Source: Takakia lepidozioides (taxonomy: Eukaryota; Plantae; Bryophyta). Taken from it: a stretch of DNA of 64,000 nt. The notes under the pieces were generated by a model, which was not told where the DNA came from, did not search any database, and saw only the letters and a program-made list of their open reading frames with translations. Location of the stretch: the NCBI GenBank assembly GCA_030704615.1, contig CM060733.1, positions 35,898,001 to 35,962,000 on the forward strand, in the 5' to 3' direction. A program made the translations under genes and the position numbers. Each line of letters opens with the position of its first letter. The stretch's first letter is position 1. Of this stretch, positions 1 through 64,000 are shown one piece after another.

Positions 1-126
1 CACAAAAAAAAAAAAAAAAAAGTGGACCTATTAGAATTTACACTTATCCAGAGGTAGATAATCTTTGAAATTTTAATTTACCCTACCAGGAGGGTAAGCA
101 AAAATCTATTTACCCGCACAACACTG
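1..126. mobile_element. Right end of a non-autonomous hAT-like element (runs off the left edge)
   Basis: 111-126 TACCCGCACAACACTG is the exact reverse complement of the left TIR CAGTGTTGTGCGGGTA at 42750; the same TACCC/GGGTA subterminal motifs occur upstream. Confidence 0.7.
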
Positions 127-397
127 CTTAGAAGTTCAAACCTGGATAACATTCTGCTGCAAATGGTAATTGTATCTACTTGCCAATCGTGGATACTTCA
201 AGTTTGTGATCAGTTACTTGCATTTGGTGTGCCTCCAAGGTGGGAAAGGTCTTCTTGTCCCGCATTGCTAGCACAAGCAGACTTGAAAAACTGGAATCTC
301 CGTCGCAGTCAGTGTGCTGTCAAAGTTGAATGCTGTTGCATGTGCATCAGCATATAATTGATTGAATTGTGGCTCTATCCAAGTGTCTAGCACTAAG

Positions 398-3300
398 TCA
401 AAAGCTAACTGCCACCGAGGTCGATAAACTGACCCCATCTACTCGATATGGGCTGTCATTGCAATTGTCATCAATACCCTCTGCCAATGCCGATTTTTTT
501 ACCTGCATTTTCGAATCTTCTTCTTGCTTGTCTATGCTCCCAGTCTCTATGAAACACGAACCATCTAATCCAGACACACTTGTTTCTGCAGTTGGAGTAG
601 TTGCGTTACTTGAGATGTCAGTCTCTGGTGCAGATGGAGTGTGCTTGCTCAGAGACTGTCATCATAAACACAGAATAAGTTTGCACCCTGTTACGGAAAC
701 TCTCAACGAAAAATCCAAAAGCACTCAATCAAAGCAGTCTACTCTGATACATGCCACATTAGTGACTGTGTGTCAGAATGGTTCCAGCAGACTCCATCTG
801 AATCCTCTACTTGAAAGACCTATACATGGATTTCACCAGCTCTCTATTGAATGACAATTTCTCCTAAATCAGAGCAGACCCACACAATATTCTTGCATAG
901 AGACCTCAAAGGGAGGCACTCTCTCAAGCCAACAATTCCTCGTGAATAGAGCACTTGTCTTGCCCATGAAATAAACTTGGTGGTTGACCTAGTAATTGCA
1001 TTGAGATCCAAAACAGCACTTATCACTTAAGGATGGCAGAATAGGTGGAGACAAACCTGATTTAAAGTGGCATCAATTTCAAGTTCTAATCGCCGCACAT
1101 CATCCAATGTGAGACCAAACCAATCATCAATCCAACCAAAGCACCGCCTGTGACTTTCCATGAATAATGCTCTTTCCCCCTGCACATATGACAATATATA
1201 ACACTGTCACTCCACTGTACTATCTCCAGCCGAAACAGCAGCTGAATTACGTGTAGCAGGTGCCAACCCCCTCTCTCATTTGAAAAGTATCTGGAGGGAG
1301 CATTTGAATCTTGAAGCCTGGTCCATTCCTGTCCCATAAGCTGTATGCGCATAAACTGAAGCCATAAAGTTGTCTCTCTCTCGCTCTCGCGTGGAAGGAA
1401 GTTACTTTCTGAACTTGTTTCCAGTCTGTGACATAGGCAAGGACTCTATTTCTTTGAAGCAAGACCATCCTGTAAACAGGCTGAAGTCCTTGGCACTACA
1501 CAGAAATTTAAACTCAGGGTGGGGAGCCTACCTTTGAACAGTACACAGATGCAGAGAGGAACAGGAGATTGTAATTGCCCAATATGCAGGCAGCCTGAAG
1601 ACAATACCCATTTTCTGATACAGTGGCCGGGTATTCTCATCAGAGAGTGACCCTCTTCAGGAATATCAAGAACATTGTTCCTGCACCTCTGTTCTCCAAC
1701 CTTGAAAATCTTGAGGCTGAGCCTAAGGCCCTACCCTGCTGGGGTCTAATTGCTGGGCAGCTCACACACACAGGATTGATGCTTGTGTGAAGGGTTTTCT
1801 AGAGGATATCTGGAAAGACCGAACTATGTAATTATACCAAGGTAAGTCCCACTACTGGAGTGAGCCCCACACAAAGGTAGTATCCTCTTGTTCCACCCAA
1901 ACTGGGCAAGGGGTGTATGGCCACAAGGCTGCGGCAAACAACGTCTCTCTCTCCCGAGTGAGTGCATTTCCTTTCCTGCCTAATAATGGCATGTCCGAGC
2001 TTCTTCTCATATTCCCAATAAAGCCCAAAAAAGATGCACATTTGGTGTTAGTGTGTAGAGAGAGAAACACAACGATTTCACCCTCAACTTGAGAAGCTTA
2101 CCCCCAGGACAGCCTGCTCCAGCCTGTAGCCAAAACCCCAATAGGGAGCATCCACAGTAACGAGCTTGTATGCTGTCATAATTGGGGAACATGTGTCCTG
2201 CACACATTGGTCAATCCATCATGGACTAGCAGTCAGGTGAGAAAATGGATCCTTAATCTTTTCAAATTTTCATGCCCCACTGTTGAGGGGTCTGATCCAA
2301 AGTGCAAGGTTTTAGCATCACTTTTTTCAATCAGACAGAGAAATAACAGATTAACCAATAAAAAAGTGAAGGAAAAGTATTACTAGTGATTCTGGATCAT
2401 TAGGATCTTGGGTTTCTAGGATGAATCTCTGGACCACTGTCGTGCTTCTTTACCCTGAAGATGCTTCATTCAAACGGGTCAGACCCTTACGTATTCTACA
2501 GAAAAACGCTGTTTGAGCTCACAATACCGTAATCAAAGCATTAGTTCCAAAAGCATGATGGCAGTCACCTTTCTGAGGTCATCAATACATGTATTAAAAT
2601 TGATTGAGATCACAGTCACCTACAAGGCCAGACCTTCAGGATGACAAGGCCTGGGGTAAGACCCTCTCACAGAGAATATGAACAAGCTCAAATCAGAACT
2701 GTCCAATAGAACTTGAGATATTTGGCATCCTGCAGTCATATAAAGGAGGTGCCCCTATAATCACACATGGGAGGTCTAACAAACAAATAACAGTGTCACT
2801 GTTCTTGATAGTACATCAGACACATAGCAGAGTAGTGAGCACAGACCTGCCATCCGGGTCTGAGAGGTCCACGTCCTGATTTCACCGAATGAAAATTTGT
2901 GAGGTCAACATTGGGACCACCAATGATATAGCTCCAGTAGTCTTTTGCACCTGTTGCTATATCCACGAAGTCCACCTTTCTTAATGCTAGGCCGTCGGCG
3001 TCCAAATTGTGTACCTGCAAGACACAGATTTGAGAGAAAAGAATAGACACAGTTTTGTTGCCCCTTGGGGCTCTGGTCGACTTTCTCAGCTAGTGCAAGG
3101 TTCTCTATTCAAGCGCTTGATTTACAATACTGCACCCATTCCTTGATCAAAATGTGAGGAGCGGGGGATGCATAAGAAAGAAAACTAAGGAAAAGTAATA
3201 CTGTCCTCATGTGTTCCCAAAATGCCAAGTAACAACAAAGTGCCCTATTGACAAGAGACCCATTGGCAAAGGCTCCAACACCAAGAGAGAAAAAATATGT

Positions 3301-6133
3301 TGGGACATGCAAAAGTAACAGGGATTGGAAACCTGGAGAGCTTTCTTCTAAAGCTGAACTTGGAGGGGAAGTTCACATGTACAGGTAATCACTCACATTA
3401 GGGCAGCAGCCATTATCAGCAACATGGAGAGTCTCAATCGTAAGCTTGAACCTGGTGAAGTATGGACACTACACACCACCCATGTCAACCACCCCTCAAT
3501 CTACCAGCAACAAATGACAAAGCCTAACCAAAGCCCCAGGTTGATTGTGGTGTCCAGTTTCTGTGCCACTTAAAAGGCCTCACCCGTTTCACAATGGCAT
3601 TGCGAAACTATAGTGTTCTCCCAAAGTTTCATTCAATATTCATGACATGATCAAGGCTGGTTTACATGTGGGCAAAGTAATAGTAACGACAAACCTTGAG
3701 CACTGGCAGGTGCAGAACAGATTGAGGAGGCCACCATGACATGCACAAAAACCAGGGAGCCCCAATCAGATACTTTAGCCACAGAAAAGCTTTACTCATA
3801 TACCAAACTTGAATTACCAGCAACAATGTGACATGGAGAAGCTCAACCATGCGGTTCGCTAGTTGTCAGTAAGCTTTGGTCCAGCAAGCTCCCGACTGAC
3901 TAAGGTCATCTCGACATATAGGTTACCGCCACTTTGGGCACCTAACAACAGTTTCACTCCAAAAATTTCTAAATGGGTAATCTTTGTAAAAAACACACTC
4001 CATATCATTACCTTCAACAATAATCCTCCCCATGCAATTATCATCTTACAGAGAAAAAGTATAGGAAAAAGTTGTGCGATGAAACACACATTTTCACAAT
4101 CAATCGGCCATCATTTCTAATCATTATTTGTACTCTATCCATACAGTTTCATCACAAAATGTGTCGTTCCACGTAGGCCAAAAAACTAAGGGGAATACTG
4201 GTCGGTAGATGAGGCCAGAAAGAATAAACAGACTGAAGGAGATCAGACAAGAGCTTTACCTGTTTTGCATTTGGGGAAAGCATTCCAAGCCTCCTCCTCA
4301 ATCACTAAAGAGTTGGTGGGAGCAAACATGGCCAACCAGGAAGGAGCCTTGCTGCACCATGGTCATATGCATCCGAGGCGATCCCCACACATCAATATGC
4401 ACAGTCAGACTCCAGAGTGGATGTGAGGTTGCAACATTGTAGATGCAGAATTTGTGGACAGTCACACTACTAACCCCACAAAGAAACCCCGTCCTCCAGC
4501 TCTCAGAGTAGGGTGCTTTTCTCTGAACAGTAAACAGCAGGCATTCTGCTGTGAGTGAATTGGCTTTACAAGCATGAACAAATGGCAAGAAAGTCTACTG
4601 AATACCTCTCTCTCATACACCAAGCACTCCGTAATATCCTTGTAGAAGGCTTCACTTTAAACCCCTGACCCCACCTCTCTGCGTCACCCATTGATCAACA
4701 CTGCTATTGAGACTAATCTGATGAGTTTATTGATTTGCATCTTAGAAGCCCACAGTGGAGTTCCAAGCAAAAAGTGAAGTCTAGTTTGTGCTTGGGGCCA
4801 ACTCCTGCAATAGTTTCAGAGTTCAACTGGCCCATTCTCTTGGATGTGCATGCCCAAAAAATATGAAGGCTTGAAAGGCCACAGAAAGGTGTCTCCAAAA
4901 TCTTCACTATGTTTCAAGACAGCATGTGCACCTCATAGACTCTCAGAATACTTCCTTGTTGCACAGGTTCACCCGCTGTTTCATTTAAACTACATGATGT
5001 GGTTGAGGATATTTTCTGGCTCAAACCCTACTTTTATCATAAGTAGACTTGGAGGGTGTCTATAACAATCCTTCAGCACACCCTACAGCCCTGATTACAA
5101 AGGTCTAAATGGTGGCTGTACCACACTGGTTACAATACTCTTGTGGTATGTGTACCTTTGCAAATAGTAAATTTTGGAGGTGTATTGACCCTGCCCAAAT
5201 TCCTCATTCTCGAATGGTGTGTTGGCCAAGACTTCAACTCCCTCGGCCCCTGAGGTCTGCTGCTCTTGCATCTTGGTTACCATATACATTTGAGCTATCC
5301 TGTACTGCAGCCCACCACAACCCTAAGTCGATGAGCTCCAACTTTATTCTTGCCTTCAATTTGTGAACGGGACAAATTAACCTATGACGAAGATTGTAGA
5401 GGCTATCCTCATAACTATCCAGGGGCTTGTCCTGAAGCAGTGGCTGAAAGTGTCAACCATATTTCAACTTTAGTGGCAGTATGCCACTGGTAGCTATGAC
5501 GGAAGAACACGGTCTGATATATACGAATACACAGTAGCTTGATTCTTTTGGGTGTTCTCCAAGGCATCAAGGGAAATGAAATGAAATGGTGCTTTATAAC
5601 GTGAGTGAGAGACCAGTAAGGGCAGATGTTCTTCAGGTAGCTGGGGTCTAGCAGGTAATTCTCAACCAAAGGAATAATGGGCCAGTAACTCAAACATGAT
5701 TCATGGGCATTTTTTGGACAAGCTTTTATACTACATGGAATCAACAAACATAAGAGGTAGAAACACTCACCTCTTCTAGAGACAAAGGCATCACCACCCG
5801 GCTGTACACCACCCGCAATCCCTGGTCAAGGATGTTACATCTCTCTCTCACGCTCTCACGAAGAAAAAGGGATGCCTCTTATACGATGGTTGATTCGGTG
5901 CACTCAAACACAATTACCTGCTTTATTTCTTAACGGCGCAATCACACACAGTAAAGTAGGATCCGAGTAGTGATACAACTGGTGGGTGCAGTGAGATATG
6001 GTGTCCAACTTTAAACTTGCAAGTGGCCATAGCACAGATCGACATGGTTGCTAATTCACACAATAAATACCGCAGTGTTGGCATCCTCTCGGTGTCTATT
6101 GTCAAGAGGATACAATTCCATCATTTGCACCAT
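398..6133 (-). CDS. START-fold (class I, IP_trans-type) phosphatidylinositol transfer protein, ~338 aa; exons 6114-6133, 5771-5801, 5156-5304, 4260-4351, 3695-3702, 3397-3468, 2847-3014, 2102-2197, 1057-1179, 398-655
   Basis: All introns are GT-AG with consistent phases. The spliced protein MVQMMEFRVVMPLSLEEYRIAQMYMVTKMQEQQTSGAEGVEVLANTPFENEEFGQGQYTSKIYYLQSKAPSW...EEAWNAFPKCKTVLKCPYF...GRGPLRPGWQ...MTAYKLV...HRRCFGWIDDWFGLTLDDVRRLE carries hallmark PITP motifs. The last exon (low-complexity tail) is the least certain. Confidence 0.93.
1383..1946 (+). mobile_element. 5'-truncated LINE 3' end (RTE-X-like, C-terminal CCHC region) in a PITP intron
   Basis: Homologous to copies at 14687-15401, 22646-22822 and 62065-62310 (shared AAACTCAGGG..G.AG.CTACCTTTGAACAG); ends GGCAAACAACGTCT followed by (CT)n; GTCTCTCTCTC at both 1372-1382 and 1943-1953. 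Confidence 0.75.
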
Positions 6134-6949
6134 GATAAATGTCGACGGCGGACACCCTTTCAGTATCCAGCGATTTTCTCCCTATTCACCACGTGATGAA
6201 TCTTTGCAAGGAATAGCAGGGATCCCCACCAAACCGCAACGGCTATAGCAATCAGTTTAATTCCTTCTGCACTTGGTCGCGCATATGATTTCTGCTCCTT
6301 TCAAACAACTCAAATTCTCCACCCCCGTATCAAACTCGCCCACATCTCGGTCATCGACTCTGAGAAGTGCAATGCAGGTTTAGCAACGTTCGAAAAGAGA
6401 TATATGACAGGCACGTTAAAGACCTGGGATTGAAACAGAGAGAGAAAAGATTGAAACTCGCACGTTCTGCCCTTGAAGGAGACCAAGTGGTGGAACCAGA
6501 TCGTCACAAGACCCAAAGAACCCAACTCTGCAACAGTGCTGAAAGAGCAACAAAGGGGACATGAAGAGGAAGGAAACAACAATGAATTCTGGGTCTTCAA
6601 GGTTGCGGGTTACAAGCCACCATCGCACTTGAAAATCACGCAAAGACTGCGAAGAGCGCAAGCAATTCATGAAAACGGGCACTCGCAGAGAATCCACGAG
6701 GAAGCGGGATTTAGTGCTGATCAACTTGTTTAGTGCTTGATTTAGTTAATTACATCTACGTGTCCCGTGCACAAAGCATGAGGATATTCTAGGGTACTCC
6801 TTTTTGAAAAACGATTAAAGTATGTCTGAACATGTCAAGCTCTTCCTCCCCGCTTCCTCCATTCAGCAGCGTGGAGGAGGTCGAGGAGTGCTAAGCACCC
6901 TGCATCCACTTGACGAACCTGACTACTCGCAGCCTGCTTCTCGAAACTG

Positions 6950-7790
6950 ATGGATTATTCACTGAAGACTTTCTTTGAGACGAATGATTTGGGCGTTTGC
7001 AGTTGGTTGAAAGTATCACCTGCATCGCGACCTTTCACAATTGGGAACAACATTCGAGCCCATCAAGGGTTCGTTTGCTTATCTGGGTCGGTTGGGTGGA
7101 GTCTTGTCCGCATCCCCTTCCCAGTTGGTGGGATGATGTTTCATATGCAGGCAGAGAGATGGTGATCACCCCGAAGGGCCTGTGGATATGAAACTGGAAA
7201 AGTTGTTACAGTTTTCCGCTGAAGGTGTGTATGAGGAGCCATCGACGGGACTGATGCAGTTGGTGGGTTGTTTGCCCTCTTCTCGTGACATGTTCAATCC
7301 AACAAGCTTGTTAAAAGTACTGCCGGAACAGAGAATATATACGACAGCCGCGTCTACGTTGAGGTTCAGCAACCCTGAGCAGGTTAAGTTGACAATGACC
7401 GTGAAGAGCACCAGGTTGCCAACCGACCCACTTTATTTCGGGGGCATGGAGATTAAGGTGAAGAAACTTATGTGGGGTAAAAACAACTGCAGGACTAAGG
7501 GCTGAAATCAGAGCACGGATGCCGGAGATTCTTTGTATCCTAAGAAACAAGGAGGACTGCGTTTTCGTGTCGCTGCCAATGCTTGGGCTTCAAAACCGTC
7601 AACTCCTTCGCTCATAGCCTCGTTTTCTGGATTTTGTTGAGTGTGTAGAATCTGCAGATGGCTTCAATTGAATCTCTTTGAATGTGAATAGTGTATTGTG
7701 ACAAGAAGGGGTATAGTCACTAAGTGCTAAAACTAGGATGAAATCCGCCTTCTAGGACAAAGACTATAGTCTGTGAAAAACAGGGAGCAG
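6950..7790 (+). pseudogene. DUF2921-family plant membrane protein pseudogene fragment
   Basis: Motifs FSAEGVYEEPSTGLMQLVGC, VKSTRLPTDPLYF and downstream FVSLPMLGLQ resemble the DUF2921 patterns AEGxYD..GxLCMVGC / STR..DPLYF / FISLVMLGVQ. Multiple stops and frameshifts; truncated by copia sequence. Boundaries approximate. Confidence 0.55.
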
Positions 7791-7989
7791 CCCCCCAAGG
7801 GGAAAGGAGTAGAAACAGGCCGTCGTGTCCATCAGTGAAAACAAGTTGTCAAGCTTGTGTGTACGAGCAAGCTATTTTTGCTCGTGGGTTCTCGTTAACT
7901 GAGAGTCAGATCACTCTCTGCCACAAGTCGCTGAACTTGTGCAAGTTTAAATTTTTGTTTTTCTGGTCAGTGGAGTCGGTCCTCGTAGC

Positions 7990-10900
7990 ATGGCTGACAA
8001 TAAGGACTTGGGAAACATCAGGAAATTCTCCGGACAGAATTTCAGCTGATGGATGTAGACCCCAAAACCTGCATCGTCGAATACAAAGATGGATAAAAAA
8101 AGACAATCAGGCAGTCCATCTCTTGTGTCAGGCTGTTGAGGAGAAGATCTTGAAGTATGTCATGAGTTGCAAGACCTCAAAAGCCATCTGGGACATGTTG
8201 GTCGAGGTGCATGATCAACATTCCCATGAAAGCATTCGTCACTCTCTGCAGCGCTTCTTTGACATCACTATGGACGATAGTGATAGCATAGCTGATTTCC
8301 TTGGCAAGATTGAGGAAGCATGAGGTGAGCTCACAAATCTTGGAGACAACACCGTCATCAACACCGTCATGGCCAAGATTCTCAGCCAGCTACCTGCTTC
8401 ATATGGTCCGTTCCAATCCTCATGGGAGAATGTGCCAACTGCATAGCGAACCATCAGTGTCATGATGGGAAGGCTGATTAGAAAAGAAGCTCACATGCGT
8501 GACCTGGATCACCGAAGCGCCAACAAGGAGGGAGGAGCCACAGCCTACACGGCCACTTTCAAGCCCAAGGGTGGGTCACCATCTGCGAAGCCGCAGCTCA
8601 CTCCAGAACAATGAGAAAAGCGCAGGCAGGAGATGCAGACGTAAGAAAGTTACTGCATGTTGGAATTGTGGGGAGACAGGACATTGAGAATGCACCAAAG
8701 AGAAGAAAGAGGAATCAAAGGGAGCATCTGGCGGAAAGACTCTCCGAGCGTTCATGGCCTCTGCTTCGGGGCCCTGCTCTGAAAATTGGTACGTTGATAG
8801 TTGTTGCTCGCAACACACGACTCAAACCAGAGAGTGGTTTTCTACTTATCGTGACATCTCAAGCGAGAGGCAGCCGGTAGAAGGAATTGGAGGAGTGGTA
8901 CTTTATGCCCCAAGGAGTGGGTGACATAGCATTCAGAACCTGGGTCGACGGGCAAGAGCATCACGGTGTCTTGAAGGACAATGTTTACATTCCAAAATTG
9001 GGTCGAAACTTGTTCTCGACCTCTCGAGGGGTTCAGCGCGGGATTGATATACTTCACACCCAAGGTGGTTGCCACTTGATGGCTGGAGGGGAGGTTGTAA
9101 TGCGTGGCATTGAGGAGTGCGGTATTTACAGGCTCCTTATCTCTGTCGTCTTGCCATCATAATCCAACAACCATAGTGCTTTCCCAAGGTGATTGGAGTG
9201 CAGACAAAAAAGGATAGCATCCAAAATATTGATATTTGGCATCTGCGACTTGGTCACGTTCATCATCAGATGATTAGAGATATGGAGGCTAAGGACATGG
9301 TTGATGGGCTGATTATCAATGGAAGAAGCCAAAATCCATCCTTTTGCATGGGTTGTGCATATGGAAAGAATCACAAGGCACCTTTTCCCTGGAAAGATCA
9401 TCGTGAAAAGATTGAGATGATTGGTGACTTGGTCCGCTGTGACTTGCGCGGACCCATCAACGTGTCTCCAATAAGTGGGGCCAAGTATTTTGCCCTATTT
9501 AAAGACGACCACACTGGCTATCGGGTCATCTACTGTATTAAAGAGAAAACAGCGACAACAACTCTTGAGTGCCTGCGCCGGTTCCTAGGACAGATGATAC
9601 AAGAAACTGGGCATACCATAAAGATCCTCAGGTCTGATCGTGGTATGGAGTTTTGCAACGCTCAGTTTGAAGAGTTCTTGGTTGCAAAGAATATCAAGCA
9701 CGAGGTGACATGTGCTTACACCCCGGAACAAAATGGGGTGGCTGAAAGAGACAACCGCACCATCATTGAGTTGGTACGCAGCATGATCTATGCAAGCGAT
9801 GTTCATCCACTCGTGTGTTTGGTTCCAGTGCATATGTCCATATTCTTTCTGAGTTACGTAAGAAGATGGATCGGAAAAGTAAGCACTGCATACTCATGGG
9901 CTACAGTGAGACAAGTAAAGCCTACAGGCTGTGGGTCAATGTTTCTCATCACATCATTGAAAGCCGGGATGTACTTTTTGACGAGCTAAATTTGAATGGA
10001 GGCGACTGATTTGACCCGCCAGTTGACAGCTCCATTGTTCACTTGAGTGACCACGTTTTTGATCCGCCAGCTCAAGCAGTGGGAGTGCGCGCTAGAGCCT
10101 TGCCCCATGTTGCTACTGAGGTGGTACCTATGGAAGACTTGCCTCTTGTCGTCCAGCTCGGCATTCCCGAGAGCCCGGAGCGGCTTACACCACCTGATGT
10201 CACCACCTCTGGCGATGATGAGCCTCGCCACGAGGCACCAGTGAGAATTGATGCACCCGAGGCTGCCATCACCGGTGCACCCAGCATCACTCTCGAGCGT
10301 GATGCTCGCTCTCGCCACCCCCCCTCCCGTTTTGGCAATTGGGTGGTCCCTATTGGAAAAAGGGAGCTACACATGTAATGTTGCCACTACATGTGGTAAC
10401 GTCCCTGATGAACCCCTGACCGTTGACGAGGCCGTCACATCCCCAAAATGCGATGAGTGGATTTGTGCAATGCAAGATGAATATAATTCCCTGCTTGAGA
10501 ACGGGACTTGGATCTTACAAGATTTACCCAAAGGCCGCAAGGTTGTTCGCTCTAAGTGGGTTTTCAAAGTGAAGCTTGGCGCTGATGGTAGCGTTGCTCG
10601 ATTCAAGGCCGGGCTGGCGGCCAAAGGCTTCACTCAAAAGGAAGGTTTGGACTATATTGAGACTTTTAGTCCAGTTGTCAAGTTTGATTCTATCCGCACC
10701 ATCCTTTCTCTCGCAGTAGAAGAAGACATAGATATTACTCAATTTGATGTACGTACAGCTTTCCTGTATAAAGAAATTGATGAAGAAATTTATTTGGAGC
10801 AACCTGTTGGCTTCATCGATGTGGAGCATCCGCATAAAGTTTGCAGATTGGTGAAGGCCATTTACGGCCTCAAGCAATCTTTGAGAAGGTGGAATCGCAA

Positions 10901-11123
10901 GTTCAACCATTTTCTTATTACGTACAACCTGATTCCATCCACCGCCGACCCTTGTGTGTACGTGAGCAACACTGATCCCCGTTTAATCTTGTGCATTTCG
11001 GTGGATGATGGCCTTGCATGCAGCGTTCAAACCCACATGATCACGCAAGTCCTCATCGAGATGAAAGGTGTTTTTAGCATCACTGAGGGTCATCCTGAAA
11101 TGTATGTGGGGTTGCACATCACA
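7990..11123 (+). mobile_element. Ty1/copia retrotransposon, degenerate gag-protease-integrase-RT (5' part; no 5' LTR or PBS found)
   Basis: Gag start MADNKDLGNIRKFSGQNFS*W; zinc knuckle CWNCGETGH; protease WYVDS; GAG-pre-integrase WHLRLGH; integrase RSDRGMEF...YTPEQNGVAER; RT SKWVFKVK...QFDVRTAFL...YGLKQ...SVDD. Many stops. Cut at ...MYVGLHIT by CACTA at 11124. Confidence 0.92.
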
Positions 11124-14100
11124 CACTACAGGAAAAGGGGGGCCTTTGCGACGCCTGAGCCACGCCGCAGCGTCGGGAAAACGCCGATTTCGGGCAGGGG
11201 GCAGGCGCAGAATTTGCGACGCCCGGCAGTCGCATGGGCGTCGCCAAAATGACGTCGCAAAAATGCGACGTATGGGGGTCGCGAGCCCCCACCCTAACTC
11301 CCGCGACTGTCGGACGTCGCTTTTCAGGCCGTCCGCGCCAATGCCAGGGGCCTCCTTCGAGCAACGTCTCGCCGTCGCAGCCCTCCAGCCGACGGCGTTG
11401 GTGGGGGCGCCGGCGCGGCGTCGCATCCCATTTTTTTTTTTCTAACCTGCCCGGGAGTCCCATCCTAAAACCCAAAAACACGTGGCGTAAGCCGGGTGGT
11501 ACGCCAAGCGACGCCAGTGCGTCGCTGCAAGCGACTATTGGGCGTGGCAAAAAAAAAAACAGCAAGAGCAGGAGTCGGGCTCCGTCACGCCCGGGCGTGG
11601 GTTTTGGCGACGCTCTGGCGTCATTTTTTTTAATATTTAATCCAAAAAAAAAGACATGGCGCAGGCAGGGTGGCGGGCTACGCGACGCCAAGGCGTCGCG
11701 GCTTGCAACCCCTGGACCAAAAAAACACGTCGCAGGGGGTGTCGGGCGTTGTCGCCCACAAATGGGATTGGCGACGCCCGACTATCGCAGCTTGCGACCC
11801 CAGCTCAAAAAACACGTCGCCATTGGCAATGTCCTGCAGTCGCGAGGGCAGCCTGGTGGGGGGGGGGTTTGATTTTGGGGGTGAATTGGGGGTGGTTTTT
11901 TGTTTTTTGCCTGGTTTTGTTTTTGGGGATGGGAGACCTTACAGTTCCATTTCTCTGATTTAGCAGGTACACAATTGATTAAGCATGAATCGAGGGTAAG
12001 GACGGTGCAACACATGAATAAGATGGAAGATGAAAAGATGGAAATATATTTACAGGAAATGAGCTGAAAAGCTCACAAGGGTTCAGTAGGCTGACCCTGG
12101 GACCTACATGGACTAGGACTAATCATCCTCATCCTCATCCTCAGTGGAGGACTCAGAGCTATCCGATGAGCCTGATGACTCCACGCCCTTTGCCAGAGCA
12201 CCTAAATGAGGCGGCGTTCCCCTAAGTCCCACAGAGCTCTCATCCAATCCCTGGCCATGACCCCCGACCTCATCCATACTAGTGCCTTGTAGTGCACTCA
12301 TCCCCTCCGTATTGGCCATGTTCTTCATGAGGGATTGCCAACCATGCTCCTTGGCATAGTTGTACTCTACCGGAGATGGCTTCCTCTCAAACGCACGTTG
12401 CTACTGATGCCATAAATTAAAGTCAGTTCTTCGCGATGATGGAGCCAGAAAGAAGACATAACAAAATCCATAGGGAAGTACGACTTACAAAGCGCAAGAT
12501 AAAACCCTTGGATCCGTCGGCGCCCCACTTGTGTGTGGATTTGTGCTTGTCAAGGCGGACTGTTGTTGCTTCGCGTGCCCGGTCACATTTGGCCTTGTTT
12601 GCGGCATCAGTCTCTCCCGCAATGAGTGCATCCCATGATACCTATGCACCCCCCCCCCCCCCAACAATTAGTGAATTACACACATACGTTGCATCGAATC
12701 TACCTCATTAATGCACATGCGACAAATGGAAGGTGACATGATTCAGGATTTGCCAACCTGTGTAATTCCATAAGGTGGTTTGGGTATGGCTCCCTTTTCC
12801 ATTGCCCTCCGAATGATCTGTCTGGCACGGTACCTCCTGTCCTTCAAGTTTTGCCCCCACCATCTTCATCACCCTTGTGTCACTCCAATTGCCCGGAAAC
12901 CAGCGGTCTAACTCACGGGCATACGCCCGCTTTGCGCCTAAGTGTTGATCAGCCCACTCGATGTGCAAAGGGAACCACCTCAATGCGAGTTCGAAGGTTG
13001 GCTTCTTCATAGCCTCCTAGAACGCACCGTAGGGGTCAACAGGGCGATTCACCTCCACCGGTGGCACCACGATCTTTGCCAACTCCACGTCTTGTATCGC
13101 CAAGGGCATGTTCTTCTTCCCATCCTCTCCTTTCTTTGTAGCCTCCTTCCTCTGCTCCTTTGTTACCCCACTGCCCTCCCCCGCATGCACACTCACCCCT
13201 TCCTCTCCATGGGACTTCTTCTTTTTTTTCTTCTTTTCCTTCCCTTTCTCCACGACCATCTCATTCCCCTTCCCCGCTACTTCCTCTCTCTTCTTCTCCC
13301 TCTCCCTTCTCTGTCTCTCCTCGGCAGCCCCTTCATTGATAGTAAATGGGATCTCGGGAGGTCGAGGCCTCTTCTTCTTACCTTTGGTGTTCGGGTCCTT
13401 CATGAACACCACGTGCTCTCCCTCATTGGCAACCCCACTGGACTGCACCATTGAGGCCAGCCATGTTGCTACCTCCTGAAGACAAATAACCCCTCCAAAT
13501 TCAAAAAAAGAAACAAACAACAAAGAAAATCATTCATGCAAAGAAAAGGATAAAACATAGAACAAGGTGCGACAGTTGTACCTTTGCAAGCTTGTCCGAC
13601 TCGCCCCCGGTGTCACCTGATGTGGCAGGAGTCCCCGTTGCCGGATGTGCCCACTCTATCCCCTCCCGGAGCGCCACTGGAAGTAAATTCCAGATGTGGA
13701 GCATAGCCGGCGGCGGCGCCCCGTAGTCCAGACCCTTCTTTACTGACCGCTCAGGCTCAGGAGGCGGCGTCGCTGATCAGCTAGGTCGCTCCGAACCGGC
13801 CCATACCTCCTCCTCTCTCTCCCCCCCCCCCAAATGCATATCAGGGTAGAAACCCTCACCCGACTTGACTTCTTCGAGGCGCTTCGCTATCTTGGCCACT
13901 TCATTGGCCCTCCTCGTCTCCTCCTCCCTCATCGACAACAATGGGCTAGCAATGGATGCTTTCAAATGCCCTTGAACCTGACGTTGGCCTTGGCAAGTGC
14001 AGCCAGTGCTGCGGAGGAAGGGGTCGCTATGGGGGTGACATCCAAAAGTTGCCCATACCGGGCCCCAAACGGGTGATGTGCTTGCCAAGGTACATTTCAC

Positions 14101-14400
14101 CCGTCTTGGTGGCCGGGGGTGTGCTCAACTGAGCATCCGAGCAACAACCTCCCGAATAGGAGAGCTGGCTGAGCCGGCCCTTGGCGCATCCAAGATATAG
14201 ACAAGAGGGGGGGTACTGGCCCGGGGGGCAGACGAGCCCTCCGGCTGCGGCTGTTGACGGGGCTGGTTAACCGTGAGACGCCCTGGCGCGTCACGCATGT
14301 CGGCAGAGCAAACAGATTGTCCGCCCCTTTCTTTGGGGCAGGGGACTTCTTCTCTTTCCCCATAAGCTAGCACCTGTCATGCAAACCCACAAGTTGGCCT
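11124..14400 (-). mobile_element. CACTA (En/Spm) element A: one terminus, GCGAC/GTCGC-rich subterminal region and TnpA-like gene
   Basis: Starts CACTACAGGAAAAGGGG exactly where the copia RT stops; about 700 bp of GCGAC/GTCGC subterminal repeats (11148-11845); opposite terminus not found; inner boundary approximate. Confidence 0.85.
12119..14373 (-). pseudogene. TnpA-like (Ptta/En/Spm-type) spliced gene of CACTA element A, disrupted
   Basis: Exons around 13582-14373, 12770-13476, 12490-12640 and 12119-12410. Segment VSWDALIAGETDAANKAKCDRAREATTVRLDKHKSTHKWGADG fits the W..L...K......H..G pattern of En/Spm TnpA-like proteins. Acidic tail; internal stops. Confidence 0.6.
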
Positions 14401-14479
14401 CATTAGGAAACAACCTCTACATTCCAGATCAAAAACAAAAAAAACCAAGCAGTCAGGGGCTGAGAGCAACAAGTGCTCG

Positions 14480-14587
14480 GGGTCTCGAGAGGGGGCAACA
14501 AAGAGAAAAGAAAAAGGTGGGGGGGAGTGACTGAGCACCACGGGCTCAGTCACCCCCCCCCCCCCCCCCCCATTTTTTTTTTTTTTG

Positions 14588-14627
<40 letters not shown>

Positions 14628-17600
14628 GCTGCTCACAAAAATAAACAAACCACAAGGGAGAGAGGGTGCAGAAAAAGTTAAAAAGATTGTACTCATAAGA
14701 CGTTGTTTGCCATAGCATTGTGGCCATTGACCCCGCACCCAGTTTGAGCGGAAACAAAAGGGACAGAACCTGCCTCTGTCAGGGGCTGACATTGGTAGTA
14801 AGACTTACCTTCATATATAGAATTTATCTGGGTTTTCCAAATATCCTCAAGAAATCCCTTCACACAAGCATCAATCTGATGTGTGTGATTTGCCCAATAA
14901 CTAGGCCTCAGGAGGGCCTGGGCTTTTGGCTCAGCCTTAAGACCTTCAAAGTTGGTAAACAGAGGTACAGGCACAATTCCCTTGATAGATTTGAAGAGAG
15001 CGTCTCTTTGGTGAGAGAACCCCGGACAGTGTATCAGAAAATGAGTACTGTCTTCAGATTGCCCACACAATGGGCAATTGCACTCTCCCTTTCCTCTCTA
15101 CTTTTGTTTGCTGTTCAAAGGTAGGCTTCCTGCCCTGAGTTTAAATTTCAGTCTAGTGCCGAGAGTGGGTAGACCCTTGAGGTCATCCAAGATGTCCTCC
15201 CCCATGTCACTGACTGGAAACAAGTTCAGGGAAGTTTTCTGCCTAACTTCATTTTCAACAGACAATCTCATGGCAACAGACATGGCTTTGGACACTACAG
15301 CCTCTAATCAGATTTATCAACCCATATTGCAGATCCATACTCCAAGGCAGGTCTAATAATGCGACAAAGCATGGTTTTCTTAACCTCAGAGTTGATCCCT
15401 CTGCAGAAAAAGTTAAAAAGAGAGAGGGAAGATATTTTTTGTCATGTCAAGACAAAGATAGGACCCCTAGGGTTGTTGTCAAGAATAAGAAGAATAATTA
15501 GACATATCAGCCACTTAACAGTGGCACCATCCATCAATCATCAAGCTCACAAAATCCAGAATTACATCCATGCACTGTAATGTGTTCATGTCAGTAATAT
15601 TCATAACCCAAAGAATATTTCACTGATGCTGATTGACCACCAGTCATGATCATGATACACATTCAAAGGTCTGGGTGGGATGGCGGATACTTGACCATAT
15701 TTTGGCCTTGATGTGGTGCAGGTCAAATGGTCATACAGATTTATTGTCCGCAAGCTGTAATCCAAGCATACTTACTCAAACCCCGTGGGTGTCATAGAGG
15801 GTTTTATTTTTTTTTTAAATTTTAAAGAACACTTGGATATCACAGATTTAAATACCTTGCCCTGCCAGTATTTGTTTAAACTAGTCTGCAGCACAGCTTG
15901 CCCCCACAGGGGAGGGGGATATGTCTGGTAAGTTTTCCAGAATACCCTTATACCATTATTTCTTGCTATAGCTGAAAATCAAAGCTCATGACACAGCAAG
16001 GTAAAAATAAAGGACTGCATACACATCATGTGTCAGTATATGATATTGTCAGCACACCCTTATTCACATCATTCCACGTTTGACCATGTCATTACACCAT
16101 GTCCAGGGGGTATTTCCACTTAACCACCCTGGCTACCTCAAAAACCAGTTACCAATTATATTGCTGCCATATTTCAGTGTCAGCCGAATAGCCACAGGCA
16201 GAATCTTCACCATACCCTGGCCTAAGCATCTAGCTAGCAAAGCTATCCGGGTTGGAACATAACAGGGGCATTTTACCAACATGGGTACCCGAGTAGCTGC
16301 AGCAAACAGTTCCTGGCAGTCTGTCATTTTGTTTCCAACTACCATAAAGTAAACAAAGCAAACTAGGGCCTGGAAAACAGATGTGTGTCTCTCACACAAG
16401 CCATCATAAACCCGGCTGTCACAACAAAGCAGAGGTCTTCCACTGGCTGGGCCGAAATGGCCCACCTTAGAAAGCATTACACTTGTTCTTCATAAATAAA
16501 GGAAGGAAAGAGGTAGGATCAAGAAAAACCATAGAGTAGTTTAGTTTTTCAACATTTTAAGATGTGTCCATGGCCAGCGATTCCTTCCCCAGCTCTGCAA
16601 CCCACTTGGCATCCAGCAACACCTAGACATCAGTATATTAAGTGGAAGCCCTCACCTGTGCCCATCCCAAAAACAACCACAACGCATTGTGAGTTAGTGA
16701 GGATGCACGAGGTGAGTAGCAAGCTTCCACACTTGCTATCGAGGTCAAATACACTTCAATCTAAGCGCATAGAATGCCAAAGAAAGCAGGGAAGCAAACC
16801 AAAAATAAACCTTTTTTACTGTTTGGGGGAGAGTCGTCATCTCTCCACAAGCCTAACCGTGTAGGGAGGACTCCGCCAGCACCACAGCACTGCTACCTTA
16901 ACCAAAGCAAAGTCTTGTCAAGCACAAGAAAAAAGAGCTTGGTCTCAAAAGGTAGGGAATATAAAGGGAGGAAGAGAGACTTCCTTATTCTACCAAGACG
17001 CCGCCATTCATCAAAGATCCAGAGGAGGGCTCCTTGGGAAACGTCATAAGCATGCAGGTGGTACCTCCGCCATCACTGCCGCGGTTCCCTTGTGCAACAA
17101 AAAAACAGACAACTGAGACACTGAATCTTCCCTCATCTCTAAGCCACCGCCATCGCCTTAAAGAGCCCGCCTAGGCGACGCTCACAGGAGCCATAAACAC
17201 TCAAGGATTGGCAGCTCAAGGTATCTGCAGCACGAGCACCATCGCTCCTCCCAAGCTGCCATCGCGCACGCTCTCGCAGCGCGAAAAGAAAGACATTGGG
17301 GTTGCGCAAGATTTTCCCCTGTCTGGCCCGTCATTCATCTTTCTCAGGATTAAAAACATCCGCCAACCTGTACGCCCGATGGACGTTGTCCGTTTCTCAT
17401 TCGCGGAAGATGAAAGACATCGTGCGTTCATCCCGTCTTGAACTCCACGGATGCAGTCCGCATTTCATCTAGGTTAGATGAAAAACATCGGGGGTTTATA
17501 CTTGTCTTGCCCTGTATTTAGGTCCTGTCAGATGAAGTCCTTTTTTCATCCAAGTTGGATTGAAAAAGTAGAAACTGACGGGAGTTTTGCAACTCACAGG

Positions 17601-17720
17601 TATTTAGTGAAGAAATGTTTCAATAGGGAAAGATTTGTATTTTGGATGAAAAAACATCCAAAATTCCCTGCAACCCAATTTTTCAGTTTTTTCAATTCGG
17701 GTCGACAATTCCATAAACCC
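14480..17720. repeat. Unclassified ~2.5 kb repeat unit, copy 1 (contains a LINE insertion)
   Basis: Shares with 17730-20150 the purine/pyrimidine hairpin module, the GAGAGGGAAGATA...AGCCACT.AACAGTGGCACCATCCATC block and a ~100 bp conserved core (16650-16750 vs 19147-19245). Confidence 0.7.
14687..15401 (-). mobile_element. 5'-truncated LINE (RTE-X-like) with a 20-bp TSD
   Basis: Encodes [15 protein letters not shown]...[24 protein letters not shown] (C-terminal CCHC of LINE ORF2). TSD TGCAGAAAAAGTTAAAAAGA at 14667-14686 and 15402-15421. An empty homologous site is visible at ~17935-17965. Confidence 0.88.
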
Positions 17721-17729
17721 AGTTTCCAA

Positions 17730-20150
17730 AGGGAGAAGGAGAGAGAGGGAGAGAGGGGGCAACAAAGAAAAAACAAAAAGGTGTGGGAAGGGGTGACTGA
17801 GCAGCTGAGCAGCTGCTACTGCGTCACTTCCCCCCCATCTTCCTCTTTTTCCTTGTGTTTCCTGATCTCTCCCTCTCCCTCTCTCCTCTCTCCCTTGCTG
17901 CTCGCAAAAAAATAAAAACCAGAGGGAAAGAGGGGGTAGAAAAAGTTAATAAGAGAGAGGGAAGATACTGTCTTGTCAGGGACATGGACAAGACCACTAA
18001 GGTCTTAGTCAAAAAAATAAATTGACAAATCAGCCACTAAACAGTGGCACCATCCATCTGCACCTTAAGAAATCCAGAATCAAACTTTTTCTTAAAAACA
18101 AGGGCATTAACCAAACTTCATTTGATAAAATCAGAGTAGGTTTCAGTTGATTTCAACATAGATGCCTGACATATTTTTGAACCTTTAAAGTCTTAAAATA
18201 TGGGTGGGAGGGTGGGAAGTTTTCCACATCCCTGTTTCCATATTTTAGACAACACATACAAGCCCAGAGCAGAATTGAAAGTCATCTCCTTGCTTTCATA
18301 ACATGGCCCTTCCAGAATGCAAAATATCTTTTACCATACTGCCAATGTATCTTGACTGTCCAGAGATAAAAGGCCAAAGAGACATCATGCTGTTTACTTA
18401 GCATATCCCTGATAATTGTTATGCATCCTGTGGAGATGCCGTTTATCAGGTTTTGCTATAGTGCTCCAAATGGGTATATTCCAGCACATACAAGCTCTAG
18501 CCTTTGTATCCCAAGTTTGCAGATACAAAAAGGCAAATACTGCCTTTCAATACAGTTCTGAAAGATTATTATTAAGCATCAAGTACAGATGCTATTTTCC
18601 AGGTATCCTTTGTATCAAAAAGCCATGCAGATGTTTAAATGTAACTGAAAATCCAGGCATGTATCCCATGTAACTCTGTAAGCCTAGTGTACATGTCTGA
18701 TGGATATTATCAGCATGTTAAAAATCTGTTTAGAGCAGTACAGATGTTATGGTATGAAAAAGAGATCTCACAATTAATACTGCAGGGTATCATAAACAGA
18801 ACAGTTGAAAAATTCCATACGGCCTGAGTGTCATGTAGATGCTAGGGGTTTGCGAAAAACAAACAAGTACCCCTTGTGGTTCTGAGAAAGACATATGCAG
18901 GTCAGAATAGTGACCAGCAAATAAAGTCATAAGTTTGGAACTTGATTGTCCCAAACTAGTAAACAAAGATCTTTATTGTCCTTGAATGACAAAAAACAAG
19001 ACATGAAGCTTTGTAGTTTGTGAAAACCAGAAAATCGAGATGGTACGATATTCCCTGATGAACGAGTCGGCAGGCAACAGCCCTTGTACCCTTGAAGAAA
19101 CCACGAAGCCCTGTATGCTTAGAAAATCATCATGTCAAATGACCACCCTCACCTGTGCTCCCAAAAACCACCACAAGAATATTGGGTGTTAGTGAGGATG
19201 CACGAGGTGAGTGGCAGGTAGTCATACTTGTTATCGATGTCCAACAATCAGAATTCAAGCAAAACAAGATGTACTAATTCCTAGGGTAGCAGACCAGATT
19301 TCAAAAAACCTTTGAACGATCTGGGGGATCCTAGCCATAGCTCCCTAGCCTGCAAATAAATTGAGCAAGACAGCAGCAAGCCCTTGCACCAAACACCACG
19401 ACGTCCTTGCAAACAGATTTGAACAAAGACAGTGAGCAGCTCCAACAGCTCCAACAGCTCCAAGTCCTAGTAAAATGAGACTGAGCAAAAAACATGAGCC
19501 AGTGCAAGCAAAGCATGCATTATAAAGAGGAAGGGTGCCTTCTTGTCTTGCATAAGGAGTGCCACCGTTCATAATTGCTTCAGGGCGAAGGATTCACAGA
19601 AACACTGAAGCAGCCTGTCATTCATAACTGCTGCATGAGTTCCCTCGGCAGCAATCACTTCAGCAAGGACGATAACCTTCCTGGATGTCCATAGAAGCGC
19701 TGGCGTTCATAATTGAACAATGAGGGATCATTCACATAATCCTTAAAAAAGCCAAGCAAGTGGTTATCGTAACCGCTTGCCTCAGCCCCCTGGCTTCTTC
19801 ATGCCGCCATCGCGCAAGAGATGTCAATGCGCAAAAGAGGAAATAGGGTTTGCATTGACGATTTAGTGTCAGGCTGCAACGTTCATCCAGATAATTAATT
19901 TATTCCAAAGCTGACAGTTTGTCAGTCAATGAAAGCTGTTAAGAATACTAGGATGAAAAGAACCAGGTTTATCGTAGCGATGGCCATTCCAGGATGCAGT
20001 ACTTCGTCATAACAGGATGAAAATGAGATGGAATCCCATCAGTATGCCACAAAACCATAGCAACTTAGGCCAAATAAAAGGGAATGAAACCAGTATGATT
20101 ATCATCCGTATTGTCAAGAAACTATATACATATGGAAGTAGGTGTAACTT
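17730..20150. repeat. Unclassified repeat unit, copy 2 (direct, diverged)
   Basis: Same ordered modules as copy 1; a third direct fragment begins at ~20165 (GAGAGAGGGAAGATA) and runs to ~20340. Confidence 0.7.
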
Positions 20151-20344
20151 AACCATATAAGAAGTGAGAGAGAGGGAAGATATTCACTGGACAGGACCCA
20201 TAAAGGTCATTGTCAATTAAAGACATAAACAGCCCTGGATAGGGCACTATCTCACATTTCCAGTCTTGTCAAATCATCCCAAAAGACACCACCCAATCAT
20301 CCAAGATAAAACAGGGTGGGAGGGCGGGGTTTGTTCTTGTGTGG

Positions 20345-22645
20345 GACAAGATAAGATATTTGATGACCCTGTGCATGCTGTAAGGCCTCTTGGTTCAGCC
20401 TGTATATGGGACCAGGTGAGGGCCCTCACTTAATATGATTCATGAAGCTTGCAATTGATTGAAACCTAGCAAGATGAAGTGAAGTCGACTCAAGCTGTTT
20501 CTTCAGGGAGCTGATTCAAATCTGCCCCCATATCTTGATCTTTCTGGCTATGCTTCCAACTCTTTCTGTTGAGCATTAGTGCATTAGATGAGCTTTACTA
20601 GAACACATACTTTCTATTAATGACTCTTGCATTTGATTTCTGCTACACTACATGATGGTGGTGGATTTGCTATTTACAGCCAAGCATGAGCTTTTGATTT
20701 CGGTTTATAGTACTAGTATGATGCTGTGGCTTGAATGATATCAAGCAGCTAAGTAAGAGGACATAGGGAACCCCAATCTTTTGTTTTTAGGCCATGTATG
20801 TTGTCTGATGCAAGCCATTTGGTTTCATGTCCTTCTTTACTTGTTTGTGACCTTGCAAGTACCGTACTGAAGCAGATACAGATTATCCCAAAACCTAAAA
20901 CGGGCTCTGGGATAGATTGGCTTTACTGCTATGGCATGTACCAAGCAGCACAGTAACCTGAAGGATCTTTTTGAACTCAGACAATATGTTTAGAGGTATC
21001 TTAAGACATCAAGGATTAAGCTCGTACAGGCCCTGTATATCTCTCTATACCTCCATGAACGCTTTGTGATATGGTAAACATTTTGCTAGAGTATATACTT
21101 GTTGTACCTTACTGAAGCCAGATTATGGAACATAATACAATATCTTCTGTTGTGTTCCCTGTTTACATACTGTTTAGAAATATCTACAGATATACAATGA
21201 AACCATGGGTGATGAAATTCAGCAATCTGAAGACTTGCTTTCCTGCTTTGCACAGTGGTAAAGTAGCAATATGTATAACTGCTTGCTACTCAACACCTTG
21301 TTACCACATTTATACAATGGCCCCAGACCTAAACCAGGTCTTGGGGCAAAAAAACAAGGTATGATGTCATACCCCTTATGTGTAAATGTTGTACAAGGCT
21401 GTCTACTGCTTTGATATGGCCATAAGGTTACATAAAAACTGGATTTTCCTTTCCAGACTGTCAATGTAATCATGGAGAGTAAATCTAGTAAGGTGAACAA
21501 GAATTTCCGCTATGAACTGTTGCTAATGTTACATCTGAAACATACACAGACATGGGATACATGACTGGGTCCCTGTTTGGATGAACATTAAAGCAACTCA
21601 TATAGTGAGGCGGATCTTTATGTAGGAGGTCATATGGTGTGCTAGCCATTGGGCTCCAGGCCAAGTATGTTGTTTACTGCAGGCCCTATGTTTTTCTGGA
21701 TTTCTTTACAGTCTGTGATAATCAGTAATCACTTGCTGCTCAAAACCTTTTGAATCCACTTATACACTGGCCCCAGACTGAAACCAGGTCTTGGGGCCAA
21801 AAACAAGATGTGTGGGCATTCCCTTCATGTGTAAATGGTTTAGAAACTGTTTACTGTTCTGATCTGGCCATTATGTTACATAAAAATTGGAACTTCTTCT
21901 CCAGTCTGTTAATGTGAGCATGGGTGGTAAACTTAGCAAGATAAACATGATTTTCCTGCTATGAACTGTTTCTAATATTCCATCTGAAGCATACCCTTGA
22001 TTGGGTCCCTGTCTGGATGAATATTAAAGTGAATCATATAATGAGGTGGATCTCTATATATCTCTATATATCTGAAGACTTGCCTTCTTGCTTTGCACAA
22101 TGGTAAAGTAGCAATATGTATAACTAAATGCTACTCAACACCTTGTTACCACATTTATATAATGGCCCCAGACCTAAACCAGGTCTTAGGGCAAAAAAAC
22201 AAGGTATGAGGTCATACCCCTTATGTGTAAATGGTTCACAATTTGTATGATGCTTTGATATGGCCATAAGATTACATAAAAACTGGAACTTCCTTTTCAG
22301 AGTGTTAATGTAATCATGGGGAGTAATGTTAGCAGGGTAAACAAGTTTTTCCTGCTATGAACAGTTGCTATTGTTACATCTGAAAGCACACCCACACATG
22401 TGATACATGATTGGGTCCCTTTTTGGACAAACATTATAATGAAGCATATACTAAAGCGGATTTTTATATAATCCCACCCCCCCACGCAAAAATTTCATGA
22501 ACCGTGAGATCTGTTATATGTCATCAGACTGGTTTATGAATGCAGATTGATAGTGCCTCGTTATGAGGCTGATTTGTCGTAAAAATTGACAAAGACCTTG
22601 TTTGGTCTTGTCCATGTCTCAACAAGACATTTTATCTTCCCTCTC
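20345..22645. repeat. Unclassified repeat unit, inverted copy, with internal ~350-400 bp triplication (21225-21622, ~21735-22058, 22070-22470)
   Basis: Ends with the reverse complement of the GAGAGGGAAGATA...GGACAAGACCA block (22590-22645). CAGGTGAGGG...CACTTAATAT at 20413 and CATGAGCTTT..GATTT..G.TATAG at 20685 match the minus strand of copy 1. Confidence 0.7.
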
Positions 22646-22822
22646 AGTTAGGAAGAAAACTTCCCTGAACCTATTTCCAATCTGTGACATGGGGGAGGAC
22701 ATCGTGGATGCACTCAAGGGTCTATCCCATTCTTGGCACCAGACCTAAATTTAAACTCAGGGCATGAAGACTACCTTTGAACAGTAAACAGAAGCAGAGA
22801 GGAAAGGGAAAGTGCAATTTCC
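22646..22822 (+). mobile_element. LINE fragment (same RTE-X-like family)
   Basis: Reverse-complement match to ~15075-15250. Confidence 0.8.
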
Positions 22823-23884
22823 CTGACGTACCTCTGTTGCTGCAGCAGCTGTTGCTACTGGTGCTTGAAGCGAGCTGGCGTGGAGAGCTGTTGCGGTGCT
22901 GTCGCGGCTGCCAGCGGCGCGGATCCCTGCCGCTGCAGGGCATCTCTCCCCCGCTCACCACGGCTCTCTATCTCTTCAGCTCGTTTAGGTCGCGCATCTA
23001 CGCGGTGTTCCTACCACACAGGGGAGAGAGACATCAGCCCGTGCTTAGGGCAAGAAAGCAAGAGAGAAAGTGAGGGAGGAGGCGGTGCTTACCTTGGGCG
23101 TTGGAGCGGCGTTGGGGCAAACTCCTTGGGGCTTTGCGACCACCTCAGGCTCAGCAGTAGATGCGTTTCTCCTCCACCCTAAACCCCACTCTCTGAACTA
23201 CCTCTCTCCCAAAACAAAAACGAAAATGGGAGGGGAAAGAGATGCTTCAAGCACTTAGGGAAAAAAAAGGGCGCGTCGCCTACGTGCGACGCCCGGCCGT
23301 TGCACGCCTGCACCCCGCCCTTTTTTTGAAATGTAAAAATAATATTTGCGACGGCCAGCCGTCGTTGCTTGCGACCCCCGGCCCCATAAAAAAAAAAAAA
23401 AACACGTCGCCCCCACGACGTCTTGCCGTCGCGGGGTGCGACCTCCAGGTAAAAAATGGAAAAAACTCGTCGTCAAATGCGACGCGAGGGTATCGCAGGA
23501 GGCGACGGCCGACATTTCTGGGTTTAGGGTTTAAGGCCTTTTGGGTTTCTTAGTTTTTTTTTTCCTCATATGGTACTGGGTTAGGGTGTTTGTTTTTCTT
23601 TATGGTGTTGGGTTTTGGATTGGCGGTTTTGGTTGTGGGTCTTGGGGTTAAAAGGATAAACGGTGTAATTAGGATTCACATACCCAAAATGTGGTTCAAT
23701 CTGATAATCACAAAGTGCTGGGTCTCAACAAAATTTTCCATGGTGTGGGCATCCTGAAGATAGAACGAGATGAAGTATTTATTGTCTTGGGCTCTAGCAC
23801 CATAGGGATGCTCCGCCTTTGGTTACCAATTTTGAAAGCCCCGAGGCTAAGGCATAGGGTTTTTTTGCCAATGGTTTTTGAGAA

Positions 23885-26800
23885 ATGAAAGTGTTGGTGG
23901 TGTGTGTTAATTATGATGCGATGGTGATGAAACATCGACCCGTCTCCCTCAAGGATGGGGAGGTAGTACCACATATCGATTGTGGCCCTAGAGCGATCGT
24001 TTTTCATGGCGAGGAACCACCTATTGCACCTGATCCAATACAGGCTGTCGGGCACAATCGTAGAAGGGACCGGGGCCAAATTTCAGGTGATGTGGAGGAT
24101 GTTGACACTCCGGGTTCGAGTCGGGCGTGCCGCGGGTTGCCCCCTCGCGGGCCACCCCTTTCAACCACGTTCACCTTTGATCCCCCCGACAGGATTGAGT
24201 GTTGGTGCATTAAGTGTTGGGAACGGATACCGCCAGGCGGCACCAGACCACCAAGGCGGCGACCGCATGTTGTCGAAAAACATTACAAGAAGAACAAGAT
24301 TGTGGATGCGGCAAAGGTGAGTGTTTTTTCCACCCCTCTCATTAACATTCATTTAAGGTACATTTATGTTTATTTAATAATATAGTATGATTGGTAAGCA
24401 TACATGAATCAAGATTACGACATAAGTATTGATGCGTCGTTCACTACGCACATTGCAGCCACGACTTGATGCCCAAGCTCGCAATCACATTGCACAGGCG
24501 GCATTTCGCGCCGGTCTACTTGCAGAATTTGTGCCAGAGCATGTGCCCTATGTGACCAGTTGGTTCCCCCAGCAGCACGTAAATGAGATGCGTAGGATCG
24601 AGGGGTATCGTAGGTGTCGTAGGCGTTATGGCCGGCGACGAGCAGGCCCCCCCCCCCCCCCCCCCCCCCCCGTCTGTTTATTTGCCTAATCCACCTCCGG
24701 AACCTGATCCGGACGTTGCACCCCCGGCTGCACCTCCGACATTACATCCTCAACCACCTCCACTTTCATCTCCTCCACCAACAATACCACCTCCACCTCC
24801 ACCACCACCACCACCTCTACCTCCACCTCCACCTCCACGTGCATGTGCCCCCCGAACCCCTAAGAGGGGTCAGCTTCGCCCTAGGTTTCCTCTCATTTGG
24901 CTTGGGCGGCCTGAGCCGGATCCTCGCCCCCGATGGAAAGCGCATAAGACTATGTTACTGAGGACCGTCCAGCCTCGTTGTTGGGGGAATCATCTCGACC
25001 CTCTCACCCCCATCCGAGAAAATGTGGAGTTCGAGTATTGGGGGAGACGGCATGTTGTAAGAGCCGCTACAGACCCTGCTATGGGTCGGGGTTTATTCAC
25101 GGTCAATGATATTGTGGTTCCTCCTCGGAGAAACAGCATGGTGGACTTGTTTCCCTACTACGGTCCATACTACACCTCCGCGGAGTTCATTACGCCTTGA
25201 AACCCCATACATCTTACCCGGCAATATTGCTGGGCTGGTCAATAGTTCTTTTGGTCATCCTAGGAGAACCAATGTAGTATGGGACGAGCGAAGTGATGGG
25301 CATGAGAGCTTTTGTGGTCATACGTCAGTATACTGTGAGGGGATGCACCTGTTTGTGATGACATGTGCTAGTAGGACTATTAGGGCTGGCAGCGAACTAT
25401 TTGCATCATACGAGTTCTCCCGGGATGATTGGGACCTCCGATTACAGCGTGAGTGGAATGTGTATGATAGAAATAGGGTTCAAATATTTATTTTAAATTC
25501 ATTTAAATTCGATTTAATTCAAAATTGGTGCAAGGGTAAGTGCGTCGTTGGGGAGGCAAATGTTTTTTTTTTTTTTTTTTTTTTTTTTCTGCTGGATCTT
25601 TGTACAGGTGTTGCACACATATTTAAGCACATGTAGGAAAAAATGAAGCTTGAGCCACATCCGTTTGTTGGGTGCAATGGCATGAGAGGATTTTTTTTTA
25701 CATTGATAAACAAAAATTGGTTGATAGGATGAATGCGTCATTGGGGGGGGGAAATGATTTTGTTTGGGTTTGAAACTTTGCATGCGTGTACGTTGCGCAC
25801 ATACATGTAATTATTGAATGACATATTTGATGCACACACACATTGAAGGTTGTTGTTTGCATTCCGCTTATAATGAAGTGTATGGTTGCAATGACACATT
25901 ATAATATATGTCCCTATGTTCATTTGTTCTTATCAAGACTTTGTCCATCCCTTCCCGGTTCTTTCTCTTGGCACCCCATCCGAAAACAACCCAAGTACAT
26001 CAAGCGGGAGCCGTGGGCGAGACGCCGCTCCCACGGTACCAGACGATGATGACGATGACAGTGACAGTGACAACAACAATGAGCATGGAATTAACCAGGA
26101 GGATGTGCAAGCTATGGAGGATCTCTTAATGCATCATGTGGGCGCTGATGCATCCCATGGAGAGGGAACCCGGCCAATCGATGATCATGACATGGCCCCC
26201 TCAAATGACATGGAGAGGGAGGTGAGAACTCCCTTGTACGAAGAGGCGAAAGTGAGTCGACTTTCAACAATCTTCCTTTTGCTCAATCTTCAAATTCGAT
26301 TTGGCATAAGTAATGTTGGGATGTCTGCCATAATGCAAACTATTGCAGACTATATCCTTGTTCCACACTTGAAACCCAAGATGCCACGGTCGCGGAAAGA
26401 GGCGCGCGAAGTCTTGGACTCTATGGGGATGAGCTATAAGATTTTTCATGCATGTCCATGTGATAAAACCCTATACTACGGAGAGGATTCGTATCTCACC
26501 AAGTGCCCAAAGTGCAAGAAAGACCGATATCGGGATGATGTCCAATGGAAAAAAGTACCACGCAAGGTATAAGTGTCATTCCCCCTCGCATGGAGATTAC
26601 TTTATTTAATCTTCTTAATGTATGTAAAGTGTATTCCACAAGTTTAGGGTTTAGAGAGTAGTACTCATGTAAGATCTGATTGTGGTTTTGGAAGGAGTGA
26701 GTGAGGAGTGGAAGGAGCGACGTTCGGTTTTGACCATTCACACCCAAATGAGGGAGAGGCTGCATAAAGGGAGAGGCATAAAGGTGTTGTATTATGTGTG

Positions 26801-29697
26801 CTAATGGGATGATTATATGTGGGGGACGTGAGGTATTTCATCCTAGAAAATGCATTACTTTCCGATCATCCCGCGATTGAGGGCACAATACCGAAGCCTC
26901 GAATTGGCCAGACTCATGAGATGGCACGCCTCGCATCGGAGCCCCCCGGGAAAGGTGTGCGGGCCACAAGATTCACAAGCATGGAGACATATTGAAGAGA
27001 TGTGGCCTTTTCTCTTGGAGGCCCCACGACATGTCCACCTCGGCTTCTCCTCGGATGGGGTCAACCCATTCTCTGTCCAATCATGTAGTCATTCCACTTG
27101 GCCGGTGACCATGGTGAATTACAACATCCCTTCGTATCTTTTAATTAAAAAAGGCCATATCATGTTGGCTGCCATTGTGCCAGGTGAGTGTACTCATTTC
27201 ATGTTTATTATTGCCTTAGACTTTACATTAAACTTCTGATCTCTGACGCAATTCGGATGTAAGATTGATGAGTGACATAATCATGGAGTAAGACGTGTAA
27301 TTCATTTTGTAGTATAATTTGCATATTGGTGGAGCATTGAAACAATGATGTGAATGTCTCATAAGGAAAAAACAAGTGGCAAACATGGACACGTACTTGC
27401 GACCTCTTGTTGATGAACTTAAGGAGCTATGGAGGGGGGTCCTGGCATTGGATGCTTCACTTGACCCTATGGCCGGACAATCTTTTCAGATGAGAGACAT
27501 CTTGCTTTGGACAATGCATGATTATCCAGGTATATTATATTCCCCATGAACAACCCGCGTACATTCACTTGTCAATGCCGGATAATATCGATGAGGATTG
27601 GGATTGATTGAAATAGCGGCGACAGTCTTGTGCACCGTAGTGGGGTAGATGGCATTATAGGCCATGCACATGACAACTTTTTGTTTTTGCTAATGTGGCG
27701 GGATGTGTAGTACAGGACTAACTGTTTGCTCGGGGCTAAGCACCAAAGGGTACCATGCATGCTTGCATTGTGGCGATGATCTTGATGCACATAGTTCCCG
27801 CCATCTTTCACAAGATGGTGTATCCCAACTACCGCAAATTTCTTCCTATGAGCCATCGATGGAGAAGAAGAGATAAACACTTGTTTGATGGCAAAGAGGA
27901 AGTACGTCCCCCCCTCCCCTATGACACCGCCCGGGCAGTTTTGGGAGGACCGATGGAAGGAGGCCCATGCGGGCATGGACGGTGAAGTGGACGTGCCTGA
28001 CATGAAACGACTTTCAATCTTCTACAAGTTGCCATATTAGGCAGTATATATTCCACAAAAACACCGTCAATATCCCTATGCATGCATGTGATATTGCACA
28101 TTTGGTATGCATTGCATTGTCACTTTCACGGAAAAAAAATTGTGTAAGTCTTTGTGGGTGGGGATATATGTAGGACCTGAAGATTCGTCATCTTCTAAAT
28201 CCCATGCATATTGAGAAGAATGTCTGCTCGCCCCTGTTTCGGGTTCTTCATGGCACGCTGACAAAGAAGGGAGTGACGCAAAAGGAGATTCTCTCGGTGT
28301 TAGAAAGGAGCTTGAAGAGCAGGGTCGCATATTCCATCTATGGGCCGAACAAAATGGTGTGGATCCAAAGGGTGTTGTACGGTGGAAGTATATGTGCGCA
28401 CCTTGGCAATGGACAAAGGATGAATACAAGAAAGTGATAGCCACCATAAGTGCTGTCCGAACACCAACTGGTTATGGGTCATCCCTCCGTACGAAGTTCA
28501 GCGAAGAAGACGGGGTCCATGGTTTGAAGTCTCATGACTACCACAATCTATAGCAAGACATCTTGCCCATTGCAGTACGTGGGACATTGACTCCCGAGGT
28601 TCGTGAGACAATCTATGGATTGGGAGGCTTGTTCCGATGGATTTGCTCTAAAGAGTTGGAAGAAGCAGATTTTCCACGCATGAAGAAAGAGGCGGCGGAG
28701 GTAATGTGTATGTTGGAGATGCACCTTCCTCCCTCCTTCTTTGACATCCAAGTGCACTTGGTAGTGCACTTAGTGGAAGAGGCTTCGATTGCCGGCCCCG
28801 TTCATTTTCGGTGGATGTACTTCCTTGAGCGTTATATGAAGACTTTGAAAGGACTTGTAAGATAGATGGCGCACCCGGAGGGTAACATGGCGGAGGGGTA
28901 TACGTTGCAAAAAACTATGTTCTATTGCACGGAGTACATGGCAAGGGTGGATGAGGAAGCCCCTCAGATGTGGAAGGAAGAGGAATATGCATGAACCAAT
29001 GACATCGTTTTGCCCAAAAAATCGAAGAGGGTAAAATTACCGACCTTGGTGATTGAGCAAGTGCATGACTTCATACTGAAGAACACCCCATCCATACATG
29101 AGTGAGAGACAAGATACAATAATCTTGTTCAGCAATGAGAGGAGGAGACGCTTGCATGGAGGCGGAACCATCCAAGGCCGATTACTAGACGCCCACGACG
29201 AGGAGCGGACCGCCGGAATGTTCCTTCACAAAATTTGCCCAAGGAATTGCAGCCTCTAAGTTCATTCCAACAGTGGTTTTGGACTTCAGTTTATGACGTC
29301 GTTGCTCAAGGAGAGGTGGTTTCAGATTTGGTGCAAGACATTGCAAATGGCCCTTCTCAATTCGCGACCTCATACACGGCGGTTTGGGTTTACGGTAGTC
29401 ATTTCCGCATTCGTGCTCTTGACATAAAGCGCAAAACAACCTTTGATTCTGGCTTGTGTGCCACATATTGGCAAGACTCCGTGTGGGGCAAGGGAGATAC
29501 ATGACCTGCTATGAGCAAACTTGAGTACATTGGAGAGCTTGAGAGCATACTCTAACTTCAGTATACAAGGTACCGGCCTCTTCTCTTCAAGGGAAGGTGG
29601 TTCCAGCCACATCTTGTGGGGCCCTCCGCAACACTAGTGCAAGATGATTGTGGTTTCATGCGCGTCAATGTAGATAAGCTCAACCCTACTCATCGTC
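23885..29697 (+). pseudogene. TnpD-type CACTA transposase (transposase-associated Zn motif, Transposase_21, DUF4218, DUF4216), spliced, with stops
   Basis: Putative exon 1 IECWCIKC...VEKHY (donor GTGAGT at 24317); HACPCD...CPKC...RY; HYFPIIPRL...MRWH...DSQAW...SDGVNPF...STWPV; MDTYLRPLVDELKELW; GLKSHDYH; PPSFFDIQVHLVVHL...GPVHFRWMYFLERYMKTLK; DDCGFMRV. Interrupted by the gypsy LTR at 29698. Confidence 0.92.
24432..25450 (+). pseudogene. Proline-rich + SET-domain (putative lysine methyltransferase) ORF nested in the putative TnpD intron 1; frameshifted
   Basis: SET motifs in canonical order: GRGLFTVNDI...LFPYYG (from 25084), GNIAGLVNSS...TNV (25220-25249), VMTCASRTIRAGSELFASY (ends 25411). 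Frame breaks at the poly-C run (~24650) and at ~25195. Confidence 0.75.
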
Positions 29698-30424
29698 TGT
29701 CGCGCACCTCCCTTCGGTAAGCTCCCCCTCAAGTCATAGTTACTCGCTTTGATGCGCGCGCCTGACTCCCAACCTGGCCGTCGGGCCAACTTGGAGCTTC
29801 GGCTGCTCACCGGGGCATAACGGTCCCCCTTTGTTCTCCCAAAGAACCCTCCACCGATTTGGAACCAGCGGGAATTCCCTTTGGTAGTTGGCAGTCCGGA
29901 ACAGCTCCCCACTCTTTGGTCGCTTTCCGGCTCGCTCGCTTACTCACTAGTTTTTGGTCACCAACGGGCTTGCACCGTTCTCGGGGTTACTACTCCCTAT
30001 ATATACTTCTATAGCTGTCCGCGGGGGTTTCACAACCAGCCATGCCATTTTATGGCGAACCACCACGAAGACCCTCGATTCCCGGTGGTGAGTCGCGGTG
30101 AGTCTTGGCCCGCTCACCACGGCCCCTATGGACCGTGATGAGTCCCAAGACTCCCCACGACTCCCACCACGAGGTCTCCGCCCCCATGGTGAGTCCTATG
30201 CCACCCCCACTAAGTCCCACTAAGCTACCACCACCCCTTGTGGAGCCACCCCCACCGCAACCCGGTGTGCGGGGCTCCACCTAGTGAGCGCCTCCGCTTC
30301 CCTGAGTGCCTTGGGCACTCAAGGGTGCTTCAGCCCCCCATACGTATCGCTGCTGCTGCCCACACCACAGGGGCAGCCCCTCATGTGTCCCGACCCCCTG
30401 CCCTCAAGGCAAAGGGCCGCGACA
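29698..30424 (-). repeat. Gypsy LTR (727 bp, TGTCGCG...CGCGACA)
   Basis: 7-bp terminal inverted repeats; adjacent PPT-like GGTAGGGGTGTG on the minus strand (30425-30436); near-identical reverse-complement copy at 35405-~36116. Confidence 0.88.
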
Positions 30425-33400
30425 CACACCCCTACCAACAGGGAGTCGATGTCCTCATCGACTTGTCCATTTTGTAGAAACGAACATCCAAGTTGTGGCG
30501 TCCCACATCAAGGAGTTTGTTTCCGTACCATGGCGTCCCATGGCAAAGAACCAAACCCCACACTTGACTCTACTCTCCACTAGCTAGTTTGGCCGACTTC
30601 CTCCAAGTCCCGGCCAAGGGTGGAGCCTCTCCAGCTCCTCCTAGTGCACTCTTCTTGGCCTACTTCAAGGCCAAGGAACAATCCTCCCCGAGGATCGAAT
30701 CGCCTTACTGCAACAACCTTGCTTGCGATCGCTCATGAGGCCGCTTTTGGCATCACCTTGAGCAAGGGTTCACCTGGAACCCTCTTTGACTAGGAAGATA
30801 ACCTTGAACCAACCGTGCGCCCCAATCACTACAATTGGGTCCGCCTTGGAATGCTGGCCTGAGGTACGGGAACACGCCGAAGCCGCACTACGACTTCGTC
30901 CCGAGGCTACACGATTATAGTACGTGAACGGAAGCACGTAGCTTCCGCGTTAGCCCGCACTACAAGGCAACCCCCTCGGTAGCGCAGTTATAGTACGCGC
31001 ACGCGCCAGGTGCGTACTAGCACGTGAACTCCCAAAGAAGGCGCAAGTTTCCTTGCCCCTTGGATGGGGGTCACCTGATTTCGGCACTACGCAAACACAC
31101 GATTAACCCAATTTACCTCTCCCACTTTTATAAGCTAGCATGCATTCTACACACTAGCCAACCATACCATGCATCACCATTCCAAACAAAATAGGACGCA
31201 CAACATTTGGAATCCATTTCATTTATAGCACGTTTTGGTACAATACAAGTTTTTGTAATCGGATTCCTAAGCTAGCTAAGCCGGGCTAAGCATGCATTTC
31301 CTCCCCCACGCTCCAAGGTTGATGTCCCCATCAACGCTTCTTCCGCTTTTGAGGTCGCCCTTCGAAAGCTGCAACCGCCTCGGATGCGTTTCCCATTTCT
31401 GAGGCACGCACCCAAGATGCCTCCACATGATGATAGCCCTTCCATTTGACGAGATACTCAGTTTCTCGGTTCTTGAACCTCCTCAACTTAAGTATTGCCT
31501 CCACCTCGTACTCAGGTTCATTTTCATGATCCAACAGCATAGGTGGCGGACGCAACACTTGATGCCGATTCGGACGCACTTCATCTTTGAAGTAAGGCTT
31601 CAAAAGGGAGACATGGAATACTGGGTGCACCTTGCTGTTTGTCGGCAGCTCCAATTCATACACATCCTCATTCATAACCTTCCGAATGCGAAAGGGTCCC
31701 GCATACGGAGGTACGAACTTCGGACTCACTTCCGGAGGTAGTCGGAAATTCTTGATGTTCAACCAGACCTCTGTGCCTGCCTCAAACTTCACTTCCCTCC
31801 GCTTCCGATTCGCCTGCCTTTCATACCGTTTCCTAGCTTTGGCAATGTTGTACTTTGCGAGCTTCAACAAACGCTCGCGTTCTTCCAGTACCGCCGCTAC
31901 TGCCGGTTCCTCAACGTCCTGGGCGGCCCAACTTGTCGGCACCAGAGGTGCTTTTCCAAAGACCAATACAAAAGGGGAAACTCCCGTTGCGGAGTGTTAT
32001 GTGTTATTATAACAGAACTCTGCCGCGTCTAAGTGTTCCACCCAGTCTGTTTGGTCTGCCGACACGTAATTCCGCAAGATCTGCTTCACTACGGAATTCA
32101 CCCTTTCTGTTTGGCCGTCGGTCGTAGGTCGGAAGGCGGTGCTCATCTTCAGCCTCGTCCCCATCTTCTTCCAAAGTGCTCTCCAGAATTTACTCGTAAA
32201 CTTTGGATCGCGGTCCGAGGCAATATCCTTCGGGACTCCATATGCTTTAAGACGTGGGCGAAGTAAAGTCGTCCTGTCTCCTGCGCCGTTGCCGTCTCCT
32301 TGGTGGGGATGAAATGGCCCATTTTACTGAACCTATCTACCACCACCATGATTGCATTGAATCCTTTTGACAGCGGCATAGCAGTCATGAAATCCATCGA
32401 GACGCTTTCCCAAGTCCCCTCTGGAATCGGCAAGGGTTGTAACAACCCCGCTTGCTTTTTGTACTCGCTCCGGTTTTGTTGGCATGTGGTGCATGTCTTG
32501 ACATACTCCTCTGCCTCCTCCCTCAGTTTGGGCCAGAAATACTCTTTCTTCAAGAGTGCCGCAGTGCGCTTGGCTCCGCCGTGGCCCGCAAGCGGGCTAT
32601 CATGGCATTCTCTCAAGAGGCTATCTCTGATCCCTCCCTTCGGCACGTAGAGACGTTTTTGCTTATACCGGAGCAGTCCATTTTGCAAGTGCGATTTAAC
32701 CCCCATCCTCAAGTCCTGCATCACAGACTTCGCCAGCTCATCTTTCCGGCAAGCCTTCCGGATCTTCCTTTGGAGCGCCGTCTCGCCCTTGTACACCAAC
32801 AAGAGCTGCTGCTTTCTACTTAAAGCATCGGCCACCACGTTGTCTCATCCCGGTTTGTACTGGATATCCACGTCGAACACCGCCAAAGTATCTTGCCACC
32901 TAAGTTGTTTTGGGGACAACTTGGGCTGCGTGGCAAAATACTTCACCGTGACATTGTCCGTGAACACCTTCACTGGGTTGGAACCAACATAGTGGCGCCA
33001 GAGCTCAAGGCAATGCACCACCGCCTTCATCTCTTTTTTGTGCGTCGGCCACCGTCGCTCCACTTCATTCAATTTCTTACTTTCGTAAGCCACTGGACAT
33101 CCATCTTGCATAAGTACACCCCCAATCGCGAAGTCCGACGCATTTGTATGTATCTCGAACGGACGATCGAACTCCGGGATTTTCAAGACTGGAGCTTCCG
33201 CCATCCGTTGCTTCAATTCAGCGAAAGCTTGGCCACAAAAAGTGTTCCATACCCAGACTTTGGATTTACACAGAAGGTCTGACAACGGCTCCGCGATCTT
33301 GGCGAAATTTCTCACATACTTCCGGTAATAGGAGGCGAGTCCTAGGAAGGATCGCACTCCCGGGACCGAAGTCGGAGGCTCCCAGTCCAAGATCGCCCTC

Positions 33401-34287
33401 ACCTTTCTGTCATCCATTTTGATCCCATCCTGTGTAATCACATGCCCCAGGAACTCCACTTTTGTGACCCCGAATTCGCACTTTGAAGCTTTGGCATACA
33501 GCTTCCCTTCCCGCAATTTTTGGAACACCCTTTTGAGGTGCTCCAGGTGCTCCAGGTGCTCCTCCTTTGTTTTCGAGTACACCAAGATGTCGTCGATGTA
33601 CACGATCACAAAGTCATCCAACCACTCCTGGAAAAGGGCTGTTCATCAGCGTGCTAAATATCGCTGGTGCATTGGTGAGCCCAAAAGGCATCACCAAGAA
33701 CTCATATGAACCATACCTTGTCCTGCACGCGGTCTTCTCCTCATCTCCTTTCGCCACCCGAATTTGGTGATAGCCGGAGCACAAGTCGATCCGGCTGAAA
33801 TACTTCGCTCCTGCCAACCGATCGAAGAGGTCGTCGATCCTTGGCAAAGGGTACCGGTTTTTGATAGTCACCTTATTCAGAGCCCTGTAATCGACACACA
33901 TCCGCAGCGTCCCATCCTTCTTGTCTGCAAATAGCACCGGGGCTCCGTAAGATGACTTACTCGGCCGGATGTACCCCTTTGACATTAGATCCTTGAGCTG
34001 AGTCTTCAGCTCGACCAACTCTCTGTGGCTCAACCGGTAAGGCGCATTGGCAGGCGGTTCCGATCCCGGTATCACCTCAATTTTGTGGTCAACTCCTCTT
34101 CGCGGTGGCAAGCCGCTTGGTAAATCCTCCGGCATCACATCCTGGTATTTCTCCAAAATCCCCTTGATCCAATCTGGGCTCGGCTCCCCATCGCCTTCTC
34201 CTTTCACTTCTCTAATGTAAAGCAAAAACTGGGGCTCGTGTGCCTCCTCCACGGCCCACTCCCTTGCTGATAGAATGGATCGTCGCA
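29698..34287 (-). mobile_element. Ty3/gypsy chromovirus: RT-RNaseH-integrase-chromodomain plus 3' LTR; gag/protease end lost
   Basis: [14 protein letters not shown]...GYHQIR...[10 protein letters not shown]...VYIDDILVYS; RNaseH TNASDFAIGGVL; integrase H..GH..C..C and SMDF...VVVDRFSK; GPY/F motif YAGPF; chromodomain EYEVEAIL...YLVKWKGY...SW. Frameshifts present. Confidence 0.95.
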
Positions 34288-35404
34288 CACTGGGAAAAAA
34301 AAAACCTTTTCTTGCCCTTTCTTTCATGGCAGCCCTTTCTTGCGACGCCAGGCCGTCGCATGGTGGCATGAAGGGCAAAAGGCCCCTGCGACGGCCGGGC
34401 GTCGCAAACTGCCCGGCTGCCCTATTCATGCAAAACAAAAAAACAAGTCACAGTTTGCGACCCCCGGCCTCATAAATCCATTCTTTCAGAACAAAAAAAC
34501 ATGTCGCAGTTGGTGATGGTTGGCCGTCGCCGTTGCGACCCCCCGGCCTCATAAATCCTAAAAAAAACGTCGTAGGTTACAACGCGTGGGGGTCGTAGGC
34601 AGCGACTGCAAGGCTTTCTAGGTTTAGGTTTAGGGTCTTTAGGGTTCTTAGTTTTTTTTTTTTTTTTTTTTCATATGGTACTGGGGTAGGGTGTTTGTTT
34701 TTCTTTAGGGTTTAGCTTGTTGTTGTGACCTTCTTGTAGATTGTGACATTCATTTTGATAATCTCTTGATACCACATCTGTATGTGTTGCTCCAACATAT
34801 TCATTGCCTCTGCCTTCTTTCTTGAAAACCAGCCACAGCCATATTTGATCAATCATAGAATTAAACTACAATATGCATATACATGTACAATCAATCGAAG
34901 GGATGGGTCCAGTTCGGTGCGAGAATTGTTATGTAGCTTTGATTTTGTGTCTAATCAACTTGAACATCATCATCCGGAGCTTCTTCATCCTCATTAAGCT
35001 ACAAGTCTTCTTGGTCAGCGGAATCATCGTCATAAATGGCCCGGCCCTCAAAAGGCACCTCCGAATCATCCTCCACCTCGTTGTCAATGGCCGTGTCTTC
35101 GTCTCCTTCTCTAACATCCGTATCTTCTAGAGCTTCATTATATAGGGTCCAGGATGCATTGTCCGGGGCGTCATCATCTTCTTCTACCCCCTCTACCCAA
35201 CCTCCATCATCAGCATCATTATGACCAGTCTCTCCGTCCACCGCAATTGTCTCACCCCATGGAGATCCGAGACCATGATAGATACATCTTCCTCTTGGCT
35301 GAGTATGCACAACCACCTTCCAATTCCCCCCTCTTGTTTTGTCATCGGAGAAGAAAACTTACTCCAAGTCTGAAGGCCGTGAAAAAAATTCATCGGAGGG
35401 ACAA
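34288..35404 (-). mobile_element. CACTA element B right end plus TnpD C-terminus, inverted relative to the rest of the element
   Basis: Terminus CACTGGGAAAAAAAA at 34288; subterminal region matches 23252-23610 in direct orientation; minus strand encodes PSDEFFSRPSDLE*VFFSDD...WKVVVH (DUF4216 C-terminus) plus an acidic tail. Confidence 0.85.
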
Positions 35405-36116
35405 TGTCGCGGCCCTTTGCCTTGAGGGCAGGGGGTCGGGACACATGAGGGGCTGCCCCTGTGGTGGGGGCAGCGGCAGCGATAGGTATGGGGGGGCTGA
35501 AGCACCCTTGAGTGCCCAAGGCACTCAGGGAAGCGGAGGCGCTCACTAGGTGGAGCCCCGCACACCGGGTTGCGGTGGGGTGGGGGGCTCCACAAGGGGT
35601 GGTGGTAGCTTAGTGGGACTTAGTGGGGGTGGCATAGGACTCACCATGGGGGCGGAGACCTCGTGGTGGGAGTCGTGGGGAGTCTTGGGACTCATCACGG
35701 TCCATAGGGGCCGTGGTGAGCGGGCCAAGACTCACCGCGACTCACCACCGGAATCGAGGGTCTTCGTGGTGGTTCGCCATAAAATGGCATGGCTGGTTGT
35801 GAAACCCCCGCGGACAGCTACAGAAGTATATATAGGGAATAGTAACCCCGAAAACGGTGCAAGCCCATTGGTGACCAAAAACTAGTGAGTAAGTGAGCGA
35901 GCCGGAAAGCGACCAAAGAGTGGGGAGCTGTTCCGGACTGCCAACTACCAAAGGGAATTCCCGCTGGTTCCAAATCGGTGGAGGGTTCTTTGGGAGAACA
36001 AAGGGGGACCGTTATGCCCCGGTGAGCAGCCGAAGCTCCAAGTTGGCCCGGCGGCCAGGTTGGGAGTCATGCGCGCGCATCAAAGCGAGTAACTATGACT
36101 TGAGGTGGAGCTTCCG
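35405..36116 (+). repeat. Second gypsy LTR (inverted, 3' end truncated by ~20 bp)
   Basis: Reverse complement of ~29717-30424, differing mostly by transitions and small indels. Confidence 0.9.
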
Positions 36117-36144
36117 CCCGTGCAACGGCCAGGCGGCGACGCCA

Positions 36145-36970
36145 GATCTGGATATGTATTAATGCTCAATGGAGGGCCTGTTTCATGGGGTAGTCGCAAA
36201 CAAACTTGTACTGCTACCAGTACAATGGAAGCTGAATATATTGTCGCTCACCTTGCCTGCCAAGAGGTCATCTGGCTCCACCGTCTTTAGCATGACCTGC
36301 GTTATGTTCAAACCGGTCCTACTATCCTGTACAGGGATAATCAGGCTGCCATTCGCCTTGTCCGGAATCCATAAACGGACCAAGCATATTGATGTCAAAT
36401 TCCACAAGATTCGTGAGGCCGAGGCAACTGGGGAGATTCGCATCACATACATCAACACCACATACAATGTGGCTGATGTACTCACCAAGGCTCTCCCCCG
36501 TGACAAATTCTGCCAAATGAAGACTCTGCTTGGCCTTACCGACGTCGTCATCGGTCCATCAACCTCATCCTGAGTGGGAGTGTAGTAGTAATATATCTAG
36601 GTTCTTATACGGTATGAGGTTAGTTGCTCTATACAGGTTCTTGGTATATACAGATTCTTGATATATACAATTTTTGATAAGTTAGGGAACGATTAGTTGT
36701 TACATGCAAGCATCCCTGCCAGGATGCATGAAAGCTTGGCAATGGTGTGACTACCTATATAGTTCAGTGGCAGAGTGCGTACAGATTCTGGAGTTGCAGT
36801 AAGTCAGTGTGTGAGGCAATCACGGAGGCTTTTGCTGTGTAGTGCAATCTGAAATCTACAACTAATACATTCATTTTTATCATTCATGTGAGTCAATGTG
36901 CCTCTTGTGCGAGTGATTGCTTTGCTTAAATATAGACTATCCTTGGAGAAGCATTAAAGGTGTTCACACA
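36145..36970 (+). mobile_element. Ty1/copia 3' part: RNaseH C-terminal half, PPT and 3' LTR (36581-36970)
   Basis: [31 protein letters not shown]...HKRTKHIDVKFH...NVADVLTKAL; PPT GAGTGGGAG at 36572-36580; LTR TGT...ACA. Probably the same element as 7990-11123. Confidence 0.85.
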
Positions 36971-38008
36971 ACTGAGGATCTGACTTGGTACAGTGGTTTC
37001 TAGGAATGGTTACAGATCTATCTTACTGTGAAATGTCTCCTTGAGCACTGGAGGTGGAGAGAGTGACAGCTTGGACATCAGCTAATTGTAGATGCGTCTT
37101 AGGATCTTATCAAAGGATGTAGAAAAAGATTGGGTAGATAAGTCCCCATACTCATGAGCAGAATGTAGCGAAGTTGTAATGAGGTGAGAAGAACTACAAG
37201 ATAGTCTAAGTTACCCCTCACAAATGTCTGCAGCATGCAGGGTTTCTTGACTAAGGGGCCTGGCACAAGAGTGAAAACTCCGAAGCTGTAACATAGTTGC
37301 GTGGGTATTGGCAGTGATTGATCAAAAACGCTTCGTAGGGATTCTTGATTGGGGTTCAAAAGTAATGCAGCCAGATCCAATAAGGGAGGGATTTCCGAAT
37401 TAGCGTTGATGACCTACGATGTAATTAGGGACCACAACATTGATGAACATGACAAAACCATTGGTATCATGAGACCAAGCCAAGTGCACCCCTCCTCGTT
37501 GAGGGCTTTCCAATGGTACCAAGCACCAAGGCTGGGGCCTAGCGGTTTGGGACATCTCAAATCTACAAAACAAAACAATATAAACAACAAATGTCTTGCT
37601 TCATATAGTGATAACTATTGCGTCATATACCTTCGATGTGACATTCTTTGTCTCATATATAGTTGCTAGTTTATCGGGAACCCCATTAGCATTCTAGAAC
37701 TTATAATGAGATGCAAATGATTGTGTCTTAAGCTTGTAATGATACTAGCTTTTGCTTTGATCTTTTTCTTTTCTTTTTCTTTTAATTTTTTTTTTAAATT
37801 TATTAAGAACAGAGGCTGTGGCCCTAGAATTTATTAAAGGAGCATAATGAGATATAAGAGGAAAACATAACCTCTTAGGGGGCGTGAGATCTTTTCTATC
37901 CTATACAGTCTGCCTTGGATAAATGTTACCTCTATAAACATTAAACTACCATAAATGTTAAGAAATTTTTACTCCCCTACTTGTGCACACTGGCAAATGT
38001 TAAGTGTT

Positions 38009-38258
38009 GCACATCGGCTGGTAGCTCAGCTAGTAATTGCATGGTGTGTCGCCCTGGGGATTCGGGGTTCAAACCCGCTGCCCTCCCCGTGTGTAGGATT
38101 GTTCGCGACGGTATGTCTGGGCGTTGATTGTCCTGTAGGCCTCATGGCCCATAAATGAAAAGGGGTTAATCCCCTTCCCCCCCCCCCCCCTTTTTTTCCT
38201 GAAGGGCTTGAATTGTGGGCTGTCGCTCCCAGGTTCCATTTAAAATTAAAATTAAAAT
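38009..38258 (+). mobile_element. tRNA-derived SINE
   Basis: A box TAGCTCAGCTAG, B box GGTTCAAACCC, AT-rich tail; second copy at 43131. Confidence 0.8.
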
Positions 38259-38876
38259 ATTATTTGTTAACGATTGTTTACTCCCCTCTTTTGTTAATTT
38301 GCCCTCCATAAATGGTAAGTGTACCATAAAGGCTTCACCTAAGAGGAGAAAGTAGTATAAGTTCCAACTAGATTATGAGATTCCATCTTAAAACATAACC
38401 AATCAGAAGACCAGAAAGTAAGTGGGAGGAGTAATACTAAAGTGAATAGATGAAGCAAGTGTATATACAACATTTTGAGACTTGATATGGAGGTTAATTC
38501 TGAGATACAACGAATGCATGTTCAACATTTTGAGACTTGACATGCAGGATGTTTCGGAGAGACGAGATCACATAAGTTATGTGGTAGTTGTACCTGCGTT
38601 AGCTATTTTGCAAGTAGATGGTATCGATTGGTCTTTTAGTGATGTAGTTAAAATATTCTTGAAGTACCTATGCAGTTTTCTTTTTGGTTGTGATAGGTAG
38701 GTCCACCCACATATGGTTAGATAGATGTGTTGTACTAATAAGTTAGATATTAGGTGATTAATAAAGATGAAAGACAACTCACAAACAACTTAGAGAGAAT
38801 ATAATATATTACACTTTATTTCATAAGTGTTACTTTCATAATTTATTTGTTAAATGTCACATTCTGTAAATGTTAA

Positions 38877-39700
38877 CCCTTAAGTTCCCAAGCGACCTGA
38901 ATCGGGTCACTTTGAATTTGCAGGGTCGACCTAATTTTTGCAGATCTAATCTGATGGGGCCCACTCCTGAACCTTTGATGACAAGGGATTTGTCTCGAGT
39001 ATGATGCAAAAAACAAAACTTAAAAAAAACAAAAGCTACGACCTACAAAAAATATCTTAGATCTCTCATTTACGTTTCGGGGCCTGAAAAGGGCTTGTTG
39101 ACCGCTGACGTGGCAGTAAACAAGCCCAAAACAGATTGCACTCCAAAGGCCATTTTTGGCAGAAAATTAGCAATTTTGGAAAAAGCACTTCACCATGTGG
39201 TGTGTGAGCATTACATACACACATCCACCATTGGCTTTTAAAAAATTTGTAAAAAAAAAATCACTTCATTTGGAGGCACATTTTCTCTTGTCAATTTTGA
39301 GATTTCAACCCCCATGTAATTGCATGCATAGCAACCATAGGTGAAAAAATCAGTTGGACCTGCAATTTAGTGGGGTCATAGCCACTCCACTATTGATTTG
39401 GAAATGGTGGGTCTTGGGGCAAGCAAAATTGGATAAAGCTGGGTTTTGATTTGGTCAAACCAATTTCTTTCTCACTTTTTTTTTGGGACCTGATATTTGA
39501 GGTCCGGGCCAACACTATAATCTCACAATTTCCACGGTGGACTTGGCTCATTTTTTGGTATGTCATGCATAAATGAGCTGGGCCCATTGCTATAAGGCTG
39601 GAATGTCTGGATAATTTTTGGTAGGTTTCTAGGGGCAATTTACTGCAGTTGGGTACCCAAAATTGGTTAAATGTCAAAAAAGGGCTTGGGAACTTGAGGG
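38877..39700. mobile_element. piggyBac-like MITE 1
   Basis: TTAA on both sides (38873-38876, 39701-39704); 17-bp TIR CCCT(T/C)AAGTTCCCAAGC. Confidence 0.75.
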
Positions 39701-39782
39701 TTAATGTGTTACAACTAACCCCTTCATAAACTATTAATGTGTTAACCTTGTCTAAATGTTATTTTTTTCCTACTCTCGATTG

Positions 39783-40473
39783 TTAACATTTATCTAGGGC
39801 AGACTGTATAGCTTGGTCAACAACAGTGTCTCGTCTTGGGATTGATTCATCAATTACTCCCCATAAATCTTTGTCTAGAGAGAACATCTCCATTCTAAAC
39901 TTCCAAGTTTGATAGTTAGCTCGATTATACCCATCTTCCACTCTCACATCTAATGTATTGTTAACCCCTAAGGGCATGCAGGGCAAGTTTGACAATTTCC
40001 ATAAATGTGACCCCTACGCAGAAAAATCCTTATAAATTGTTGAAAACTTAGAATTGTAAAATTTTGACCGCATATTAGGTGCATACCTACCTGTTATAAG
40101 TGGGGCCAATTCGACCTAAATCCACAAAACACCACTGTTGAATGTGGGGACCAAAATTACCTTTTGTTTTTATGCCGGTGAAAATTGGCTGACGGGATGA
40201 ATCCCAAATGCCTTCACCTTGGTGGGTCCTTCCACCCAACCCAAGAAGAAATTTGAAAATTGGACAAAATTTGGGGTGTTGACATTTGGTCAAACACTAG
40301 TGGGTCAATTTGCAAAATTGGGTGTGCTTTGGAAATGAGCCTGGGAGGGCTGGCAACCGCCGACCCCGCTGAGAGTCGCCAACCCCCCACTGCTTCGACC
40401 GACGATCTTGCCCTAAACCTAAGATCTGGCCAATTCCTCTCACACTGTCTTGCTGACGTGGAGCGCCTTCTCA

Positions 40474-40514
<41 letters not shown>

Positions 40515-40800
40515 GTTAAGATCTCGATCATGTACACCTGTCGTAACATGGCTGGAGGCCCGTTTTCGGGCCGCGTGGGCGCTTAGGGGTTAATACACAT
40601 TTGAGCAGAATTGCTAGAAGTCGACATTATAGCCATGATCAAGTTCTCTGGACTCACCTAGACTAGACGGGCTCTAATAGCATGTTAGAATTGATAGCAA
40701 AAAAAAGATAACATTAAGCTCTTCACCCAACCATAAATAACTATTATACGTGATGATCAACTAGTAGCTTCATCTCGAGCTTCTACATACATGAAGGTTT
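39783..40800 (-). mobile_element. Degenerate Ty1/copia relic (PBS-like site, gag N-terminus), split by piggyBac-like MITE 2
   Basis: Minus-strand TGCTATTAGAGCC (~40670-40682) resembles a tRNA-Met PBS. Gag MAIMST...CIN|NTLDVRV...NYQTWKFRMEM...DLWGVI rejoins in frame across the TTAA. Confidence 0.65.
39965..40589. mobile_element. piggyBac-like MITE 2
   Basis: TTAA at 39961-39964 and 40590-40593; termini CCCCTAAG / CTTAGGGG; removing it restores the copia gag frame. Confidence 0.75.
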
Positions 40801-41160
40801 TACAACATTTAGATCTCTATGTTTTATGTAGTCATTTCTAGTCACTTCCACTTCCTACAATGATGTCCATTTACCTTCCAACCATTCACTTTCTGACGGT
40901 GAGTTGAATTAGTCATTTACTTTTCTAGAAGTTTCAGATATGTTTAACTACTTCCAATATTGACAACACTACATATCTATTTTGTCTTGGAGATTGCACA
41001 CTTTTCATGCTCATAATGTTTAAAACTCTACCTTTGTGTATGTTTATTGTTGGCTCCTCTTTATTCTAAAGAGGAGACTACGCAACGTCAGTGTCAAAAA
41101 TCGCTAAGCCTCTGTTGTGCCTTCCCCAGGTGTCACCTCAGCTTCTTTGTTGGAAACTAC

Positions 41161-41773
41161 CACTGTTGGACTGGTATACCTGGTTGAACCTAGGTATGGA
41201 ATACAGGTATGAATATATATATTGAAGAACATACCAGTCAGGTATGAAAGAACCAGTGTACCCATGTGATACACATACTGGGGGAGTATGGCTTTGGGAT
41301 TCCCCCCATACCATACCAGTCTGGGTATATGGAGGAATAGCATGGTCCCGATACCAATATTGCCGTGAGTTCATGGCGAATGGAGGTAGGTATGAGTATA
41401 TGTTATTGCAACTAGTTATACCCTGTACTACAATGTGGTTAATTCAAGGCTCCATGTTGCAATTTAGACTTCATTTGCTGTTTTATGTTACTTTGGGTTA
41501 CCTTTGCCTAGTGTTTCACGTCTTGGATTAAAATTAGCTATGTGCTAAATGACATTTATTTCTATGTATGGTGAGCTGTAGAAATACCATACCAGTGCTC
41601 ATACCCCCCCCCCCCCCCCCCCATTATCACTACAGAGAAAGGGAAATACCAATACCATACTCATATACAGCCCAAAGTACAACTACTCATACCAGATTCA
41701 TACCCAAGTTGCTCATATTAGTATAGATACCTATACCAGCCTGGTATGAAATGGACATACCAGTACAACACTC
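41161..41773. mobile_element. hAT-like MITE
   Basis: Imperfect 17-bp TIR (CACTGTTGGACTGGTAT / ATACCAGTACAACACTC); 8-bp TSD GAAACTAC/CAAACTAC; GGTATG/CATACC subterminal repeats. Confidence 0.75.
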
Positions 41774-43130
41774 CAAACTACTTCTTGTGTAGGTAACACC
41801 TCCCTTAGGTAACATCTCTCTTATTGAACGTTTCTGAAGAATAATTTGATGATTTTCTCAAGTTTATTATGGATGAAAGTAGAGTATACTGTTCACAAAG
41901 AGGAGCCGCCATACGCCACTAGCCGCTTGTTATGATAATTTCTTTTAAGGATAACAATACATACGCTTCATACTTTCCATTTTGTATACTGGAGGCCTAG
42001 AGGCATTAGAGACCGTCGCATTGGAGGCCATCGCTGATGTAATCAAGATGCAACTTCCTTTTGTCACACAAACTTATACACCCTGTAGTTCTTTCCACAA
42101 CACCTGCTAAAGCTTCTTCTTCTGTCATCCCTCCTTTCCACACTTGCTAATGCTTCTTCTTCTCTCATCCCCGGAAGAGCTCTTCCCTGCCCCCGCCATC
42201 GCTACGAAAAGCAGGTGGTGTTGCCCATAATTGCTTATCCATAATTTCTCATCCATCCATAATTGGGCTACATGCGCAGCAAGGGAGCACTTGGAAAGCG
42301 TTGATTTTGACTTTAGATACAAATCACTATGGCCGCCTGACCATCAAGACTGCTCGCGCTTGGCCCCCCACACTTTGTCTTGGCCTACGTAAGCAGCCCA
42401 TCGTGTAGCTTCTCCCTATACTACTTTTTTGTATATCACAGCCAGTGCGGTTTGGTGCAGTTTCTCAAACCTAAATTAAAATGAGTAAAACATGCGGGAT
42501 TAGGTCGGGTTTAGACTGCGCCGAAACGCGCAGCTAAAATGCGATGGTGGTCAATGATTGGACAAATTTCAGGTTTTGGCCGGTGGATAGTTTAGCCATG
42601 GCCGATCAATGAAAAACTCCCAATCTAGGTGGCACTGCTGGATGCATATGTGCACTTTTGAGCGGCCAAAAGTGAGAACAAGCTTTTAGCTCATCCCAAG
42701 AATGGTCAAGCGGCCAAAAGGTTTCGCCGACGTTTTGCCAAGTGGTTACCAGTGTTGTGCGGGTATATTGATTTCAATATACCCTTAGGGTATAAGCAAG
42801 TTATTTTTGTCAAATCATTTACCCTCCGGGTATGGATAAATTGAAATCTCAAAAAATTATTTACCCTCCAGGTATAGGTAAATTAACTTTTCAGATTTCT
42901 ATATAACCCCCGGGTATGGATATGTATGCCAAAATATACCCTGAGGGTATGAATAGTTTCCGGGTATGGATAGGTATTTCCATTAATGTATAATTTAATG
43001 GTTTTAAAGAATATATGATGTTCTTCAATATGTACAAAACACAAAAAAAAGAAAATTGGTAAGATATTGCATAATATTTTGGTGTTAATTTCCAATGCAA
43101 GATGGAGGAGGTTTGAGATTTAAAAAAAAA

Positions 43131-43350
43131 GCACATCGGCTGGTAAGTGCACACTGTGTCACTCAGGTGTTTCGGGGTTCGAACCCGCTGCCCTGCCCCG
43201 TGTGTGGGATTGTTCGTGTGACGATATGTCTGGTCGTTGATCGTCCCGTAGGTCTCATGGCCCATACATGAAAGGGGGTTAATCTTTCCCCCTCCTCAAG
43301 GGCCTGAATTGTGGGCTGTCGCTCCCATATTTCCTTAAATAAATAAAAAC
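43131..43350 (+). mobile_element. tRNA-derived SINE (same family as 38009; A box partly deleted)
   Basis: B box GGTTCGAACCC; body aligns with 38009-38240. Confidence 0.8.
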
Positions 43351-43446
43351 CCCTCAAGGACCTAAATTGTGGGCTGTCAAGTTTCCTTTTATGTATATAT
43401 ATATGCGAGATCTAAAGAGGTATTGTTTGGGTTATATGACATTTAA

Positions 43447-44459
43447 CCCCTAAACGACGAGCCGACCCGAATCGGGTATGCCCAATTTTTCATCCATCTG
43501 TAGCATGCATGGATGAAGACCGATGAACGAGCGGCTTGAACAAAAAATGTAGCGCGGAACGAGCTGCACACGCAGGTCTTTATGGCGCCCCCAACAGAGA
43601 AAAACTCCGCCGTCAGTAATTTTTTGAAGTTTGGAAATTGCAGGATTTTGGGTGGAGGGGGGGGGGGGGGGGGGGCAAGTTGACCGTCGACGTGGCAGGT
43701 GGTAGCGGCCACGCGGGTGGGATTTGGGTAATGCAGGGGGTGGAGTCGGGGGCTTGTGAGGCCCTCCCCAAAACGCTGACGAACATGGGGACGGCTCGAA
43801 TGAGCTGGCCCTGCCAAATAATGGGAAACCTCGACATGGCCCGGAAAACGTCACCAGATTCAGGCGAAATTCCGGCCACCGATTGCCTGACCTAGAGGAG
43901 GCCAGACACAAAATCCCACATCCCAAATGCAATTTAGGGAATTTTTGGGAAATTCTTGGGCAGGCTTGTGTAGTTCTTGGCCTATGAGGGACTGACCGTT
44001 GGAATTCCCAAATGAAGGAGAATTTGGGGTCCCAATGGGGCCTATATCATTTCCTTTGCAAATTCTCTTTTTGGACCCCCATTCCAATCACATACAAAGC
44101 ACCCCCCCTTTCATTTTGACAGATTGGGGTGAAATTTGATGTGAGGGTTTGGGATTGTGCACTTCAACGGAATATAGCACTTTTTCTCCCAAGAAAATTT
44201 GGGATCATGGATAATTTGCTTGGTCAAACATGAACTTTTGCTTTGTTTTTTCCATTTTCAAAAAAGTGCACCGTCTTCAAATGTTATAATCTCCCAAACT
44301 ACACAGTGGAATCTCCCTAAATTTGGGGGGCTTGTGCATCTTGTAGGTAGGAAGCAGTTTGTACGGTTCATCCACGTGGATGAACGTTGGTGGGCAGGTA
44401 GCCGCTGACGTGTGAGGGTGGGTCCCGGAATTGTCAAAAACACCTCTCGTCTTTAGGGG
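43447..44459. mobile_element. piggyBac-like MITE 3
   Basis: TTAA at 43443-43446 and 44460-44463; TIR CCCCTAAA(C)GACGAG. Confidence 0.75.
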
Positions 44460-46112
44460 TTAAGGAATGATATATATGTAACATTTGTTTTAGCTGTGAT
44501 TGGAGCTTTCTTATAGCTCAAGGCTCCCCAACAACACAACAAAAAGAGAAAAGACTTAGCACATAAAGGCTATGAAGGCACGTAAAGGCCCTTATATACC
44601 CTGATTAGATATACCCTTCATTTTAACATATACCCTTCAGGAAAGTAGGGTATATTGAGGGTCTTGATGCAGGGTAAATATAAGGATAAGGGTATATCAT
44701 AAAAATATACCCTGAAATAAGGGTATACATCTGGGTACCTGAACTTGCCACTCCGGGGTATATATATATCAATATACCCTGATATGTGGTTACGTTTCCT
44801 GCGATGGAGATGGAGTGCAAGTCGTGGAGTCCGCGATGGAGGCTGTCCGATCGTTGGAGTCCACATTTTAGCCTATCGACACTTTAGACACGTTTCATTT
44901 CAGCCTCCCAACAAGCGCCTGAGATGAGCGGCCAAAACGATTTTGGCCGCTCATATCATATGTCTAAACCCCGTCCTTAGAGTCAAGAACTAACTTGACA
45001 CCAAAAGCATGGGATAGTTGTAACAAGGACTTTCTTTTTGATACTCATGCGTAATCAAGAGTCAATAAAAGTTTAAGTGGATACATGTCCTAATGAAAAC
45101 TCATTGATCAATGACTATTCACAATAATGAATCCGATATCTCTGAAGATATCATTTATCTAAAGTATTTCTTCAGGTTCACAAATTAACCCCTTTTCTGT
45201 GAAGCGAATTTTAGCCACCCATTATAGCTGTCCTAAGAGTTCTCCCCGATTGTTTTGCCTTATGGGCGATTGCTCCCCTCTTTGAGTAACATGCCGTCCA
45301 TTCTTCATTTACTTAAAAAAAACAAAAACAAAAAATTATAGCCTGGATATTTTCTCCATAAATGTTAAGTATTATGTGTTACTTCTTTTGCTCTCTCCTT
45401 AATTGACCCGGAGCGAGTGTTATTTTTCTTACATAGTTAGATCACAGGACAACCTAGGGTTATATCAACCAAACTTGTTTGCTATCTAGAGGAAATCTTG
45501 TCAACCCAAAGACTGCCATTTACGGCCATCAACTATCAAGAGAAAAATCAGAGCCTGATATTGACCATCAAGCGCATGCACACACACCCACACACACACA
45601 CGAGATGAAGATCTACTTACAAGACCCACTGCACAATAGAAGCCCTCCAGGTAGAGCTTCTGCACCAGAGCACAATCCTGACAAGTTGTCACCTCTCCAC
45701 TATGTAAAATATCTCCAGCTATAGAGAAATCTTACACATAAATCGGGAGGGAATCTTGTCAACCAAGAAGACTGCTGCTTACAGCCTTCAACCGTCAAGA
45801 GGAAAATCAGAGCCTGATACTGAAGATCGAGTATTAGGTTTTTGGCAGCAGCTTGAAAATCTGTTTGGCCGAGCATGAAAATGACTCTCTCTCACCTGTC
45901 ACACGAATCTTAACTCTCTAAACTCCACCCTCACACCTGCCTTTTGAATTTGTGTGGTGATAAAATCATGACTGACCATTGACCTTTGACCACTGAGCAT
46001 TAGCTCTTAATAAGCAATAGATAGGTTTGCCAAATGACTTCCAGCGGAGGTTAATTAACAGGTTTAAGTGGGCTATTCACAGATGTATAACTTGCACTGG
46101 ACTGTACATGCA

Positions 46113-49100
46113 TCAATCCCTGGCTGGGGGAGAGGAGATTGGGGACTCTGCTTTTACTATCCCGAATCCTTTGTTGAAATGGTGGTCATGGTCATACTCC
46201 TGATAATAAACAGGTTCCCCATTGACAGTATATGAATCAAGAACCATGGATCGAGGGCCTGCCAAGCTCAACCAAACCTGCCCAACATCCACCAAATTGT
46301 CCCCAGAACCTCATTAGCTTGGTAGGCAAGTAGCATTCAGATTATAGGCAGCGTGCCGATAAAAACCCCACCCGAGGTGAATTATGAGGATATGAGGGGA
46401 AGGCCACTCTCAATGCCGAAGCCTTGCTCCGGTAAGAGTGGCAAAAACTTACCTCAACAACTTACATATCCTTCATGCAATCATTGACAGCAATTTAAAT
46501 GTGAGCCCTCACTTATGATTTGCGAGGGACATGGTAGTTAAAGGGGAGATGATACGAACCGGTAGGAAGACAAGGCCATGAAGAGCACCCAGTAGCACAA
46601 GCCCCAGATACATTCGGAAAAAGTACACCTATCACCCACCAACACAGCACCATACTTTACTACAGGATCAGTCCAAGACGAACGCCATAGAAGACTGACC
46701 AATCTGATGCTGGATGGGCTCACACCAGGGGTGGCCATCTCAGTAGCTTATTGCAAATTGTACATGGATTCTTTAAGCATGAATTTCGTGGAAACCCCTA
46801 CCAAATCCAAACTAAAAACATATCCCACTACAGCTGGACAGAAAGATAACCTACAGAAAATGAGTGTCAATAGGTTGAAATAAAAATAATTATTCCACAA
46901 GCTCACTGGAATCACCAACCTCAAAAACTTCAGACCGTGAAAAGTAGAGAACCAAAACGCCTGCAAATTTAGTGAGTGTGATTCCACTGCCACAAAGCAC
47001 CACGCAGGTGATGAGTAACTCTGAATAGCTAATCATGTAGTGAATACCCCCAGAGGTATGCTTTTCCACACGGCTTCATAAACTCCACATCTAGTAATAG
47101 GAGAGTCACAGGACACCGACAAGTGAGATGAGAGGAGGGAGCAAAGGAGACCCAGAAAGTGAAAGAGAAGGATGGGGCAGCCAGTTATTTATGATTGCTG
47201 GAGTCTACATGTAGGAAGCTAAGGAAGAGCAGCCAGTGTTTACATGACATGACACCATGCCAGGCATGTATTAGAGGGATGTGGGTGGTGACAGCTTTTC
47301 AAGAAGTACATGTCACAGCTTCGCCATAGCCTCATCAAGAATCAACTCTATAAATAATATTTGCAAAATCTAGGAAAAGAATACCTAAACACCGAGGCTC
47401 CCATTGTTATGAGAGCTTTGGTTGCGCGCTCGGCCCTATACCCTGTGGACATCTGCACATTCAAACCAACATAATACCCAGAACACACTACAGCATTCGT
47501 TAAAATTGACAAGCTTACACTGGGGATAGGCACTTAGAAATGGAGAAGACCAAAAGCCAGCAGCAAAAGAGAATAACTAGAATCCTAGACAGGAGCCTTG
47601 ACCTCTTCCACTTTCATGGTTTACTGTAGTTCTACTGTGTGTGCTTAGCCTCCTGTAGCCATCACCTCTTTCTCCCTGCCTCCCCCCACATACAGGAACC
47701 CCACGTACAGAAACAGAGACCCTTGTCTACTCGAAAATTATCTGATGGGGTGGAGCTTACTGTGAACGCATGAGTGATGTGCACACAAAACTCCACTGCG
47801 ATTCCGATAGACATGACGAGATTCACAACAGAGATGGCATTGAGCTGTATGTTCCATACAACCATGAGGCCCTGCATCACCACCACACCACAACTCATAA
47901 TCCATTATGTAACTTCCCAGCAATCCAAGAACAACAGCATTGCTCACAAGGGAGAGATTCATTTGCAGTGAAATAGTTCCATCCACCAGCAGTCTACTTA
48001 TCCAAAAATTGGAAACTTCCACAATTGAAGCTCTTACAACTACAGCCAGTAATCATACGAGAGTGCTAACTGAAACCTAGTTTCTGAACCTTGTGCACGA
48101 AAAGGACTGTAACATATGTGATTGCTTGCATCTGCTTGTGTACCAAGCATACAATGCATGGTTGATGCTCTTCTATCTTGGAGAATGTACATGTAGTACC
48201 ACATCATCCTCTAGAGTTCTGCCGTGCCTAAAACACTTATGCATAAGAATGTTAGGTACTGGTAACAGTAAATAGCACTCACCAGAAGGTCTACAACAAT
48301 CATTGAGATCACCAATGTGATCGTGGCTGCGGTCCAGATACTGCAGAAGAAATGCATTTCAAAACCCAAGAAAGAAAATGCCAAAAAGCTACATCTACAC
48401 ATGTACAAGATTAACTGCCTCAAGTTAAAGTTTAGAACCATAAAAGCAACTGCTCCTGTGCACATCACGTAGACAATTCATCATTCTCCAGACCAGGCAT
48501 ATTCCTATCCCACATACTGCCATTTGTCAAATGGAATACTTCTTTGTCTTCCAACAACCATTAAGTTGGCAGTGGGACAACGGACCTGCTGGTAATAATA
48601 AGACACACCCCAAATACTGCAGCTGCACCATTGCAGGAACAGAGACATAACAATCATTGAGTTAGTATGCAAGCTATCAGAGGTCCTGGAGATCACATCC
48701 AGAGATAGAAGAACTCTGAGTCCTCCTTTTTGATGGTTTGACAGTATGAATAACCTTATGCTAAAAGAGCCAACAGTTTTTTTAACTTCCAGTAACTCAG
48801 TGTGAACAAGAAGGCACATGAGAAGCCACTAATTTATCTTTGAGAATTCTTTGAATTCTAAGCAACAAACAAAGAAAAATTAAAAAAGGAAATAATTTAT
48901 AAAAAGAAATATAGATCTATTTTTTTGGCTGGCCTTGCAAATGCCTGCCTGTCAGGACACGCAACTCAAAAAATGTCAAGCTATCCCAGCTGTATACTCA
49001 CCCTTAATCTGCTTACTCAGATACTGAACATAGGGGGTCAAAAGGTGTTAGTCAGCTCCTAGACCCACCATCCAGCCGTCGCTGATCTGGTTGTTGTTTG

Positions 49101-52100
49101 AAGGTCATCCTGATAGTGCCAATTGGAAAGCAATACCCCCCTGAGGTTTTATGGGTAAATGGACTTGTTTCTGGATCACCCGATTAAGATTTATGCATTC
49201 CCACATTTTCACCTGATAACTAGGTTTCATGATCAATTTATTGAAGAGAGTTCTCATTCATCTCTACCAATATCTTGCTGTCGCCTGCTGCCCTTATGCT
49301 TCTGTAACTGTTCTGTACGGTTGGTAGACCCATGGCTCCACATATTTGATGGCTAGCATGTAAAATGTCTAGTCTGCTTCTTTAATCAGAGACAGGATAC
49401 TAACCCAGAGCAAGTAAGAGGCTCACGACTGTTGTCTTCACAATGTCCAAATACTGCTCATAGTAGATGTAAAACACTGAATATGCAAACACCGGGATCT
49501 GAGACAAAGAAATACACAACAAGGTCTTCATAACTACTCATGCGGCCCAATAAAGAAGTGAACACTCTAGCCCTGAGGTTGAAATTATGTACAAGTACAA
49601 GGGACACTAACTGACTCCTTGGAAAAAGAAAGAGGAAAAAGAAAGAGGTATTAAGTCAAACACCAGACAATAGCTTGCCAGAGAAAACGCCCAGAAAGTT
49701 GGAAAGTCTCTTGTCCCTCCTCCAACTCACCTACATAAAGCTTATTCAAATAAAGTTTGCGGCACGTACAAAGACCAGAACCACACATAGCTGGAGAACT
49801 TACATTCAAAGATTGAGAGACACGAGAAGTGAAGTCCTTGGCAGCACGAAGAGCATCAACGTAATCACTCTGCAAACATGTGGATCAAATAAGGATGTGT
49901 TCATGTATAAACCGCAAGTGTCCGAGAGAGAGAAAAAGAAATAAATGTACTCATTGCTGTAGCCTTGTGGCCGTAGACCCCACGCCCAGTTTGGAACGAA
50001 AGTGAACAGAAAACAAGGAATAATAAAAAATTACCAGGAGCCAAAGGGCCTATGGGACCACAAAGTTCACAAGGGGGAATCTCTTTTATGTAAGATTGGT
50101 TTGCATTATAGAGAGTGTTGAGGATGTCTGGAAACATGACCTGGGACAATATCAGAGTGTTCAAACTAGCATATCTGATATTCCAGGTGCTGTATACAAC
50201 TGTAGAGCAAGCAGACTACATTTCCACCTGCATGATTGAACTAATGATTGCTGCACGAATAGCATGATCTTAAAGCAACATCTCCTGCGCTAAGGCTTGC
50301 ACTTGATGAGGATTACATTAGGGGTCAAGTTCACAAGTCTCTCCTGGTTAGGCGATGCTTGTTGTGCTTCTCTGACAGCTCACCCTCTTCTCCAGAAGAG
50401 GAAAAAAAAGATGGATCACATGCAAAGCAGGCTCCAAGGACTATGGACCAATGGAAAGTTCCTAGTAAGCTTTCCAAAGATTCTGCCAATGAGAGTATTT
50501 GTGGGATCGAGCAGTTTCTTATGCTTGGCTCTAGAGTTGTGTGGAGAGATCGTGCTGTCCATCAAGTTTGTTTTCTTTGAAGGTGGCATGCATACAACCT
50601 GCACAACAGCTAGCCCTCACTTCCAGTCCACTTCTGCAACTGCACAAGGATGAAGACCTCTACATCTTGCTGCCAGTTTCAGCTGTGCTGGTATGGAGGA
50701 GCTGGAGAGCTCTGTATCCAGAGATTGAGCCCATTCCTTGTGTCCAAACAGCAATGAACTGCTAAAAGTCAATAACAACATACACATCATATACCTACAT
50801 AAAATCTAAGGAGAGCAGCACTGGTACTACACAACTTTGCCTGAATATTACTTGTTTGTTCAGAGGAGTATGATATGAACGAAACTCTGATGCCTTGATA
50901 ATCCCGTGCTCGTATCCTGCATCAAGAGCGATAATCTGGTATACATTTTCTTAACGACAAGTGCAGCACAAACACAAACACTCGAGGAGAATATTGTCCT
51001 TCAATGATTACTCCAAGCTTAACAAACGATGGGAATACGTTTGAAGTCACCAGCGAAGTCATTAGGTTACTTTGAAACTTGGATAAACATGAATCTCGTA
51101 TTTGAACCAAAACACAAGTGAAACTCGGATGAGGAACTCAGCATTTGGCAGAACACAACAATCATAGTGACAACCAATCTGATGATGTGGTCAACAGAAT
51201 CAGTCCAATTAGATATGCAGAAAAGATCCAGATCAACTAGCCTTACGCCATGATAGCACAGACAAACATATAAAATCAGCTGTGCAGAGTGCAAAGACTG
51301 AGTGTGTTCTGATGATCCTTTTCACATCCAAAACAATCTTCTGAACAATCCATACACCCACAGGAATGTACTTCAAAGAGTTCCATGTAAGAGGTGTGAG
51401 TGGGTACCATCGAGATCAAGACTGGTAGTGTAGGCACCGTGACCACCCTTAGCACAGTCAGCAGACGGAAGAGCCTTCAGAAACCATGGCAACTTCTCTT
51501 GAAACTGTTTTGTTGACGGACGGCCCTCAAGTAGATCTGATTGTAAGAAACACTGCGAGAATTTCGAGAATACAGTAATTCTAGCTGTATCAGCAACCAC
51601 TCACCTTGCGATAGATCAACAGCTCCAGAACCTAAACCACTAATTGATAATCTTGCAACAATTTCTAGGCTCCTCTATTATTTTTGACCAACCAGCATGC
51701 TATCTCCATTTCTCTTTTTCTAGTGCCCCATGTGACACAGAAAACAGACCCCTGGAAGGGGACCCAAGAGCGCTGAAGGGCTTCTGGTCACAAGCCCTTG
51801 GATGAGAGGAGGGTGAGGCAGGGAGTTGGTGCTAAGCAGAACAGTATGATATTGGTGTTTCCATTAAGGATTCCCAAACAGTCTCAAGGAAAAAATTGAT
51901 GAAGGTACCGTGGTGCAATCGCTGCAGGTATCACTTATGCCACAATAGTCTTCCTCCTCAGGGCAGCAGGGGGGCTGCATACATGCCCATCACACAACAC
52001 AATTAGTATCTTCACATGCAAACAAGGTGGTCACTTAGTTCCCCATTATTCTCTCCCTCTCTCTACCACGTGCATCTTTTTGCACTCAAAGCTCTATACT

Positions 52101-55100
52101 CACTCCCTACTACCATCTATCTCCTGGCATCAATCTGCAGAGCTCAATGTGAGCACTTCCATCAATTAGTTCTGATGCAACTGACGCATACATACCTGAT
52201 CATCTGGAGGGCAGTAAGTGCTGTCTGGAAATTTTCGGCAACATCCAAATGCATTGGGAGAGAGCCAAACAAGAAAATCATCCAGCCAGGATGCAGCTGG
52301 CCTTGCAATAAAGCTTGTGTCTGGTGTCGTTGCTGCCCTTGACACCTTCAGCATTTCCCACCGGTTTGAGGGGGGAAGAAAGGCAGAGATATGTGTGTAA
52401 GTTCATAGAAGAAGTGAATTGTTCTGACCAACCACTATAAATTCTTGGAAACAACTCGCCTAAGATGGTCATGAGAAAATGCAAAATATATTTTTTTATT
52501 TTTTATTCCTGTGGACGTTTCTTGAAATCAGAAGGTGCCCGCGCAAAGAGCAAGGCTCCGCTGGCATAGCAAGTAGAGGCCGAAGGGCTCCGACTTAAAA
52601 TCGAGCAGTGAAAAAGCAACTGAAACACTTGATTTCCTGTCAGTTTAACAGAAAACAGCTCAATCTCAGTCAAAAAGCCTACCTCATTGAGGAGAGATCC
52701 GGGGTTGCACTGGCTGATGGAGCACAAGAGGTTGGTTTGATTGCTGCCAATGCTGCATTTACAATTGCCAGATGCGATGACGACACTCAGCATTCGCCAA
52801 TCATGAAGAACAACTGGAGAAAAATTTTGTGCACTAAGAAACATGGAGCCGGTTGAGGCTCTATTTCTTGTGGGGCATCAACCATGTAGACTACTCTACA
52901 TATATCTAGAGAGAAGAACACGAAGCCTAAATTTATTACATAAAAGGGTGCAGAGAGACATAATTCAATTGAAAATCACCCTACAGCTTGTCAGATAGCA
53001 ACAATCTTGTTACAGGGAATGATTATGTAATGGCAGGCACCGCCATCACACTAGAAAGTGCGATGCTGATTCCAAAGCTACTCCATTAGGCCACTACCAT
53101 GTTCATGTGTGACAGATGTGCCTGCAATTGCACTCCCAGTCCCACTACAGTAAGAAAAGCCATACACAAACAGACCTGTAGTTGTAGTCCTTAACCACAA
53201 AGTACAAAGGGGGTCCCACGCGAAGATACTCAGTTATATTGGAGAAATAACCCTGCAATAGCCCACACACACATATCCCAATCCCCAAGGTCCCCATGAC
53301 CCCTCTCAGAATGTACAATCTCTCTTGGTCACGGTACAGAGCAGCTCAATTGTTATCCTCAGGTAACATCAAAGATGAGTGTACAGAGGGACATCTTACC
53401 TAAACACACGTGCTATGGTTTTCTTGTCCAAATACATATGTACAACTCTATACATGTGTAATATGCGTCCATCAACATCCCTGCATTCCCATCCATTAAT
53501 GCAACTGAACATGCACATGACCCCAGAGATCAACTTGTCCGTGCTATCTTTACCTGGTTCTCACCCATCACAATACAAACAAACACACCTGGAGATAAGA
53601 GTCGCGGGGCAAAACAATCTGCTGCTCCAAGCCAGGTGACAGTTTTGGTAACAATGTCTGCAAGCCACATGCCAACTCTCAAATCACAGAAGTCCCTCAC
53701 CAATGCAAGAGGTGCTTCATAGATTTACTGAGAGTTTATTTTGAACAAACTCTCAATGCGTGATAGAGAACAAATCCTTCTATTGGTACCACTCATTCCT
53801 CTACTCCCGGTCTACATCTCCTGAGCAGGTGTGAGAACAGTATTGCACAACCATGGCTACAATTGTACATCAAGGGAAAAGACGACTCACAATGCTAGTC
53901 AGCAGCAAGGCTGTGAAGACTGCAAGCACCAAAGCTTTCACTGCAGGATTGGCAAGAAATGGTGCATGATATTTCTGCACAGCCACCATCGGACAACACA
54001 CTGTTCATAAAGCCGAGAGTCCTGGAGAACCATGTCAGCCAAAGCTACCCTTTCCCTTTCGTGTACCTCTCCATCACTACTGTGTCACACTCTAACTAGG
54101 ACAATGCTAGGAAGAATACCACATGAATAAGTACCACATGCTCCCACAAAATGGAGGTACCATATGCATATTTTGCAAGTGTGTTTGCAAATTACGTCAT
54201 CTGCTAAGAACAAGCAGTGATCGATTTTCCAGTTACAAACCTGCATGTAACGCACAAGCAAACCAGGTTCACGATGTCGCCTGTCTAACGAACCTGGAAA
54301 CATCAACCCTCTTCAGTCAGATGAGTCAGTTATTGCAAAACACTACCCCTACTGAAAAAGAAAACAAGAGAAGATTCTCAAATCTTACAAGATGATGTTT
54401 GATCCTTATGAACCACGTATCATACCGAGAGAAGAGTCATCATCAACTGCAGAATTCCCAACTCTGATGCAAGGGAAGCAATCCACGCGGTTGCTTTCAG
54501 TTCTCTTGAAGTCAAGGGTGAGAAGTGCGACAAAAGCTGTAATTTGCAAAAGGAAATCCAGCAAAACTGCCACCGCTGAATTCACACCAGCTTGGACAAT
54601 GTTAGCTTATCAACAGCATTTGCTATGCCAAAACTGTGTACAACCACTCACCATCATTTACAATTTGCTACAAAGAGAAAAGTGGTGTAAAAAGAAATGG
54701 AAAGAAGCAAAAGACAGTTCAAGAATTTTTTCATGTCCACAGGATTGTGGACTACAAGAAGATGAGTCCAATTTGCCCTAGTAAGCCACCAATCCAAAGA
54801 AATAAATACAATTTGTAATACCTGCAAACATGGAGAAGACCCGACATGCTGGCATGGGTGTGAAAGTTCCAAGGGCAAAAGCCAAAACCTCTGCCAGGCT
54901 GGCAAGAGTGATGGAAGGACCCACTTCTGCCAATGCATACCCAACACGTATCTCTAAGGGCAAACAGGGGTCTTGCCGTTTGAGAGCATTCACCAAAATG
55001 CACATATTGTCGACCCCGACCTGTAACAAGAGTGATGAAAGTCAGTGTTCCTGATCAAAAAGAGGAACCTTTTCATTTTAACATACTCAGGTTACAATTT

Positions 55101-58100
55101 GCAGGAGACATATGACAAACGATCTCAAATAAAACATCTACATTTATGCCACAAAATCAAGAAGTGCCCATCCTCTTCTTCGGGTGTACAATCGGTTCCA
55201 TGAAATGTGGAGTTGGAAGAGAGATGTGATAATGCAATCTCTGCAAGTGCTTGGGAATGATCTTGCAGGCCCCTGGATCTTCCAGAAAGTCTGCAGGGGC
55301 TGGTGGAAAACAATTTCAAGATGCCTCAACTACAAGAATAAAAACCTTTTGTAGCTTTTGACGACGATGCCCGAGCATATGTGGTTTTGGGGAAGAAGAG
55401 CTCTCATCAATGAGGGTTCTGTGGATTTGAGGATTGCAGGTGACGGCTCACATTTCTTTGAAGGGTTGTTGAAATTGGCCAGGAGAAATATCTTACTGCT
55501 GTGCAAAGTTTTCCCCTGGAGGGCAATTGACTGGGAACAGCCCTGTCCCTTGTCTACATAAAACCACGCAATATTCCTCCAGAACGGCTAGTGGTACTGT
55601 CAAATTGCTATTCGACTGATATTTAGAACCACCTCAAATCTCATGATCACAGGAACATTGAAAGTAGGAGAGGCTCATGGGGTGCCATACCGCAAGTACA
55701 AGAAATGGAATAACTTCAACAATGATCAATGTGGACTTCACTCCAAAAGTGCTGAAGATACCCATGGACCCAAGCACTGACAGTGCCACAATGAGCACCC
55801 CTGACAATCCAAGCAACACCTGCAGATGAGAAAGCCCATCAACTTATTTGGGGAGGCACAGAGAAAGAAACTATAAAACATCCACAGCAGGGCCCAAGGG
55901 CCCGTTGAGTGAAACAGAACAGAGAAACATAAGATCACAGGGACAAAAGGGCACAAGGGAAACTCACTGACAGAACTAACAAAACGAAACACAGACAAAG
56001 AGGCCTGCTAGGTCTGCCACATTGTCATCCTTTACTAACCTTGGAAGTCACATAGAAAGGTGCCACTGTTGGTGAGTAGTCACCCAATGTTATGGCAATG
56101 TATATAAACATCACAAGATAGCTGATCTGTCACCTCAGAAACACGACACAGACTAGGCAATTTGTTAGTGGGACTAATCATAAAGTGAGAAAATTCATGT
56201 AGCATGTCAAAGCACAACTTCATAGCTTCTCAGTAGGCACCATGACTGCTTAGTCTCTTCACAGAGAATGGGATTGAGTGGAAGCTGTCTAACATACACA
56301 CAAGAAGATGCTAGCAGGCAGTAAGACAGTATGCCCCAACCATGAGCCCAAAAATGAAATCTGTCTGGTGTGTGAGTCCAAGAACCAATGCCACGATTGT
56401 AATTTGGTGCTGTGTAGGGGATATTGAAGTAATCTACACCAAGACCTTCGCTAATGACAACCAGACCAAACCTACCGCAATAGTTGATATATCCGCCGTG
56501 CTCTCTCGTACAAGTTCAGCCTCGATAGAACTTTCAGAGGAGTACGCAAGTGTTAGGTTGTGGGCCTCTGCCATTCCCACAAGCTCTTCCTGCCGTGGCC
56601 CAGCAAGCACAAAGATTTGTGAAAAAATTCGACACCTTACATTTCCCCCATATTTCCTATCTTTGGGTGCACATTTATGTCAGTCAGGACTAACACAAAG
56701 GCATGGCAATTCCTATTTTTGATGCATACAGTTTGTACAAGAAATACCCATGCAAAAGCCCTGGATTGACCTTCAACAAAATTGAAAACAGGAGTTCCCA
56801 ATGTCGGAAAAAGGATGTAGAGTCAATACCTTCACAAGGCGAATGAACGCCTGTTCCCAGGCTATAGCTGCAGCATTGCCAGTCCCAGACTCATCAACCG
56901 AATTGACAACTGGATAGGTCACAACAAATGCAGTTGCCTGTTTTGAGGACACGCACAGAAATCACAAGTTACTTGGGTGGCCAGCTCAGCTTATGGAAAG
57001 TGTAATCCTTGGCAACATTCATTGTGAACTAACTCACATAGTGTCCTTTCCTTGTTGGTCATGGGTTTGGATACATGAGTACACGTGGCAACTAATAACT
57101 GAATATGATGCAAATAAGATTACAGATCATGATTCTGCAGGAGGAGTCTCAACTCAACAATTGAACTTAATTAAAGACATGGTACATTTGAGTATATTTG
57201 CAATGCATGCAATACACAAGAAAGGTCAACATCCTGTCTGTTCATGAATAGGTGTTCCCATGCTTCATGCATTCCAGGGGAAATGAACTAGATCTTCTTT
57301 ATCCTCACCTTCCAGTCATAGTTTTGGCCAGAAATATTTAAAGCAAGAGGGAGAGTTCAAACCTGAGAATAGTTACTTCCAGAGAAGCCTCCAAGGACAG
57401 TGGTAGGGTCTACAGGGCCCTCAAAGGCACTGAGGCAGGGCTCTGATGATGAGTAGTGCTGCCACAATACAATTGTCCACACAGGTACACAGAGTCTTTA
57501 GTTCCTTCCAGACATAATCAATGTCATTCTCCCCCCAAAAGTTTGTTGATGCTTTTGCAGTCTAAACATCATCATCTAAAGTAGGAAAGCCTGTTAACTT
57601 GTCTAGGCACTTAGGCAAACTATAGAGTAGTCACAGCAATGCACAAAATGTCCACCTCAAGAAGCCGTTCTTGTGGAGTGACACCATACCTCAAAGCAAA
57701 ACTCTGCATGTGAGGCACCTTCATACTCTTCAAAGAGTTCTGGATCCATTTTGAAGTACTGCATATCCAAGAATCACACTTTTAACTTCCAATGACGGTG
57801 AAACAGTAGACACAAATGGAGAACAGCAAACACGCAGGGATAGAGCAAAGGAGGAGAAATTTCCAGATTTGAGAGAGGGAGCCACACCTGCAAAACACTT
57901 TGGGTTGCACAAGGTGTACCCAGTGGCTTCATACAAATATCCTGAAGTGAGATCAAAGTGCCAGAGGCATTTCCTCTCAGTTCATCAACCTGCAAATATG
58001 GAGAAAAAGGTCCATCCACCCCACTCATCAATACTTCTTATTGATCCTCGCTGCCCCCATCACACACCTTCATACTCTTCAAAGAGTTCTTTAGTGTAAT

Positions 58101-61100
58101 GGATTTAAACTGGATATATATCTGGCACCAGGAAAGTGCTATAGGGGTCTGGAACAAGGGAGAGTTGCTCAAAGCCTCTGTTTCAACACAAGAGCCAGTA
58201 AATTCTCTGCCCTCTCCCTTCTACTGCCAAACAGATGTCCCAGGTGCATCCTTAGATTTCAATTCTGTGGCACAGACAACTAATAGGTATAGTGTTCCTC
58301 CAGTACTTCCAGTCCAAAAAACCAATCCAAAATGTGTGAAACAAGCTAACTAGCTACTCACAGGCAGTAAGTAAAAGCCTGAGACCTAGAAGTCGGCAAA
58401 GCTCAAGTTTATAAAGGAGAAGCCATTGTCCACACCTTCCTTTGAATGTCGAACATGAGAAGCAGGTTCTTGTCGGTGACAATACGAGGAGCAACTGTTG
58501 TGCCTTCTGCAGGGACTGTTGCCAATAAAAGCTGCACTTCACAGTCACATAATTCATTAGAGCGACAAAACTTAGTTTCAAATAGGGCAATCTAGCCTAC
58601 ATTGTGCGCAGAAGTGAATTGCATAAAGGTGTATAACCTACTTATGTACATAATGACACATGCTATGTATACATCAAGGGCATGTCTTTCATACATGTAT
58701 CACATGAAGGCATTGACGTCAATGCATCTAGTACATTAAACAGGAGACACAAACACCTACAAACTTAGCTGCACACGTATGCCACGTTGTACATACATTA
58801 ACTTGCATGCATCCACCAATGCACACATCATAAAAGACCTACTTGCTACACACACACCCTTCCATCCCTAGATAAACATGCCCCTATCTCACACTCTTGA
58901 CAACTTCCATCAATGTGTACCTGCTCAATTCTGTAGAAGGGTGCCAAATGGGTGTCAAAAAACTCCTTCTCTTCTGCTGTCTTACTTCCAGGGCTTACCC
59001 AAAGCTGTGAAAAGGAATTCCCTCAATTGATCAGAAAAAATGCAAGAGGAAGACCAGAGGGGAGCATGCTCATTTTCCTCTGGCCGCTAATAGAAATGTA
59101 GACTCTGCTGTGGAGCCTGGGAGTATTAACAGGCAATCAACTGTGCATCTGCTGAGTCAGTAGCTAAATACCCTAGGCCTCTGATATGTATCAGATATAG
59201 CCCCTTTCAGTGATTTCTAACAGAAATTTTGTGGCTACAAATGCATCACTGGTCAGGACTGATCCAACCTTATCAGGTCTAGTCTCCACAGTGAGATGAA
59301 GCAAGCCCAAGCAGAGCAGTAACGTAATCACAACGGCAACTGAGAGCACCACATATGCATGTTGAGCTATCCATTTTCCCTGCAATCTGCCCCAAACCCA
59401 CCCCCCCAACGAAACTTCATGGATCTTGGGTATACCTACAGTTGAGCCAGATCCAGAATTCAAACCACCCTGCCGAAAAGAAAAAATGTGGACGCGTTGC
59501 TGAAGCAAGCGTAAATTATGGTGTCACTTGACCCCGAAGAGCTACCACCCTGCCATAATTAAAGCCATGCACAATTGAGGTCAAATCTATTAAGGTGGGA
59601 TTTTGGTTCTAAGTTTAATGGTGTAAAACAATATACTCTCTTCTGTGCTTGCTCAGCATCTTATACAATCTGGTTGCAGTCAATGATGTAGCCCTATTCT
59701 CTTCGGTGTCCTCCAAAGATAAAGACACATCAAGCCAAGACTCTTGAGGCTTCATCCTCACTAACAATCTATATACGTAGAAGAATATTCCCCAATGTTG
59801 AAAAGAAGGCACATCCACAAGGGTGCTTTCCACAGAGACAGCCCTACACTGCCTGAGATATACTTGTATCATACACTACAAACTGTCATATCCACCAAAG
59901 ACATGTCCAGTATCAATTTTCTGTTCCTATGTCCAAAGAACAACTACGATCATTTGCCTGATACATATCTACACAAAAACCGCATCCACAGATGGCCCAG
60001 TGGTTAGGGCACAAGGCCCCATTACAAGTGGTTGTGGGTTCAAAGCCACATAGATGTATGTTGGATGTCAACCATAATAGCCAACCCAGCTATAAAAGTG
60101 GGGTACCAGGTCAACCAGTTACTTAATGTGTGGGTACCTGGGGGATTTTGAGTCCTTGGGGGAGGTTTGGCCAACCGCGTTGCCCCAGTTATGGCCGTTA
60201 GAAGGTGTCCACCTTCCCAACGGAAGGCAGTAGCCTTTGGGGTGAAGAGACACCATAATTTACACTCGCTTTGGCAGGCATAAACCTTATTTTTTAACAC
60301 AAGAACCTGAATCACGTGCTGAAAACATTTGGTCTGTCCAAAATCAGCCACAGTGCAGCGCCTCAATCAACATAATAGATCATAAGGCAGGAGAGTGCAC
60401 CTGAACCAATCAGAGAGGAATGCCTGCATGTAGGGGCTGGTTGGCAGTTTGTCTGCAGTCCCATTTTCCTGCATCCGAAAAAACAATTACAACTGCTCAT
60501 TTTATACAAACTTGAGAGGGGTGAAGGAGAAAGTGCGTGAAGTGTGTTGCTGTTGAATCAAAAGCACACAACAGCTAGATATTGTGTAGGCAGACTGACA
60601 TGTTGACACTCAGCTCTCCCAGATTATTTGCTTTGGACATTGTGTTACACAAGACAAAATAATTTGAAATGATTGTCACACCTCAGCAATTTGGATTTCA
60701 GCACTCGTATCAGGGCGCTCTAACTCATGGTCTTCCGGAACATGTAGCAGGGGCTCTTCCAGTGCTTGTTCCTCAGTTTCATCCGGCAAATGGAAAGTCC
60801 ACCACCATCCAAAGATTGCAAAGAGGACGACCACATACAAGATCACCATAGCCATCTGGAGACAACCAATCTGCACACCAACAATGCATCACACCTTGTC
60901 CTGCACACTATTAATGGCACCTGCTAGCATAGATTACTTCCTATTTATCCACCCAAAATAATAGACACACAGCATCTCTGAGATTGAATGCCACCTGCAT
61001 TGTTACTTTCTCTAGCAGATCAGAAGCAAAGCTGGGGTGCACTTCCACCCCTCAAAAACAGGAACTAGGTCAGGGAACCTTATTCATGGGTTTGGTCCAT

Positions 61101-63811
61101 GCTCATTAGCGATGAGTTATACACAGTAGAGGTAAGCAGACTTGGAGATACAGTTGCAAGGTTTACCTTGTACAATTCTAGATAAACAGCTGCATCTGCA
61201 GGAATGAGGACATCACTCCACATGTCTAACTAATCAGGCCAGACAAGCTACTTGTGAAGTGATAAAGACCATCAGCTGAGTATTGACTAAAAACTGATAT
61301 CTCTTGAAATCATCACCTCCTACTACACATAGTGCAATAGGTGAAAACCCCCCTTATGCAGAAGATGCAGATAATCAAATAGGTACATGCATCCATTGAG
61401 TTGCAGGTGGTCAGAAGAGACTCTTGTTGTTTATTCAGGGCTTATTCGTCAAAATAAAGGACTTCAAAAACCAGAGAATGGATTTGTTCTTAAGAGTAAG
61501 TTTGCTGCTTTCTGGAAGATATGCAGCCTGCTTTTGTTTCTTGTATGTAGTTTCAGAAGCTAGATTGACAATCTGACAGAGGGCCCCAAGGGCTCATGGG
61601 ACATGAGAGCACACCTGAAATGGGCCAACTTTAACAGAGCACTCTGGACTTGGAGGGGAAGGAGGAGAGGGATCCAAACAGATTGTGGCCGAGGGGCAGT
61701 CACCACACGAACAAGAGAGAGAGGAGTCGAAGCAAGCCGCCACAGGGGAATCCAGGGGTTCCATAAAAGATCCTTCAGTAACAGATGTCCGAAACTGGAT
61801 GGCAAAAGGGGAGCCTGGCTCATACAATCCTGCCTCTCTGCCCAAGAAAGCAAACCACTCTGCAATCAAAGAAACACATGGACGCATGAGACTGAACCTA
61901 ACACAAATAGCTAAACAAATGTGATTTATCTGGCTGTCCATACTGATACTGATGAAATTCTAGCCAGTGTACTCACAATTGTTAAAAGTGGATAGAGTTT
62001 CCTGGATTAGACCATTGAAAGGTTCTCTATCACATCAACCACACAGCATAACAAGGCCTCTGTTATAAGACCCCAAAAGGGCCTGGGCTTTTGGCTGAGC
62101 CTCGAGATTTTCAAAGTTGGCAAACTGAGGTACAGGAACAATTCCCTTGATGGATTGGAAGAGGGTGTCTCTCTGGTGAGAATACCCAGGACAGTGAATC
62201 AGAAAGTGGATATTGTCTTCAGGCTCCCACACAACGGGCATTTGCAATCCCCCTTTCCTCTCTGTCACTGTTTGCTGTTCAAAGGTAGGCTTCCCGCCCT
62301 GAGTTTAAATAAACTTTAGAGAGTTCACAGGAGGCTCTGATCCTTCGTAAACAATTGAAAGATAGACGGGGAACAGCACACAGAGAGTCGCGTGTCTCTC
62401 TGCTTCCAGTGCTGCATGTATCATACAACAGGAACTTCTAACATTCTAACAGATATGAAACTCACCTGTGTAGTTTTTGGCACCCCCTCCCACAAAGTCC
62501 ATTGCCCGAGTGTTCATGGCTGCAAATTTAACATCCTTGCAAGAATTATAAAACCTTGAACCATACTCCTCTGTCACATAGAAATCAATGCTGCTCACAC
62601 TCTCGCCTGCGGGTTCCTGATGAAATAAGTCATGAACAGGTTCCAGGGTCAGCAGGCAGAAGCCAAATAAATGACCCACTGAGACGAAGAAGGAAGATGT
62701 AGAAAGTCCACCAGAGGGCCACCAGGGTCCATGTGGCAAGGAAAAAACAAAGATTTTGATTAGAGTACATCAAGTGTCAACCAAACACGAGTCCGCCCAA
62801 GGCCCTAGGGACACATGTAGAACAACACTGAACAATGGAAAATGGACAGTAGTACCACTCAACTAGAGAAAGGAGAATACAAAGAGGGAAAATGTGCTTG
62901 TTGTACTTTGCTTCCCCTGCCGACATTTCTGTGGATGCAGAAGAGAGAACACATGGGCAAGGGTACAGAGTATGGCGAACTTACCTTATGGATAGATGCA
63001 ACATCGATAAAAAGGCTTTGGTCAGGAGAGCATGCCAGCTCACAGAAAAGGTTCAGAAAGTTGCGGAGGCACGCTGGACAGCCAGTCAAGAAAGGAACAG
63101 CCTGCCACCAGTTGTCACACCAGATTACATGCAAGCTGACTAATTTCCTGAAAGGAAGCATGGCCTGAAACTTAATTGAGATGAAAAGAAATTGAGATGC
63201 TCTAATGTCACTAACCAAAAATTCAATCTGTAGATTCCCTTTGACCATGGCAAGTGCCAACACAGGTATAAGAAAAACTTGAACTATTTGTAGTCTATAA
63301 CAACTGTACACTCTGCCAAGACCACAAGTTCACTTACACTACAGCTAGGGCAGACTTGGTTCAACATAGAAGCTCAATGTTGCTGGGGATTTCACCAAAG
63401 AATTATGGCTGTTCTAGACTTAATGACTGTCAAAGTAGCCCCCATGACAACCCAATACACCGTTAAGGCACAGCATTTCTTGAATTAGCTTTACAGGTAC
63501 TGTAGGCTATCCATCACAGTAAGCAGTATTTGGAAGGATTGTGGCCAATCTCCAAGATACCAAACTCAGACAAGCACCTTCATGGACAAGGTCTATACAC
63601 CTCCTTGCCCATCACCTCTGCTCTTTTCCCTGACTCCCAAAGTCAAAGAATGATGAAGGTAAGGACTTGAAGTAGGGAAATACAAAAATGAAACAGTAAG
63701 AACCTGCTGGACTTGATTACGTAGAACGTCAAATTGATCAGCAGTGCAGCATACATCCCCAGCAATAGTTGGACAGAGACTCTGAATTTTGTATGACAGT
63801 GTCTCACTTGG
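46113..63811 (-). CDS. NPC1: Niemann-Pick C1-like sterol transporter (many GT-AG exons; 5' exons lie beyond the window)
   Basis: Exons encode [78 protein letters not shown], the sterol-sensing domain [23 protein letters not shown]...[87 protein letters not shown]; stop at 46113-46115. Confidence 0.96.
59982..60300 (+). mobile_element. Possible tRNA-headed SINE in an NPC1 intron
   Basis: A-box-like TGGCCCAGTGG and B-box-like GGTTCAAAGCC at tRNA spacing; no clean cloverleaf; 3' end uncertain. Confidence 0.45.
62065..62310 (-). mobile_element. LINE fragment (same RTE-X-like family) in an NPC1 intron
   Basis: [33 protein letters not shown]; aligns to 14905-15145. Confidence 0.85.
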
Positions 63812-64000
63812 CTGCCAAAAGCATCCCAAACCAAAGAAATTGTTAGATTGCTGAAAATTGTCTTACTGCCAGTTTTAACAGCCTCACTTCATATACACTG
63901 ATGGTGGAGTTGATGTCTTCAGCAAATTGAGTAACAATTAAAAAAAAAACTGTAAGCCTTTGATTTCAGTATTGTCCCAAAGTCACCAACTATAGTGTAA

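Follow-up and report, generated by a model that had tools for sequence, protein, structure and literature searches.

The locus described here raises the question of whether a SET-domain reading frame lying between two coding blocks of a CACTA transposase is a working part of the transposon, and of what its product might do. The window (the whole stretch analyzed, 64,000 nucleotides from Takakia lepidozioides) contains a dead copy of an old land-plant CACTA (EnSpm) clade. The signals described in an earlier note on this DNA were found where it had placed them: an exon with a CxCxxC..H motif, a GTGAGT donor at 24317, an Arg-rich stretch, a polyproline tract, SET motifs in order, and a TnpD block from 25937.

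The SET exon runs on the plus strand from 24459 to 25450 (3' end approximate) and comprises an Arg-rich segment (24591-24647), a polyproline linker extending to ~24860, and the SET domain itself (~24949-25429). The motifs GRGLF and FPYYG lie in one reading frame and GNIAGLVNSS and AGSELFASY in another. As previously noted, the copy is frameshifted, the first break being in a run of 25 C residues (24647-24671); to this we add a second break, the scar of a ~95-nt deletion (25189-25221, plus strand) that removed the i-SET/DG-P segment and shifted the frame. One contig (X6 record 22) has 128 letters at this site compared with 33 in the window, which accounts for the change of frame between the two SET halves; loose contig ends fall at 25188 and 25219, and profile positions 150 to 191 are missing. 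The pieces of the window copy were searched separately. A profile of 64 relatives, from which the window's own pieces were excluded, matched the N-terminal half (24949-25182, plus strand; GRGLF, FPYYG) at E 4e-16 and the C-terminal half (25220-25429, plus strand; GNIAGLVNSS, GSELFASY) at E 7e-18, with no further match anywhere in the 64-kb window. ESM Atlas features identified the C-terminal half as SET (0.95, 30/30); for the N-terminal half, all leads were below 0.9 and unrelated. Pfam alone gave E 0.19 for the C-terminal half, and Pfam and PDB sequence searches with the window pieces were too weak by themselves. A phmmer search with the C-terminal half returned four SET proteins with a GNIAGLINSS motif, one of them from the fern Psilotum.

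The fold was examined in an intact natural relative, P0008 of locus L006, which AF2 modeled as a SET domain with a pLDDT of 87; AlphaFold with 6 sequences gave a pLDDT of 32. Foldseek matched the P0008 model to SETD8 (E 1.4e-7), and VIA Z scores of 12 to 13 were obtained to Set1, SET8, EZH2, PR domains, and MLL, all at 14 to 24% identity. The best Atlas match was an uncharacterized streptophyte SET cluster (TM 0.77). PF00856 was matched by 52 of the 64 family members at E≤0.01. The SET assignment proposed earlier is upheld by these results, and the model indicates that the SET exon of the family has a SET fold.

Conserved motifs extend across ~60 proteins that are merely 30 to 60% identical: GxG (46/47 and 45/47), the Asn (60/62), the Glu (58/59), and the terminal Tyr (59/59). 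An (F/Y)xG motif is also conserved, and an aromatic residue is usually found two places past the terminal Tyr. The NHS motif reads NSS, the His being replaced by Ser in 56 of 62 proteins, and the family alignment contains no pre- or post-SET cysteines. The Phe/Tyr switch position is occupied by Val, Ala, or Ile, and Phe fills the position of SET7/9-Y245 / EZH2-Y641 in 41 of 51 members. In established SET chemistry, a non-tyrosine switch residue favors di- or trimethylation. The best sequence match among solved structures was LegAS4/RomA (E 3e-3), which departs from the usual motifs in the same two ways: the His of NHS is absent, and the switch residue is Ile. LegAS4/RomA is an H3K14 methyltransferase (PMC10653858). 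Methyltransferase activity of the family SET is plausible given these residues, and its mark cannot be assigned because the solved SET domains all lie at a similar distance from it (14 to 24% identity). Nor did the fold ranks allow a substrate to be assigned.

Next to the SET exon lies a Zn-knuckle exon (23922-24316, plus strand; 5' boundary approximate) that is Transpos_assoc-like, with CxCxxC at 24200 and His at 24281, and that ends at the phase-0 donor GTGAGT (24317). The three Cys and the His are invariant in 10 elements. PF13963 (Transpos_assoc) matched 7 of these 10 Zn exons with a best E of 0.002, which is under the curated cut-off; the window's own Zn exon did not match PF13963, and no solved structure was related to the exon. 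In run X9, a loose contig end at 23915, finishing in CAG, suggests a further exon upstream.

In contigs of two probable RNA runs from different studies (X6 and X9), the Zn exon is joined in frame to 24459, with removal of a 142-nt GT..AG intron (24317-24458, plus strand); the joint was recorded as 24284->24457 with 30 collinear letters. No such joint was listed for DNA runs. That X6 and X9 are RNA is a guess made by the tool; one of the two lacks the transposase intron near 27184-27364 and is for that reason probably RNA. The junction contigs derive from a sister copy whose exon end has diverged (21/32 letters identical), and an unspliced contig is present too (X9 record 25). In relatives, the Zn exon closes with a phase-0 donor, and a phase-0 acceptor lies where the SET open frame starts or close by; in L004 to L006, the stop codon upstream of the SET frame itself provides the acceptor AG. 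In Ceratopteris, the gene model P0068 enters SET through this acceptor as well, yet from a different 5' exon, the Zn exon being skipped. The splice from the 24316 donor to SET that had been envisaged is therefore seen in contigs, with phases conserved in relatives, and a Zn-SET isoform very probably exists. The SET frame does lie in the TnpD intron on the same strand, as the earlier note had it, but not with a free-standing start at 24432; that ATG was rejected, being inside the spliced intron, and the exon is entered at the acceptor 24458|24459.

In L004, L005, L006, L009, and L010, the acceptor of the next transposase exon is likewise in phase 0, and a junction from the Zn exon to 25937 was not seen among the contigs. 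Position 25936 is G in every covering DNA contig; in the window the acceptor reads CAA, and the window copy has lost its far acceptor because this G is gone. In eight relatives, a stop codon occurs 5 to 13 residues past the terminal Tyr and is followed by an AT-rich spacer with no GTRAG donor. In the window, two candidate donors after SET are in phase 1, compared with the phase-0 acceptor. A SET-transposase fusion was rejected on these grounds; because of the early stop and the lack of a strong donor, SET and transposase are best read as alternative products.

The SET exon sits within a recognizable CACTA element. The left terminal inverted repeat (CACTACAGG...; 11124-11141, plus strand) lies in the reverse transcriptase (RT) of a Copia element, interrupting the RT ORF (10248-11123), and is followed by a left subterminal array of TGCGACG-type repeats (11142-11850; families D9 and D17). 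A degenerate second gene in divergent orientation occupies the TnpA position (12123-14377, minus strand) and would belong to the same element; the same head-to-head layout is found in L001. This gene had no Pfam match, and there is little similarity between elements. An internal repeat array with telo-box-like motifs (23260-23620; families D9, D17, and D18) is probably a bidirectional promoter, and a comparable array lies between the two genes of L001. The TnpD exons (25937-29697, plus strand) encode an acidic exon 2, Transposase_21 (PF02992, E 1e-22), DUF4218 (PF13960, E 2e-24), and the start of a DUF4216-like part; they are collinear with L005 and L006 and are broken by stops and frameshifts. 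At 29697 the transposase is split by a Gypsy insertion, and its remainder and the right end of the element are inverted (35404-34288). The severed C-terminal end (34999-35404, minus strand) continues the reading across the LTR, with a 5-bp target site duplication (TSD) matching at 4/5 positions. The right subterminal repeats and the degenerate right TIR (CACTG...; 34288-34722, minus strand; families D9, D18, and I16) are joined to the Gypsy RT. The rearranged copy thus retains CACTA/CACTG termini, the left at 11124 and the degenerate, inverted right end at 34288.

When the window was compared with family contigs (run X1), A/T was present where the family has G/C at 129 sites, versus 48 sites. 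This A/T excess is consistent with methylation-driven decay, and any protection that the copy enjoyed would therefore not have been lasting.

Several neighboring features were recorded. The Gypsy element in the transposase (29698-36113) has a 727-bp LTR (29698-30424) and a chromodomain-type pol on the minus strand. A single inverted block comprises the right end of the CACTA element, the tail of its transposase, and the second Gypsy LTR; the TIR is joined to the Gypsy RT, an arrangement suggestive of alternative transposition. The host Copia (7835-11123 and 36114-36600) has gag, integrase, and RT on the left and RNase H, a polypurine tract, and the start of an LTR on the right; a portion of the RT-RH is absent, and the window yielded no 5' LTR to match. 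Three degenerate tandem units of ~400 to 450 bp occupy 21225-22470, and LINE/SINE-like fragments are dispersed at 1489-1946, 14700-15250, 22646-22823, and 62068-62310. Exons of an intron-rich host gene on the minus strand (~44000-63300), judged by eye from the ORFs at 61594-61941 and 62446-62739, appear to resemble Niemann-Pick C1.

The distribution of the SET exon was examined by profile search. This yielded 62 homologues, including proteins of Ceratopteris richardii and Calypogeia fissa. In the searches for relatives, P0001 was discarded as a repetitive false match. No ordinary host SET gene was among the 62 (E≤1e-3), and so the near-identical host exon that could have marked a capture was not found. 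Close similarity to the host classes E(z), ASH1, TRX, ATXR5/6, and SUVH/SUVR was likewise absent, and Pfam showed the SET family only (no pre-SET, AWS, post-SET, PHD, or SRA). Among 15 elements with usable flanks, 14 (L001, L002, L004 to L009, two in L010, L011, L012, L016, and L018) have the SET frame 5' of a same-strand CACTA transposase; homologues thus reside inside TnpD-bearing CACTAs across species, as had been anticipated. In the remaining element, L017, a TIR-like end and the Zn exon are retained, with no transposase within 10 kb. TnpD domains and subterminal repeats are present in the window and in relatives, and clean TIR pairs were found in L006, L008, L010, and L016. Two elements are complete by their ends, each with a 3-bp TSD: L008 of Ceratopteris (TAT) and, in Calypogeia, the inner L010 element (TCT). 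In the metagenome contigs L006 and L016, the flanking 3 bp are not matched.

The contigs of two DNA runs covered all 30 bins of 23400-29300, and 4,161 X1 contigs stack over the SET part as they do over the transposase, a depth that does not equal copy number. Exact-pattern scans of viral and prokaryotic contigs, which have limited sensitivity, found no relatives. The Zn-SET-TnpD order is constant. The second gene and TnpD are arranged head-to-head in L001, in L010, and in the window but converge in L006. In Calypogeia fissa (L010, 4669-19700), the insertion site of one SET-bearing CACTA (5440-16968) lies directly behind the SET exon of a second, divergent CACTA that also bears SET. In Ceratopteris richardii, L008, L017, and L018 correspond to chromosomes 3, 17, and 36; four "SET domain-containing" gene models belong to the family (three loci were checked), and the elements contain one more small exon upstream as well as long tracts of AT/AC microsatellite.

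Selection on the SET gene was assessed by Nei-Gojobori dN/dS, which ranged from 0.12 to 0.39 across pairs that are not independent and in some cases are near saturation. In the L005/L006 pair, the SET core gave 0.15 (0.08-0.26), compared with 0.20 and 0.13 for two transposase parts. These values indicate that the SET gene is under purifying selection, and the neutrality that would be expected of a passive fragment was not observed. SET and transposase distances were correlated across 11 elements (Mantel rho 0.70, p 2e-4), and the two trees gave identical groupings with modest support, the window, represented in the trees by its C-terminal half only, being on a long branch. Identity of the window copy to relatives is about 27 to 45% for SET and 37 to 50% for the transposase. 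Because the SET gene appears to be selected and tracks the transposase, we regard it as ancient core cargo, and it is almost certainly a core gene of this CACTA family. The data argue for one old gain of SET, inherited along with the transposase. The clade is possibly older than the liverwort/fern split, since it is present in both groups; horizontal moves of whole elements could also have contributed.

A working model for the function of the cargo begins with one TnpD locus that would produce two proteins sharing one Zn-knuckle exon. Use of the near acceptor, with an end after the SET stop that would require early 3'-end formation, would give a Zn-knuckle, a low-complexity linker, and a minimal SET, while the far acceptor would give a Zn-knuckle and the transposase. 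Basic stretches may direct nuclear import. The SET isoform is predicted to be a SAM-dependent lysine methyltransferase whose product is probably di- or trimethyllysine, because the switch residue is aliphatic and Phe occupies the SET7/9-Y245 / EZH2-Y641 position. The shared N-terminal module would bring the isoform to the element's own nucleoprotein complex, where histone tails would be methylated and the element's chromatin would be kept open or reopened.

The steps of this model differ in strength. Judging from the motifs, the SET isoform is probably catalytically active; a histone substrate near the element's own copies has roughly an even chance, and a net anti-silencing effect is more doubtful. 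The reading that we prefer, in which an active enzyme methylates histones on or close to the element's own copies and favors their expression, falls slightly short of an even chance. A still more specific version, in which the liverwort/fern CACTA clade encodes a self-addressed histone-methyl writer, delivered by the shared module, whose mark blocks host silencing by PRC2, H3K9, or DNA methylation, is tentative and on balance unlikely. Spm TnpA isoforms arising from alternative splicing are sequence-specific anti-silencers (10.64898/2026.08.24.746577; PMC13547354), and PRC2 represses transposable elements in bryophytes (10.1101/2022.10.24.513474); by analogy, this context favors the model of histones on own copies.

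Other readings must be weighed against this one. An active enzyme might instead modify a non-histone substrate, either the element's own transposase or second protein, thereby tuning transposition, or a host silencing protein; SET7/9, for example, methylates DNMT1. A minimal SET with no reader or pre/post-SET modules would suit such a role, folds of the SET7/9 type are ranked on a par with histone-specific ones, and an N-terminal module in common with the transposase would place the enzyme beside element proteins. However, the nearest profile and fold matches (RomA, MLL/Set1, SET8, EZH2, and ATXR5) are mostly histone methyltransferases, and we consider this reading unlikely, though the strongest of the alternatives.

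A little less probable is that the mark is repressive, serving self-restraint on the element's own copies or, in the manner of vSET, trans-silencing of competing elements or host defense genes. Chlorella-virus vSET is a minimal, multi-methylating parasite SET enzyme. The minimal SET with its aliphatic switch residue recalls such enzymes (RomA and vSET), EZH2 and ATXR5 are among the fold matches, and viral SETs match the fold at similarly low identity. Nevertheless, the exact-pattern scans of contigs found no close viral or prokaryotic relative, and the characterized accessory factors of plant transposable elements, VANC and TnpA, activate their elements.

It is less likely again that the SET fold is catalytically dead and is kept as a binder (of a histone tail or SAM) or as a decoy against host writers. 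Inactive SET proteins exist, SUVH9 being one, and they match the fold; in addition, NSS replaces NHS throughout the family, and a post-SET segment is absent. Yet GxG, Asn, Glu, and the terminal Tyr are almost invariant in ~60 proteins, and the active RomA departs from NHS in the same way. Finally, neutral Pack-CACTA capture of a host SET exon, confined to this copy or genome, is scarcely credible: although such capture is well known (PMC8616336) and the window copy is broken, SET occupies an identical place in elements from a fern, a liverwort, and metagenomes, dN/dS is far under 1 with divergence parallel to that of the transposase, no host donor gene was found among the 62 homologues, and contigs stack over SET as they do over the transposase.

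The preferred reading, a histone methyltransferase acting at the element's own copies, would matter beyond this locus. The characterized plant transposon counter-silencers (VANC and TnpA) are DNA-binding regulators, whereas a selected, splice-coupled cargo with a methyltransferase fold suggests that transposons can themselves write chromatin; if true, this would be enzymatic, self-addressed counter-silencing, which is not yet shown for any plant transposon. The question bears on the conflict between PRC2 and transposons in seed-free plants, and it can be tested directly, since intact copies exist in Ceratopteris, a fern that can be transformed, as well as in a liverwort. There is also a consequence for annotation: Ceratopteris and Calypogeia models annotated as SET-domain or unnamed host genes are transposon parts (KP509_03G089000 and KP509_36G030500 were checked) and may inflate counts of the SET family.

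SET domains have been found on transposons before. The earlier note had placed SET outside the standard TnpA/TnpD layout, and this stands insofar as no report of SET in land-plant CACTAs, or of the shared-exon design, was found in the open-access literature (Repbase may already list such elements); it had, however, missed precedents in HarbingerS, MuDR, Helentron, and Plavaka. SET cargo occurs in oomycete HarbingerS and MuDR elements (PMC12730594), and the proto-Helentron SET resembles Clr4 (PMC4067079). These too are transposon-encoded, SET histone-methyltransferase-like genes, but they belong to other superfamilies and hosts, and no shared-exon splicing is described in the available text; as described there, the Helentron SET is Clr4-like, whereas the CACTA SET is equally far from all solved SET domains. 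Closer in superfamily is PAG2 of the red-algal Plavaka elements (EnSpm superfamily), in which SET is fused to an N6-adenine methylase within the three-gene cassette of giant elements (10.1101/2025.02.11.637652). Both are long-retained SET cargoes of EnSpm/CACTA-superfamily elements with a proposed role as chromatin modulators; compared by description, PAG2 is a separate gene, whereas here a SET-only exon lies in the TnpD intron of classical plant CACTAs. Family members match SET alone in Pfam, and no N6A methylase was among the genes called in the loci examined.

Among enzymes, the CACTA SET resembles RomA/LegAS4, vSET, SET8, and PR domains in being a compact SET without post-SET cysteines, and it shares with RomA the NHS variant and the aliphatic switch residue; it differs from minimal parasite SETs in its low identity (14 to 24%), in having no ankyrins, and in being encoded by a nuclear transposon. 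VANC of VANDAL elements (MuDR, Arabidopsis) binds DNA motifs and causes hypomethylation, and it is not a known writer. Both VANC and the CACTA SET are element-encoded factors with a proposed action on chromatin at copies of their own family; unlike VANC, the factor encoded here is a candidate writer enzyme. SETMAR/Metnase, a host SET-transposase fusion protein, likewise has SET and transposase sequences in one locus; here they would be alternative products with no fusion. The closest parallel in design is En/Spm itself, with which this family shares CACTA termini, a 3-bp TSD, subterminal repeats, and a Transposase_21/DUF4218 transposase (PMC13547354; 10.64898/2026.08.24.746577), as well as alternative splicing of one gene into two proteins (the far splice being predicted here) and an accessory product with a possible role in regulating the chromatin of the element. 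In En/Spm, for which no SET domain is described, the alternative product is the DNA-binding TnpA (PMC13547354; 10.64898/2026.08.24.746577), whereas in the clade described here it is a SET-fold protein.
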